A stretch of 63,873 nucleotides of DNA, filler included, from Trichosphaerium sp. ATCC 40318 (taxonomy: Eukaryota; Protista; Tubulinea), in assembly GCA_038496445.1 (NCBI GenBank). It is 5 parts of 5 records of this genome, joined end to end, with 100 filler letters (N's around TTAATTAATTAA, not from the genome) between each part and the next. Parts side by side here need not be neighbours in the genome. Positions count along the whole stretch, not along the records: positions 15,555 to 35,250 come from JALMLS010000437.1; 4 more parts are not named here. One strand, given 5' to 3'. The notes under the pieces were generated by a model. The model did no database searches and was not told where the DNA came from. It saw only the letters and a program-made list of their open reading frames with translations. The translations under genes and the position numbers were made by a program. Positions within the stretch are counted from its first letter, which is position 1. Each line of letters opens with the position of its first letter. This document shows positions 1 to 63,873 of the stretch, one piece after another.

Positions 1-864
1 CTCTGGTCTTTTTGCGCTTTTGGGCTGAACCTTTTGATGACATGGCTGTTACGTTTTAGCTGGAAACTTTTTGACTATGCAGCTTATGACTAAGGTGGAC
101 TTTGTGACACAACGTAATGCTCATCAAAGGTACCTGTTGCGTTGTGGTGGCGCTATTGAGGCAATGCGCTCGTTCGTGTTTACCTTCAAGTGTATGTGCC
201 ATAAGATGATGAACCAATTGTACTCGCGTGAATGGGTCATGCTCTAAAAGGCATGACAACGCGCTTTTGTCGTTGTTTGCGTTTTAAATTGCTTTTGAAT
301 ATAAACAGCACACGTCGCTCTGTACGCAATAAAACTACGCGTGCAAGCTTTGTAGTGTCCCTTTAGCCTAAAACGCCGCGTACGGTCTCTTACCTAAAAC
401 CAACGCAAAGGAGCGTTGTATTGATGCGAAGGCTTTGTACACTTCAAGTTATAGCAATATTTCACGCGTGTAATGCTTTCCCACGTGTTTGTACTTATGG
501 TTTTAACCATTGTGTGTTTTTGGTAAGTAATGTTAATAAAGCTAAATATGAGTATTTGAATGTGTTGAGTGTTTATTGTATTATGCACTTTGTATTGACA
601 TTATTATCATACTTATAATGCCATTGTGTACATTGATGTACGTTTTAATTTGTTGCAAAGTTTATGTTGAGCAAGTGTAAGGTTGCAAATAATGTTTAAA
701 AAAGTTAATCTCTAATAAATAGATATTAACCTCATACAATTAATTTATTTCAATTAATTTTAAATGTATAGTATACATACATAGTATAAATAAATCACAA
801 ACGTATCAAACATAAACTTGCAATAAACTGTTGTCATAAAATAGAATTATAAAAGCATAAATCC

Positions 865-945
865 AACCCTAACCCTAATTCCCAATAGGGTTGTAAACCT
901 AACCCTAACCCTAGGCTATTGGACACAATGGAACCCTAACCCTAG
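865..945. repeat. Degenerate (CCCTAA)n tracts in an AT-rich repeat; similar to 59540-59597
   Basis: TAGGGTTGTAAACCTAACCCTAACCCTAG here versus TAGGGTTGTAACCCTAACCCTAACCCTAG near 59540. Confidence 0.7.
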
Positions 946-1215
946 TAAACAATAAATACAATTAGGGTTGTAATGTTAGAATTAAAGTTGTACTTACTTT
1001 ATTTTATTTTCAGTCAAGTCTTGTCAACTTAATTACAGCTAATGATTACAATTAGATTTCGTTGCTTTTATATTGATTCACTTGTCGCCAGGGATCCTGA
1101 CGGAGGCTCACATAAAGTCAACGCACTGTAAAACAGCGGCTGAGGCACATCAGACCATGCGATGTGCCTGCCCAGCTCGGATCGTGCACTAGTTGCGTAT
1201 GGTAGCGTTTCTAGT

Positions 1216-2465
1216 CTAAATATTGTTAAAAGTAAGATTTCCCCACTTTTTGGTGAAGAGGTTGTTGCGTTGTTTGTATACTTGGTGATGGCCTATTAGG
1301 GTTTTGAGTTGGAGATTTTTGAGGTGTTTGTGGGTGTGTTTAGCGTCGTATCTAGTGTATCAACAGGCATTTCAGTAGTAAAATAGAAATGGGTATTTTT
1401 AAGTAATCCACCCTGTTTTCCTATGGGAAAAGTAGACGGAAAAACTCTTCCTTAATTCCCATTGAATTTATATAAAATTCCGTAAGTATTACTCATAGAA
1501 TTCTTAGAGTATTACTTTTGGATTTGTGTATGTATTTTATATAGAATTCTCTATGTATTCTTTATAGCATTTCTTAATGTATTTTTTGTAGATTTCAATA
1601 AAAAATACTTTATAAATTACACAAAATATTATTCGATACTTTGGTTCAGATTTAATGCAAAGTCATTTTATTTATTGATCATTACAAAATACAAACATCC
1701 TAAATAATACGTACAAGTTAAATACATCGTGTCTTCATAAATGAAAGAAGTAATTTGATTGCATTTGGTTTTGAGAGCTTGAACAATAATTAATGCATTT
1801 GTAAACGCTAAATTAAGAATGCGTAGGGTTTTTTGATAAATTAAGTGGAAATAAGCTTTAAAAACAACGTACTTGAGTTAATGCTTTAAATACATTCTTT
1901 AATGGTGTAATAAGGCTGTTGCAATGCTTTAATCATCCTAAAACAGATAAGTAAGAGATATTTATGTTTAAGTGATTTTCCAAACCACCTAAAACGCGTT
2001 CTCCGTTACTTTTTGGATTAACGCACTTTAACCTGTATCATTGGCTTTTTCACCTTTAATAATAGCATGTGGATATTGTTCACTAGAAAAACCTATGTAC
2101 CTAAGGTGTTGATGGTTTTTTGCAAATATAAAACTAAACCCTAACCCTAACTTAATTTGTACTTTCAGAAACCTCAACCCTAGCCCTAACCCTAACCCTA
2201 ACTAAATTAGTACATTATTTGGTGGATTTTGTACAATAATTCTGAAAATTCTGTATTTAAGAGAATATTATGGTAATTTTATCAAAAATCCTGCCATAAA
2301 AAAAAATAAAAATAAGAATTCTTCACAAATTACCTTAAAAATCCCTAAAACAAAGGAATTTAGTGGGATTTATATCCAAAATCCCATTTTCATTTTACCA
2401 CTGTTACTGTGCTTTGCAGTATGTATGCGCCAATGTGAGCTTGGGTAAAGTGTGGAGATGGAATC
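1216..2465 (-). pseudogene. Degenerate ORF end, possibly the C-terminus of a LINE ORF2, split by element A1
   Basis: Removing 1373-2403 plus one TT copy joins one frame: IPSPHFTQAHIGAYILQSTVNAC*YTRYDAKH...LQLKTLIGHHQVYKQRNNLFTKKW. AC(W>*)YTR resembles the 'W..R' motif near L1/Tx1 ORF2 ends. Confidence 0.35.
1373..2403. mobile_element. Non-autonomous TIR element, family A copy 1 (1031 bp)
   Basis: Imperfect TIR CAGTAGTAAAATAGAAATGGG / CCCATTTTCATTTTACCACTG; TT on both flanks; near-identical copy at 28820-30890. Confidence 0.9.
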
Positions 2466-2476
2466 AAGTCTTTTAA

Positions 2477-2603
2477 TGGTAAAATGAAAACAGGATTTTG
2501 AATATAAATTCCACTAAATTCCTTTGTTTTAGGGATTTTTAAGGTAATTTGTGAAGAATTCTTATTTTTATTTTTTTTATTGGCAGGATTTTTGATAGAA
2601 TTA
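2477..2603 (-). mobile_element. Truncated, inverted right end of another family A copy
   Basis: Reverse complement of about 2275-2400 with several substitutions. Confidence 0.8.
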
Positions 2604-2619
2604 GGAGAGTTAGGGTTAT

Positions 2620-3557
2620 AATAAAAAAAGCCCTCTAGCTGAGTGGAAATATGGCTTCAAGCACCCCCCATGAAAATATAAAATATGTTTCTAGCCCTTA
2701 AATGGCTGTTGCAAGCCAAATATGGCATCAAAATTATCATAGGTATCCTCCATAATGAGATAGCATTTTCGGCAGCATTTTTACCACTTTTTGGCACTTT
2801 TTAGTGGCAAAATCACATTGGCCTAAGGATTGCTTACACAATGGCATTATAAAATCACCTATAACACCCCACAAAGCTTTTTTGTATGTGCTTATAATCT
2901 GACTACATGATGCAAGCAACGATTTGGTCATAGATGGTTATGGCTTTTGGTGATTCAAATGCGCGTTTATTGCTTATTTTTAAGCAACTTCTTTTTGCAT
3001 GAGGGCCCCCCTTGCCATATTGTCTCGTGATTGCGAAACCATGTTTTTAGTCACCAAATTTGCCATAGATTATGAATATGCAATCAAAATGGTGAGGCAG
3101 CATATATGCGATCCGAAATTTGCGAAATACATAAAGTCAGAGCCATTTTTTGGGTTTTCGGTCGCTCGCCACCATACACCACGTGATTTTTTATCCTATA
3201 TGACATAATTGTTATACATGCCTCATATAGTTGTATTTGGATAGCAACATGGTAAATGTAAATATTACCTACATGCCATTTTAGTTTTCCGTCATTTTTT
3301 GCCCAAAATGTTGCTTTGCACTTTGGATCGCGTATGGTGTATGGCGGCCATCTCAAAGTTGCGAAACTTGGTTTTCAATAAATTGATGTTTGTGCCATCA
3401 TGGGGATACCAAACATATTTCGTTCGGTGAATGAGATGGTGCTACCCACATTAATACTTTTTACTGAAAAGGGTTAGGGACTATGTGATTTTTATTCACC
3501 GAATATCGTCCTGTACGGGCCATCACAGGTAGGTGCAGAAATGCCGAAGGCATTTTT
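2620..3557 (+). mobile_element. Dispersed non-coding repeat ending in a hairpin plus T-run; possibly Helentron/HINE-like
   Basis: Colinear similarity blocks with 60350-60830; terminal hairpin AAATGCC-GAA-GGCATTT at about 3539-3555 abuts the truncated MiaB gene. Confidence 0.45.
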
Positions 3558-4130
3558 GTGAGACGCTCCCAATTTTTTGTTCGGCCTTGTCACGAATAGC
3601 ACACGTATTGAGCAATATCACGTCAGACTAACTAAGAATTAGTAATTCCATAAATATAATCAACTTGACACGATATTATCATACTTCTAAAGGATCATCT
3701 GAACGTTTGTAACCTTCCTGTTGCATAATTGCTAAAACAATTTCGGCGTCATTTGTGTTCATTTGACATCCATAACTTTCAATGTATACTGTTTGATCGA
3801 GGCCTTGCATTCTAGATAAGTATGGAGCAACATCTGGCTCTTGGTCAACTTCATGTGCCGAATCTAAACAAGAAATATTACTACGCTTTTACAAGTACGT
3901 ACTAGCGCCCTAACTAACCCTCTTGTATGAAATCACCCACGTAGGTCCTTTTAGCACTTTTTCTTAAATTCGGGTGATGCTGTTTGCGAACCGCCTAGCG
4001 AGCTCAGAACCTTTCATTACCCTTGCTGTACGCTTAGCCAACACTCGAGGGTGTTGTGACTTTACACCAAACCATCGACAAGAAATGACTTATTTACCAG
4101 CTCTTTACTTGTTGAGTGCTAAAATCGCGA
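3558..4130 (-). CDS. CDK5RAP1: MiaB/CDK5RAP1-type tRNA methylthiotransferase, 5' part only; intron-containing, with 1-nt deletions; 5' end approximate
   Basis: Spliced translation gives [18 protein letters not shown]...[19 protein letters not shown], the UPF0004 N-terminal motifs. Confidence 0.85.
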
Positions 4131-4330
4131 TTTTACGCGTGTTATTGCGTATTTTGACTGAAACGCGGAAAACACTCGTCACAATGTTATTTGACGTAGT
4201 GCTGACACGACATTAAATGTAAATAACAAAAAACACGAAGAGAAACTATTGAAAATGACTAAAAATTTATTTTTGGGGTTTTTTTTACAAATTGCTAACA
4301 AGATAGATTGGTAGCGCTTGTGAGCAACAA

Positions 4331-7300
4331 TTACAAGAAGAACATAGAGTTGCTTTCCAAACAAGCGTTGATTTTTGGATCATGACTTTGAGTTCACCAC
4401 GAGTATGCCAACTATAATCCATAAGTATCAAAAATATTTGTTGTTTCTAAAGGCTTACCTTATGCGCGCATTGGGTTGGAGCTGGGAGTTTTACAGAGTC
4501 AGACCAATTTGGATAATGTAACACATGTGATAGGTCAATCTTTGGATATCTTTCAGGTCGATGCCCTTAGATGTCAAGAGAACATATCTGACAGGTTTTA
4601 CCTAGAATAAATGTTTAATTAATTTTGGTTTTGATTTTGGCGAAAGATTTGATGACGTACAGTGCTCAAGTTGGTTGAAGTAGGGATGAGTAAAAGTCCT
4701 TCCATGTCATGCCAGTTGGAAACATAGACTTGACATTTTGCACTAAAAGTCCTTTGTGGATTCATGTATGTGGCGCCAGCGCTTGTGCGTTTTCGGAATA
4801 GGACCTTAGAGTGAATACGTTTCTGGATTGTCATGTACACCACGTTGGTGTCTTTTGGAACGACTTGAGTGACCTGAGTGACCTCTTTGTTCTTTACTGC
4901 AGTCAACATAGATTCACCAACACCATCTCTGAAAACGAAGCAATAATCAAGTTTTTTAATGCCCTTAGTAATGCGTTGAACAAACTACATTGTTATTAAT
5001 TAGTACCAAATCAAAGAAATAACTCAAAGTACCTTCTTTAACTCCTCTTTTTCTGTGATTTCAGGCGATTCGAGCTCATCGGCTACATCGTCACCACGAT
5101 CTCTGTTGGTGGTGGTTTCTTTTCTAATTATCTCCTTTCTTGCCTAAATCAGACGTTAATAAAAAAACAATAAACCAAAAAAATAAAACTTACCAATTTT
5201 GGCACAATCATGGATGATGTGGTCCATTTGCCATCAGGAGTTACGAGAACGGATACGAAGGCACCGATGGACCTACGTTGGTAGTAACCCTCTCTAAAGT
5301 AACGCTTTGGAGCGTGATAGACATCAATACCGATCATGAGTACTGTTTTTCCTTTAAGGATTGGTGCTGCACGAGCAATGTCAATGTCCCAACACAAATA
5401 GTCGTATTTGTTTACGATCTGGGCAGCGATTTTAAATACAATATTCTCGTATTGTCGTGAGCGTTGTTGCTCAGATTTACGACTTTACAAAAAGTTAGAA
5501 AAGTGCAAGTTTACAACAAAAACTAGTGCAATGTTCAGCGTACGTCAATTTTACCACCTGTGAGGTGTAACCCTGTTGGAAACAGAACGTCTTGAAACGA
5601 TTGTATTGATCAGCTCCTTCGCCAAGGAAAGCAATGATGAGAGTGGTAGTAGGAACAGGTTTGTAATTTTTCTTTCTCCATAAATTCATCAAGGATTTTT
5701 CAGGACTCGAATTACGAGGTACAGGAACCTCAATAGCCTTTTTCAATATTATAGGCGACGCGAAGTTGCGCATGTTCTTACAAAATGCTGTTAATAGTCG
5801 AAATCTTGGGCACAATAAACAAAACTAAGAAAACGGACCTTGTAGATCTCATCGATGTAATCTTGTGCAGCATCACGATCCCAGTTTGTACTTGCATAAG
5901 TCACCCACACAGTAAGTTCCTTACGACCGCTTGTAGGCGAGTGGAATTTGAGGTTAGACTTCATGTCACGACCCCAATCGTTATCAGCCAAGAAACTGTT
6001 AAATCTCTTGTTCGCAATTGGAAATCGAATTACAGGAGGTGAAAACAACAAAGGTCTTGTGACCTTGGTGCCATCTGATTGAATTTTAATGTATTGAGCG
6101 AACTACGAGACATTGTTAGTTGTACAAAAACAAACAAAAGATCAAAACGTACACGCTTGTTGGTACTCAAAATGTTACAAAACTTTTTCATGCGTGTTAT
6201 ACGATCTGGTGGCTTTACACCACATATTTTAGGCAACTCACGTCTTGCAGATGCAGGGCTAGGGAAAAGGGGTCAGAAAGCGTTTAATCGATGGAAAATA
6301 GCTGTACGCACATATCAGTCAATAGACATAAACTTGGGATAAGACGGATTTCTTGACGTCTAGACATACGACTAACCAATAAAGGCTGCTTGGTATCCCG
6401 AATGGTCACCTTGTGCTGATTTCTATAATAATCATAGTATGAAATTACATTACTATCACGCCCTTAGGAACTTGTCAGAGAAAGAAGGTTGCGAATTAAT
6501 ACGTACCGCGACCACCACCACGGTCAAATGTATCCATTGGTGTCTGACCCCAATCGATAGCTTCAATTGTGTACGTGCGGTTATTATACCTAACAGCAAG
6601 TTATAATCGGTCATTGAAAAAAAAACAATTGAAAAAAAAATTGAACAAACTTGATAGATTACATTCAAAATTCACTTTGCTTTAAGAGTCCAACGTACTT
6701 CGTGTAGACCTTTTTGTCCATGAGCTCATGCTCTACTTGCTCTCTCGATTGCCCATTATCCATTTCAATATCGATAAAGTCTAGCACGGTGTTTGTACTA
6801 CGCACTTTAGACGTGGTATCGATATTGATGACAAGGGATGGAATAAGTTTTCCATCAGGAGATGTCAAGTTCTTCCAACACAAATCAGTGTGAAACCCAG
6901 GGTAAATCTCCACGCCTCTAGGGCCATCAATTTGCTGAGTCTATACGAACAGTAAATCACAAAACCAATTTGAAATATTTAATTTCGTACCATACAGAGA
7001 TTTCTACCAATCATAATTAAACCGCGTTTTTCGTCATTTATGGCTTCAGTTGTCATCTACACAATAGCGTTAGCGTTTACATCAGTATTTACAAAAAAAA
7101 AAAATTGACAGATTGATTTGTAATATACCTGCTTTATGATGGCATTCAAAAAGTTCTCAGCAAGCTTTCTTTGACCAGGCTTTGGTGACATCGCTATGCG
7201 TCTGCAACTCTTGATTGAAAACATGTACTTTTGATCAATTCCCTTCAAGCGATACGCTTGAGGCGGAGGTAACTTGTTCGGTAAAATACGAGGTAATGGT

Positions 7301-8084
7301 TTCCACGTGTAAATTGTGGTGCCATTAAAGTAATAGCCACCTGAAAGTTCAGTTAGGGTTGACCAAAACCAAAAAAGCTTGTACCTTTTTGCTTTATCCC
7401 TTCGCGTTCCTTGGGCGAGTAAAAGTTTTGAAAGAACATCTCCACCAAAGTAAACATGTCCTTTTGAAAACCTTCTCCGACAACCTAAAGCAACTTGTTA
7501 CTCTTGCAAATGATTGCAACATAAAAAGTTTTCGTTCAGAAGGGCTCGCAAAGGCCGGACGTTCAGAAAGGCTGAATGCATTCAGAACGTTAAAGGTTTA
7601 GAAGGTTTTTTTTTGGATACAAATCAAATAAAAAATAAAAAAATGCGCGTACAGAGATATCAGGCGAGTACTCGAAAAAAAAGCGATCCTTCGCTGCAAT
7701 AGATACAGTGAAGTAATTCATCATCAATTCTCCCGCTAAACAGATTGAAAATTAATAATCAATATTAATTGATAGATTTTCCAAAACACAAGTTACGATA
7801 CGCACCTTTGAGGTCCTGAGGTGTTGCTGTCATTTGCACTTGAATACGTTAGCGAAACAAATCAAAAGTGTACAAAACGAACCTCTTCCACCTCTACCGC
7901 CACCACGGCCACCGTAGCTGCCTCTGCCGCCGCCTCGACCTCCTCTACCGCCTCTGCCGCCGCTACGACCACCCCCGCCGCTGTAACCGCCTCTGCTGCC
8001 ACCACGACTTCCTCCTCGGCCACCGCGACCTCCTCTGCCGCCTCTGCCTCTACCGCCACCGCGTGAACGACCTCTTGAACTCAT
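4331..8084 (-). CDS. PIWI-clade Argonaute (RGG N-terminus, PAZ, MID, PIWI), multi-exon
   Basis: RGG tract 7870-8084; EIYPGF..LVINIDTTSKV; KIAAQIVNKYDYLCWDI; GIDVYH, RKEII, FRDGVG, QKRIH, STVKPVRY, YPNW..VKLPAPTQCAHKLA; ends MFFL*. Confidence 0.95.
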
Positions 8085-8462
8085 CTAAGGCTGTTGTTTT
8101 GCTGTTGTTGTTATACGTGTTGAGTATTTTGTAAAATGCTCTCTGAGTGATTACACGTTTTTTTGGACAACTCAATTTATTGGGCTTGACCTTTCTTTTA
8201 CGCAAAAAAATAGCGCTAAATTACATGCTAACACGTGACATGTATGAGCTGTTCACTAACTATTTATTTATTTTTTTGTACATAGAACTACACTGCCCAA
8301 CGAATGAGCACAAAAAACGGTTATTGTGAAATAATGCTTTCACTCAACTATTTTTTTTTTTCAATCAACTACAACCTTGCGTCATTAACAACGAGTGTGG
8401 AGGTGTTGTGTTTTGCTGGTTTTGTTTGTCTCTGAGAGATTATGTGAATATAAACCTCGAAT

Positions 8463-8971
8463 TCAATCCATTGTGTTTAATCGCACTCGCCGTATCGCAT
8501 TTGGCCTATCTCGGCGTTTATGAGGCGAAAGCCTGCGTTTGGTAACGCGCCCATCTGAAACTTTTGCACGTTTATTCTTCACTGATAGACTTTTCATCGC
8601 CTTACGAAGAGGTTTAGTTCTATCGTACACGGCTCCAACTCGCCAAAAGGTGCTTGCCATTATATCTAGAATTACAGTCACGCTTTTTTTTTGTGTGCAC
8701 TGCACGTACCGCTTATTGTGGCATACACATATAATTTTTGGGGTTTAAATTCATACTGTGATGCGCTTGTTAATGAATTTAGATCAAGGGCACCTTGAAG
8801 GAGTGTTAAATTTTCTCCATAAAACAAAAAAAAAGTGTGAATACAATTGTTGGAAATAACCGTACCTGAAGGCTTTATTTTGACAAGGTAGTGAAGACAT
8901 CTGTCATGTGGCTTTAATAACGTCCGTAATTCGCATACTGTGCTAACATCGTTTTTATCAAATACATGCAT
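8463..8971 (-). CDS. Hypothetical spliced protein with a basic C-terminus
   Basis: Two overlapping ORFs separated by GTACG-type intron signals; no recognised motif. Confidence 0.3.
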
Positions 8972-9416
8972 GTTATTAGCGCCGTTGTTGATGGTGGCGA
9001 TGGCAAATCTTTTGAAGGTTAGTCTTGCGGTATTTTTCTTTTTTGAACGGTTTCTGGAGTTAAACGCACTGATATTCTGTTAAGCTTTGTAATATTATCT
9101 GAGCGTTCATTCTTGGAGTAGGGAGTGCAGTGTGAATTAATATGGTGACCCACCACGAAAGTTCAGCCCATTTTTTTGTCTGTCCTGCCTTTTTTTTTTG
9201 TTTTGAAGTTCTGTCTGTACCCAACGTACACTAACTCACATTCGTATAAGAAATCTTAAAAGTACGCGACCTAACGTCTGTTTGATGTTTTTACGCTACA
9301 AAAGCTAGCTTTAAGGTTACGAGGTTCAAATAATACGCGTATAGCGCTTATATAACAAAAAACCTCGTGAACTGGTAAAAGAGTCTCGTATCTTACTCCT
9401 CGTAGTTCTAGCACAT

Positions 9417-10437
9417 ATGTGGCGCTTAACATTGATATTTGTTTGCACTTTGGCAGTACTATCTGTTTTGCAGGCTCAAGACACAACTCCACCACCAACG
9501 CAACCTACCACAGAGTCACCCACGGCCACTACAGGTAACCTATTTTCGTTGTGCAGGAAAAGTGACAGCGTTTGATAGATCCTCCAACATCCTTACCAAC
9601 AAGTATTGCACCAACAACTACAACACCAACGGCAGCACCAACAACAGTAGCGCCAACTGCGGAACCTACTGGCGCGCCAACAACAATGGTGCCAACAACA
9701 ATTACTCCAACAACAGTGGCGCCAACTGCAGAACTTACCAGCCCGCCAACAACAGTACCTCCAACTGCAGAACCTACTAGTAGTCCTCCAACACCTGCTC
9801 CCACGACGCCTGCTCCAACACAAGAACCAACGGCAGAACCTACAACTGAGCCTACGTTAGCTCCAAGCGATGCTATTACTGTAGCACCCACTACAGCAAC
9901 ACCTAGTGTTGCTCCTTCTAAAGAACCTATGTCCCCCACTGGACCATCTGTGCAACCTAATGCTACTACTACAGCGCCTACTACCGGTGCACCAACGAAT
10001 GCTACAGATGCGCCCGTTCAGCCTACTCAAGCTCCTAATGTAGCACCTGTAGTACAACCCTCTACAAATCCTGCTATCGCTCCAAATGCGCCGACGAATG
10101 TACCTAGTGCACCAGCAGTAGTAACAGAATCTGCTCGTCTAGGTACGCTTAAAATAACAGCAACCTAAAATAGCTAAGTTTACCAACAAAAATAGAGGAG
10201 TTTTATGTAGCGGCTGCACTGGGAGCGTTTATTATACTAGGTGCTGGAATAGTTCTTAGCATTATCGTGTTCAGGTACCTATATTTAATTGCCTTTCCAC
10301 ACGTGTCACTAACCGAAAATAGGCGCTGTTCTAAGGCGAAGAACAACTCGCGAATAGATACCTACCTTGAGGGCAACCTCTTGTACAACGAAACGGCAGA
10401 TGAACACGACGGCGAAGTTATTTTTGAACTAAACTAA
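9417..10437 (+). CDS. Mucin-like Pro/Thr-rich type I membrane protein (4 exons)
   Basis: Signal peptide MWRLTLIFVCTLAVLSVLQA; T-x-A-P-T repeats; TM FYVAAALGAFIILGAGIVLSIIVF; short tail. Confidence 0.85.
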
Positions 10438-11522
10438 ATACAAGAAAAACGTACCACCTAGTCGTTTTGCTGTAACAACACTCCTGATGGGAAATCAATC
10501 GTTACGTATTGATAATGTAACCATAAAAACCACTCGATTACCTATCGATAAACAGAAAACAGCTCAGTGAACTTATCAATCTCAAGATGCTTTCTTTTTA
10601 GTAGTCGAGACGTTTTGTAGCGAAGTACATAGCGTGAACAGCAATAATACTACAAAAATTAATTTGCAAAGTACGTCAAACTAAGCTGCTAAACTAAGCC
10701 CAGTTCATTGGGAGTGGTACCAAGAAGTGGCGTATGGTCCCCGCGGCAACTTGTGAAAAGCTTAAAGGTAGGCACTTGCCTTTTTGGAAGCGCTGAACTA
10801 ATTGCGTTAGTGTGTATGTTGCACTCATTTAGCGAGCCTGAGAGGGTTTAGAAGAGCTCTTATACAAAAATACCATCGAAAAAATTAGACAAAACTGCAT
10901 TGCTACACCACTCGCAAACCAATCGACGCGATCTAATTGGTGGACTACGATAACTTTTCGCGCTTTACAACCAGTTACTATTTATAATAGTTTAGCTGGT
11001 TAAAACGCAACGATTTGGTTGCTTTCTACAGCAATCCTTGAGGTGGTCCCACTTTAGGAAGAGCGCGAAAGGGTCTCGTTGTCGTGAAGTCTTCAGTTTG
11101 TAAAACAGCGAAATGAACTAGAACGAATGAACAAAACTTTTTCACTCGCCACACAACACCTGTAAAGAAGAACGCGAAACTACGCTCGAAAGTAAACGGA
11201 GATGTGTCCTCATTAACCCCCGAAAAGCAACTCGTACAAACAAAAGTTACGGCTTGGTTTGTGGAATAAAATTTTAAACGAAGTCAAACCCAAAAAAGAG
11301 TGCAGACCGCATTTTTTATGCGCTTTACCGATCCAAGGTGGTGCAAATAAGCTCTTGCAGTTTCTGTATTCTCGAGAATTTCACGGGCAAATCCTTTGCG
11401 GCCCAAAATTTGCCCATTTTAGTGTTAATCCCAAAGAGAACGCGGCAAATAAACGACCGAAACTTTTTGTTAGTTTCCTTTGGTCCCGTCAGTAATCACT
11501 TATACCAAACAACGAAACAGCA

Positions 11523-11941
11523 ATGGATCTACAATTCGAAATGGAGTGGGGAGAACCTGTGGGCGTTGGCGTTGAAGCCTCAAGCTCTGCGAAGCGTAAG
11601 GACGACTCTGAAACCACTTCTGCCGCTAGCCAAACAGATCAGTCACAAAACAAAACTAAACAGCAAGAGTTAAACGAACTGAGCTCCCCGCCTATACCAA
11701 TACCTGGCAAGTTCTCAAACTCTAGCGCGTCTACACAAGCTTTGTCGCCTAAAAATCAGGTACGGCGTTGAGAAAAAGCAAAAAAAAAAAAAAAAACTGT
11801 AATGTATTTTAACTAACCAACGTTTAGTTTATCCCACCACACGAAATGGTAGCACACTCAGCGCTTACGCAATACCGGATAGAAGAATTTCGAAAACACC
11901 ACAAGCCAATTTTTCGCCCTACTCGTGGCGCTACCGTGTAA
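11523..11941 (+). CDS. Small Ser-rich protein with SxPIPIP and FIPPHE motifs (S40/DUF584-like); mirror copy at 13127-13545
   Basis: One GTACGG...TTTAG intron joins SPKNQ to FIPPHEMVAHS. Confidence 0.6.
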
Positions 11942-12188
11942 TAACAAAAAAGAGAAACTGAACGCCAACGAAAAAAGGAAAAAAGAAAAGAAAAACAAAA
12001 AAAAAACCCCTTGTACACTACTGAAACAAATAATGAAAACATAGTAATAATAATACAATTTAAAAGGAGCTCTTCGTGGGCTTTTGTAAAAAATCAGTCT
12101 TGGTTTTAACGAGTTAAAAGTGAAAAAAAAAACGTAAAGAAGCACACATTTTTTCAATCAGATTGTATTTTTTTGTTCATTTTTTTTT

Positions 12189-12649
12189 TTACATTACTTT
12201 GGCGGCTTTCTTGTAGAGACTGTCTACTACGTTGCTGACATCGGCGATAGTATTTATGGCGTCTGTGTATGTGCTCTAAAAGGGAAGGTAAGAATAGACA
12301 AGTGCCTTTTTTAGCCTATTGCCGGCTTTTCGTACGTCAGCCGGTTTGTCTTCGAATACTATCAAGCAATCCCTTCCTTGGTCTAGAATACCACTCAACT
12401 TGTGATCTAGTATCATCTGTGACAACCTAACCCACGTTAGAGATCGAAAAAAACGGTACTAAATATAAAAAAAAAACCTGTGCGTTTTGTTCGAACAAAA
12501 ATAGCAGCATTAAGGTCACAAGTGACCGGGGGCACTTACTTTCTCTCTACATCAGCAATAGGTAGCTCGATGAGCTTAGCAAGGTGCGATATCTCAACCT
12601 CGGAGTAAGGTTCCACAATCTTTGCTAGATTCTGCTCTAACAGGTTGTC
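12189..12649 (-). CDS. RPN6: 26S proteasome lid subunit Rpn6/PSMD11, C-terminal three exons
   Basis: [37 protein letters not shown]|[26 protein letters not shown]..|[24 protein letters not shown]. Confidence 0.92.
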
Positions 12650-15454
12650 ACAGATGATACTAGATCACAAGTTGAGTGGTATTCTAGACCAAGGAAGGGA
12701 TTGCTTGATAGTATTCGAAGACAAACCGGCTGACGTACGAAAAGCCGGCAATAGGCTAAAAAAGGCACTTGTCTATTCTTACCTTCCCTTTTAGAGCACA
12801 TACACAGACGCCATAAATACTATCGCCGATGTCAGCAACGTAGTAGACAGTCTCTACAAGAAAGCCGCCAAAGTAATGTAAAAAAAAAATGAACAAAAAA
12901 ATACAATCTGATTGAAAAAATGTGTGCTTCTTTACGTTTTTTTTTTCACTTTTAACTCGTTAAAACCAAGACTGATTTTTTACAAAAGCCCACGAAGAGC
13001 TCCTTTTAAATTGTATTATTATTACTATGTTTTCATTATTTGTTTCAGTAGTGTACAAGGGGTTTTTTTTTGTTTTTCTTTTCTTTTTTCCTTTTTTCGT
13101 TGGCGTTCAGTTTCTCTTTTTTGTTATTACACGGTAGCGCCACGAGTAGGGCGAAAAATTGGCTTGTGGTGTTTTCGAAATTCTTCTATCCGGTATTGCG
13201 TAAGCGCTGAGTGTGCTACCATTTCGTGTGGTGGGATAAACTAAACGTTGGTTAGTTAAAATACATTACAGTTTTTTCTTTTTTTTTTGCTTTTTCTCAA
13301 CGCCGTACCTGATTTTTAGGCGACAAAGCTTGTGTAGACGCGCTAGAGTTTGAGAACTTGCCAGGTATTGGTATAGGCGGGGAGCTCAGTTCGTTTAACT
13401 CTTGCTGTTTAGTTTTGTTTTGTGACTGATCTGTTTGGCTAGCGGCAGAAGTGGTTTCAGAGTCGTCCTTACGCTTCGCAGAGCTTGAGGCTTCAACGCC
13501 AACGCCCACAGGTTCTCCCCACTCCATTTCGAATTGTAGATCCATTGCTGTTTCGTTGTTTGGTATAAGTGATTACTGACGGGACCAAAGGAAACTAACA
13601 AAAAGTTTCGGTCGTTTATTTGCCGCGTTCTCTTTGGGATTAACACTAAAATGGGCAAATTTTGGGCCGCAAAGGATTTGCCCGTGAAATTCTCGAGAAT
13701 ACAGAAACTGCAAGAGCTTATTTGCACCACCTTGGATCGGTAAAGCGCATAAAAAATGCGGTCTGCACTCTTTTTTGGGTTTGACTTCGTTTAAAATTTT
13801 ATTCCACAAACCAAGCCGTAACTTTTGTTTGTACGAGTTGCTTTTCGGGGTTAATGAGGACACATCTCCGTTTACTTTCGAGCGTAGTTTCGCGTTCTTC
13901 TTTACAGGTGTTGTGTGGCGAGTGAAAAAGTTTTGTTCATTCGTTCTAGTTCATTTCGCTGTTTTACAAACTGAAGACTTCACGACAACGAGACCCTTTC
14001 GCGCTCTTCCTAAAGTGGGACCACCTCAAGGATTGCTGTAGAAAGCAACCAAATCGTTGCGTTTTAACCAGCTAAACTATTATAAATAGTAACTGGTTGT
14101 AAAGCGCGAAAAGTTATCGTAGTCCACCAATTAGATCGCGTCGATTGGTTTGCGAGTGGTGTAGCAATGCAGTTTTGTCTAATTTTTTCGATGGTATTTT
14201 TGTATAAGAGCTCTTCTAAACCCTCTCAGGCTCGCTAAATGAGTGCAACATACACACTAACGCAATTAGTTCAGCGCTTCCAAAAAGGCAAGTGCCTACC
14301 TTTAAGCTTTTCACAAGTTGCCGCGGGGACCATACGCCACTTCTTGGTACCACTCCCAATGAACTGGGCTTAGTTTAGCAGCTTAGTTTGACGTACTTTG
14401 CAAATTAATTTTTGTAGTATTATTGCTGTTCACGCTATGTACTTCGCTACAAAACGTCTCGACTACTAAAAAGAAAGCATCTTGAGATTGATAAGTTCAC
14501 TGAGCTGTTTTCTGTTTATCGATAGGTAATCGAGTGGTTTTTATGGTTACATTATCAATACGTAACGATTGATTTCCCATCAGGAGTGTTGTTACAGCAA
14601 AACGACTAGGTGGTACGTTTTTCTTGTATTTAGTTTAGTTCAAAAATAACTTCGCCGTCGTGTTCATCTGCCGTTTCGTTGTACAAGAGGTTGCCCTCAA
14701 GGTAGGTATCTATTCGCGAGTTGTTCTTCGCCTTAGAACAGCGCCTATTTTCGGTTAGTGACACGTGTGGAAAGGCAATTAAATATAGGTACCTGAACAC
14801 GATAATGCTAAGAACTATTCCAGCACCTAGTATAATAAACGCTCCCAGTGCAGCCGCTACATAAAACTCCTCTATTTTTGTTGGTAAACTTAGCTATTTT
14901 AGGTTGCTGTTATTTTAAGCGTACCTAGACGAGCAGATTCTGTTACTACTGCTGTGCACTAGGTACATTCGTCGGCGCATTTGGAGCGATAGCAGGATTT
15001 GTAGAGGGTTGTACTACAGGTGCTACATTAGGAGCTTGAGTAGGCTGAACGGGCACATCTGTAGCATTCGTTGGTGCACCGGTAGTAGGCGCTGTAGTAG
15101 TAGCATTAGGTTGCACAGATGGTCCAGTGGGGGACATAGGTTCTTTAGAAGGAGCAACACTAGGTGTTGCTGTAGTGGGTGCTACAGTAATAGCATCGCT
15201 TGGAGCTAACGTAGGCTCAGTTGTAGGTTCTGCCGTTGGTTCTTGTGTTGGAGCAGGCGTCGTGGGAGCAGGTGTTGGAGGACTACTAGTAGGTTCTGCA
15301 GTTGGAGGTACTGTTGTTGGCGGGCTGGTAAGTTCTGCAGTTGGCGCCACTGTTGTTGGAGTAATTGTTGTTGGCACCATTGTTGTTGGCGCGCCAGTAG
15401 GTTCCGCAGTTGGCGCTACTGTTGTTGGTGCTGCCGTTGGTGTTGTAGTTGTTG

Positions 15455-15554
15455 NNNNNNNNNNNNNNNNNNNNNNNNNNNNNNNNNNNNNNNNNNNNTT
15501 AATTAATTAANNNNNNNNNNNNNNNNNNNNNNNNNNNNNNNNNNNNNNNNNNNN
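15455..15554. other. Artificial contig linker
   Basis: N44-TTAATTAATTAA-N44, with stops in all six frames. Confidence 0.98.
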
Positions 15555-16779
15555 GGATAATTTTGATTATTGTAGCGCTTCAAATACGTCTAGGTATTAC
15601 TGTAAGATATTGTTTCCAGGCGACTTCGACAAACCACTTACCACACCAATCACCGTCCAGCTTAAAATCAACCTCTTTGTTAAAAACAACTGTTCCTTTT
15701 TTCTATTTTAGTGTTAGCATTTAAATGCCAAATTCAATTGCAAACGCACGTGGATAACAGAGAAGTTAATTTTAGCTCTGTACGTAATGTGTGGGTCACA
15801 ATCGATGGTTCTAATACCTACCACGTGTCAATAAAAATACCATTTAAATCGATTACCCAGCTGTAATTTCTCGAAGATAGCTTGATTAGTGTGAGCGTTG
15901 AAGTTCGCGACAGCGCATACTACACGAAATATGGTTAATCTAGTGTGCAACACAAACGACTTAAAAATTTAAGTTGAACTGAAAAAAAAAAAAAAAAATG
16001 TTTTTCTGTCTTTGATCACGTGTAACAAAATTACCTCGGAATTTTGTTACATGATATTACGTAATTTGCACAAAACGACTTTTGCTGAAAAATTTGTCTC
16101 GACTTAAAAGACTTTTTAGAGCCAAGAAAGATCCACTATTTGGCAAATTTTTGTTTACCTGACTCTTCACCATTGTTTCGCAGCGAAACGATGCCATTTT
16201 CCTGGATGGTGCATTTAGCTATGTAGTTGGAAGAATCTTCACCTGAGGAAAGCTACGCAAGTCAGTACTTAACAATAGTGTAGGTGTACCGTAAATGTTG
16301 GCGGTGGCATGTATTTTGCGTTTTTACATACTTGGTTGTAGCGGAAGTTAACTAAAGTATCAACTGAATCCGTCGTGATGGAAAATGTGACTATTTGTTT
16401 CTGGTACAGAGGGTTGAACCACGGTTGTTGGTTAACCGCCCGTTGCGATTGAGAAAACTGACTTTCGTTGTACCAGTAACTACAACAATCTTACAGCATT
16501 TGGTCTCGTATATTCAACGTTCGAAGCAAATTGGTTCGAACACTTTTTGTGTTATGAACGACCGCCTTGACCCGTTACAATGTCACGTGGTACAATCAAT
16601 TATAATAGTAAATCTCTATAACACGCGGACAAGCCGCTTTTAGCCTAGTATTAAACGCTACGTACCAAGAACTTGAAGAAAGCCTAAATAAACACTCAGC
16701 ACATTTAAGAGCGTATAGATTGTCTCCTAGTACGTTTTTTTCCAGCCAACAACGGTACACTAACATTCTTCCTAGCAAG

Positions 16780-18020
16780 AGAAACTCTCCTACATGCTGC
16801 TGCCAACAGAGGTGATGTGAGCGTCATTAATTTATTAATACTCCTTGGATGTGTTGTTTAGACGCAACAAACAACTTAGGAAACACTGCCTTGCACTTTG
16901 CATCACTAAAAGGCAACTTTGACGCAGTGGATTGCCTCTTGGATCACGGTACGTTCCCGTTAAAATCCGTGAAGCTGATTTGTTACAAAAACAGGTGCTG
17001 ACACCTCTGTCCAGAATATGAAGTGTAAAACCGCGTTGAACATTGCAGTCATACTTGGGAACGATAAAGTGATAACTAGACTACGTCAGGGAATGAAAAC
17101 TCAACTAAGTCAACGAAACATACAAAATTGTTTGCATAAAACACGTGTAAGAAGCACTCCTTCTTTACCCCAACAAATTCTCTATACACGTTCATGCAAA
17201 TACTGGGGATTTATAAAGATGCTATCAAGTGGTAGAAGTCTAAATAGTGGGGTATGAGTTTGGAATATCGTATTAACCTAATGGCATTTTACTTAGAAAA
17301 AAAACCCGAACATACAAGGTAAAAATATACAACAATTTAGTGTGCATCTACAAGGAAATATCAATGAGTACTATTGTGTTATTAATAGCAAGGTAAGAAA
17401 CCTTGGCTACGTTACAAAAGAATACGAATGTACGGAACCTGAAGTGGAAAAACAAAACTTTGTAGTTGCAACACAATCATGCGAGAATTTTTACAACCAA
17501 GGAACCAAGTACACAGCAGAATTATCATTTCCACGTGGTGGCTATTACATCATTTCTATTAACAGAGAAGGTATTACAGACGCAGTAGTTTATGTAAGAG
17601 TTTATAGCAGTCGTGGCGTAAAAGCTGGAAAAGTTTTTGAGCCTATGGTAAAATATGATTCATTCAAAAAAATTAACCAGGTGTTTGCTGGCGACAAAGA
17701 TCTGAAGCCTTTTACACGTATTACAATTTCTCGCTCTAATACTAAGGAAATGGATTGTGATAATTCCAACCGCAAACGATCAGCGAATGATGAGTACGAT
17801 TCCCTTCCAACGTTTGATTTAACTAAAAATGTGTATAGTGCGAACCCAAACCCAAAGAAGCGACCTAACTTACAAGTGCCTCAAATCATTTCACTAGTTT
17901 AAATTAAACCGTTTGTATTGATACTGATTTTAGACAATAAAGTAGAATTTTATAGCGAAAATGTTTCTAAAGCAACTTTTGCTCAGCTGTATGCGCTACT
18001 GGGCAATAACTGTAGGTGCT
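16780..18020 (+). CDS. Ankyrin-repeat protein with an unknown C-terminal region; boundaries approximate
   Basis: ETLLHAAANRGD..., NNLGNTALHFASLKGNFDAVDCLLDHG|AD..KTALNIAV; then ORF 17342-17902. Confidence 0.75.
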
Positions 18021-18239
18021 AACGCAGCGAATTTTGAGTCATTAAATTCTTAAACAAGGCTGTATAATTTAAGTGTGATTGAGCAATGTTTACAAATGTA
18101 CATGTGTTTTATTTGTGTATTGTTTTTACTGTCTTCGCAGTTTACCTTCCTCAACTCTTTTTTGAAATATTGAATTACATTTCGTAATATCATCAACGTT
18201 TTTAAGACCAGTACCAAGAAGTCTAGCACCACGTGAAAC

Positions 18240-19158
18240 CTAAGCAACAACATCAGAACAACATTCCGTTCTCTGAAAAAAAAAGAGAGAAAAGTTTTCA
18301 AAGCAATAAAGTCGTACGTATATCATCTTCAAGCTCAGGAATACCAACATCAAAGGCATAGTAACTTCTAATATTTCAATATCTACAATATCTGATGTAA
18401 TTGGATCCTTCCATTTTCGTCGTAGAGGATGTTTATGTACAATCTCCATAATTTCTTTTTCAAGTCCCCATAGCTTTTTAATACTTTTTGATTTAAGTAC
18501 ATACCATCCAGATATACCAGACAGACATAAGAAATCAGATGTATTAATTTTAGTCTGACGGTAATAACCCTTAGGTACACCACGACGCTTATTTGCAAGA
18601 ACATCAAATCGGTTACAGCTCACTTCTGTGGATAAGTCAAGGTCGTTGTAAACAGCCAACCCACATTCCGCAGGATCATTTGTGACTGTATCTAGTAAGC
18701 TTTGTACTTTTTCTAGTGTATGGCCGACCTGTTACGAGTGTTAACTTCAAAAAATTCAGAAAAAAACAGTTGACGGAATATTTTTGATTGAGTTGAGTTT
18801 TACATGCTATGGTTCCGTAAGTACCTTGGTGCCATCTGTAAGTATGATATACTCAACGCCTTCGGCGATTAAGCGATTTGTGATCGTTTTCTCTTCAAAG
18901 AGCCAGGAAGCTGCACCGGAAGGGTATTCTGGTAGATCAGGCGACGTACTAGCACACCGAGGCTTTTTGTAAACGCTTGGGATCCACACTATTTTGTCTA
19001 TGTCGTGCCCGAATCCGTTGTGCTCCTTTAAATACGCCAGTATGGCATGTTTGTTTCTTCCTAAACGAGGAGCTTAGTTTACGATTATTTAAATGTTTTA
19101 TACCTGCGCTTAGCGCAATCCGAGTGCCCACTGGCATTAACCGCATGTGATAGCTCAT
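18240..19158 (-). CDS. Hypothetical spliced protein
   Basis: Consecutive minus-strand ORFs with intron-like gaps; no recognised motif. Confidence 0.35.
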
Positions 19159-19565
19159 TGAAGTGCATGTTTCAGGTTTATCGTTTAATTCTACAATAAC
19201 TTTCGGTTTGCTCTTTCCTAACCGAGTTCCTATGCGTATTAATCAGTATGAGACGTATTTTTAGATGCTGTACAATATTACCTAGCCCAGCGCACGAAAG
19301 TACATATAAAACTGTCTTTGAAGGTGTTAATACTGATACCGTGTTGCTCATATAAGTGTTTGTAAATTATGCAGCAAAGTATGCGTAAAGGCCTTTCCCA
19401 TTCATTGAATACTGTGTCAACGAATTTCAAGTAAACAAATACTCTGTGGTGAAAGTACCACTCAGAAGCAAGCCTTGTAGTACTTCCTCTTCTGTTGCAT
19501 ATTTCTCGTAATTTTCTTGCCGAATTACAACAATTAAGGCCTCTGATAGTGCCACGTCAAGTTTA

Positions 19566-21304
19566 TTAATTCTCGTTGGTTACAACTTTGTTGTATGGTA
19601 TTTTATGAGCACAAACACCGTTTTTCTTCTGGTTGGAACAAGAACATCCATCAGGACATACAGCAGGATCAACGTTTTCAACATCCTCCCATCCTACGCA
19701 ATGATAACAAGTAAGGACATAGTCAGGATCATATTTTTTCTTGACAGATAGTAGTTGGTTGTAGGCTTCGATTGAGCCATAGTAACTTATTTGCCAATCC
19801 TCATCAGATACAAAGTTATGTTGTGGTTCATTCCAATATACAAAGTTGTTTATGCCTGTTGGTTTCAATACAGTGTCTGCCCATTTATCAGCCTTTTCTA
19901 TTAAGTCAGGACGAGGTTTTCCTTTATCGACATCCCATCCTACATAACACGTGATAGCGATTGACGCTTTTCTTAAAGCTAGATTTACTGCTGTTTCTTT
20001 ACCAAGAGGATCAAGCGTACCGCTATAACCTCCAACAACAGAATTACAGTAGCAACCAATTAAAGCGCCAGGCCATTCTGTATCTGAATAGTCGTTTAAC
20101 CATTTCGAAATCTTCTCCATCTGACCATCTGTTTTTAAGTCGACAGCTGTTGACATCATATACATACTAACAGCTCCTCCGACATCGCTATAGTTATTAG
20201 CCTTCATAAAGTCGGAGTATGAGTCATGTGTTTGCTGAACTTTGCATGTAAGAAAGGCACAACCAGGTATTTTCGACAGCGGCTCCAATGCAGTTGTACA
20301 CTCTTTTGGATCACCTATACAATACGCATCTATGGTCACAACAGGAGCACCTGTTTCAGGGTCTATAACAGCGATGAAATAAGCACCAGCATTGTTCGGA
20401 GCATCACGCATCCAATCTTGATAAGTGTTCGCAATTTCGTCAGTAATGAGGAATCCTCCGTTGAACTCTGTTACAACTCCAGGATCTTCAAATACCTTGA
20501 ACGTAAGGGAAGTGACGATTCCGAACGGATTTCCCGAACTCCCTCTCAGCGCTCTGAATAGCTCTGGATGGCTATCAGCTGAAGCGGTTATTGGTGTGCC
20601 ATCAGCGAGGATTAAATCGATGGATACAATCAAATCCGCTCCTAAGCCAACCATTCGTGTCAAACGTCCATGACCACCGCCAAGAGCCCATCCAGCAGGT
20701 CCAACAGTTGGATCAGCACCGGTTGAAGCTACTAAGGTATTGCCACTTTCTTCACCAAGCCAGTTTTGTATTTCGCCCCATGTTTGTCCTAACAATTATT
20801 AGCAATTGACAAACAATCGGTCCATTGCTAGCGTACCTGGTCCAACTTTTATTTGTTTTGCTTCCTCGAATAACTCCTTGTCGTTATATTTCTTCATGAA
20901 TATAAGAATAGCATCGTCAACAGAGCTTCTAAGGGTAATGTAAGAACGTTATTTCCTTAAATAATATAGATTATACCTAACATCTTGATGATGTCCTGTG
21001 CTCTTTACAGCAATTCTGATATTGTGCTTAACAGCAAATGCCAAAGTGCTTATAATATCGTCATCGTTCTCGGGTATAACAACAAGAAGAGGTTGTGGAG
21101 GACCAGTGCGAAGATTATACGTAAAAATAGAATGTTTGTAAAGATCATCTCCTTTTTCGAATACTTCACCTTTGATGGTTGACTTGAACAACTCCACGTC
21201 AGTCGTGGTCGGCCATAGATCATCGCCGGTAGAGAAAACTCTTTGGCATCTATGATATACAGCGCAAAGAGTATTATTACTGAGATTAAAAGCTGTTGAT
21301 GCAT
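19566..21304 (-). CDS. Secreted FAD-linked oxidase (berberine-bridge-enzyme/VAO-like), 2 introns, 1-nt deletion near 21228
   Basis: Signal peptide; PGDDLWP; AVKSTGH; TVGPAGWALGGGHG; LFRALRGS; YWNE..YYG..YNQLLSVKKKYDP. Confidence 0.92.
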
Positions 21305-22573
21305 TGTTTGTTGTTTGTTTAGCAATATGAAAAAGTCACGTGATTAAGTCAACATAAACCCGAGTCGGATATTTCTAACGTGAAATTATGCGAGATCACA
21401 AAACCGGCCGAATTATGTAGCCGAGCTTTGATACTTTACGGAGGTATTCTGCTCCTTTAGAACTACACGCTCTTTAAATAATCGGTTACCCTAGACTTTG
21501 TAAAGCTATACTGGTCGGTAATTTAACACACAAACAGCAGTAGATATCTACAATGATTATATCCTATTGGCGGTAGTAGCACTAAGAATGGTTCAGATAA
21601 AATAAAGGCTTGGTCCTTTTTGGTATAACGAGCGGGTAAACGTAAAGCATAATTATGCCACGCGAACCGCCTACATTCGATGAATATGACTATTACAAGT
21701 ACACATTTTTGGTTGAATAGGCATTCCCACAAATGCCGAAAGGATGCCATACTTTAGTGTAATTAAAAAAACCTCACTCTGGTCGGATAGTGGCTGCGCT
21801 GTTGTAATTAATACGATAGATTGCATGTCGAAAATTTATAGAAAGAAAGGAAAGCACCAAAAACAACCGAGTTGGTGACAACGGCAATTTAGCAACGTTC
21901 TTTATTTTGTAGTATTACACCTGCTAATTATTTGCATGTTTAAACCACCCCTACTGGACAAATATGAGATCAAGCGACCAAACAAAGCATTTTCGGAAAG
22001 AACCCGTGCAAGAGTAAAGTGCAGCGTAGCACTTGAAAGTCCTCTTGCTTGTAGTCTTTTCTTTGTTGAATCTGGTTTTTTTCCAACAGCTAGAATTACA
22101 TAGGTGCCTTGTAATGAGCATTTCACAGTAGAAATCGCGTAGGCTTTAATACTAAGTGCCAGACACTGCCACAAATTAGTTTGTTGACAGTTTAAACATT
22201 CTTAGCTAGCACATAACTTGCGCATTACACAAGTAGAAACATGTATACTACTTCTCTGGATACAAAGTTACGAAAACAGTGAACTTCCCTTTACCGTGTC
22301 ATTATATTTAATTTGGATTCTTAGGAGGCTGAATCCATCCGGTTTAAGGATTCAGTTGACGATGCCACAAGATACTCTCTTACAGAAACTCACGTGGAGA
22401 AAAAAAACGTGATTAATAGGAGATGTAAGTGGATTGCGCTTGTTCTTCGTAAAAGATCCGAAAGTGCTACGTTTATAAAGTATAAAGGCCTTGCACAGTG
22501 ACTGTTTGTTACAATCACAATCTGATCTCGGCCGATTTTTTTCGGTCGTTATAAATTCATTGGAGTACTCAAT

Positions 22574-23668
22574 ATGAATAAACACCTCGTCATCGTGTTA
22601 ATAGCTATCGCAGTTGTATACTGTCAGGAGTTTGAGAGAGAACATAAAACAGAGAACGCTACAGTTAGATTTTTCGCTAATAGCAAGGTATCTTCAGTAT
22701 CATTTGTATTTGAGAAAGGAAACGGTATGCCAGTGTACGTTTTATTAATCTTTTTCAAAAAAACTCCTTATTTCACGTACGAATAGACTAAACGGCGTTA
22801 AAACTATCGTAGGAGTCCAGATAAAAGCCACGCCGAGATATTCAGATCATTAACAGGTGAAAAAGCGCCTAAGCTACTCAGCCATCATAAACCAGAGTTC
22901 CAGGACTCAAAACAGGTAAGCACAACCAAAAAAAGGACACGTGTTTTTTGTAAACAAACGTGTTCTTAAAATCTGTGTTTCAAGGCGGAGGTTATTGGTA
23001 AGAGAAATATTGTATGTAATAAGGCATGGGATTATATCGAAGAATTCGTGAAGGTACATTATAATCATGAACGTGATACGTTTGCCTTTTTCTTTCTTTT
23101 TTTTTTTCGATTTCTTCTTCGGTTGTTAATTATTTGGCTTAGCCTATTGATTACTATAACTACCTTTACAGTGATTACTGTAGATCAAGTTTAACAGCTA
23201 GTCCGTAAGTTAGCTCAGCTCCGTATTTTTCCGTGGTGAATTAACACGTGTATTTTATAGAAGCATGAGAGCGAGATTTGTTAACCAACTTACAATGGTT
23301 GTTGAGGGTCATGTATGCTTTCAAAAAAAATATATAATGTTTTCTCGTTATTAACTCTTAACAGGCTTGCAGCGCTTTGCAAATGCGCTGGTATAATAAT
23401 AGGTGGAGTACAAGAGCAGAAAAGTACGTTAATACAGTTATGTACTCATGAGTGTTTCTAAGTCAAAATAGTTGTGCCGCTGCAAGTAGTACTGGTCGCG
23501 AAAAGTTGATTTACTCTTCTTATTACATGAAGGTATTTTTATTTTTATTCTTCTTTGATTCACTGCTTATGCGTTTGTTTTTAGGAATATCATAGACCTA
23601 CACTTAGAGTAGCAACCAGATGTGAAAGCGATGAATGTGAATACCATAGATCCATATGGGATTGCTAA
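22574..23668 (+). CDS. Hypothetical secreted multi-exon protein
   Basis: Signal peptide MNKHLVIVLIAIAVVYC; regular GT-AG introns; Cys/Trp-containing final exons. Confidence 0.55.
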
Positions 23669-24833
23669 GGAATGAACTTTGAAGATAAAAAAAACTGCTG
23701 TTATTTTGTTAGCAATGAAAATAACGTTCTATAAACACGTGTTAGTAAATTAAAATCTCATCATTTTACAATTTTCCCTTGCAACCATAAAATAGTGCTT
23801 AAAAGATTAGACACAAGTAGTAATTCAAATCAAGAACAACATTCTGAAACCAAAATTTCTACAGAAGATTTCCAAAAACTCATTAAATTGAAAAAAAACA
23901 TTTTGTTTGGAAAAAAGTTGACAAGTCGAAACCGTTTTTGTGACATCTCTACTCAGGTTTGTGGGCATGTGGAGCACAAGTTAAACTTTGTTTTGGGATA
24001 CGCCTATGTCTCATTGTTTGGGCACTAAGTAATCCATTCTCATGCAAGTAGGTGTATTTGCTTACCAAACAATCGATGTTTTCATGCTACATCGATATTT
24101 ATTGGATGTACTATCTTCTTATTATTTTACGATCTTTGATGTGCCGCTTTTGTACCACTTATTCACCTTCTTGCCACACTTTAACTATTTCTGTGCCTCT
24201 CTTGTACGCTCCAGTCGGTTTGCCATGTACATCCACTTAAAAGTTTCCACTTTTCGGCTATGAAGCCTAAAATTGTGCAACTTTCCTGTCATTGGGAGCA
24301 TTTTGTTTTGTTACTTTTAATACTGTACCATCGAACTCTTGTAGTACTCCACCTTTACTATTGTTTAATCCTTATTTGATTCAATAGATTACAAGGATAG
24401 AAGTCGGATAACCAAATTTGACAAGCTTGTTGCAATTGAACGACAATCCAAAAAATGAGTATTATCAATTGTATTCACAATGTAATAACTCACAAACGCT
24501 AGCTCTGCGCTAGACTGTCTTACAATAACATATAATTCTTCTTCTAGCATAGTTCCTTGGCTGGACGCTAGAAGCCTTATACAATCTTGCTTTCAAATTG
24601 GGAAACTTACTAATTACGAACTCACATACACAAAACCGCTACTCCTTTGATTTCGTAGGTTTTTTTCTGATGAAGTAAACGTGTCATGTGAACGCAAGAA
24701 TTGCGTGATGTGAACGATGTTTTATTCACGCGAAAAGACTAGTCGTGACTAGTGCATATTCCCTCTATTGCGTTCCACATCGCAATATATCTTCCTGTTT
24801 TCCCTCAAAAATAAACTATCGTCAACCTCCGAG

Positions 24834-27226
24834 ATGACTTCTACTTCAAATGTTCCTTCAACTTCCGATGTCACAGGCATTACAGACTACGACTCCTCTT
24901 TTGAAACCCTTCAAAACCTTTTGATTACTTCTGGCGAAAAAGGCCGTAGCTCTGAATCTGACATGCTCTCGTCTTGCTTCCAAAGCGGCGTCAGCAAAGA
25001 TTTTCCTTCTTCTTGGATTAAAACAGATTTGTCAATTCGGAAAAATTTCCTAAACTTTTTCGTTCGTGTTTGCCGCGACCATTTGCAATGCCCAAACATT
25101 TTCTTCACCGACAAAGGCCGCCTGGCCCCTATTTCACAAGAAATTTCTGATTTCTTGCTTTCACATACTTCGAACAGCTCTAACCCCTCTCTCATAGTTC
25201 CAAATCAATCCCCAACCACATTGGCTCCAGCTCCTTCTCAAGCTTTGGTACTCGGCAAGATCCTCGAACAGATGACCGTATTGGCGCAATCCATGAAGTC
25301 GTTTCAGTCACCAGCTTCGTCCTCTCCTTCCTCCGCAGCTCCTTCGAGAACTGCAAAAGAAGCAAGACGCACTGGCTCCTCTGCTGACTCCACTAAGCAG
25401 ACTAATACAGGTCTAAAAATTAAAGTGGTATATACCAGTTTTTTTATGGTATATACCACTTTTTTCAACAAAATGGTATATGAACTGGTATATGAACTGG
25501 TATATACCATTTTGAAATACCACTTTTTTTAGAAATTAAGTGAATAAAAAAGAGGTATATGGAAGTGGTATATACCACTTTTCATTCACATAATGAGACC
25601 TTCTAAAAATGGTATATAAAGTGGTATATACCATTTTTTTATGGTATGTGGTATATACCACCTTTTTATTGGTATATACCACTTTTATGGTATACTTCAA
25701 GAAGGTCATTAAGGAGCTTTTTGGTAATGGGTTTTCTTGTTGAACGATCATAGACGTCATACATTGAACGGTGCGTAGGGACCTTAGTATATCATAGAAT
25801 CTAACCAAACCAGGCTCATTCGAACCGCAGGACCTGATTACAGTACCAACATTAAGGAAACTATATTGCAGGTATTATACAGACGTTCGTGGGTACCAGA
25901 CAAAGTTTTATTTTATTTTCGTTTGATATACATTAACCGACCTCCGTAGGCCTTAGTAATTGATGGATTCAGGTGGAACCACTTTCATTAGGTGCGCAGC
26001 ATGTTTTTAAAGTAGGTACAGCAAGCTCATGGAGATGGACAAATTTTCCAGACGCCCATAGTAATGTAACTGTAGTGGACATTGTCCAAAACTTGTAACT
26101 CACAAACTGTGTATTAAATAAAGTGTATTTTCTGGAATTGCAGGTGTACCATAAGTAGGCATAAAGTGGTATATAAGAGTGGTATATACCATGAAAAATT
26201 GGTATAAAAAAGTGGTATATAACTGGTATATACCTAAAAAAAGTGGTATAAAAAAGTGGTATATTTTTTTTTTTTCTGGTGAAAAAAAGTGGTATATTTC
26301 TGTTTTTATACCTGTTTTTTTTATTATATTTTTTTTGTATATTGTTGGTATATTTGGTCAATATACCACTATTGTTGGTATATTTGGTCAATATACCACT
26401 TTTTTTGGTATATTTCGGTCAAAATATACCACTTTTTTTGGTATATACCATAAAAAACTGGTATAAAAAAGTGGTATAAAAGTGGTATATACCAAAAAAA
26501 CTGGTATATTTTTTTAGACCTGATGGCTCTAAGTCTTCTGGTTGCCGCTCCTCTCCACCGATCGCTGCTGGTATGCTTGATGAGGAGTCTGACTCCGATG
26601 GTGATTATTTTGTCCCTGCTGACAAAATTGATGTTTTAGAGGAGAATTTGGAACATGAGTACCTGGACCCTGCTGCTCCTTCGAAACGCTTGAAACGTTC
26701 TCATTCACCTGAGGATCACCCTGATGATTCTCGCAAGAAACGGTTAGTACCTTCTGCACATGCACCCGTGATTTTTCTTTCTACTCTATGCAGCTGTAAC
26801 TCCCTTTTGCTTTCCGGAGCGTCTCGCACAGAGCTCCTCAGCGATACGAGTTACAGCCCAGTCGAGTTCGCCATGCTTAACATGCGCGCTATTCTCAAAT
26901 TCATCTCCATGGTGAAAGAGAATTCTCTTACTTTTGGTGCTTTAGTTGACTATGTCAATTATTTGGAGCACATTTTCTCATTTATTTCCAAAGATCTAAG
27001 GTGGACCGGTCCAAGGAGTATTCGACAGCTGGACTTGCAGATGCGCTCCGATCTATCAGGAAACGACTCCAAGTGGTGCGACATTCCTTCATACCTTTCT
27101 GCTATTCACTGTGTCCCACGTGACCACCATGGTAGCTTGAGGAAAACAAAGGAAACAGCATCCGACAGCTTGAACGCACCATCGAAAAGATCCAAAACGC
27201 CCAAGACACCCAAAAAGACCACTTAA
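24834..27226 (+). pseudogene. gag-like ORF1 split by element C
   Basis: Deleting 25408-26522 fuses ...KQTNN to GSKSSG...MLDEESD in frame; C-terminal YLEHIFSFISKDLRWTGPRSIRQLDLQMRSDLSGNDSKW. Confidence 0.75.
25408..26522. mobile_element. Non-autonomous TIR element, family C (1115 bp)
   Basis: TIR CAGGTCTAAAAA/TTTTTAGACCTG; many GGTATATACC palindromic subterminal repeats; removal restores the host ORF. Confidence 0.9.
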
Positions 27227-27261
27227 GATGCCACGAAGACCATCGATCCATGAAATCTTGT

Positions 27262-28384
27262 CAGGGCTGAAACTAAACAAGGCTTTGCCTTAAATATGAA
27301 GGCATTTTTTTAAAATTAGGCATTGATGGCAAAAATCAGGCATGCAAAAATGGCAATGCCTGATTTTGCAAAGGCAATGGCAGAAAAGGCAAAAATCAGG
27401 CATTGAAATAAGGCTTTGTTGGGCAATGCCTTAATTGTTGCAATGCCTTGTTTTTTTTAGGCAATGCCTGCCCTAGTTTTTTTATGCATTGCCAGCCTTA
27501 AATTTACAGGCACCAATTAGGCATTGGTTGTGTACACATTGTACATTAAGGATACATTGGTTTAAGGTAAGTTTCCACCACACCAACACTTCCTAAACAT
27601 TTTTTTTCATTTACTACTGACGTTTTATATAGACGACGTCGCCACACTCTTAGTATTTTATAGATTCTAACGAAACCACTGCCATTCAAACCGCAGCACC
27701 CAAATTCACCTACAATAGGAGTATAGGTACTTTAAACCATTTTTCCAGTCCGCGAAAATTATACCAATAATTTGTTAATTTTTTAAGCTAAAGGTTTTTA
27801 TTCACATGGAGGACATTGAAGTTTTTTGTGTTTTGTGTACTGTACTTTAATAAATGAATCACTATTGTATGTCTATATAAAGCCTTGTTTTATGAGTATA
27901 TAGTGCCTGGGTTATGCCCAAAAATTGAGGGCAAAAATGCCTTATTGTTGCACTAAAAATGAGGCATTATTGGACCAACAATGCAGGCTATTTTAAGGCT
28001 AATTAGTGAACCAGTTGCTTGCTATTTGGCCCAAATATGAGGCTTCAAAGCCCAAAATTACAAGGCAATGCCTCATATTTGCTCATTTTTTTTGGCAAAA
28101 ACAAGGCAATTTGGTGAAAAATAAGGCTGTATTTGGTGGCAAAAAAAAGGCTTTTGCAAAAAAAGCCTTATTTAGTTTCAGCCCTGCTATTTTAAGGCTA
28201 ATTAGTGAACCAGTTGCTTGCTATTTGGCTCAAATATGAGGCTTCAAAGCCCAAAAGTACAAGGCAATGCCTCATATTTGCCCATTTTTTTTGGCAAAAA
28301 CAAGGCAATTTGGTGAAAAATAAGGCTGATTTGGTGGCAAAAAAAAGGCTTTTGCAAAAAAAGCCTTATTTAGTTTCAGCCCTG
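27262..28384. mobile_element. Non-autonomous TIR element, family B copy 1, with a duplicated right end
   Basis: 25-bp TIR CAGGGCTGAAACTAAA(C/T)AAGGCTTT; GT on both flanks; AGGCA/TGCCT subterminal repeats. Confidence 0.92.
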
Positions 28385-28819
28385 GTGGGAGATGTCATTT
28401 TCGCGACTGATATGTTGCCAAAAGGGGTAGTCCTTTCACCCCTTACTATTCGTGTTCACCTCTGGAATAAAATGCTTTCTGATCACCCTCTGTGTTCCGT
28501 TATTGTCGCCTGGCTTACTTATGGTGTCAGTGTGGTTAACCAAAATGCTCCCTCTGAGCCTACATTTGTTAACAATTATTCCTCTTGCTTCGAACACGAG
28601 AAATTACTCAGTGATGACGTTTCTCACGAACTCTCTCTCGAAAAAATAGCTCCTTGCTCTTTCAAACCCTTCCGCTCCAATGCCCTAGGTGTCGTAGTTA
28701 AATCCAACAGCAAAGCACGCCGCGTGGTTGATCTCAGCGCACCTCGAGGCCGATCTGTCAACGACATGAATGTGCCTCCACATTTCAAAATGGCAGGTAT
28801 TGCTGAAGCCATTCGCTTC
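28385..28819 (+). pseudogene. DIRS/Ngaro-type reverse transcriptase N-terminal fragment
   Basis: WNKMLSDHP..WLTYGV..NNYSS..ELSLEKI..NALGVVVKSNSKARRVVDLSAPRGRSVND; truncated before the catalytic xxDD. Confidence 0.85.
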
Positions 28820-30890
28820 CAGTAGTAAAATAGAAATGGGAATTTTTAAGTAATCCACCCTGTTTTTCTATGGGAAAAGTAGACAGAAAAACTCTTCCTT
28901 AATTCCCATTGAATTTATATAAAATTCTGTAAGTATTACTCATAGAATTCTTAAAGTATTACTTTTGGAATTGCATATGTATTTTATATAGAATTCTCTA
29001 TGTATTCTTTATAGCATTTCTTATGTATTTTTTGTAGATTTCAATAAAAAATACTTTATAAATTACACAAAATATTATTCAATACTTTGGTTCAGATTTA
29101 ATGCAAAGTCATTTTATTTATTGATCATTACAAAATACAAACATCCTAAATAATATGTACAAGTTAAATACATCGTGTCTTCATAAACGAAAGAAGTAAT
29201 TTGATTGCATTTGGTTTTGAGAGCCTGAACAATAATTAATGCGTTTGTAAACGCTAAATTAAGAACGTGTAGGGTTTTTTGATAAATTAAGTGGAAATAA
29301 GCTTTAAAAACAACGTACTTGGAGTTAATGCTTTAAATACATTCTTTAATGGTGTAATAAGGCTGTTGCAATGCTTTAATCATCCTAAAACAGATAAGTA
29401 AGAGATATTTATGTTTAAGTGATTTTCCAAACAGGGCTGAAACTCAACAAGGCATTTTTGGACAATGCCTAGGCATTTTCATCCAAATAATGCCTTATTT
29501 TTTACAAAAATGCCTAGTTTTTGCCTCATTCAAAAAGGCAAATACAGGGCAATGCCTTATTTTTTGCTCCAAAAATGCCTTATATTTGATGAAAAATGCT
29601 TGCATCTGGTACACAAGATTGCAATGGTTTTGCCTGCATATTTTTAGGAATTATGCCCTTCAAATTAGGGCATAACTCATGCATCAATGCCTTATTTTGA
29701 AGGCAAAAAGAAGGCATTATCATAGTCTATAGTGCCTAATAAACCAGGGCATTTTCAGGTAATAACACAACTATTTATTTTATAATACAGTACACATACA
29801 ATACACAAAACTCCTAAGTCCACATTTGAAAAAACCTTAAAGAAAATATGAGATGGTGTAGAAAAAAAAAAAAAAAAAACTTACCTTGTAGTGTTAGAAT
29901 TCCGCGGTCCTGGAAATATCGCGGAGTTCACTCCTACTACTATTGTAGGTGAAATAGGGTGCTGTGGTTCGTTTGGCGGTGGTTTCGTCTAATTTCATGA
30001 ATTACTAAGAGCGCTAGATGCCTATCTATATAAAACGTCAGTAGGTGATGTGAAAAAAAAAGTGTAAAAGTTGTTTGACTGTTACTTACCTTAAAACACT
30101 TCCTTAAAGTGATCAGTCCTATGATATAGTATAGGCAATGCCTTATATATGAATTAAAATACAAGGCATATATTGCTTAAAAAAATAAGGCATAATAAAG
30201 GCATAAAGTACTTGCAATACAGGGCATTACTTGATTTTCTGCAATGCCAAAAAATGCAATACAAGACATTACCTGATTTTATGCAATGCCAAAAGATGCC
30301 CAAAAATGCCTGGTATTAATGCCTTTTTGATGAAGGCATTGCCTTTTTGTAAAAATGCCTTATTTTATTGGGCATTGCCAAATGCAAATGCCTTGATTTT
30401 GCCATTTGATGCCAAATGTTAGGAATATGCATCATTTTTTAAGGCAATGCCTAGCTGAGTTTCAGCCCTGAACCACCTAAAACGTGTTCTCCGTTACTTT
30501 TTGGATTAACGCACTTTAACCTGTACCATTGGTTTTTTCACCTTTAATAATAGCATGTGGATATTGTTTGCTAGAAAAACCTATGTACCTAAGGTGTCGA
30601 TGGTTTTTTGCAAATATAAACTAAACCCTAACCCTAACTTAATTTGTACTTTCATAAACCTCAACCCTAGCCCTAACCCTAACCCTAACTAAATTAGTAC
30701 ATTATTTGGTGGATTTTGTACAATAATTCTGAAAATTCCGTATTTAAGGGAATATTATGGTAATTCTATCAAAAATCCTGCCATAAAAAAAAATAAAAAT
30801 AAGAATTCTTCACAAATTACCTTAAAAATCCCTAAAACAAAGGAATTTAGTGGGATTTATATCCAAAATCCCGTTTTCATTTTACCACTG
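28820..30890. mobile_element. Family A copy 2, containing nested element B2
   Basis: Near-identical to 1373-2403 once 29432-30470 and one AA are removed. Confidence 0.92.
29432..30470. mobile_element. Family B copy 2 (1039 bp), opposite orientation to B1
   Basis: 15-bp perfect TIR CAGGGCTGAAACTCA; the empty site in A1 (TTCCAAACCACC) shows a 2-bp AA duplication. Confidence 0.95.
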
Positions 30891-33467
30891 AAGATCACTT
30901 TCAGAGCTCTTGTAAAGAGCGGTGATGCAAACACTGGCGACTTTTGGTGGCCTAACTTGGAAGGAGATGTCACCTTGACAGAATCGTCAGAATCCCTTCC
31001 AAACACAGGATGGTTCCAAACTCAAGTACGCTTTTTTCCTTTCATGTTGTTGTCGTAATGTATCGCGTACTTATTCTCTACCAAGCTTGGACAATCATGC
31101 ACTGATAGATGTGAGGCTGAGAGCCTCAAATGTGATACTGTTTCAATGGAAAGTATCAACAGCATCAGTAAAGTTGAATCTGAATTATCGCCAGCAGGCT
31201 TTATTTGCGAAAAACCAATCTTGAGCGGTTGTAGCTCTATTGGTGCTTCTCAAAGTGCTGATGGATTTTGCTATTTTGACAACACAAGATGTGAATCTCA
31301 AGGTCGTACAGATGAAGCTGTTTCATGTGAGGCTAAAACCACAGATGAAGAAGACGGGTATGCTCCTTTTTTTCAGGAAACTGTTTTTCTCAAACTAACT
31401 CTTTCACTGTAGTCTTCGCTTCTGTAAATGTATTGAAGTCACTCAAGCACCTGTAGAGCCAGAAAACACCACAGTTCCAACAAATGCTCCTCCAACAACT
31501 GATGCGCCTACTGTTGCTCCTACTGTTACTGCTATTGAAGTACTTGCTCCTTCAAACGAAACCTCCTTTTTGTCACCATCATTGCGACCAAAGGTTTCAG
31601 TATTGTTCCTCTGTTTGTGCACACTTGGCTTGGCTTTCTTCAAAGGAGGTCGTTCATCAACACCTATGCTACTTGTAGTTGTAGTTGTTGCTCTTATTGC
31701 TATGCCATCAGTGCAAGGACATAACTGGATGTTCAGTCTTAGTAGACGTCCATACGCAAGTACAGAAACACCTTGTCCTCCGGTAAATCAAGAATATCCT
31801 CATGTTCAAGTTGGACCGAATCAAGAGTTCGAGATGGAGTGGGCTCAAGGCCACAGCAGTACATCTTACTTCATTATCATGCACCAGAAGTACGAGGACA
31901 AGTTGAAGCTAAACAACCAAGCTCTATTTGCAAAGTACTTTAATGACGCACCTGCCGGAGCTGTAAAGACACTTGAAGTCCTTCACAGACGTTTCGCTTA
32001 TCGTGAACCTAATGCAGTAAAAGACGCTCCACTTGGTGACGAGATCTTAAGCACAGATGGAGACTTTATTCCTAGACCAGAAGCTTTTGGTGGTTGGGGT
32101 GTTAACGCAACGTTATTCAACTACAAGGAAAACCTTCACGAGAATAACTACGCTGAATATGAACATCCCGATATGCCTTGGGTTGAAGCCATCTTTAAAG
32201 CAGAACATCTCACAGGACAACCTAGAGATGCTGATATGGCTAAATTTACTATACCTGGCCGAGCTGGTACAGGTAGATACATCGTTCATTGGCTATGGAG
32301 AGGTTACAGGGATTGTATTGACATTGATTACGTTGAAGAAAATGTTGAAGAGATCTATGGTGTTGCAGACGAATCAGAATCTTACGCGTACGATACCATA
32401 CGTTTTAGTTGCCTTTTTTTTTTTTGACTAGTTTTGGTCGTTTTCTTGACCTGATTTTATGTAAATCTACTGGTTTAGACTTGAATCACGTGATTGTAGT
32501 GTTCGAAAACTTATTTTATTTTAGACGCGTAGATCATTGTTATTTCCCAGAATACCGTTCGGCAGGAGGTAAGCGTATATGATTAATACAAACGAATCTT
32601 TGTTGACACCTTTTTGTAGATTGCAGTCGCTTAGTCTCTAACGATTTGGCTTACTGCCAAAGAAGGTGTACAACCAACTGTGCTGGTGTGGCTGTTATGC
32701 CTTTATCAGTAGCAAATTTCTACAGCGAAGAAGCTGGTCTTGTTGACCCTTCGTGCATGAACCTATTCAATATGACAATAGAAACTGAAGCACCAGAGGA
32801 TATTAATGTTTGCTTTTATGTTAGAGCTAGATTGCCTTCTGATACTTTTGGTGTCAACGAAATTGTATACCCAGATGACCCAGCATATCAAGCAACTTGC
32901 TTCATGAAAACCCCAGGGCGTGTATTCCCTGGGTACGTACCACCAACGACAAAACACATTCCATGGAAACACGGAGACAAATGCATTGATTGTGACACTG
33001 TTAAATTGAATAGTGTTTTATCAGTAATCCCAAAATGGCCTCTTTCTGACGATTGTGTTAATTGTGACCGCGAGCCGAGCACAATTGAACTACCCAAGGT
33101 ACCTACACTTACAAATGAAAGGGTAAACTCTACCTGTAATGGAGCAAACGGCCTCTGGAGAAATGTCAATGGATCAAAATATCATACTTGTAATGGTACA
33201 AACGCAGAAGTTGGTGAACTATGTCACAAGCAACTTTCTATCAACGGACGTTCGCTAAACGTCCAATTCTTCCCTTCAGAGTGCGCAGCAGCTGCAGCTA
33301 GGGATCCTGAATGTGCAGGCCATGTATCAATATACGGAGGTAGTCTATATGTTGGCTCTAAACGAAGTGGAAAATGCTACTGCCAAACAAAGGTAGAGTG
33401 TTGTAATGGGTGTCATCGCATATCTAGAAATGAACGTTGGACATTATTCGATGTTGAATACTTGTAA
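30891..33467 (+). CDS. 5'-truncated multidomain surface protein: Reeler-like end, Cys-rich domain, PT linker, two hydrophobic helices, His-brace/LPMO-like domain, Cys-rich C-terminus
   Basis: Spliced frame is continuous from KITFRALVKSG through GQSC..C....C..LRFCKC, the hydrophobic pair, SVQG|HNWM..WAQGH and WLWRGYRDCIDI. Confidence 0.75.
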
Positions 33468-33799
33468 ACCTATAACAATAAAACCATCCTTGTGAATTAA
33501 GAGTACACTAAATCGTTGAGTCTTGTGATCTGTGACAAACATTACTTTTATTGGAAAAAACCAAGAATCAAACAAATGACGCTGATTCAATTTTTTCCTA
33601 CGCCTAGACGCACTTGGATAACTCTCAAGTATTGGTGTATAATTAATTGTTTAGTTTGTCATATATGAAGACGTATGCTTCTTAAAATAGTGAGGAACTA
33701 TCAATGCACAACAACTAGTTGTTTATTACAAATCCGAGCTAGTAGTTCTTGAACGATTGCTAGTATAGATCAACCAATACACTAATCAAAGATGCTGTC

Positions 33800-35070
33800 A
33801 TTAACGTATTACAGCGGGGCGAAAACTCCTAACGTTTTCCCATCATACAGCCTTGAAATTTCTATTAATAAGCTACAAAAGACATATGAGTTTGTTTTTG
33901 TGAAATGGTCGAGCACTTTATTTGATGTTTTACAAAATAGTTACAATGTTAGTAAATGTTTGTTCTTGTGTTGCATCATTATCGAATATATTATCATCAT
34001 AAAGAACTGCTTGCTGGTCAATAACAGTATTAATATGAGGAGTGAAAGTATCACCAAAATCAAGACCAACAAGAACACCATAACGACTAACAAGAAGGTT
34101 TGTTAAAACAGTTTCCAATGTAACTTCATCAACAATAACACCTTGAGCATGTACAGAAAGTCTTTGTAACCTTGGTACCATACTACTATTAGCTAGAGAC
34201 TCAAAGAAGTTTACTTTATCAGAAATTGATGCATCAGCATAACCAAGAGTAGTAATAGAAGAATTTGGGTTGTTAAGAGCATCTAAGAAAAGCTTGTTGT
34301 AACTTTCTTCGAATCCAGGAATTTCATGGCTAAATCACGTGTAAGTGTCAAATGTCAAACACCAAAAAAAATCAAAAATTCGAGAAAACTACGATCACGT
34401 GTGTTTTGTGAAACGTCGGGTTTTATCCTCAAGGCATGTAAAACTAATTTACATCATAATATAACGTAAATGATGTTGTAACGAAGCTGTAGCGTCAGCA
34501 GAATAAAACTTCTTTTCAAAAAAAAAAAAAAAGAATTTCACGACAGGTTTGGAAGCGCTTGACAACAAACATATCCAAATATCTAAACGACTGTGTTACG
34601 TACTTATTACAGAACCTTATGAGAAGAGTCTTCAATGATGAATTATACTTTATAGACTTCATCAATACATAGAAAGTCTCCTTTCTGAAAACAACACCAT
34701 CCAAACATAAATACGTTAAAACATTTCTTTCAAGCCTATAAGTCATAGCTTTTGTTATAGCCATATCGATAACATATCCATTATTACTCAACCTTGTAGC
34801 TTTTGTAATATTCCTACAAAGTATCTTCTTTATAAGGTCAAAAGAGAGGAACTGAAAGAGACCATCTTGCTTGTATTTCGAGATAAGGATCAATCTAACT
34901 TCTGACCATGTGAAATCACTTGATACCTTATTTATAGTAGATACACGCCAACCAGATGCTTGTTCCGAGTTTACGAAAACGTTTATAGCGTTTATAGTAA
35001 TATTGCCGTTATACCTTTTAATAAATACGTTAATGAATGCGCTATACGATAAACAGCGGAACAATGGCAT
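33800..35070 (-). CDS. One or two RNI/LRR-like hypothetical proteins, possibly degenerate
   Basis: KYNSSLKTLLI; NPNSSITTLGY; RLQRLSV. Confidence 0.35.
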
Positions 35071-35250
35071 CGTTGTGGTTTATTTGCTAAAAACCGACAA
35101 CTTTTTATTAAAATCATAATTTGAAGCCTTTTTCTAGTCTGCGATGGTGTGTAGTATAAAATAGCGAATGTTTGACGCCGACGTACAAATCTGGATGATA
35201 ATCAACTTGATACGGCGTTAAACGCCCTAAACGCTTTGTGAACTCCGCAA

Positions 35251-35350
35251 NNNNNNNNNNNNNNNNNNNNNNNNNNNNNNNNNNNNNNNNNNNNTTAATT
35301 AATTAANNNNNNNNNNNNNNNNNNNNNNNNNNNNNNNNNNNNNNNNNNNN
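35251..35350. other. Artificial contig linker
   Basis: N44-TTAATTAATTAA-N44. Confidence 0.98.
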
Positions 35351-35795
35351 ACGTGCCATCAACAAATGCAAAGTTTGAGGTAACGACACAGGCGTACGCT
35401 GTATGGCACGTTGGGTGTGTTGGGTAAGCTTTCACTTAATACAAAGCGAAGTGGCTTCCCTGTGTGCAAAAATTTTTGTCTCCACATGTTCACACCGTTT
35501 TTGCACGGAAGCAGTGTGTTTAGGGCATGGTAACCGTTTTAACTTTCTATGAATGGTATACCTGGTTAAAAAACGTTCGTAAGACTAAAACAAAGTACCT
35601 GAGAAAGATTCAGCGCTGCTAGCAAAGTTCGGTTTTCGAGGCTAGTATTCACTGAAGTGAATTCACGTGAGCACTTTTTTCGGTTTCAGCGCTAAAGGTA
35701 CATGTAAGCGCTTTTATTGGTAGGAAATGGTAAATGTGGAATTTTGCTTCTTGTACTGAGTGCTAGGGTGACTTAACTCAAAAATAAAGAGGTAT

Positions 35796-38358
35796 ATGTC
35801 AACGGTTGTTAATCTAGATGCTATGGATGTACCGTGCTTTGCTAGTAGGCTTGCATTGGAAGCAAGTTGGTACAAACAAGATAAGGAGAGGATTATAGAC
35901 AGCAACGCACGTGCGTCAGTTTTTCACTACTTTATAACTTTTTACAACGTGCCAGGCGTAAAAACTGCACTGTTGTCTAGTTTTGTCTATTTTTTTAACA
36001 AACTAACGTATTTTACCTGTATTAGCTTGTTTGGAAACCCACTATCGCATACGCAGGTTTGTGGCTGGGGACACGCTAAATCATTGGAATGCAGAAAACT
36101 TGAACAGTTTGATAACAAAGAAGGGAGAAACAAACTTGCTCTACAAGTACGTGGTTGTTTTGTATAACTTGGCCCTTTGAAAACCTCGATTTTGTATTTT
36201 TAACGTTAACTCACCTTTAGAGAGCTAAAACTTACACAGCACGGTGCATACGGCAAATTGCGCGACCCAGTGGAGATAAAAGAAATATTACGTAACCGTT
36301 TGACAGAAGAGGTACAGGAAGAGCTACGTGGCCATGACGCTGGCACAGCAGTACGTACATAAGTAATATTTCTCATTTCTACACTACATTTTTTTGATTG
36401 CTATTGTTTTTAATTTAATGTTAGGAACAAACCACTCTTAGCGATGCATTGACCATTTTGCAAGACCCCAACCGCGACTGGTTCAAGGTTTTTTTTTGTA
36501 GTTGATTTTTTTGGGAAACGAAGAAGAGAACGATACCGTGATAAACTCCCCACATCAAAAACGATGGCAGCCACCATTAAAAGGATGGTAGAGTCAACAA
36601 AACACATTGATGAATACCCACAGTGGGATGGAGACATGCCTTCAGGCTATGTTGACCCACCTATCATCGAGGGAGGCAGTGACGACAGTTCCAACAGTTC
36701 AGAGGACTATAGTACACCTGATAGCGATGAGAAACATATGATGGCTGATGATCTAGATGTTATTCACAAGCAACGGATTATGCCTGATGGGTCTCGTGAT
36801 ACTCGGCATATGAATGCTTCATTCAATGCTGCTCTTGCACGTTTTAGGCTGAGCAATCCTGACTTTCGTTTCACTATTATCGACAATAACCAACCCCCTC
36901 CTAATCATCGTCATCGTCTTCGTCGTCAGCGTGATGCACATGGTCCACCACATGAACCCAATCCTCAACCAGATGCCGCTGCTAATCCTCCTCATGAACC
37001 CAACCCTCAACCAGATGCCACTGCTAATCCTCCTCATGAGCCCAACCCTCAACCAGATGCCACTGCTAATCCTCCTCATGAACCCAACCCTCAACCAGAT
37101 GCCGCTGCTAATCCTCCTCATGAACCCAACCCTCAACCAGATGCCACTGCTAATCCTCCTCATGAACCCAACCCTCAACCAGATGCCACTACTAATCTTC
37201 CACCACATGAGCCCAACCCTCAACCAGATGCCGCTGCTGATCCTCCACCAACAGATGTCAATTCTCGCCGTGCTGCTGCTGCTGCCGCTGCTGAAGCTCG
37301 TGCCGCTGCTCAAGCCATTGCCGCTGCCGAAGCTCGTGTCGCTGCTGCTGCTGCTGAAGCTCGTGCCGCTGCTCAAGCCATTGCCGCTGCCACCACTAAA
37401 GGTAACAATGCTACCACTCCTACAAATGCACCTGCTCCAACACAAGAAAACCAACAAAAAGAACAAGATGAAGACAGAGCTCAAAATCCAGAACAACATC
37501 GTAGGACAACAAATGTGCCATCTTCACCAGCTGCTACAACAGTTTCACGAGAACCAACCGAGAGATAAATCTTGATACAGATGCTCAGGATAGCGTGCAA
37601 CAACAAGAAGAAGATGTACAATCAGCTGCACATGGTGCAGCTCCTACAACGCCTGATTTAACGGCTTCGCAAGAACCGACCATAGAGATAAATCTTGCTC
37701 AGGGTAACGTGCAACAAGAAGAAGATGTACAATCAGCTGCACACGGAACAGCTCCTACAACGTCAGGTTTGCCTACCACACAAAAACCAACCCAACAGAT
37801 ACAAGCTGAGACACCAGATACTCATCAGAAGGACGTGCAACAGCAACAAGAAGAAGATGTACAATCAGCTGCACATGGAACAGCTGTTACAACGCCTATT
37901 ACTGGGCCTTTGACCAGTGCAATGTTGAGTTTACCAATACAAAAACTAGATGTTGATAAAGCTATGGTACCCTATGTCCATGATGGTCTGGTATCGTTCA
38001 AGGACTCTAAAACCCAACAAAATGTAGAAATGGCAATGGCTATGATGTGTTTTCCCAAAGAGTATTTGCCCATGCTACAGAAACGTACGACAGTTTTTTT
38101 TTTTTTTTTTTTTTGTTGCAGTTGTGTTTGTCCAAATGTGCAAAGTACTCATGTGACATAGTGCAACGCCGCTATTTGGAGCAAGCTGGTGGGGAATTTG
38201 ACCTGGGACAACAATTCTTGCTAACGAGGTCTCTGAAACGTAAACGCACCTCGGAAGAAGACGCAGAGGATTTTATGGACGTTGACAAAGATCCACCCAA
38301 GTCTAGTGAAGAGCCACCGCAAAAGAGGCGAAGAACTTCAAAAAAATCCCAACAATAA
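35796..38358 (+). CDS. Low-complexity, repeat-rich protein (spliced; 1-nt frameshift near 37560), probably nuclear
   Basis: Exons from 35796; long ORFs 36564-37568 and 37595-38090; C-terminal KRKR and KRRR NLS-like motifs. Confidence 0.6.
36945..37250 (+). repeat. Coding minisatellite, 7 x about 42 nt (PPHEPNPQPDA[A/T]AN)
   Basis: Read directly from the ORF. Confidence 0.95.
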
Positions 38359-38622
38359 AATAATGTATTTTCATATTATTTTATTGTTCTTACTTTTTTT
38401 TTCACTTTCAAGTTTTCTGGTAATTCCACAGTAGATCCACGTGAGTTTTCACGGAGTTTCATAGGAAAGGTAATGCCAGTTTGAACTAGCTGTTGTTTGG
38501 GCTTTAGCACAAGCAGTGTTTTTTTTTTTCTTTTTGAGAACTTCTAAGAATTTCTTAGAGCTCACACTGCTCTTTGCCTACCAAACCTTTTAGAACGCGT
38601 GAATCACCCCCACAAGAGCAGC

Positions 38623-40718
38623 ATGTCCCAACCAAAGCCCAAGAAGACACTGGAGTACCAACATATGGCCAAAACGATGGCTGCTCAGCAAAAGCAGGTG
38701 TATGGTACGTTACAATGTGCTTGTAAGCAAGCTTTTAACTTGTAACCTTTAGACAGCATTCAAGTGGTGTTGAATAGAATGAGTGAACAGACGACGATGC
38801 TATTGTCAATACAAAAGGCTAGCAAATCCCATAACGCTGAGATACAGAAGCTAAAAGTCGAACTACAGCAACTGCTTAAACAGTCGGACAAAAACCAAGA
38901 CGAAATTCCTTTGGTACGATTACTTTTTTTTTCAAAATTCTTACTAATCTTGTAACCCATTTTAGCCGTTCAAAAAAGCAGTAATTAAAAGGTATCTTTG
39001 GTACTGTCACTCGTACACGACCATGCTGGATGACGACTGCTTGAAGAAAGAGATAAATGAGCTGGCGCTGTGTAATATGAATAGACCAGTTCGTGTTAAG
39101 GATCTAGCACAACTAGATGCGTTCAGAACTAAGACTGTGTTCCATAAATCGGCAAGAACTATTAACAAGCTGTTACACTATGAGTTCAAAAACAAGAATG
39201 TCAAAGAAGAAGCGTTGCTAGATATGGATTTGTTGGGTACTCTTTTTCTTTGTTTTTTTTTAGGTCAACTGACACACGTTTAGTGCACAAGTGTTGGAAC
39301 ATTGCCCACGCTTTGATATCATCTGACCATGAACCCAAGCAAGACTATGCCGCCATGCAGATCTTTTACAAACATGTACAAAACTGACACTGATTTGAAT
39401 AACCTTGGTATAGAAAATAAGAAAGGAGTTTGGCAAGTGGGCAACTGGAAAAGTAATGGATGAGTCTGTATCTGCCGAGTATTCAAAACTCATAACCGAG
39501 TTTCCAAGATTTGAAAGAATAGCGAATGACCCTAACTACAGGCACCCAGATCTTTTGACTGCTCAGAACAGTGCGGCTGAAGCGGTATCCTAATGCTCTT
39601 TACATTATATGCACCTAACGCTCCATTCTAATAGGCTATATTGCTAGAAGATGGTTCAGGAGTAGTGGTGGACTTGCAGTCGGCGGGGTCGCGCATGGAA
39701 GCTGGTAATAAAGGGTATTCTTTGCCTGGGTTCAATGATCACATTAGCCTCCCGCCAGAACCAGGCGTTGTGAGCCAGGACAGTGTTGTGGAGAGTCCTG
39801 TTGTACTTGCACTACTTTTGAATTCCACACCTAACGCCTTTGTTTTTGTAGTTCAAGTTGTTTGCTAACGAAGAGGTGGAAATTGGCGGGAACAAAGTGA
39901 AGCTGTTGGACTGTTTGCCACTCTTTTGCGAGGATTACATCTTTACCATGGATGCTCTTTTGGCTTTTTTGCACGACGATACACAATACACGCTAGTAGC
40001 TAAAGCACCTATTCTTCAGGGAAACTTTGTACGTTCCATGTGTTAAATGAAGGCGGTGACACTGACACTTTTATGCTGCAGAATGAACACAACTTGGATG
40101 AAGACTGTACCTCAATCTTTGTTGTTCCTCTATGCTACACTAACACCAGTGTTTGTGTTTGTGAACACCCTACTTTGGAAAAGTACGATGCGAATGCACA
40201 GTGGCACTGGTCCATGTTGGTTTTTTATAAAGGCTCCTTTTCTTTTGTGGGTACGTACTGATTAAATGTCTTTGGCTTTGCAATAAACTTATTTTGTTTT
40301 AGCCAGAAAGAACTTGATGGATAATGCGTGTGTAGCTGTGAGGAAGCACTTTACTATAGATGAACAAAAAGACATTCACCAGGTCACATTTTCGGGCAAT
40401 GCATCTCCTGGCGCATCAGCGCTCATACTCCTTAAAGCTGTTTGCTATGATTGGATTAAAACATGTGATACTGACAAGAACGCTATCAGAGTTTCAGGCA
40501 CATACAAACAGCGTAAAGACTTGACTCAGAAAATACATCACCACACTGGCATTGACATCTGCTCCAAGTATCCTCATTGTGCGTTGTTGTTTTGCAATTG
40601 CAAGTGTTTGATGCTGATGCTTATTTTTTTAGTGCAACACAATAAATGGACTGTAGATTATTTGCACGATCAACTGGAGCAACATTCAGATTATTTCATC
40701 TTGCCTGTAAACCCTTGA
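38623..40718 (+). CDS. Multi-exon protein with a coiled-coil N-terminus and a degenerate Ulp1-like C-terminal region
   Basis: IFVVPLC...HWSMLVF resembles the Ulp1 (peptidase C48) His motif; the QxNxxDCG motif is not seen. Confidence 0.45.
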
Positions 40719-40819
40719 ATTGGTTTGTTTCTTAGAAAGTTTTTTGAACGACAGCTTGGAATACGATTTGCAATTGTAGTATTTAGTAATAAATAGAATT
40801 TTTATTTGTGGTTAATTCA

Positions 40820-41152
40820 TACTTATTTTCAGCCTGAATTTTACCTTATTTTCCGCTGAATTCACACTTATTTTTCAGTCTGAATTCTACTTTATTTTCC
40901 AGCTTAAATCTAGCTTGTTTTTGGGCTGAATTCACACTTATTTTTCTGTCTGAATTCTACCTTATTTTCCAACTTAAATCTAGCTTGTTTTTGGGCTGAA
41001 TTCACGCTTATTTTTAAATATGAATTCTACCTTGGTTTTCAGTCTGAATTCTACCTTATTTTCCAGCTTAAATCTAGCTTGTTTTTGGGGCTGAATTCAC
41101 GCTTATTTTCAATATGAATTCTACCTTGGTATTCATCTGGAATTCTACCTTA
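40820..41152. repeat. Array of about 20-21 nt units, TGAATTC(A/T)-(C)ACCTTATTTT, with higher-order repetition
   Basis: About 15 units, interleaved with AGCTTAAATCTAGCTTGTTTTTGGG. Confidence 0.85.
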
Positions 41153-41730
41153 CTATTTGACATTAATTTTGAACTAATTTTGTTTATTTACATATGGAAA
41201 TCATGTCTAAAAGGCTAGTACTTTTCAACTACAAAACAATGAATAATAAGTCTACCAAATCATATGGAATTCCTTAAAAATCCATATTTGAAATTGGTAC
41301 TGATGGATACTGAATAAATGCGAAATCCCACTGTGTTCAGTTTACTCCAACGTTAGCATATTTTAAGTACCTCAAAATTTACTACAAGCGTACAGTGCGT
41401 TAAAATAGCGTCAAAACGTGATAAATTACCACAACACGACCCGTAATGGTAAACACAATGGAGGTGCTGTTGGCTCTCATTCTCTAAGATATGTTCTAAA
41501 TATAAAGCCTTGTTACTGTCAATGTTGGCACCCAACTCACCTCATTTTTACCTTGATATGTTTAACGCCCTCATATAGGAGTGTACAACCCTTGGTACGA
41601 CCTTCAGGCAACCTGTCTGCTTTGTATTCACAACTACGATGTATTTACTAACAGCGTGGAAAAAAATTGACCAATCTATAACGCTTTTGGAAAGCGGTCT
41701 AACTTTAATTCTAGCCAAATTAACTCGAAT

Positions 41731-44391
41731 ATGGTTTGTACACTGGGTGTCTATTTAACAATATCAGCTTCATTAATATGGATAACTGGTAAATATAGCA
41801 ATAGGTGTAGTTAATTTAGTGATTAATTTTTTTTGTTAGTGTTCGCACGTGGGGCGCTAGAAGATGAATTTTTTGACTCTAATTGGGTGATGGAAACTAA
41901 ACACACAATGAGAGAAAATGGAACGACGGAAATAGGATCAATACGAACAGCAGACGCTACTTATGTCATCTTTGTGTCACGTGCTAGTAAGCGATACTTC
42001 TAATTCAATTTTTGATTTTTAATTTTTTTTCTTTTTCTGTAGAGTGTTTCGATAATCTAGAATTCTAAATATCGCCAATACAGTTCAAATCGTTCAAATT
42101 CTCTAAATTTATTTCCGCTACAATCAGAAACGCCTTTATTTTAATTATGCTCAAAAACAGTACTTGCAAGCGCCGGGTAAAGTAAAGAATTTGAACGATA
42201 TTGCTGTACATGAGATTCTAGAATTCTAGATTATCTAGATATTTGAAAATAAGGCGCCCTTCATATGGCATAATATACCGCACTATACCATACGAAAGTG
42301 ACTTTAATTATCTTGTGAATTATCTAGTTTATCGGAGATATTTAACCATCTCCGTAGCAAATAATCTAACATTGGATGTCGGAGTCAGTATAGCGGTAAC
42401 CACCATACAAGGTAATGGTTCAATCATCACTTTTAATTGGTACTAACATTTTGAAAAGATTGGCGTGCTGGAAGTCGAACTTTTGAACCATTATTTGTAG
42501 CGAATGCTTCACATGTGAAAGTCCCAACTTTATCAAATTTAGTACACCAACCTGAATTTGTTTCGGTGTACAAAAATATAGACGGAAGTTTGCAAGTATT
42601 GTTTTTACGTTTGGACATAAGTACAAAGGTAGGCGAGAAGAATACGGAAACCAACCTTACCTTTTTTGTGAAAGACAATTGAAGTTACCAACGACACTCT
42701 ATTTCAAGAAGAAATGGCTAGCTTGTTAGACGCTTCAAGAAACTCAATTGTAGAATGTGCGACATACACATTCATTGCTAGCGCTAACTCCTCTTTTTAG
42801 ATAAAGTGAACAAATACTTGCTTCATTGTTTTGTAAAGTTAGGACCTTCTTACACTTACATTCTTGAAAATGGATTGGACCCTGTGTTGATTGGATGTGC
42901 GAAATCCTAGTTTAGCTTTACTGTTGTACCTTTTGACATGTTTTGCTTTTAGTTGATAATACAAGTATTGTTGATAGTTCACTTGTATTCGTTAATCAAA
43001 GCTGTTTTGTGGTTGCATCACTCCGCAATCTGCATAGAAATGTGAAATTCACATACTGGAATAACTCTCTTCCTGTACAGTTTATTATACAACCTCTCTT
43101 ATTCACACTTGTTTTAGGTGGTTGAACATGATTCAATAGCTGTTTTAGAATCAGTACAGAGAGTATATTTGAGATACAACTTGGATCAAAATGTTCTTCA
43201 TTTGCAAGTGGATGATTCGAATTACACTTACTCAGCCATAATCACAGCTACATGTGGATCAATAATGTTAGTGCAGTCTGATTTTTTCGAAAGCGCTCCT
43301 GAATTATCTACCATAAGCGTTGGATCTTCTACAACCTCTCCATTTGTCTTTCTGTATTTCTACCCAAATACAACACAAAATATTAAGTATTCATCAAATG
43401 TTACCTTAGTACGTTAGTCTTGCCTTATCAGTTCCCACTAATGTTCTTAAAGGAAACAGTCATTGAGAAACAGTTATCGATGAACTTGCTTAAATATGCT
43501 ATTAGTGGTATTATTGACAAACATAGTTGTGTTCTGTTTGTACGTTTTCTATGAATGCAAAGAATTTGTAACAATTGATAAATAGATATTGGCGTCAGCA
43601 GAGAATATGCAATACAATGCCTTCATTAAACCTCAGGATCGTCTATTCGATTGTATACGTGAGTATCTATTCCATAACTTATCGTTTATTGTTGTTATAG
43701 CCATTACTCCAGCACCTACAAGCCCAAGAATTGTAAACAACACCTTAGAGTGTACGAATAGCACTTGCCTACAGTGCCTTTTGGCAGAGTGTATATACAA
43801 TGGGAGTATTTTGATACCTAACACTGTTGCTATACGCATAACTGAGCCTACAGTGATTGAAGGTGATTTCACAAACAATGGCGATGTGATTCTAGTGGTT
43901 GACGATGAAACTACTACACTTTCTGTGAAAGGTAATGATATCATCTACAACGTAGAGTTATTGTATTAATTATAACTTTAGGATGCTTGGTGATATTGTC
44001 TAATAGTTCATTTATTGTTGACATATCCGGTGTTGACACATCATCTGAGCAAGTAATCAATGTTATTTCATCACCTTGTATAAATGGTGATGTTCAAGTA
44101 GTAGCCAGCGATTGTGTTGGTTATGAACAGCAACGCTCTCCTACAGGTCTTGATTTGTTAATTGTCACGAGCAAATGTTCTGGTGATACTACCATACCAA
44201 TAGTACTTGGTGTAACTGGTGGTTTCTTGTTTGTAAGATCCACTTGGTTTCTTTTGCATTTACTTATTTTCTACTAGATTTTTGTAGCATTCATGATATC
44301 TGTATTTGTCATCAAACCTCTCAGAACAGCTATAGTACCTTGGTCATTGAGAACTAGACAAAAAGAAGCGAAAATAACACCAATGAACTAA
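41731..44391 (+). CDS. Multi-exon type I membrane protein, tandem copy 1
   Basis: Signal peptide MVCTLGVYLTISASLIWITVFA; many short introns; C-terminal TM IPIVLGVTGG..FVAFMISVFVIKPLR. Confidence 0.75.
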
Positions 44392-45049
44392 AGAATGCCA
44401 TTACCATTTCACCACGAAAGAAAAACTTACAAGGGTAAAAACTAAATAAAGGAACGGGGTCACCGTTGGCTATATTTTACTCTAAGATTTATGTTTATTT
44501 CGCCACAAAGATATACCAGAGCGTACCTTAAAGTGCCATCCTTAAAATAGCGTCAACACGTGATAAATTACCCGAAACAACACGAAACAACACGACCCTC
44601 CAAAGAACGATAAAATAATGGTAAACACAGTGGAGGTGCTGTTGGTAGTCTCAATATTGCTATTCCCATGTATGTTATTACGTTAGATGAGTTTTTCGAT
44701 TCTAGTGAAATACTTGAAACACCAGACTTAAGCGTTACTTCTGCACCAGTTATGGGCGCTTTGGAAACACACAATACAACGTATTATATTTTCGCTGCTT
44801 AAGAATTCACCGGTGAGTGATTAGCTATATTAGACGACGTAAGTCTAATACAAAAACAATACTTAACATAAGTACAGGTTCCATAGATGTAGGTAGAATA
44901 GGTTCAGCGTTCACAGTACTTAGTTCTACGTGTTTTTTACATGCATCAATAAATGAGATTGGCTCTCATTCTCATATAAGATATGTTATAAATATAAAGC
45001 CTTACTGCCAGTGTTGGCACCCAATTCACCTACGCTGTATTTACCAGTT

Positions 45050-45965
45050 TTCAAATGTTGAAGTTAAGGATATTTATCCAGGAGAATCTCATTGACAGCT
45101 ATAAGTTTCTCTGCATGCAGAGTTGGTTCTAATGAGTTAAAGTAAATGATGTGTAGGAAATAGTGGTATGGCTACTGCGATAGGTGTAAATTTGGTAGTG
45201 CGGCCATTGGCAATGCTGCGTTTTTGCTGAGAACTGCCAGAGATCAAAAAGTCAGCATCCAATCATATTAGCATACTATTGGTTGGTCAGTCGGCTAAAG
45301 CTAGAGTCTGCTCCTACTGCAACAGAGTGGTGATACATAGGTCATTCAGGAAGTGCGTGTTCACAGTGTGTTGTTTTCCCGACTACGAGGTTCCGAACAG
45401 AAGGTTCACAGTTGCCAATCTCCCAGAGTTGACAGAGATTGTTCACAGCCTGCTTTACCCTGATGCCTGTGAAAAATACAAAATGGCGTATTCTGAAATG
45501 TACTTTCAACTAGCCAATGAACATTTCAGCTTCAAGCAAATGACAACACAACTTAATAAATAATTTTGGTATTCAAAAATGGCTTGTTTTTGTTCAGTCT
45601 ACTTTGCTACAGGTTAAAACTCGTGTCTAGTGCGACTCAGTGCACCGTTGTACTCATACAGCATTATGTTCACAGTGGTGAGTCAACTTTAGTTCAGTCA
45701 TATGCCTGAGTTGGGTTAAAATCAACACTGAGTCATCAGTCAACAGATGTATTAGTTTATTTTCACTTTCAATCTACAGCACTTGACAACACTGACTTTG
45801 AGACTCATTGTGGTTGATGTCATGTACATGTTGAGTCAGGTGAGTCTGGTTTTGTCAGGGTTAAAAACAGACCTGAGTGGGACTCACCCTTTATGATGGT
45901 GCTCATATGTCACCAAATAATTTCGGCTGACGGCTGACTTGACTTCAGTCGTTTAACACTATACC
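45050..45965 (+). mobile_element. Inserted fragment: Cys-containing ORF end plus a TGAGTC/GACTCA-rich tract; possible DNA-transposon end
   Basis: Absent from the equivalent position upstream of paralog copy 1; ORF 45279-45563; repeated motifs 45610-45950. Confidence 0.45.
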
Positions 45966-46059
45966 AAGTAGGCTCCGTTTTTAATAACTGAGCCATCAGT
46001 GGCAATGACTTAAAAAGGCATTGGTTTTATTAATTATATTGGTTGCAGAAATGGATTGA

Positions 46060-46800
46060 TATATGGTTATTATTTGGTTTCGAGTGGTTGAAGACGCTAC
46101 GGTTAGCAAGAAAAAGCTGGTTTTTGAAGATATGCAAGGGAGTCAAGGCCTAGACCAGTGCTTTTTTTTCTGAAACGTCTCTCAGGTTGGATTTTCCAAG
46201 GTATTTTGGCGTCTGCTCTGAGTAAGTCGGCTCCATTGCATCGCACTCTTTTGAGGATTGTTGGGTCTACTACTGTAGCGTTGGTCACAAAGGTAATACC
46301 TAGGTTAATGACTATTTATGATTGTGGCTTTTCGATAAACATTAAATTTTCTGAAGCGGATAAGGCGAGACCAGCTGCATGTCTTCTAGAGATTTCTTTG
46401 TTTTGTTTAGTGTTGTTGAGATTGAGGTTAATATGTATGCCTAGGTCTTTGTAGCGAGGAAGGAGACATGGTTATCACCTACTTTAGGAGGTGGGTATAG
46501 GTGGGTTGGAGCGGATCTGTTAATGTGATTTCTTGGCGTTAATTTTCATCCCATAAAAGGAGCACCATCATTTCTTCATATGATTCTGCAATGATTTTTA
46601 TATCATCATACGCTATTATAGGTACTCAGATGTTGGTGAAAGGATTTTGTAGCCACAGTTCATATTTTCAAGTTCTTTGATTAATATATTTGCAAAGGTG
46701 GAAAGTATTGGGCTGAGGCCATCGCCTTGTTTGACGCCTTTCTCAGTGTTAATGGAATTTTGCCAACTATGATGTGGCGGTAAGACCTTTGTGCCACATT
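46060..46800 (-). pseudogene. Degenerate non-LTR retrotransposon reverse transcriptase
   Basis: KGVKQGDGLSPILS, PIIAYDDIKII, YGMKINAKKS, YKDLGIHI, with frameshifts. Confidence 0.9.
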
Positions 46801-46908
46801 GCTGTTACGTTCTTTTTAGAAACCGTATTTGCTGTGGAATAGTATTGACCAATCAAATACGCTTTTGGACAGCGAAGTAATTTAATTTGTATCCACGTTA
46901 ACTCGAAT

Positions 46909-49426
46909 ATGGTTTGTACACTGGGTGCCTATTTAACAATATCAGCGTCATTAATATGGATAACAGGTAAATATAGCAACAGGTGTAGTTAATTTAGTGA
47001 TTTATTTTTTTTTGGTAGTGTTCGCACGTGGGGCGCTAGAAGATGAATTTTTTGACTCCAATTGGGTGATGGAAACTAAACACATAATGAGAGAAAATGG
47101 AACGACGGAAATAGGATCAATACGAACAGCAGACGCTACTTATGTCATCTTTGTGTCACGTGCTAGTAAGCGACACTAATTCAATTTGATTTTTTTCTTT
47201 TTCTGAGTGTTTCGATACTCTACAATTCTAGATATCGCATATACGCTTCAAATCGTCCAAATTCTCTAAATTTGTTTCCTCCAACAAAATTTGAACGATA
47301 TTGCTGTACCTGAGATATCTAGAATTCTAGATTATCTAGATATTTGAAAATAAGGTGCCTTTCATATGGCATAATATACCGCGCTGTACCATATGAACGT
47401 GGTTTTGAAACGTGACTTTAATTATCTTGAATTATCTAGTTTATCGGAGATATTTAACCATCTCCGTAGCAAATAATCTAACGTTGGATGTCGGAGTCAG
47501 TATAGCAGTAACCACCATACAAGGTAATGGTTCAATCATCACTTTTAATTGGTACTAACGTTTTGAAAAGATTGGCGTGCTGGAAGTCGAACTTTTGAAC
47601 CATTATTTGTAGCGAATGCTTCACATGTGAAAGTCCCAACTTTATCAAATTTAGTACACCAACCTGAATTCGTTTCGGTGTACAAAAGTATAGACGGAAG
47701 TTTGCGAGTATTGTTTTTACGTTTGGACATAAGTACAAAGGTAGGCGAGAAGACTACGGAAACCAACCTTACCTTTTTTTTGTGAAAAAGACAATTGAAG
47801 TTACCAACGACACTCTATTTCAAGAAGAAATGGCTAACTCGTTAGACGCTTCAAGAAACTCAATTGTAGAATGTGCGACATACACATTCATTGTTAGCGC
47901 TAACTCCTCTTTTTAGATAAAGTGAACAAATACTTGCTTCATTGTATTGTACAGTTAGGACCTTCTTACACTTACATTCTTGAAAATGGATTGGACCCTG
48001 TATTAATTGGATGTGCGATTCATTGTTGTTACTTTAATATATCACTGACACATTTTTTAAAGTTGATAATACAAGTATTGTTGATAGTTCACTTGTATTC
48101 GTTAATCAAAGCTGTTTTGTGGTTGCATCAGTTCGCCAAGGAACTCTGAAATTCACATACTGGAATAACTCCCTTCCTGTACAGTTTATAATATTGGCGC
48201 CACTTATTCATACATATTTTAGGCAGTTGAACAAGATTCAATACGGCTCTCACAGGTAGCACAGAGAGTATATTTGAGATACAACTTGGATCAAAATGTT
48301 CTTCATTTGCGAGTGGATGATTTGAAGTACACTTACTCAGTCATAATCACGTCTACATGTGGATCAGCAACGTTTGTGCAGTCAGATATTTTCGACAGGG
48401 TTCCTGAATTATCTGCCATAAGCGTTGGATCTTCTACAATCTCTCCATTTGTCTTTCTGTATTTCTACCCAAATATGACACAAAATATTAAGTACTCATC
48501 AAATGTTACCTTGGTATGTCAGTCTTACCCTATCAGATCCCACTAATGATCTTCAAGGAATCAGTCATTGAGAAACAGTTATCGATGAACTTGCCTAAAT
48601 ATGCTATTAGTGGTATTATTGACAAACATAGTTGTGTTCTGTTTGTACGTTTTCAATGAGGGCAAAGCATTTGTAACAATTGATAAATAGATATTGGCGT
48701 CAGCAGAGAATATGCAATACAATGCCTTCATTAAACCTCAGGATCGTCTATTCGATTGTATACGTGAGTATCTATTCCATAACTTAGCTACCCTTATTCA
48801 TGTTCTAGCAATTACTCCAGCACCTACGAGCTCAAGAATTGTAAACAACACCTTAGAGTGTATGAATAGCACTTGCCTTCAGTGCCTTTTGGCAGAGTGT
48901 ACATACAATGGAAGTATCTATATACCTAACACTGTTGCTGTACGTATAACTGAGCCTACAGTGATTGAAGGTGATTTCACAAACAATGGCGATGTGATTC
49001 TAGTGGTTGACGATGAAACTACTACACTTTCTGTGAAAGGTAATGATATCATCTACAACGTAGAGTTAGTGTATTGACTATAACTTTAGGATGCTTGGTG
49101 ATATTGTCTAATAGTTCATTTATTGTTGACATATCCGGTGTTGACACATCATCTGAGCAAGTAATCAATGTTATTTCATCACCTTGTATAAATGGCGATG
49201 TTCAAGTAGTAGCCAGCGATTGTGTTGGTTATGAACAGCAACGCTCTACCGCAGGTCTTGATTTAATTGTCACAAATGAATGTTCTGGTGATACTACCAT
49301 ACCAATAGTACTTGGTGTAACTGGTGGTTTCTTGTTTGTAAGATCCACTTTGTTTCTTTGCATTTACTCATTTTCAACTAGATTTTTGTAGCATTCATGA
49401 TATCTGTATTTGTCATCAAACCTCTC
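46909..49426 (+). CDS. Tandem copy 2 of the membrane-protein gene (runs into the gap)
   Basis: Colinear and highly similar to 41731-44325, with indels. Confidence 0.75.
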
Positions 49427-49526
49427 NNNNNNNNNNNNNNNNNNNNNNNNNNNNNNNNNNNNNNNNNNNNTTAATTAATTAANNNNNNNNNNNNNNNNNN
49501 NNNNNNNNNNNNNNNNNNNNNNNNNN
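49427..49526. other. Artificial contig linker
   Basis: N44-TTAATTAATTAA-N44. Confidence 0.98.
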
Positions 49527-52500
49527 TTTACTTTTTGTGAACAGTTAAAAGTTTGCATGTATAATGTTGCGTGAAGAAGTTCCGTCAATACTAGAGGAGC
49601 TCTTAAAGCTCTTGGCCAAGTGTTTACGCTCTGTGTATCTGGTAGAAATTGTTTCAGCCAAGTAAAGGTGAAACCTGCCATAGAACGTTAGTACACAAAA
49701 CCAAAGAAAAGAAAGGAGGTGCCGTACTTTCCAGCAATATCTGGGTTGTACTGAAACAACACATCCAGGTAGGCACCGTCTACCATTGTTACTTCAGTGA
49801 CTCTCGAATCAGCAATAACTGAAGCACTATGCTCTGTGGCACCTGAAATCAAAGACTATTGAGGAAAGTCAGATAGTGTTGGCCACAATAGAGAAACAAA
49901 AAATCACGTACTCGCTCTCCAAATACGGGCGAAACTTTATCTACATTGCCAAACACATGTTCCAGTTCGCCAGTATCGGGGTTGAGTTTTTCAACAAAGC
50001 AGTCACCACGTTTTAGTTGATATAATTTTGGAACACAACTAGCGCCTTGAGTGATAATCTTATCGCCCTTTGTGTAACGTCTAGTGTACGCTGCCTTTAA
50101 GATTACGGCCCAGTCACGCTGCGTTGGTAAGAAGTCTTTAATAGTGGGGTCATCGTTGGTATGACCTTTTTGACTGAGCACAAGTCCTCTTGCACTGTTC
50201 CGAGAAACTAATGGTGCATGTGTTTCAATGGTGCCTTGTATTATTTGCAAAGCTCTATCTTGTTCTTCAAATTCGAACGTGAACTAGGCAAAAAACAAAA
50301 TAGTCAATGGCTGTTACAGTAACACGTGATATTAGGAGCTACCTGTCTATCTTCCATAACAGAAATTTTAACTGTTTGTTTCTCAGTTTCCTCCTAGTAC
50401 TCAATTAGGTCGCGTATTGAGCGGAAATGAGGTAAGCTTTGGAAACGTTTAGTTGTTACGTACTATGCATCTTATTGTTGATATTTTGAAGTATTCCTAA
50501 CGGGTGTTGGTTTGATTCAAATACGATAACTAAGTTAAAAAAAAAAAGCTATGACGTACCCTAGTCTTCATACCAAATGCTCTACCCATGAATACCATGT
50601 ACTTCTCTGTGATAAATAACGCACCTACACTACCCAGGTGACTTCTTCTAGACATAGAACAAGCCAATGCTTGTATGACTGATTGATCCTTGGTGTCAAC
50701 ATTAGTTTTACAAAAAAAGTGAATATTGTACCTTTAAATGTGATCTCCAAAACTTTGAGGACATACAGCGGTACTGTTCCTTTGGCGTAGCGCCTATACA
50801 CATAGATTTTGTTAAATTAGTCACAACCAGTGTTTCGTCATCTTCCAAGATTATATCATGACTTAGGTACGAAGCATAAGTAGTAAACCGCCGTGCAATG
50901 AATTTAAACAAAGGTGCAGAAATCTCTGGCATAGATTTTACTGCGACTAAGAACTGGTCTCCGTATATGGACCAACAAGCACCATCAGTAGCGGCATAGG
51001 CTGTTGATTGTGCATCAAACTTTTGTACGTAAGTAACAAACTAAAAATTGAAAAAAAAAAGTATTTGGACGTACACCATCAAAAAGAGCTTCTTCACCCA
51101 TAATCTCAGCGCGCTCTAATATTACTCCTTCAAGCTCTTTCTTACGCCCGTGGAAGGTACCCTCCTTTATCCAATATAACTTTGTCAAATCATCACCTTG
51201 CTTAAACACGATGTCACCTTTTGTTGCGAGTGGTCAATTATAAAGATTTTTATATAAGAACAAGCACCCTTTTTAAATGTTTCAACTTTATGTGCTTGGA
51301 ATAGCCAGCTAAACATAGACTCTAAAGTCTTCTCGGGCGTTTCTTCAAAATCTATGTTATTGGCACGTAAATTGGCAATTGCATAACGAGTGCAGTCTTC
51401 CTCAATGCCCTACAATAAAATAAGAACTCATTCTGTTTGCAAGTAGCTTTAAAAAAATACTGGATGAAACCCGCACACTAGCTTCTTGAAGTTTTTTCTG
51501 CACGGATGGGTTCGGCAATATGTCGTAGTGTCCGTGATATTGACTAAAGTCCCATATACTCTTTCCTAGGAGCCTCATCTTGGACCAATTTATATGACCT
51601 TGAGGCGTCATAGTTTTTACATTGTCATTAATTTTGCAAACACCGCTGCAAATAAATGCTGACTAGGATTAGCCGAGTTCACTCAACGTTGGGTTATGTA
51701 TAGCGTACTTCCTACTGGAACACAAGGTACTGTACTTGCCGCAGTGCTTTGACTTGTTACTTCACTCATACTCTCCCTGAACTTAGTTGGGTCCAATAGT
51801 GTATCCTTTAGAATTGCACGTGTCTCCATATCTTTCTCTGTAACTAACTATTTATCCGCTCAGATTTTAGAAATACAATTGGGTTCTAAAGAAGGAAAAA
51901 AAAAAAAACGCCTTGAAGTCATACCTTCCAAGCTTCTTGGAGTTTAGCTACAGCCATATTTTCCAGACACGTGACAACTTCATATAGACCGGTATAATTT
52001 CTTAAGTTTAGCATGTAGTCGCCAACAGCAATTATCTTGCTAATACAACCCGCTTGCTCAGCTGGAGTTTTAAGCATTATTATTTCTGTACTAAACCACT
52101 GAAACAACTATGCCCAGAATTAGATCCATTGCAGTAATAATAAAATTGGCGGTATCTTTGAAAACCTGTTACGTACTCTGTTGCTGGAATTGATTAGGGA
52201 TACAAGATTGGACTCTTTTTCTTTCATCCAAGCATTATTCACAAAATCTGAAACAGGAATTGCCTTGTACAGCTCGTGATCCATTAATGTTAATTGTTCT
52301 GCAATTTGCATGGGTTCTAGTCCTAATAGAGAGCTCATGGCAGATTTGGCAAGCCTATTTAAAATACATCAGGTTTTACAACTGTACAAAAAAAGTCGCA
52401 AGTGAGCAATAGCTAAGATACTTACATGCGTCTTGGTGTTCTAGGAGATGCGTTTTCTCCTGAAACTGGTGTATAAGGATCGGTGACATCTTTTAAGGAG

Positions 52501-53538
52501 GTGACTAAACGCTCTGATTCTTGGGCTGCAACTTCGAAATCACACTTTTTCAGTCTCTTTACAAAAGAATTGAACACCTTCTTGAGACCACCTACGAAAT
52601 CAAGACCTCGTGTAGTGTGCATCCACGTTATTAATTCTCTCATTATAATGTCTAGAGTACTAAAAAATAGAATATCAGTACATCAAAAACTATACGAAGA
52701 GTCGTGGTATTTGCACCTTCCAATGTCATCTTTAGTGAGTACTAAAGTGCTCGTTATATGCTCGAAAAGTTCCTTAGCAGTAGTCCAAGAGCCATATGTA
52801 AGATACATAGTCTGAGAAAACCTTTCTGTATCAAGCATCTTGCGAATTGTGGCTATGTTTTGATGGTATTAGAAAATACAAGAGAACTAAGAAAAAAAAA
52901 GAACGTTGTTAAAGATTGAGATCAGTACCTTTGGAAGGCAGTAACAACAATTCTAACAACCTCTCTTTGGAAGCGTGGCCAATCACCAACTGGCCTTGAA
53001 TGTGTGGGTGCTGAATATTTTTATCAGTTTATTGTTTTTGCCTGTTTTGCTAAATTGCTTTTTTTTTTTAATTGTACCTGTTTGAAAAAAATTGTGTTTT
53101 GAGTGGAAAAAGGAACGGCTGGATTTGTTTTGAACACGATGTCGAAGTTTTTGAGCTGGTTAGCCGTTAACCAAGACAAAAAATTCGTATGATCTCTAAA
53201 GTCGCATTGCAGCGATACCACAAAGCTTTGTGCGTCATCCTCAAAAGCGACGGAATTAGCGTCAATCTTTTCTTCTTTTACTTTGCTCCTACGTTTTCTA
53301 GCACGATTGCGTAAGCGTAAACAATGCGTAAACAAAACTGTAATGCCCGTACAGCTTTTTAGTCGCCTTAAGAGCATCCTTTTTGGAATGGGAGAGCTTT
53401 TGGCGCAGAGACGCGTTTTCTTTGTACAAAGTATCAATTTCAAGCTGTACCGTGTTAAAACACAACTTGTATAATTTTCGTATGCACCTGTTGCTCCATA
53501 AGCCTCGCTTGCAGCATTTTTAGCTGCTGTGGTTCCAT
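49527..53538 (-). CDS. GbpD-like protein: RasGEF-N, RasGEF, cNMP-binding, GRAM, cNMP-binding
   Basis: IAEQLTLMDHELYKAI, LRNYTGLYEVV, GHINWSKMRL; VFKQGDDLTKLYWIKEG; GALFITEKYMVF; YTKGDKIITQG..VFGE. Confidence 0.88.
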
Positions 53539-53721
53539 AAGGCACTGTTTTTTTTAACAGGAGTGTTGGCCAAATGTAGTGAAAGTGTGGATGCCAAAAA
53601 TGAACAGAGAACTCGGTCAATCTATTTAGAAGTTTGTCGTACTTTAATTTTACGTCCAAACCAACTCTTTTCTAACACTTGGCAACGCCTGTTACGCAAA
53701 TCCGTCCTAGCTTCATTCGTA

Positions 53722-54940
53722 ATGAAGCTACTATGCCACACTGTACTTTCCAGCCAGTGTCAAGTACTTATACATCATCGCCGCGTATTTAGAGAGCCTA
53801 AAGCACGGTACACACAGTGGTTATCTGCAGAGCGCCTTGAAACTCTTAAAAACGTATTGATTGCTACAACGCTGGATTTGGGTAAATATTAACCGAATTT
53901 CGCCCCAGGTAGAGCGAAAGTACAACATACGCCATCTGGACGATTGGTATCGTATCACCAGCGCTGCAGTGCGCACTGGTGGCCGAAATATTGCGTGGTA
54001 CGACGTCGTACAGACATGCACATTTTGACACATTGTTGTTTTTTTTTGATGGTTTACAACTTCAAAGGCAACACAACGACTCAGTCCACAAACTCGTACA
54101 ATCAGTGTATCCGGATCATGACTGGGTTGTAACTAGATTCAGTTATGCAGTGTTTTGTGCAGTTTGATCGTAATTATTTCGTTAGAGACTATGCCACAAG
54201 GATTTTGGAGGATTGAGAAAAACAGGCAATCATTCCTAGCAAAGGTACGTCACATGTTTTGTATATTTTAATCCTACGACACTGATTATGTACCGCCAAG
54301 TTTGAAGAAGAAGAGGGCTTACATGTGCATCAACAGTGGTACACCATCACTGTCGCACAATTACAACGTTCTGGAGGAGCTGGCGTTCTAGCGTACACTG
54401 CATTGTTTTTATGACAGCTAAAAAATTATTATTTAGGGTTTTTCAAAACAAATTATCTTACTTGTTGTCGACCATGAGACCAGAGCACCCGTGGATAGAG
54501 GCCAAATTTAGGCAACATTCTGTAGCAAGTGCGCAGTGTTGTTTATCAAAAAGAAAACGCTGACACTTTGTGAAAGGAGCTCCAAACTACTATTGGCAAC
54601 AACAACACAACATTGCTAGATTTGTTCGATGTGCAGAGTCCTCTTTAGGCATCAAAACAATGGATGATTGGTACAGTATCTCACAAACCCATTTAAAAAT
54701 AATGGGCGCTAATGGGTTGTCGCGTTATTACCCAGGTGTACTGCAATTAGTTTATGATAATATAGAGTGGGATATGCGTTTATTTGGAAAACAACAAGTG
54801 TTTGCGTCTCAGAGGTACAAGAAAAGTTCTGTTGTTTTGTTGTGTTCACGCTACCATTTTCAAGGTGGCTTCATGCAACTGCAAGACAATGCTTTGCACC
54901 TACCAAAGGAAAGGTAAATGAGATGACAGTCAACGTTTGA
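53722..54940 (+). CDS. Protein with three approximately 70-aa Trp-rich repeats
   Basis: DDWYRIT..VYPDHDW..RF; PQGFW..QQWYTIT..RPEHPW..KF; PNYYW..DDWYSIS..YDNIEW..LF. Confidence 0.75.
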
Positions 54941-55006
54941 TGCCCAAGTTGCGTGCTGCAACTTATGTAATTGTATAAAAGAAAATAAAATGTATAATAA
55001 CAGAAT

Positions 55007-55210
55007 CATGGTAAGTTGGCGTACATAAAGCTGCTCTTGTCAGCGTATGTGCCAACCATACAGCCAGTGTCCCACAGTTCTTCATTCAGTACCATCCTTC
55101 TTCTGTACATGGTGGGAAGGGAGTATAAGCATTAATCCAGTGAGCTCCTGTCTTGGCTGGATTAGCGTTTTGTTTCCAAAACACTATGTCTCAATCTCCA
55201 GCTCAGCTAC
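55007..55210. ncRNA. Candidate structured RNA (unassigned)
   Basis: Several consecutive stems in a relatively GC-rich intergenic block. Confidence 0.3.
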
Positions 55211-55331
55211 GTTTAAGATGCCAGTAGAACAACTCGTCAGCTACTTGCACTTCAAACGAAGTAAAAAACGCCGTTTGGTTTTTTACTGGCAAAATCCAAC
55301 ACACCACGTAACTGTAAGAACGCTAACAACA

Positions 55332-58241
55332 ATGAGGGTAGCACTCGTAGCTTTGGCAGTGCTCGTAGCCGTGTGTTTTTGTGCCGAGGTATGCCCTTTA
55401 GAAGGATCAAAACAAAAATTTTTAATCGGGCACGTACGCTTCGGTGAGATTCAAATGGGGGATCGCATCGTGCTCGTTTTTTTGAAAAATAAACAGTAGG
55501 GCGTTTATATCTGCCACACACTGGTCACGATGTTCGTAGTGTTCTTCGCTTATGCACTGAGCTCAATACGCGACATTCTGAGGCCATACATTTTGCTGAC
55601 GTTGTCAGACCCAACAATTTGTTTTTTTCTTCTCAACCCGTGATTTTTCGTTTAAAAAGTGCCTGACTGTATAACTGACGCGATTTTAGTACAAAGACAG
55701 TGCTCCTATAACTCTATGGATAAATAAAGTCGGTCCTTATTTTAACCCACAAGAAACCTACCTGTACCACAAAAAATTGCCGTTTTGCAAGTTTGAGGGT
55801 GCGTACACGACCTCAATTGTTTCATTCCGTGTGGCCGTCACTTGCGTCAAAAAAAAAAACAAACCAAAAACAATGCGTGGCGTTTGTTTTTGATTAATCT
55901 TCTTTCATGCGTTACTCATGCGCTGACGTTTCTTATCACAGAAAACAAAGAAGAACGATTTGAAGGATTGGGAGAAGCGATTCTCGGCTACGAACTAAGA
56001 AAAAGTGGTTATGAAATAAAATTTAAAGAAGACATTGAGACGAAAACGCTCTGCGAAAAGACTCTAACAAAAAAAGAGGCGAAGAAATTCAACAAGGCCA
56101 TCAAAGAGCAATATTGGTATGAATTTTTCTTGGGTACGTAGTGGCGTTGGTTGACAGCCTAGATATTTGTTTTAAGCTTTTTTTTTTCTTTTTTTTCTCC
56201 CTTTCATATCACTTTTGTTAACCCTTTTAACGCTAGATGACCTCCCAGTCTGGGGAATGGTTGGAAAAGTAGATGAATACCCATACATATTCACTCACCA
56301 GCGATTCACCATAACGTACAACGGTGACAAGGTATGCGCATCGGAATCAACTAATATGAAGTTTCATTTGTTGTGTTGAAAAAAAAAAAATAATCAGCCA
56401 CCGCACCAGAAAAAGGGGAAATTGTTGTACTAAAAACCGTTAGATTATTGAAGCGAAGTTGACACCTGAAACCCTGAAGCCTGTGGCCGAAGGCGCAGCG
56501 CTTACATTTTCTTATTCTGTTCACTGGTTAGAAACTGATCAACCGTATGAGACCAGATTCAACAGATATTTGGACAACTCTTTCTTTGAGCATCAAGTAC
56601 GTTATTCGTTATAGTGATAAACCTTTATTTGAAAATGTTTTATATTTTATTGTCTTGTTTACTTACATTGCTGGTAGATCCATTGGTTTTCTATCTTCAA
56701 CTCATTCATGATGGTAGTGTTCCTTGTGGGTCTTGTATCAATGATTCTCATGCGCACTCTCCGCAAGGATTTCGCATCCATTGCAAAGGATGAAGAAGAT
56801 GTGCGTGTCATTTGTTATTGTTCTGTTTTTGACAAATTATATAAAATAAATATCTAATCTGTAATTGTAGGATGGAGGCTTGGATATGGGCGTTGATGGT
56901 GAGTGTGGTTGGAAACAAGTCATGGGTGATGTATTCCGTGCTCCACCACAAATTGGATTGTTCTCCGCACTGTATGGTACTGGTATTCAAATAGCAGCGC
57001 TTATTTTGTTCATCATCTCGCTATCAATTGGTTTCTACCACAGGTGCGCTTTTCAAGCATTTTGTTTTTTTGTTTGTTCTCTTATTTTATTGTAATGTTA
57101 AAGTCTTATAGTCATTTCGTCTATGCACGTGGAAGTATGGTCAGCGCTTTTATTGGTTGCTATGCTGTCACGTCATTCATTTCAGGATATGTTAGCGGAA
57201 GCCACTATCATCAACACGCTGGTGCGTTCTATTTTTTTTTTTTTGGCGAACAAAATACTCAATTTTTTTTTTGTTCCAAAAACTTATCACCTTTTTCTTT
57301 GTAGCTGGAAAGCAATGGATTCAAACAATGATATTGACCGCCATCCTCTTTCCTTGCACATGCTTTGGTGTTGCATTCCTTCTTGATATTATCGCTATGT
57401 CATACAGTAGTCTGGCATCTATCCCAATCACTACTATGTTCCTTGTCTTTGCGATTTGGATTTTCTTCTCCGTCCCTCTCACAGGTGTTGGTACTCTTGT
57501 AGGCCGTAACTTTGCTGGTAAAGCACGCCACCCTTGTAGAGTAAGTCCAGTCCCAAGACCAATCCCTGAAAAGCAATGGTACGAAAATATTTTTTTGTTT
57601 GTTTGTGAAGCGTGTACTTCCTGACCACGTTGCACAGGTACCAAGAGCCTTTGGCACACATCTTGCTGTCTGGTATTCTTCCATTTGGCTCCATCTTTAT
57701 TGAGATGTACTTTGTGTTCACAGCGTTTTGGCAATACAAATACTATTACGTCTTTGGTGCGTTTGGCGGTTTTTTTTCTTTTAAGTTGATGTTATCATAT
57801 CCACGGAAAGCCAATGTTAATGTAACTTATTTTTGGTTTTAGGTTTCTTGTTCCTCGTATTTTTTATCCTCATTATTGTCACTGTATGTGTTGATATTGT
57901 ATCTGTGTACTTCTTGTTAAATTCAGAGGACTACAGGTACACTTTGCCCCTTTGTCAACTTGATTTTTTTTGTTAGTCTTTAGTTAGAGTGGTTATTTAC
58001 TCTTTGTAATAGGTGGCATTGGGTATCATTTTTGGGTGCTACATCTACAGCTGGTTATGTGTTTTTGTATGGCATCTACTATTTCATGATGAAGACGAGA
58101 ATGTCAGGTCTAATGCAGACCTGTTTTTATTTTGGTTATCTCTTTATGTTCTGCCTTGGTATGGGTATCATGTGTGGAGCAATTGGTTACATGGGCACCT
58201 CAATGTTTGTCCGTAGAATTTACTCATACAAAATGGTTTAA
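55332..58241 (+). CDS. TM9SF3: Transmembrane 9 superfamily (nonaspanin/EMP70), TM9SF3-like
   Basis: [13 protein letters not shown]; [12 protein letters not shown]; [20 protein letters not shown]; [11 protein letters not shown]; [14 protein letters not shown]; FVRRIY. Confidence 0.93.
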
Positions 58242-58611
58242 AACTGTAATGTAATAGCCACCTAATACCTTAAAAACTAAATGAGGATGTACTTAACAAT
58301 GTAAACAGTTTTTTACATGCGGTTGTTGTTAATTGAAACCTTTAACCTCAAAGCACTCAACGCTGCTTTTGAATAGTAATAGCAATAACACAAGCTGCAA
58401 AAAAAACCATGTGAGATATCCTAATAGTTACTTTACCAACTATCATAACAGTGTACTACAAGTACATTTTTTGACATATATGCAACAGAGTTGTAAACAA
58501 GTAATCAAAATAATAAGTCAAAACTAAATAAGATAGCAAATAGCTTAGTATTAAGGGGATAGAAAGAAACCAACCAAAAAAAAAGAAGAAAGTAATAAAA
58601 CCATATTGAAG

Positions 58612-61360
58612 GCTTAAGGGTGTCCTCTAAGTTTTTACTCTGGTTGACCATTGGCAGCGAGTGTAATAATACATACTTTGTGATGTATTTTTGTCTGTTT
58701 CCCCTTCACCTAGCCTAGTAAACTGTGATCTGGTATCACAGTTTGCGTCAAGTGAGGGTTCACTTGCCTTTTTTTTTTAACAGTCTTTGATTTTTCTATA
58801 TTGGGCCCTCTAACTATTTATGTCCTTCCAGAATAACATTTACAAAATTGTGCACCCTCTGATTTGCTTTATATTTTTACCATACAATACCCATGTATAT
58901 ACACAGCTTTGTGTAAAAAATTGGCTTTGAATATGAACTTTGACCAGTATGATTTGCTGTTTTTAGCAGTTTTTTTTTTCTCAATTGCACACCCTCAGAT
59001 TTCTCTTAAACCTTATATTCAAATCCTTCACACCTATTTAGGGTGGTTCTACCAATATCAGCTTCAAATATAATGTTTAGCAGTTGTATTTATTTTGGAA
59101 CGAAAATTTTATTTTAGTATTTTTTCTTTTTTGAACAGGTTTGAATTTGCTTAATACACAGGTACACGGTTACAATGATTATGACAAGCGCAAATATTGA
59201 AACTAACATTGAATACAGGTTTTATCTTAAATAATAATGTAAAATAGCTTAAAACGCATTTATATGGTAGAGAAACACGTTTAAGATAATTTTCAGTTTT
59301 GGTAGATGAGTTTAAGCAAGTTTTTTTTTCAATTTTTTAAAGGCCACCAACGTAACTGTAAAGCACTATGCTGGTTGCTTTAGGTGTGTGCAACATGCAA
59401 GCAAAAAATTAAGCCTTTTAAAGCTTTTTGGCAATTGTGAAAGGACATCTTTAACCATAAAAGAAAGCAAAGTGTTAAAAATAATTCTAACCCAAACTAA
59501 TAACTTGAGTTCATAACTGTTATGAGGGGAATATAATTTAGGGTTGTAACCCTAACCCTAACCCTAGTATAAAAAAGCAATTAAACCCTAAACCCTAATC
59601 AATACTGATAAGAATTAAGGATTTAATTTGAACCATGCATTATTGCATACCTTATCATATCGCTTAAGCCAATTTCGTTTTTTGTACCTTATACATTGGC
59701 ATAAATTACCCGATCACTGGTGGTTTGTAGGATTTTATAGCAGTATATGTCGATTTGGTGAGCCATTCTTTGATTTTTGGATTTTTTTTGATTTTTCCAA
59801 TGGGATTTTTTTACCAAAAAATTGAACACATCTTTGCTTGGAGGCCGCAGTTACATGATCACCTATAGTTCACTTATGCATATACATGTATGCCATTTTG
59901 CTCAAGGAATCCAATGCATTCATCTATTTTGTCATACCTATCCATCATGAATAGTTATTAATTCATTTATATGTTTTACCTTTTATAGCATATGTTTTCG
60001 AAAATGGTCACAGCCAACAACATGATAGATCGATGGCGACTGAGGATATGTAGTGCTTAGGTTTAGGGTACTATTACAGAGGTGTCAAATGTTTTAGCAG
60101 ATTCTGACCCTTGAGAATACCCTTTGAAAAAATAGAATACTTTTTCTTATGTAAAACATTGCCGCAATGTTGGTAGAAGCAACTAGATTTGTGTCGGTGG
60201 CATACATGCTGAGATAGCCATTTTTGGGGCCTTTTTTTTGCTTTTGGCAGCCAAAATCCAGCTGATTTTCATTCGATAGAAGTTTGTATGGGGGCCTTGA
60301 TTGCAATATTGCCTATGTCAACCTTAAATATGTACTTGTATGTAATTTTAGTCATAGATTATGATGCAACCAACGATATTGCCATATGTGCTCACCATGT
60401 AAAGTTATTAATACATATGTTGCTTTCATCTTTTCTTACAACACGTTTTTGCATGTAGTCACGACCATGTGCATTATGAAAAGGGCGCTAATTTTGCATG
60501 TGGTCGTAATATTTAGCGTATATCATGGTACAAACGTGTATTTTGGTGGGTGGCATATATGCGATTCAAAACTGGTGAATTGTGAAAATTGAAAATATTT
60601 TTTTGATTTTGAATGGCTCACCACCATACCCCAAGATACTTTTTGTGCCCAAATTCATATTGGCCAATTTAGATTTATGCATGAAAGTATGGCAAGCAAG
60701 ATGATATAAGGATTTTTTACCTACATGCCATAATAGATTTTTGGAATTTTTTGGGATTTGGCCTGAAATATGTTGGCTGCCTTTACCTATGGAGGTAGCT
60801 GTATGGCATACTCCTAATTTAGGCCAATTTTGCGAGCTAGTCACAAATCTTCGTGTGATTTCAAAAATATAAAATATATGTTGTTCAGCGAAATAATTGG
60901 ATTTGCAGGCATTGATACTTGGTTGCTAAGAAATGCCTAAAATGTTGATTTTTCCAACATGTTCTCCAACCCCCCCTTGCTCCTCCGCTATACCATATGT
61001 CTTGTTATATGCTTATCACATGGTTATTAAGCCATATTTACATGGTGATAAAACTCACAATGTGATTCAGCATAGTGATAGAAATTAAATATTTTTTGCC
61101 ATTTTATGGCTTACCCATTAGGGTTGGATTGATTACTTGCCATGTATATCATCATACATGTAGCGCTTGATGTATCTTATGTCAATATGCCTTGATTTAT
61201 TGTGTATAAAGTATGAGCTATATATATTATCTTGGTGTATAGTTATGAGGTGTTTTTGTAAAAGTACTAAGTTTTTCAATATTCAATGTTTATTTTCGCT
61301 TAATGAGCAAGACTTGCCTTTTTTGGTAGTTGGTTCACTGAATGGGTTTAGGGTTAGTGA
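58612..61360. repeat. AT-rich non-coding block related to repeats at 850-960 and 2900-3400; boundaries approximate
   Basis: Shared motifs (GCATATATGCGAT, ACCTACATGCCAT, CCCTAA tracts); no credible ORFs. Confidence 0.5.
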
Positions 61361-61456
61361 TCTATGCTGTTGCTAAACAGCATGTAGGCAACATACGTTG
61401 CCGATACTTATACATATAGTACTATATAACAGTGCAAAGCACTGTGTAGAAATATA

Positions 61457-61803
61457 TCGCGAAGCGATATATTATAGAGTCACAACGACAACATTCTGTA
61501 GCGAAGCGGCAAAAAAGCAAAAAACTCATAGAATCCAACAATTTGTAGCGAAGCGGCACGCATGCGGGACCTAAAGTGGAATGCATTATGTAGCGAAGCG
61601 GTAGGCATGCAAAGATTATGGTGGAATGCATTTTGAAGCGAAGCGCCATATTACAAAACCTAATGCGAAAAAAAAATTAAAAGAATCTAAGATACTGTAG
61701 CGAAGCGGTACACATGCGACACCTAATATCGGATGCATTATTCAGCGAAGCGGCACATATGCGGTGCCTACAGTGGAATGCATTCTGAAGCGAAGCGCTT
61801 CAT
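61457..61803 (+). repeat. Array of about 45-bp units with invariant core GCGAAGCG (8 cores)
   Basis: Cores near 61459, 61501, 61548, 61593, 61638, 61700, 61745 and 61790. Confidence 0.9.
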
Positions 61804-61903
61804 NNNNNNNNNNNNNNNNNNNNNNNNNNNNNNNNNNNNNNNNNNNNTTAATTAATTAANNNNNNNNNNNNNNNNNNNNNNNNNNNNNNNNNNNNNNNNN
61901 NNN
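61804..61903. other. Artificial contig linker
   Basis: N44-TTAATTAATTAA-N44. Confidence 0.98.
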
Positions 61904-62360
61904 CTGCGCCTTTATAACCATAAATCTGCTTGTGGCTTAGGCTGCATTTGCTGCTCTATACCTGGTTGTTGATTTTTAAATGAACAGCAAGATGCAGAAG
62001 AAACTAAGGCTATTATAAGCCTTGGGCGGCGATGTATTACTATCGCGAATATATTAGTGATGAGAGTCATTGTCAGAAATTAGTTGATATTACGATTAAA
62101 GAATTTGGTAAGTTAGATTTAAAAAACCCACCCTAGAGCAGGGCGGGCAATGCACTAAAATATATTAGCTTTACTCTTCTTCTTCAGAACTTCTACCGCC
62201 TTGGCTTTGGCCAACGTTAGAACGGGTTTTACCACTTTCACTACCACCTTTTTGTCCTATACGACTCATTTCATCATGTCCACGGGTAGCAGCAGCTTGT
62301 TTGGAAGCTTCTGATTTTTTCTGTGGATTTTTGTTAAGTGCGTCTGCACCTTGTCTTCCT
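61904..62360. other. Chimeric patchwork of copies of 63040-63740
   Basis: 61904-61975 is the reverse complement of about 63414-63484; 61976-62119 is a direct copy of about 63593-63739; 62115-62360 is the reverse complement of about 63038-63286. Confidence 0.9.
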
Positions 62361-62667
62361 TTAACACAGAGAATTTAGCTATCCATCTTTCGTCATCAAA
62401 TCCAAGGCTATCCAGTTCTGCCATAATAATATTGGCAAAATGATGTTCTTCATAAGCTTCTAATGCTAAAGGACGTGTTTCGCTGTCTTCTTTTAAAATA
62501 GGATAAAATAATTCCTCTTCAATAGTTTCATGCGCCATAAGTTCCGCTTTTGCTTTTTTATACAGCGTTTCGCGCTTCTTAAGTGCGCGAGTCGTTGTTG
62601 CTGCAATATCTTCTAAGATTTCTTGTAATTTACGGTGGTCTGTTTTCAATAAATCCAATGCGTTCAT
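62356..62667 (-). CDS. Bacterial hemerythrin/HHE-domain protein; true 3' end replaced by a chimera
   Basis: LLKTDHR..ELMAHETIEEELFYP..EAYEEHH; AGGAG RBS; intronless. Confidence 0.9.
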
Positions 62668-63018
62668 AGAAACTCCTTAAAGAAATGTATTTTTAGATTA
62701 AGTGAATTTTAAAGTATAGAAATGAAAATTGAAAAAATTGCGGGAAAATATCATTAAATTATAAGCATTATTAGAGTTATTGTCAATAAAACAGTGAGTT
62801 AGGCAAGCTTGAGCAAATTTTTTAAATTTTGTAAAGGATATCCTACAAAAATGTGAGTTATGTATTACGATGTTAGCGTAAATGACTTGCAAACCGCATA
62901 TAACAATGCCGGTGTTTTTATTTTAGGAGTATATCTATAATAAATCATGTTCTAAAAAGAACATATTTAAAAATCTCATTAGTGAATTTAAAAAATTTTT
63001 GTTTTAAGGAGAATTATT

Positions 63019-63228
63019 ATGGCTACAAGACAAGAAGCAGGAAGACAAGGTGCAGACGCACTTAACAAAAATCCACAGAAAAAATCAGAAGCTTCCAAAC
63101 AAGCTGCTGCTACCCGTGGACATGATGAAATGAGTCGTATAGGACAAAAAGGTGGTAGTGAAAGTGGTAAAACCCGTTCTAACGTTGGCCAAAGCCAAGG
63201 CGGTAGAAGTTCTGAAGAAGAAGAGTAA
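63019..63228 (+). CDS. KGG-repeat general stress protein (GsiB/YciG/Em-like)
   Basis: EAGRQG..MSRIGQKGG; AAGGAG RBS. Confidence 0.85.
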   Translation: MATRQEAGRQGADALNKNPQKKSEASKQAAATRGHDEMSRIGQKGGSESGKTRSNVGQSQGGRSSEEEE

Positions 63229-63250
63229 AGCTAATATATTTTAGTGCATT

Positions 63251-63279
63251 GCCCGCCCTGCTCTAGGGTGGGTTTTTTA
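63251..63279 (+). terminator. Rho-independent terminator
   Basis: CCCGCCCT-GCTCT-AGGGTGGG followed by TTTTTT. Confidence 0.8.
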
Positions 63280-63366
63280 AATCTAATTTTCCTACCGTTT
63301 ACACAAAATCAAAACCGTATATATATTTTCTAAATATATTCGCAATATTTATTCAAAGGAAATAAC

Positions 63367-63873
63367 ATGGCTTATAAAGACACGAAAAATACGCCGCAAC
63401 CTGCGCAACACCAAAATCAACAACCAGGTATAGAGCAGCAAATGCAGCCTAAGCCACAAGCAGATTATGGTTATAAAGGCGCAGATAAACTACTCGATAA
63501 AGTGGCGCTTATTACAGGTGGTGATAGTGGTATCGGTCGTTCAATTAGCATAATGTATGCTAAAGAAGGAGCGGATCTTGTTATTTCTTATTTAAATGAA
63601 CAGCAAGATGCAGAAGAAACTAAGGCTATTATCGAAAAACTTGGGCGGCGATGTATTACTATCGCGGGCGATATTAGTGATGAGAGTCATTGTCAGAAAT
63701 TAGTTGATATTACGATTAAAGAATTTGGTAAGTTAGATATTTTAGTAAATAATGCAGCAGAACAACATCCACAACAATCTATTGAAGATATTACCGCAGA
63801 GCAATTAGAAAGAACCTTTCGCACTAATATTTTTTCATTTTTCTTTTTAACAAAAGCTGCGTTGCCACACGGA
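63367..63873 (+). CDS. Short-chain dehydrogenase of the YdaD/YhdF/YghA stress type (runs off the window)
   Basis: QPGIEQQMQPKP; ALITGGDSGIGR; LDILVNNAAEQHP; TFRTNIFS. Confidence 0.93.
   Translation, partial: MAYKDTKNTPQPAQHQNQQPGIEQQMQPKPQADYGYKGADKLLDKVALITGGDSGIGRSISIMYAKEGADLVISYLNEQQDAEETKAIIEKLGRRCITIAGDISDESHCQKLVDITIKEFGKLDILVNNAAEQHPQQSIEDITAEQLERTFRTNIFSFFFLTKAALPHG

Follow-up and report, generated by a model that had tools for sequence, protein, structure and literature searches.

Results

Transposon families in the window

The window, which is the whole stretch of DNA analysed in this study, comprises 63,873 nucleotides, filler included, from Trichosphaerium sp. ATCC 40318 (GCA_038496445.1). 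It contains elements of the families C, B1 and B2, whose bounds were corrected during this work. The C element (25408..26522, plus strand) is 1115 bp long here, compared with a typical ~1060 bp, and has the termini CAGGTCTAAAAA and TTTTTAGACCTG. The B1 element (27262..28384, plus strand) has the termini CAGGGCTGAAACT and AGTTTCAGCCCTG and is flanked by a TSD of GT. The B2 element (29432..30470, minus strand) is inverted, 1039 bp long and flanked by a TSD of AA. B1, B2 and C are non-autonomous TIR transposons, i.e., small, MITE-like, cut-and-paste elements of ~0.9–1.1 kb in a eukaryotic genome. A fourth family, E, was also found; it is of low copy number, with five copies. The typical lengths were ~928 bp for B1, ~1040 bp for B2, ~1060 bp for C and 724–766 bp for E. 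B1 is present in at least 100 copies, B2 in at least 109 and C in ~62, each differing by 1–2% (1.4–2.1%) from its family consensus, and all three families have been recently active. The B1 copy of the window has its right arm duplicated in tandem (199 bp; 27987-28163 and 28186-28362) and two right ends, at 28186 and 28384.

The 13-nt termini are homologous across families (CAGGGCTGAAACT, CAGGGCTAAAACT and CAGGTCTAAAAAT), those of B2 being the same as those of B1, and inverted termini of 13 nt (B), 12 nt (C) and 25 nt (E) recur in dozens of copies. The target duplications of all families are of 2 bp. In family B, at least 2 nt of the flanks were shared in 24 of 29 pairs, and exactly 2 in 19 of them; in family C, 2 bp were shared in 32 of 56 pairs, a count that is inflated by false internal pairings. 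The duplicated dinucleotides were unrestricted and included AA, AT, TA, TT, CA, TG and others. The flanks of the C copy in the window, TA and AT, do not match. Palindromic subterminal motif arrays were found in all families and in the arms only, with AGGCA-type palindromes in B and E and GGTATATACC in C. The arms of B1 consist of AAGGCA/GGCAATGCC arrays, to which the arms of B2 are ~70% alike, and the GGTATATACC palindrome arrays of C extend across its first ~280 and last ~360 bases. The open frames of the elements extend through these repeat arms. The first-pass annotation had described the arms of B and C as unrelated. This holds for the subterminal arrays, which differ, but not for the termini, of which 10 of 13 nt are alike between B and C, nor for the TSD and the layout, which are common to both.

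A shared internal core

A core starting with CTTAGTA, ~55–68 bases of which are shared, was found at all four places where it had been reported: B1 (27649-27716, plus strand), B2 (29942-30009, minus strand) and, within C, the modules C_a (25783-25850, plus strand) and C_b (25952-26019, plus strand). C_a is well conserved and nearest to family E, with 45 of 52 positions identical. C_b is diverged and is collinear with B. Comparison of C_b directly with C_a gave a score no better than those of shuffles; C_b was recovered by a profile of family sequences (nhmmer, E = 5e-7). Best local alignments of whole elements, assessed with 200 dinucleotide shuffles, gave z = 30 for B1-B2, 24 for B1-E, 22 for C-E and 12.7 for B1-C, so that against shuffled controls, which had been named as a possible refutation, the core stands far above chance, with pairwise z of 12–30.

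An alignment of the five modules over 155 nt, from −45 to +110 relative to CTTAG, needed no gaps. The identities in the core ranged from 0.58 to 0.87, versus 0.27–0.64 in both flanks, and the core was the top segment in 10 of 10 pairs. In the conservation profile, the core, the CTGACG block and the GTAAGT site stood out as peaks. A 10-nt block, CGAACCGCAG, was invariant. In addition, TTCCAG occurs at +94 in B1, B2 and C_b (26046-26051 in C_b), and the distance from the left end to the core was similar across families, ranging from 334 to 462 nt. A 31-place core pattern, with at most one mismatch, had 159 matches in the 70-Mb genome and the reversed control had none. Every match listed belonged to type B1, B2, C or D or was a close variant of one of these, and no host-gene source was seen among them; E-type cores were recovered in a separate search and stand outside these matches. 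Taken together, these comparisons show that the core is homologous internal sequence and that, of the interior of at least four related families, it has evolved most slowly. Within families, decay of the core was the same as that of the rest (0.021 versus 0.019 and 0.014 versus 0.014), and individual copies decay neutrally.

Splice-like and gene-like signals around the core

The GT...AG stretches of the first-pass annotation are present in the sequence at the coordinates given there. In B1, the intron-like stretch (27567..27632, plus strand) begins with GTAAGT and ends with ACTGACGTTTTATATAG; an alternative reading of this stretch is an ACGT element and a TATA-like box, the latter situated 26 nt before the A of CTTAG. 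In B2, the corresponding stretch read from the sequence is 30026..30089 on the minus strand. The 'intron' assigned to C (25872..25949, plus strand; GTATTA ... CCGTAG) separates the two modules, and the sequence preceding C_a is duplicated in its 3' part. A second intron-like stretch lies 5' of C_a (25724..25787, plus strand; GTAATG ... CCTTAG) and is, by alignment, the positional homologue of the 3' part of the B intron. AATAAA signals were read downstream of the modules in C (26117..26122, plus strand) and in B1 (27849..27854, plus strand). The putative splice signals were conserved between families in both the sequence alignment and the conservation profile. The proposal of a shared homologous internal module flanked by splice-signal-like motifs is supported by sequence comparison.

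Tests for protein and RNA products

Both peptides translated by the first-pass annotation can be read from the sequence, with an in-frame TAG immediately upstream. The differences between the cores had been said to cluster at every third base; the comparison of B1 and C in the window gave 5, 7 and 7 differences by codon position. Similarly, the variable columns among the family sequences were distributed 8/9/11 by codon position (chi-square p = 0.78), the codon changes included 0–2 synonymous versus 7–16 non-synonymous ones, and four of five fourfold sites were invariant. Neither codon periodicity nor the proposed dN/dS-style counts gave a signal in the annotated frame, in the two remaining frames or in the frame of the ATG, except in one pair. 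Moreover, the core of family E has an in-frame TAG in five of five copies.

The consensuses of B1, B2 and C_b have an ATG in identical position, which is missing from C_a and E. From this ATG, at +11, the consensus open frames comprise 36 codons in B1, 34 in B2 and 34 in C_b, and their stop codons start 113–119 nt after the C of CTTAG. C_b of the window keeps the ATG and a 34-codon open frame, and B2 of the window keeps the ATG, followed by 32 codons. Counting the in-frame codon that precedes the ATG, the B2 frame comes to 35 codons, and, read from the base after CTTAG, the frame of the B2 core runs for 105 nt to the stop, i.e., 35 codons. In B2, TAA is the first in-frame codon after CTTAG, upstream of its ATG. 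The B1 copy of the window has lost the ATG, which is ATA here, and has CAA for the CGA of the consensus. In the one positive pair, B1-C_b, 9 of the 13 residues from the ATG are alike (p = 0.002, uncorrected, 1 of 30 tests), and the synonymous differences include TCT/TCA, ACC/ACT and CGA/AGG; past residue 13, the peptides are unrelated. A Pfam search with the core peptides returned no match. The reverse strand of the core was considered as coding and rejected: it has a conserved TAA at the end and is open for only 19 codons. On these sequence comparisons, the core does not appear to be a coding exon under purifying selection, and the lack of codon periodicity, the TAG in E and the lack of the ATG in C_a and E all argue against the suggested conserved micropeptide.

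The suggestion of a non-coding RNA fared no better. Over the core, neither a conserved RNA structure nor a match to Rfam or a tRNA was found. In the covariation check, RNAalifold gave 0.0 kcal for the plus strand and −5.5 for the minus strand; the matches of the Rfam search were sub-threshold and confined to the palindromic arms, with none in the core, and the ARAGORN search of the core found no tRNA.

Two modules in family C

The C element carries two modules, of which C_b is the positional homologue and C_a an extra copy closest to E. The affinity of C_a to E was supported by 52 versus 13 informative sites (p = 1e-6), and C_b had no such affinity. This pattern is evidence that the module may have moved or been duplicated between lineages, C having a native and an E-like copy. 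The modular architecture proposed for these elements is supported insofar as the module is shared and was apparently moved or duplicated in C. It does not extend to the arms, which are not freely exchangeable, unrelated parts, because the termini, the 2-bp TSD and the layout point to one diverged transposon lineage.

Search for an autonomous parent

No autonomous element with the core was found among 87 loci read or by comparison of coordinates with the Pfam matches, an absence that is weak evidence. The genome Pfam searches covered CACTA, PIF, hAT, pogo, MULE and Tc1, and the transposase-domain matches (hAT, PIF/Harbinger, pogo and Tc1) lie elsewhere than the elements with the core. The ends of C were listed and paired across the genome: 62 left and 51 right ends were found, and every matchable pair was ~1060 bp apart, i.e., all pairable ones were MITE-sized. 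At most other left ends of C, the core or C_b lay as far in as it would in a short copy, and five left ends, with mismatches, had no listed partner. The cores and ends of E were also enumerated in this search. Several candidates were rejected. Two one-ended B1 copies, extended to 10 kb, were simply truncated. On contig C460, the D variant proved to be a B1-like copy that is truncated and lies within a 100% palindromic duplication. The Harbinger-like loci L073-L083 have neither B or C termini nor similarity to the elements, and a pogo-like gene (locus L005) was merely the target of a B1 insertion. A literature search with the termini as strings returned only unrelated primers.

Discussion

Origin of the core

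Among the three options of the first-pass annotation (micropeptide, non-coding RNA or gene relic), a gene relic fits our results best. We lean, with slightly better than even confidence, toward the core being a relic of the 5' gene region of an ancestor, held by nucleotide-level constraint in the sibling MITE-like families B1, B2, C and E. All four families would descend from one ancestral element, and the core would come from the 5' end of its own gene, with control signals, an intron and a short exon with an ATG. The 5' part of this layout would consist of an AAG/GTAAGT site, an ACGT/TATA-like or branch-point-like block and tandem YAG sites ending with CTTAG, and the 3' part of the ATG 11 nt on, ~20 codons, a GTA donor-like site and, further downstream, AATAAA. 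The region may accordingly have served as promoter, leader, intron and first exon, carried by autonomous parents, and may be spliced. The subterminal arrays, presumed transposase-binding sites, would have switched specificity between lineages, while in the lineages that propagate, whether master or autonomous, nucleotide-level constraint would have preserved the 5' gene-control region. Recent amplification of each family would then have produced short deletion derivatives, and the dispersed copies of these decay neutrally. The term first coding exon is suggested by position, the ATG and the one suggestive pair, because protein-level constraint was undetectable in most pairs. Against the relic reading, the lack of an autonomous element with the core among the loci read counts weakly, and presence of the same 5' part in four families would need similar independent deletions or a cis requirement.

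Such a cis requirement is the substance of a different explanation, which we regard as somewhat unlikely: the core might be a DNA element acting in cis for mobilisation, bound by a host factor or a conserved transposase domain in the manner of internal transposition enhancers, and kept by selection among non-autonomous lineages independently of any gene. The constraint is indeed at the level of nucleotides and not of codons, as the fourfold sites and the invariant CGAACCGCAG indicate; the core tops conservation in all pairs and lies comparably far from the left end in all families, and all four families retained it although the rest of their interior is short. The core, however, has neither similarity nor complementarity to the termini and arm motifs, nor repeats in common with them; the factor that binds it would have to be common to families whose arms differ, and the conserved GTAAGT, YAG, ATG and AATAAA surroundings look gene-like. 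A further explanation is that the core, as a truly exchangeable module, passed by recombination or template switching from one element to another that is otherwise unrelated, or was captured from a host gene, instead of being inherited vertically. The two affinities of the C modules suit such exchange, as do the local duplications and rearrangements of the window B1 copy and of contig C460, but the common termini, TSD length and layout indicate that the elements are not unrelated, and C_b is the already diverged module of C itself. With the listed matches all in known families, no host-gene copy found, no match in a scan of a prokaryote genome collection and, in public metagenomes, a match in one human oral contig attributed to chance, we consider this explanation quite unlikely.

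It is very unlikely that the module is a small cargo gene spread by the elements, with a putative spliced transcript and a peptide of 34–36 residues. The open frames from the ATG in the three consensuses and the similarity of B1 and C_b, with its synonymous changes, are as such a gene would have them, and the ATG is present in the three abundant families and missing in the five-copy E. Nevertheless, there is no third-position excess, non-synonymous changes dominate, and the positive pair is one among 30 tests. The TAG in all copies of E, the lack of the ATG in C_a, the unrelated peptides beyond residue 13, the neutral decay of copies, including the loss of the ATG in B1 of the window, and the lack of a Pfam match also weigh against it, and we estimate that a frame of ~34 codons arises by chance in about 1 of 10 cases in such sequence. 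Finally, the probability that the similarity itself arose by chance in AT-rich repeats is negligible: nothing speaks for it except that the arms around the core are of low complexity, and it is refuted by the z values, the 159 matches versus none for the reversed pattern and the gapless collinearity over 155 nt.

As they stand, the results describe ordinary transposon biology, i.e., related non-autonomous families with a common remnant of an ancestral gene region, from which the suggestion of a conserved peptide cargo has been removed. That an internal segment was conserved at all codon positions during turnover of the binding arms suggests a requirement in cis, either regulatory or as an acting element. 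This requirement is open to direct testing, given the recent activity of three families.

Comparison with known transposons

MITEs and other internally deleted TIR elements include, for example, Ds and dSpm-type derivatives. Similar to these, the families studied here have a short uniform length, TIR, TSD, subterminal arrays and many near-identical copies, with internal remnants of the ends of the parent gene and no intact transposase gene. Different from them, four families here keep one internal 5' module, C having it twice, and no parent was identified here.

The termini are of the YARNG type in the B and E consensus (CAGGG), and the CAGGT of C misses the last position. The terminus of maize Ac, a hAT element, is CAGGGATGAAA; the start CAGGGCTGAAA of B is likewise of the CAG..G type, and subterminal arrays of short motifs are also in common. 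The Pfam search found 22 hAT transposase domains in the genome, none of which shares its contig with a listed core or an unpaired end. Different from hAT elements, the duplication here is 2 bp, and an 8-bp TSD was found in none of 29 B and none of 56 C pairs. With CMC elements, the families share duplications of 2–3 bp and extensive subterminal repeat arrays, and a leader exon with a large first intron is a feature of En/Spm; the termini, however, are CAGGG, CAGGT and CAGAG here instead of CACTA-like (CMCWR). A genome search with PF02992, a plant-based model, found no match.

ISL2EU elements (PHIS) duplicate AT at A/AT/T, and their termini start with GG (PMC4482050). A 2-bp duplication is shared with them, and the genome has 11 matches to DDE_Tnp_4 transposases; different from ISL2EU (PMC4482050), any dinucleotide is duplicated here, the termini start with CAGG, and the Harbinger-like loci that were read show no similarity. 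Similar to Tc1/mariner/pogo elements, of which intact pogo-like genes exist in this genome, the families have a 2-bp duplication and a CAG start, but TA was duplicated in only 7 of 52 clean cases (3 of 20 in B and 4 of 32 in C). The hAT-like termini with an unspecific 2-bp duplication fit none of the superfamilies tested. This combination, and an interior conserved despite turnover of the arms, may be of interest to transposon specialists. It is possible, and in our judgement unlikely, that the families represent an undescribed group of eukaryotic cut-and-paste elements, with CAGGG hAT-like ends, an unspecific 2-bp duplication and an internal control module, conserved at the nucleotide level, which propagation would require and which could be copied from one family to another. 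This module would consist of promoter or splice signals and a short ATG frame, and C would hold its native copy and an E-like one.

Introner elements are transposons that create introns. Different from introners, the conserved splice-like signals here lie within the element and do not excise it, the B termini are without a GT donor, and splicing from the ends of C would leave 10 nt. Similar to introners, these are small TIR elements with splice-site-like motifs, and the ends of C read CAG/GTCTAA and TTTTTAG/ACCTG.

Transposon families and their copies

Positions 15555–35250 of the window are contig C503 of a 70-Mb assembly of 642 contigs. This stretch is eukaryotic and unlike human DNA, with a G+C content of 33–44% and short GT...AG stretches that contain CTGAC or CTAAC branch-like motifs. 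Its C element is found at 25408–26522, its B1 element at 27262–28384 and its inverted B2 element at 29432–30470, of which the latter two have the target-site duplications (TSDs) GT and AA, respectively. B1 is about 928 bp long, possesses termini CAGGGCTGAAACT and has at least 100 candidate copies in the genome. B2 is a distinct subfamily with termini identical to those of B1 and arms about 70% similar; its candidates number at least 109, with identities of 97–100%. C is about 1060 bp long, has termini CAGGTCTAAAAA and is represented by 62 left and 51 right ends genome-wide. The fourth family, E, which was first found inside locus L011, ranged from 724 to 766 bp and has a 25-nt inverted terminus, the commonest form of which begins CAGGGCTAAAACT; 5 cores and 12 ends were identified. 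In the B1 copy of the window, the right arm, terminus included, is duplicated in tandem (199 bp), so that this copy has two right ends; the duplicated arms (27987–28163 and 28186–28362) are 91% identical.

Insertions are flanked by 2-bp TSDs that vary in sequence (AA, AT, TA, TT, CA, TG and others), and none was 8 bp. Short palindromic motifs in arrays make up the arms and are restricted to the outer 250–350 bases, and the motifs of B and E (AAGGCA / GGCAATGCC) differ from that of C (GGTATATACC). To this extent the arms are distinct, as the first-pass annotation proposed. It was overstated, however, to call them unrelated, because the termini of B and C agree at 10 of 13 positions. Judged from these termini, B and C are diverged members of one transposon lineage.

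Genome-wide, copies of B1, B2 and C diverged by only 1–2% from their family consensus. In 30 copies of B1 and 33 of C (loci L001–L070), CpG positions were three to five times more diverged than other positions, and C>T and G>A were the main substitutions, which suggests cytosine methylation and deamination in the Trichosphaerium genome. In addition, contig C460 has a large palindrome centred on about 5.8 kb, the two arms of which (712–3739 and 7911–10938) match exactly in reverse complement along 3028 nt. A B2 copy and a truncated B1-like copy are part of this palindrome, which is a genuine inverted duplication or else an artefact of the assembly.

The shared core and its module

The CTTAGTA motif was present at all four places reported in B1, B2 and C, and the two peptides proposed from it translate as described. 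Whole-element local alignments against dinucleotide shuffles, the control proposed at the outset, gave z-scores of 30 for B1–B2, 24 for B1–E, 22 for C–E and 12.7 for B1–C. Moreover, a 31-place core pattern with at most one mismatch had 159 matches in the genome vs. none for the reversed pattern. Chance similarity is thus ruled out, and the shared repeat is real and significant.

The core belongs to a shared module that is flanked by splice-signal-like motifs; C possesses two such modules (C_a and C_b). The five modules (B1, B2, E, C_a and C_b), with family consensuses built from 30 (B1), 3 (B2) and 33 (C) copies, align without gaps from −45 to +110 around CTTAG. Their identities in the first 52 nt of the core, CTTAG included, ranged from 0.58 to 0.87 vs. 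0.27 to 0.64 in the flanks; the core was higher than both flanks in all ten pairs, and the chance level was 0.26. Conservation peaked at an AAG|GTAAGT site about 80–95 nt upstream of the core, at a CTGACG block about 30 nt upstream and in the core itself, which contains the invariant 10-nt block CGAACCGCAG. Further downstream, B1, B2 and C_b all have TTCCAG at exactly +94; AATAAA lies at +165 to +230. Within families, the core diverged from the consensus like the rest of the element (0.021 vs. 0.019 in B1; 0.014 vs. 0.014 in C). The dispersed copies are therefore not individually maintained, and whatever keeps the core conserved operates in the lineages from which new copies originate.

With the +94 landmark in common, C_b is the positional homolog of the B module, and C_a lies 169 nt upstream of it. 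Alignment of C_b with C_a alone was not significant against dinucleotide shuffles; a nucleotide profile of the family sequences, an approach like that suggested in the first-pass annotation, detected C_b in every C copy (best E = 5e-7). E is much more similar to C_a (45/52 in the core) than to C_b (informative sites 52 vs. 13, p = 1e-6), and the two are about equally distant from B1 or B2. They can be read as an old tandem duplication followed by drift of one copy, or as the acquisition of an E-like module through recombination or template switching. The latter, if true, would be the one real support for the proposed modular architecture, the other part of which, exchangeable unrelated arms, does not hold given the similar termini.

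Reading frame and RNA structure

Differences had been said to cluster at every third base. Between B1 and C of the window they number 5, 7 and 7 by codon position in the proposed frame; among family sequences, the three codon positions, with 21 columns each, have 8, 9 and 11 variable ones (p = 0.78). Per pair, 0–2 differing codons were synonymous vs. 7–16 non-synonymous, which also contradicts the coding argument. Of the five fourfold-degenerate sites within conserved codons, four are invariant, though the flanks are close to saturation. Moreover, all five E cores contain an in-frame TAG, and B2 has an in-frame TAA as its first codon past CTTAG, with the ATG two codons further on. The lack of codon periodicity, the invariant fourfold sites and the in-frame stops indicate that the constraint acts on nucleotides; a conserved reading frame is rejected, with a qualification for one pair, B1 and C_b (see below).

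An ATG is found 11 nt after the C of CTTAG in the B1, B2 and C_b consensus sequences, and is mutated to ATA in the B1 copy of the window. No Pfam family matched the core peptides. As for the suggested non-coding RNA, the plus strand of the core yielded no consensus structure, and its minus strand only a weak one. Rfam matches were below threshold and confined to the palindromic arms, and no tRNA-like gene was found. On these results and its decay within families, the core is neither an RNA gene nor a host function.

Origin of the module

The conserved order consists of end arrays, a GTAAGT site, an ACGT/TATA-like or branch-like block, tandem YAG sites, an ATG with about 20 codons, a GTA site, AATAAA and end arrays again. 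Such an order is that of a transposon gene reduced to its two ends by deletion of the middle. We therefore lean towards the module being a constrained remnant of the 5′ gene region of an ancestral transposon, and the families being sibling MITE-like elements. Two readings are possible for the stretch from −35 to CTTAG, the 3′ end of an intron or a core promoter. On the promoter reading, B1 has TATATA 26 nt upstream of the A of CTTAG and the ATG 9 nt downstream of that A. The arm motifs of B/E and of C would have split in autonomous ancestors already in possession of the module, before the short families arose. The split is placed there because a non-autonomous lineage cannot easily alter about twenty binding sites together with the transposase.

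A requirement in cis for mobilisation, independent of any gene, is an unlikely source of the constraint. Exchange or capture would be consistent with the closeness of C_a to E, and is improbable as the main cause of the shared core. The poorest candidate is a functional small peptide: from the ATG, B1 and C_b have 9 of 13 residues in common with synonymous differences (p = 0.002; 1 of 30 tests), but no other pair in these tests does, and the codon-position counts, the prevailing non-synonymous changes and the stops in E speak against it. The coding argument is wrong, and the architecture is best described as that of sibling MITE-like families that share a probable remnant of their ancestor.

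Superfamily and transposase source

Because the three families are so little diverged, a transposase source is expected and should exist. No autonomous copy was found among the loci read, an absence that is weak evidence, nor in truncated B1 copies that were followed out to 10 kb. Paired C ends all delimited copies of about 1060 bp, save one rearranged copy of 1.6 kb; at most other left ends, the distance to the core or C_b was that of a short copy, and no partner was listed for five left ends with mismatches. Genome matches to transposase domains (hAT, 22; PIF/Harbinger, 11; pogo, 21; Tc1, 7) were never beside a listed core or unpaired end, and CACTA and MULE domains had no matches. A longer element with E-type termini is hinted at only by an unpaired E-type end (CAGGGATGAAACTGG...) on contig C7 (104897–109509), which is separated by 4.6 kb from the far side of an E copy.

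Genome-wide and in the C, B1 and B2 copies of the window, hAT-like termini CAGGGCTGAAA occur together with a 2-bp TSD that has no sequence specificity. The termini are like those of hAT elements and differ by one base from the maize Ac terminus, whereas the TSD is unlike the hAT definition. The B and C elements also miss the definitions of Tc1/mariner, CACTA and ISL2EU (PMC4482050) in one feature each. Thus, end type and TSD together fit none of these four, and B, C and E are new families belonging to a known kind, unusual in how end type and TSD length are paired. The ends of C are donor-like (CAG|GTCTAA, 25408–25416) and acceptor-like (TTTTTAG|ACCTG, 26511–26522). A clean intron-generating design was rejected, as removal would leave 10 nt including the TSD and the B ends lack GT.

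Two other transposon groups were seen. A B1 insertion interrupts a pogo-like transposase gene with Tc5 HTH and DDE_1 domains (L005 on contig C1, 804–2949). Elsewhere in the genome, pogo-like frames run for about 610 residues with no stop, and this family may be intact. Three Harbinger-like loci on contigs C133, C288 and C419 share 99.9% identity along 3.4 kb or more, which suggests recent activity of an element that has no relation to B and C.

Sequences adjoining the insertions

Long open frames without a Pfam match lie beside the insertions (24768–25407, 26523–27226 and 28385–28825, plus strand). When the flanks of the C insertion are joined, a long open frame continues across the site, and B1 lies 35 nt past the point where the second frame stops. 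On contig C460, too, B-type copies have frames like these beside them. The frames are probably another, unclassified repeated element, which may resemble tyrosine-recombinase retroelements. The repeat cluster is flanked by host genes at 19566–21197 (minus strand) and 31570–33467 (plus strand). One encodes a berberine-bridge-type FAD oxidase (FAD_binding_4 and BBE). The other is an LPMO-like frame that starts with a signal-like segment, then histidine; as leads only, its nearest Atlas neighbors are polysaccharide monooxygenases (score 0.88) and its nearest feature-space neighbors are bacterial SCE4755-type monooxygenases and a Zoopagomycota cluster. It is followed by a cysteine-rich frame.

What the first reader, a model, noticed from the sequence alone, without database searches (positions are those of the whole stretch)
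31413..32330. Apparent membrane polyprotein: an internal signal peptide would expose an N-terminal His-brace (LPMO-like) domain
Seen: one stop-free exon runs from the end of a Cys-rich ectodomain and PT-rich stalk through helix 1 (VSVLFLCLCTLGLAFF), a short loop (KGGRSSTP) and helix 2 ending in a signal-peptidase-like site (LLVVVVVALIAMPSVQG) directly into HNWM (His codon 31720). A second His follows in WAQGH (31852), then GRYIVHWLWRGYRDCIDI. Established: LPMO/His-brace copper proteins need His as residue 1 of the mature chain, so they normally sit right after the N-terminal signal peptide and often end in a W.W...Y..C.D[IV] strand. Inference: one ORF yields an anchored Reeler/Cys-rich protein plus a released copper protein through virus-like internal signal-peptidase processing.
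Basis: partly seen in the sequence, partly recalled or inferred. Interest (0 to 1): 0.8.

Follow-up and report, generated by a model that had tools for sequence, protein, structure and literature searches.

The report
Internal signal peptide unmasks LPMO-like domain
This exon belongs to a widespread, undescribed protist protein family in which a copper-enzyme-like (LPMO-like) domain sits in the middle of a longer precursor. A second, internal signal peptide lies directly before its essential first histidine, so cleavage there would split the precursor into a membrane-anchored Reeler protein and a free histidine-first protein.

Summary
Exon 31413-32387 reads in one frame through a PT-rich stalk, helix 1, a basic loop KGGRSSTP, a signal-peptide-like helix 2 ending VQG, and then HNWM (His codon 31720).

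An exhaustive search found 434 relatives.
- In 83 of 126 listed relatives with the HNW motif, the His domain is internal, mostly behind a Reeler domain and a Cys-rich module.
- All 83 internal forms have A, G or S at -1 and an allowed residue at -3.
- 74 of the 83 show the same two-helix hairpin with a short, mostly basic loop.
- Only 25 of the 83 have a Met that could start translation at helix 2.
- Trinity and MMETSP transcripts and one intronless genomic contig carry the fused reading frame.

Evidence for a copper site:
- H1 and H45 are the only invariant histidines, and Y196 is nearly invariant.
- An AlphaFold2 model (pLDDT 90.5) matches X325, AA15, AA13 and many AA9/10/11/16 structures best (Z 7.6-5.2), with residue 1 aligned to their His1.
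- No Pfam, NCBIfam or PDB sequence match reaches significance, so this is a new LPMO-like family.

Caveats:
- Cleavage, copper binding and site geometry were not tested.
- The 5' exons (signal peptide and most of the Reeler domain) were not found at this locus, so this copy may start at Met 31666.
- Astrotactins are a cellular precedent for this kind of cleavage.

The parts
30894..31025 (+). Exon A: the last strands of the Reeler domain (ITFRALVKSGDANTGDFWWPNLEGDVTLTE...WFQTQ). The donor is AA|GTACGC.
   Evidence: tblastn places it against P0001 174-310 and other homologues. A family HMM of the N-terminal halves matches at E 4e-14. The N-terminal halves of homologues hit Pfam Reeler PF02014 above its cutoff.
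31086..31357 (+). Exon B: Cys-rich module (LGQSCTDRCEAESLKCD...SCEAKTTDEEDG) with all family cysteines kept. It ends in phase 2.
   Evidence: The family HMM matches at E 6e-21. tblastn shows collinearity. The sequence and splice sites were read.
31413..31593 (+). Start of exon C: CxC motif followed by a Pro/Thr-rich stalk with NxT/S sites.
   Evidence: Translation; collinear with the linker of P0004 and P0008.
31594..31641 (+). Helix 1 (VSVLFLCLCTLGLAFF): the proposed stop-transfer anchor of the N-terminal product.
   Evidence: 74 of 83 internal homologues have two hydrophobic segments with a median length of 17 aa each.
31642..31665 (+). Short basic loop KGGRSSTP, proposed to face the cytosol.
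   Evidence: loop median 4 aa, with net positive charge in 54 of 74 homologues.
31666..31719 (+). Helix 2, the internal signal peptide MLLVVVVVALIAMPSVQG. Val is at -3 and Gly at -1. The Met at 31666 could also serve as a start codon at this locus.
   Evidence: -1 is A, G or S in 83 of 83 internal forms, and -3 is A, V, T, S, C or G in 83 of 83. The distance from the last charged residue to the site has a median of 19 aa, against a median N-terminal signal-peptide length of 18 aa.
31720..32387 (+). LPMO-like domain beginning with His1 (HNW...R9). The second His, H45, is at 31852-31854. The strand W193-G195-Y196-D198-C199-D201 lies at 32296-32322. The exon ends at a GC|GTACGA donor.
   Evidence: 434 homologues. 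Invariant columns are listed. The AF2 model has pLDDT 90.5. Structural matches to X325, AA15, AA13 and AA9/10/11/16 reach Z 7.6-5.2 with residue 1 on His1. The best Atlas shape match has TM 0.53 to an LPMO_10-containing cluster. Language-model features also point to LPMO clusters.
32525..32568 (+). Exon D: (A)RVDHCYFPEYRSAGG, the conserved 'RIDHC.F' motif that follows the His domain.
   Evidence: Splice sites read. tblastn collinearity with P0001 597-, P0007 557- and P0009 542-.
32620..33467 (+). Exon E: C-terminal Cys-rich region with no hydrophobic segment. The stop codon TAA is at 33465-33467.
   Evidence: P0005 ends at the equivalent point. No downstream TM segment is present in 72 of 83 internal homologues.

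Best explanation
The exon encodes the junction of a two-part secretory precursor that defines a large, undescribed protist family.

The full architecture in homologues is:
- an N-terminal signal peptide
- a Reeler domain, in some members followed by DOMON or TSP1 domains
- a ~10-Cys module
- a Ser/Thr/Pro-rich stalk
- hydrophobic helix 1
- a very short basic loop
- hydrophobic helix 2 ending in a small-x-small site
- an invariant His that begins a ~210-residue beta-sandwich domain
- Cys-rich C-terminal domains, in a minority followed by a TM anchor and a cytosolic tail

Proposed mechanism (inferred, not shown):
1. The Reeler half is translocated into the ER.
2. Helix 1 stops transfer and the basic loop stays cytosolic.
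3. Helix 2 re-initiates translocation as an internal signal peptide.
4. ER signal peptidase cuts after VQG (31717-31719).

This would leave a membrane-anchored Reeler/Cys-rich protein. It would also release a protein whose first residue is His.

That free amino terminus, together with invariant His45 and probably Tyr196, would form a copper histidine brace like that of LPMOs and X325/Bim1. The domain is a new LPMO-like family rather than a member of AA9-AA17.

Forms with an ordinary N-terminal signal peptide directly before HNW also exist and interleave with the fused forms in the tree. Helix 2 therefore behaves as an interchangeable signal peptide.

At this locus the 5' exons were not found. 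The copy may be expressed as the full precursor from distant or unassembled exons, or only from Met 31666.
For: Shown by tools:
- The sequence and the in-phase splicing of exons A-E are as described, collinear with P0001 174-880 and others.
- 434 homologues have E<=1e-3 and 18 have E<=1e-30.
- Of 126 listed homologues with the HNW motif, 83 have the His at position 80 or later. The sequences read in full show the same order of parts.
- -1 is A67/G10/S6 and -3 is A/V/T/S/C/G in 83 of 83 internal forms. N-terminal forms comply in 41 of 43 at -1 and 43 of 43 at -3.
- 74 of 83 internal forms have two hydrophobic segments, with a median loop of 4 aa that is net positive in 54 of 74.
- The h+c length has a median of 19 aa, against a median of 18 aa for the family's N-terminal signal peptides.
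- Only 25 of 83 have a Met at -26 to -15.
- The fused ORF is seen in Trinity and MMETSP transcripts from Amoebozoa and Cercozoa, on an mRNA-sized contig and in an intronless genomic ORF.
- Reeler PF02014 scores above its cutoff in 9 of the 15 N-terminal halves or full-length internal homologues scanned.
- The invariant columns are H1, N2, W3, R9, H45, Y73, G195 and D198. Y196, W193 and D201 are conserved at 90% or more.
- The AF2 model has pLDDT 90.5 and pTM 0.89.
- The top VIA-align matches are LaX325 (Z 7.6, 125 aa, 3.2 A), TdAA15A (Z 7.2, 115 aa, 2.5 A) and AA13 (Z 6.5).
- 13 of the top 25 rows are His-brace proteins. In each, model residue 1 is paired with the first residue of the chain as numbered, which I take (from my own knowledge of these entries) to be the mature His1.
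- AA9 is the only Pfam family hit by more than one family member (4 of 107, best E 0.005).
- Protein-language-model features of two members point to LPMO_10, SCE4755-PMO and BIM1-like clusters.

From the literature:
- A His brace needs a free N-terminal His, and all known classes obtain it from an N-terminal signal peptide (PMC10952591).
- ER signal peptidase cleaves astrotactins after a second TM helix (10.1101/493858).
Against: - No experiment or RNA data exist for this organism; no sequencing run was listed.
- Cleavage is inferred from sequence statistics only, because no SignalP-type predictor was available.
- Structural similarity is in the twilight zone (Z<8). Foldseek gave no hit at E<=1e-3, and generic Ig-like sandwiches score nearly as well.
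- No Pfam, NCBIfam or PDB sequence match was significant.
- The motif HNW..SR is unlike the N-termini of known LPMOs as I recall them.
- In the window, the first ~170 residues of the precursor (signal peptide and most of the Reeler domain) were not detected in 15 kb upstream. That region holds a TE-like block and another gene.
- Helix 2 at this locus happens to start with Met, so this copy may not be made as a fusion.
Confidence: 0.7

Rival explanations
1. At this locus only, the copy is 5'-truncated by the repeat/TE block at about 24750-30500. Exons A and B and the stalk with helix 1 are recent relics. [quoted passage not shown] The family-level fusion would still be real, but this locus would not use it.
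For: - No trace of the first ~170 residues was found in 15555-30890 by HMM, tblastn or motif scans.
- A BBE-like oxidase gene on the other strand and TE-like ORFs lie in between.
- Exon A's open frame has no Met.
- Helix 2 starts with Met here, which only 25 of 83 homologues allow.
Against: - Exons A and B keep their frames, splice phases and every family cysteine, which argues against long decay.
- Small, diverged 5' exons or an assembly gap could escape detection.
- There is no stop codon between helix 1 and Met 31666.
Confidence: 0.25
2. The hairpin is not cleaved. The protein is a two-pass membrane protein with both large domains outside the cell. The His would then not be N-terminal, and the domain would be a non-copper beta-sandwich, for example an adhesion or binding module.
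For: - Two hydrophobic helices of ~17 aa could form a stable hairpin.
- The structural Z scores also fit generic Ig-like folds such as adhesins and pilins.
- No cleavage data exist.
Against: - Compliance with the -3/-1 rule in 83 of 83 internal forms, directly before an invariant His, has no explanation without cleavage.
- The same domain occurs right behind ordinary N-terminal signal peptides, with the same site, in 43 forms.
- The only two invariant histidines are H1 and H45.
Confidence: 0.07
3. Cleavage occurs, but the His1 domain is not a His-brace copper protein. The N-terminal His would serve another role, and the LPMO resemblance would be convergent or generic.
For: - There is no significant sequence link to any AA family.
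- Invariant N2, W3 and R9 are unusual for LPMOs.
- Z stays below 8.
Against: - The top three structural matches, and 13 of the top 25, are His-brace proteins aligned from residue 1, with 12-22% identity. Other sandwich folds mostly show 3-12%.
- The pattern of two invariant His plus a conserved Tyr on a late strand matches the copper site of LPMOs.
- Language-model and shape searches independently return LPMO clusters.
Confidence: 0.1
4. The fused ORFs are artefacts: chimeric assemblies or read-through gene calls of two neighbouring genes.
For: Many hits come from metagenome or metatranscriptome contigs with automatic gene calls.
Against: - The same in-frame junction, without a stop codon or UTR, recurs in 83 clusters at 50% identity or less. 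These come from different assemblers, sources and named taxa.
- It is also present in the window's own genomic exon.
Confidence: 0.02

Closest known systems
Lytic polysaccharide monooxygenases (CAZy AA15, AA13, AA10, AA9, AA11, AA16)
   Same: - Secreted beta-sandwich domain of about 200 aa whose first mature residue is His, created by signal-peptidase cleavage.
- A second conserved His and a conserved Tyr on a late strand.
- The best structural matches are TdAA15A (Z 7.2), AA13 (Z 6.5) and several AA10, AA9, AA11 and AA16 structures (Z 5.2-6.0).
   Different: - No significant sequence match to any Pfam LPMO model or PDB chain.
- A distinct signature, HNW..SR...PC / EW..GH / W.GY.DC.D.
- The domain is usually internal, behind a Reeler module and a TM hairpin. 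A 2023 review states that all known LPMOs have N-terminal signal peptides (PMC10952591).
- Activity and substrate are unknown.
X325 / Bim1 LPMO-like copper proteins (LaX325, PDB 6ibh)
   Same: - The top structural match (Z 7.6, 125 aligned residues, rmsd 3.2 A, residue 1 to residue 1).
- A His-brace protein that is not known to cleave polysaccharides and is implicated in copper handling at the cell surface.
- An acidic residue completes its copper site (PMC10952591). Here D198 is invariant and D201 nearly so.
   Different: [quoted passage not shown]
- This family is ~210 aa, found in protists, and followed by large Cys-rich domains.
- The window protein has no hydrophobic C-terminus.
- There is no sequence similarity.
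Astrotactins 1 and 2 (vertebrate)
   Same: [quoted passage not shown]
- Endoproteolysis at the end of TM helix 2 by ER signal peptidase (bioRxiv 10.1101/493858).
   Different: - The domains are unrelated.
- In astrotactins the new N-terminus has no known chemical role, and the fragments stay disulfide-linked.
- Here the cleavage would create the metal-binding N-terminal His.
- Cysteine parity gives no sign of an inter-fragment disulfide.
Viral glycoprotein polyproteins (bunyavirus Gn/Gc, flavivirus prM/E, alphavirus E2-6K-E1)
   Same: A stop-transfer helix is followed by an internal signal peptide that host signal peptidase cuts. Two ectodomain proteins are thus made from one ORF in fixed stoichiometry (for example SFTSV Gn/Gc, PMC5113920, listed).
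   Different: - This is a cellular gene family of protists.
- No viral relatives were found in IMG/VR.
- The products are not envelope proteins.
Ferric-chelate reductase 1 / SDR2-type proteins (Reeler-DOMON-cytochrome b561)
   Same: - Extracellular Reeler, sometimes with DOMON, on a membrane anchor (Pfam hits).
- From my own knowledge, these domains occur in trans-membrane electron-transfer proteins. DOMON-fold cytochrome domains, as in cellobiose dehydrogenase, reduce LPMOs.
   Different: - No cytochrome b561 or haem-binding evidence was found here.
- The anchor is a two-helix hairpin.
- Any redox or metal-handling role of the Reeler half is speculation.

Membership tests
LPMO / His-brace copper proteins (general) | His is residue 1 of the mature chain, immediately after a signal-peptidase site. 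| tested here: met
   VQG|H in the window. 83 of 83 internal and 41 of 43 N-terminal homologues have a small residue at -1, and all 126 have an allowed residue at -3. Cleavage itself is inferred, not observed.
LPMO / His-brace copper proteins (general) | A second conserved copper-ligand His. | tested here: met
   H45 (31852-31854) is invariant in 107 sequences. It is the only invariant His besides H1.
LPMO / His-brace copper proteins (general) | An Ig/FnIII-like beta-sandwich with the N-terminus at the flat face. Structural similarity to solved LPMOs. | tested here: met
   The model has pLDDT 90.5. Z is 7.6 to 5.2 against X325, AA15, AA13 and AA10/9/11/16, and 13 of the top 25 matches start at residue 1. 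This is moderate, because Z stays below 8 and Foldseek found nothing at E<=1e-3.
LPMO / His-brace copper proteins (general) | T-shaped N3 geometry (NH2, His1 N-delta, second His N-epsilon) with an axial Tyr or Phe. | not testable with these tools
   The structure tool does not return model coordinates. Y196 is conserved at 90% or more on the penultimate strand, which is only suggestive.
LPMO / His-brace copper proteins (general) | Copper binding and oxidative cleavage of a polysaccharide. | not testable with these tools
   Needs biochemistry.
Existing CAZy or Pfam LPMO families (AA9 PF03443, LPMO_10 PF03067, BIM1-like PF20238, DUF7492) | A significant match to the family profile. | tested here: not met
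   There were no Pfam hits for the window domain at E<=1. Among 107 members only AA9 recurs (4 members, best E 0.005, below significance). NCBIfam and PDB profile searches were blank.
X325 / Bim1 | A C-terminal GPI-anchor signal after the copper domain. | tested here: not met
   The window protein ends ...RWTLFDVEYL* with no hydrophobic tail. 72 of 83 internal homologues have no downstream hydrophobic segment. No GPI predictor was run.
Reeler domain (PF02014) | A match to the Reeler profile in the N-terminal half. | tested here: inconclusive
   Homologues score above the cutoff in 9 of 15 scanned. The window holds only the last ~44 residues, which match a family-specific HMM at E 4e-14. The rest of the domain was not found.
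Astrotactin-type maturation (internal signal-peptidase cleavage after a TM hairpin) | An N-terminal signal peptide, a lumenal N-domain, two TM helices with a cytosolic loop, and a signal-peptidase site at the end of helix 2. | tested here: met
   The hairpin and site are present in the window and in 74 of 83 homologues. An N-terminal hydrophobic start is seen in full-length homologues. The window's own N-terminal signal peptide was not found.
Astrotactin-type maturation (internal signal-peptidase cleavage after a TM hairpin) | Demonstrated cleavage that is sensitive to a signal-peptidase inhibitor. | not testable with these tools
   Needs in vitro translation with microsomes.

The most novel reading that the evidence does not exclude
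The precursor may be a self-contained, fixed-stoichiometry two-component extracellular copper or redox system. Internal signal-peptidase cleavage would both activate a new family of His-brace oxidases, by creating His1, and leave its dedicated partner in the membrane. That partner would be the Reeler (sometimes Reeler plus DOMON) and Cys-rich ectodomain. It would deliver electrons or copper to the released enzyme, or tether it, much as viral glycoprotein pairs stay associated. This would be a new CAZy-type AA family with an unknown substrate in amoebae and Rhizaria. It would also be the first case in which an internal signal peptide is a mandatory activation step for a metalloenzyme.
Probability: 0.3. 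Interest if true: 0.85.

Novelty: new variant of a known kind. Interest (0 to 1): 0.72.

Why it matters
His-brace copper proteins bind copper only once a signal peptide has been removed from in front of their first histidine. A 2023 review states that every known class has that signal peptide at the N-terminus (PMC10952591).

Here a large protist family has hundreds of 50%-identity clusters, with named members in Amoebozoa, Cercozoa and Acantharea. It places the His1 domain in the middle of a precursor and keeps a perfect signal-peptidase site in front of it.

If confirmed, four things follow:
- A new LPMO-like family is added that no profile library currently detects.
- Searches restricted to "signal peptide then His at the N-terminus" miss His-brace proteins.
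- There would be a second cellular example, after the astrotactins, of polyprotein-style internal signal-peptidase processing, this time with a clear chemical reason for the cut.
- The constant Reeler (sometimes plus DOMON) partner becomes a candidate redox or copper-handling companion, which is directly testable.

Tried and rejected
- **Family and sequence searches.** Pfam and NCBIfam scans of the window's domains and homologues gave nothing significant. The word-index protein search with the window protein was blank. The same search with the alignment returned only two hits because of the length filter. The PDB profile search gave only chance hits.
- **Structure.** Single-sequence AF2 was useless (pLDDT 37). 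Foldseek against the PDB gave no hit at E<=1e-3.
- **Expression.** No sequencing run was listed for the locus, so read laying was never used and expression, transcript starts and splicing could not be checked.
- **Missing 5' exons.** A family HMM on six-frame segments, sensitive tblastn and motif regexes found nothing in 15555-30890.
- **C-terminal tail.** A search for an extra C-terminal Cys-rich tail exon found nothing. The gene ends where P0005 ends.
- **Inter-fragment disulfide.** Cysteine parity gave no signal.
- **Relatives elsewhere.** No viral relatives were found in IMG/VR.
- **Literature.** No papers link LPMO with Reeler, with an internal signal peptide, or with a polyprotein plus signal peptidase. 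A search for CYBDOM plus LPMO was also blank.
- **Rejected ideas.**
  - Chimeric assembly as the source of the fusion is unlikely, because it recurs too often and in frame.
  - Internal initiation as the general rule is unlikely, because most homologues lack a Met.
  - AA15 membership is not supported, because nothing matches LPMO_10.
- **Left out by instruction.** The spliced exons were never joined into one protein for searching or folding. Each exon was used by reference only.
Full report
**1. What is in the sequence**

The piece is AT-rich eukaryotic DNA (37% GC). Its introns are short (51-137 nt) and run from GTA(C/T/A)G to a (T/A)AG acceptor.

In the frame of 31414 the exon reads through the following parts:
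- a CxC motif and a Pro/Thr-rich stalk
- helix 1, VSVLFLCLCTLGLAFF (31594-31641)
- the loop KGGRSSTP
- helix 2, MLLVVVVVALIAMPSVQG (31666-31719)
- HNWM, with His at 31720
- the second His, in WAQGH at 31852
- the strand GRYIVHWLWRGYRDCIDI, ending at 32325

The open stretch is 342 codons.

The exon model I derived is:
- exon A, 30894-31025 (end of the Reeler domain)
- exon B, 31086-31357 (Cys-rich module)
- exon C, 31413-32387
- exon D, 32525-32568
- exon E, 32620-33467 (stop codon TAA)

All junctions are in phase. The intron before exon C has a CTAAC branch-point-like motif.

**2. Relatives**

Pfam, NCBIfam and the word-index search gave nothing.

The exhaustive phmmer search found 434 cluster representatives at E<=1e-3, and 18 at E<=1e-30. 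In most of them the match lies at about residues 300-600 of proteins 900-1600 aa long.

The top hits read in full all share one architecture:
- a signal peptide
- a Reeler-like domain
- a ~10-Cys module
- a Ser/Thr/Pro linker
- a first hydrophobic helix
- a short loop containing Arg or Lys
- a second hydrophobic helix
- AxA|HNW[ILMV]..SR...PC

tblastn shows the window gene to be collinear with these from P0001 residue 174 to 880.

Pfam Reeler (PF02014) scores above its cutoff in 9 of the 15 N-terminal halves or full-length internal homologues scanned. Some members add DOMON or TSP1 domains.

**3. Is the fusion real?**

Named sources are de novo transcript assemblies:
- Amoebozoa: Flabellula baltica (P0004), Rhizamoeba saxonica (P0009) and Cavostelium apophysatum (P0036, 'type:complete')
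- Cercozoa: Mataza sp. (P0079, MMETSP0087)
- other assemblies: MMETSP0437 (P0005 cluster) and an assembly labelled Euplotes focardii (P0022)

P0001 sits on a 2994-nt contig with the ORF at 46-2976, which is the size of an mRNA. P0013 is an uninterrupted 952-aa ORF on a 6-kb genomic contig with neighbouring genes.

The fusion is therefore not an assembly or gene-calling artefact.

Only 25 of 83 internal forms have a Met at -26 to -15. Internal initiation cannot be the general way to make the His1 protein.

**4. Signal-peptidase signature**

Of 126 listed homologues with the HNW motif, 83 have the His at position 80 or later.
- In all 83 internal forms, -1 is A (67), G (10) or S (6), and -3 is A, V, T, S, C or G.
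- The 43 N-terminal forms show the same pattern: 41 of 43 comply at -1 and 43 of 43 at -3.
- 74 of the 83 internal forms show two separate hydrophobic segments, each with a median of 17 aa.
- The loop has a median of 4 aa and is net positive in 54 of 74.
- The distance from the last charged residue to the site has a median of 19 aa (IQR 17-21). The family's genuine N-terminal signal peptides have a median length of 18 aa. The window's value is 22.

This gives a stop-transfer helix, a cytosolic basic loop, and a signal-peptide-sized helix with a canonical c-region directly before an invariant His. I know of no explanation for this pattern other than cleavage.

On a tree of the 107 His domains, N-terminal and internal forms interleave, and well-supported branches force at least 9 switches. 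Helix 2 thus behaves as an interchangeable signal peptide.

**5. What the His1 domain is**

The alignment A1 (107 sequences) has these invariant columns: H1, N2, W3, R9, H45, Y73, G195 and D198. Conserved at 90% or more are P18, G44, D142, Y147, P153, G185, W193, Y196 and D201.

With this alignment AlphaFold2 gives a confident beta-sandwich (pLDDT 90.5, pTM 0.89). The single-sequence model reached only pLDDT 37.

Foldseek found nothing at E<=1e-3, although AA10, AA13 and AA11 appear among its weak rows.

The Foldseek-independent search over 48,161 chains ranks:
- LaX325 first (Z 7.6, 125 aligned residues, 3.2 A)
- TdAA15A second (Z 7.2, 115 residues, 2.5 A)
- AA13 third (Z 6.5)

In that search, 13 of the top 25 rows are His-brace proteins (AA9, 10, 11, 13, 15, 16 and X325).
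- Their sequence identity to the model is 12-22%, against mostly 3-12% for the unrelated sandwich folds.
- Model residue 1 always aligns with the chain's first residue. I take this to be the mature His1, from my own knowledge of these entries. Examples are residue 35 of CelS2, 37 of CjLPMO10A and 28 of CBP21.

Other lines of evidence agree:
- The best Atlas shape match (TM 0.53) is a cercozoan 'chitin-binding type-4' cluster.
- Language-model features of two different family members return LPMO_10, SCE4755-polysaccharide-monooxygenase and BIM1-like clusters. These score 0.80-0.87 and are leads only.
- AA9 is the only Pfam family hit by more than one member (4 of 107, best E 0.005).

The Z scores are below 8. 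On their own they would only indicate a common sandwich fold. The enrichment for His-brace proteins, the residue-1 register and the pattern of conserved ligands together make an LPMO-like His brace the best reading. I put this at about 0.75.

I could not measure the site geometry because the model's coordinates are not exposed. By sequence criteria the domain belongs to no existing family, so it is a new LPMO-like family.

**6. Mechanism (inferred)**

1. The N-terminal signal peptide targets the precursor to the ER and the Reeler/Cys-rich half is translocated.
2. Helix 1 stops transfer and the basic loop stays in the cytosol.
3. Helix 2 re-initiates translocation.
4. Signal peptidase cuts after the small-x-small site.

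Product 1 would be a Reeler/Cys-rich ectodomain anchored by helix 1, with helix 2 retained or trimmed.

Product 2 would start with His1 and carry the Cys-rich C-terminal domains.
- It would be soluble in 72 of 83 homologues and in the window, which have no downstream hydrophobic segment.
- It would be anchored by a C-terminal TM helix in the other 11.

The His-brace review states that copper cannot bind until the signal peptide is removed, and that all known classes have N-terminal signal peptides (PMC10952591).

Internal signal-peptidase maturation after a TM hairpin has a cellular precedent in astrotactins (10.1101/493858). It is routine in viral glycoprotein polyproteins (papers listed).

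Why the Reeler half is co-encoded is unknown. A redox, copper-handling or tethering partner role is speculation. It rests on the Reeler-DOMON association in electron-transfer proteins, which I cite from my own knowledge. Cysteine parity gives no hint of a disulfide link between the halves.

**7. Caveat for this locus**

The first ~170 residues of the precursor (signal peptide and most of the Reeler domain) were not found in the 15 kb upstream. I searched with a family HMM, sensitive tblastn and motif scans.

That interval holds a repeat/TE-like block at about 24750-30500 and a BBE-like FAD oxidase gene on the other strand.

Exons A and B are intact: their frames, splice phases and all family cysteines are preserved. 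Two readings remain:
- The 5' exons are distant, diverged or unassembled.
- The copy was recently truncated and now works from Met 31666 as an ordinary signal-peptide-then-His1 gene. I put this at about 0.25.

No RNA data could be obtained.

**8. Novelty**

Full-text searches found no paper linking LPMOs with Reeler domains, with internal signal peptides, or with polyprotein-style processing.

I rate this a new variant of a known kind. It combines three things:
- a new LPMO-like family
- an unprecedented internal position, unmasked by an internal signal peptide
- a constant Reeler partner

No viral relatives were found.

The spliced exons were never joined into one sequence for any search or fold.

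Noticed in passing
window 19569-20795 and 20952-21335, minus strand: Two exons of a berberine-bridge-enzyme-like FAD oxidase (PF01565 FAD_binding_4 and PF08031 BBE), about 10 kb upstream of the LPMO-like gene. From my own knowledge, oxidases of this kind (CAZy AA7) can supply H2O2 or electrons to LPMOs. The proximity may be coincidence.
   Followed up: partly
window 24750-30500: A repeat or transposon-like block.
- Long ORFs at 24753-25529, 26480-27223 and 28202-28822 have no Pfam hit.
- The same peptide start (LVNQLLAIW.KYEASKPK...) opens both 28003-28236 and 28202-28822, a ~200-bp direct duplication.
- ORFs near 29361 and 30158 look like related repeats (MPYFLQKCL-type peptides).
- The block lies where the gene's missing 5' exons would be expected.
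   Followed up: partly
homologues P0030, P0038, P0103, P0020: Variations on the architecture.
- A DOMON domain lies between Reeler and the hairpin in P0030 and P0038.
- P0103 carries thrombospondin type-1 repeats.
- P0020 has a C-terminal TM helix, a Pro-rich tail and a WW domain.
- 11 of 83 internal forms have a C-terminal TM anchor.
   Followed up: partly
window 31086-31357 and homologues P0004, P0038, P0103: The ~10-Cys module after Reeler weakly resembles the C-terminal end of Glyco_transf_18 (GnT-V, profile positions ~470-557). E values run from 1e-5 to 0.04, all below the curated cutoff. The meaning is unknown.
   Followed up: no
window ~31550-31641 and the equivalent part of homologues: A run of small residues (S/A/G/N) 5-10 aa before helix 1 looks like a GPI omega site with a spacer and a hydrophobic tail (for example SSATRPLISLF..., SDASSMRSGLVSL...). 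Helix 1 is not C-terminal, so GPI anchoring of the Reeler half after cleavage or trimming is only a thought. No predictor was available.
   Followed up: no
tree of alignment A1: N-terminal-signal-peptide and internal forms of the His1 domain occur as close sister pairs: P0111/P0097, P0031/P0052 and P0109/P0122. These could be paralogues, alternative transcript starts or truncated contigs. There are also clean N-terminal-only clades, for example the P0006/P0011 group, which includes Phyllostaurus siculus.
   Followed up: partly
window 22574-22783, plus strand: A small ORF starts with a signal-peptide-like MNKHLVIVLIAIAVVYCQ. It is unrelated to the family's N-terminus and its function is unknown.
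   Followed up: no
window 33933-34334 and 34519-35079, minus strand: Two open reading stretches of 134 and 187 codons lie downstream of the gene. Neither has a Pfam hit. They may be exons of a neighbouring gene.
   Followed up: no
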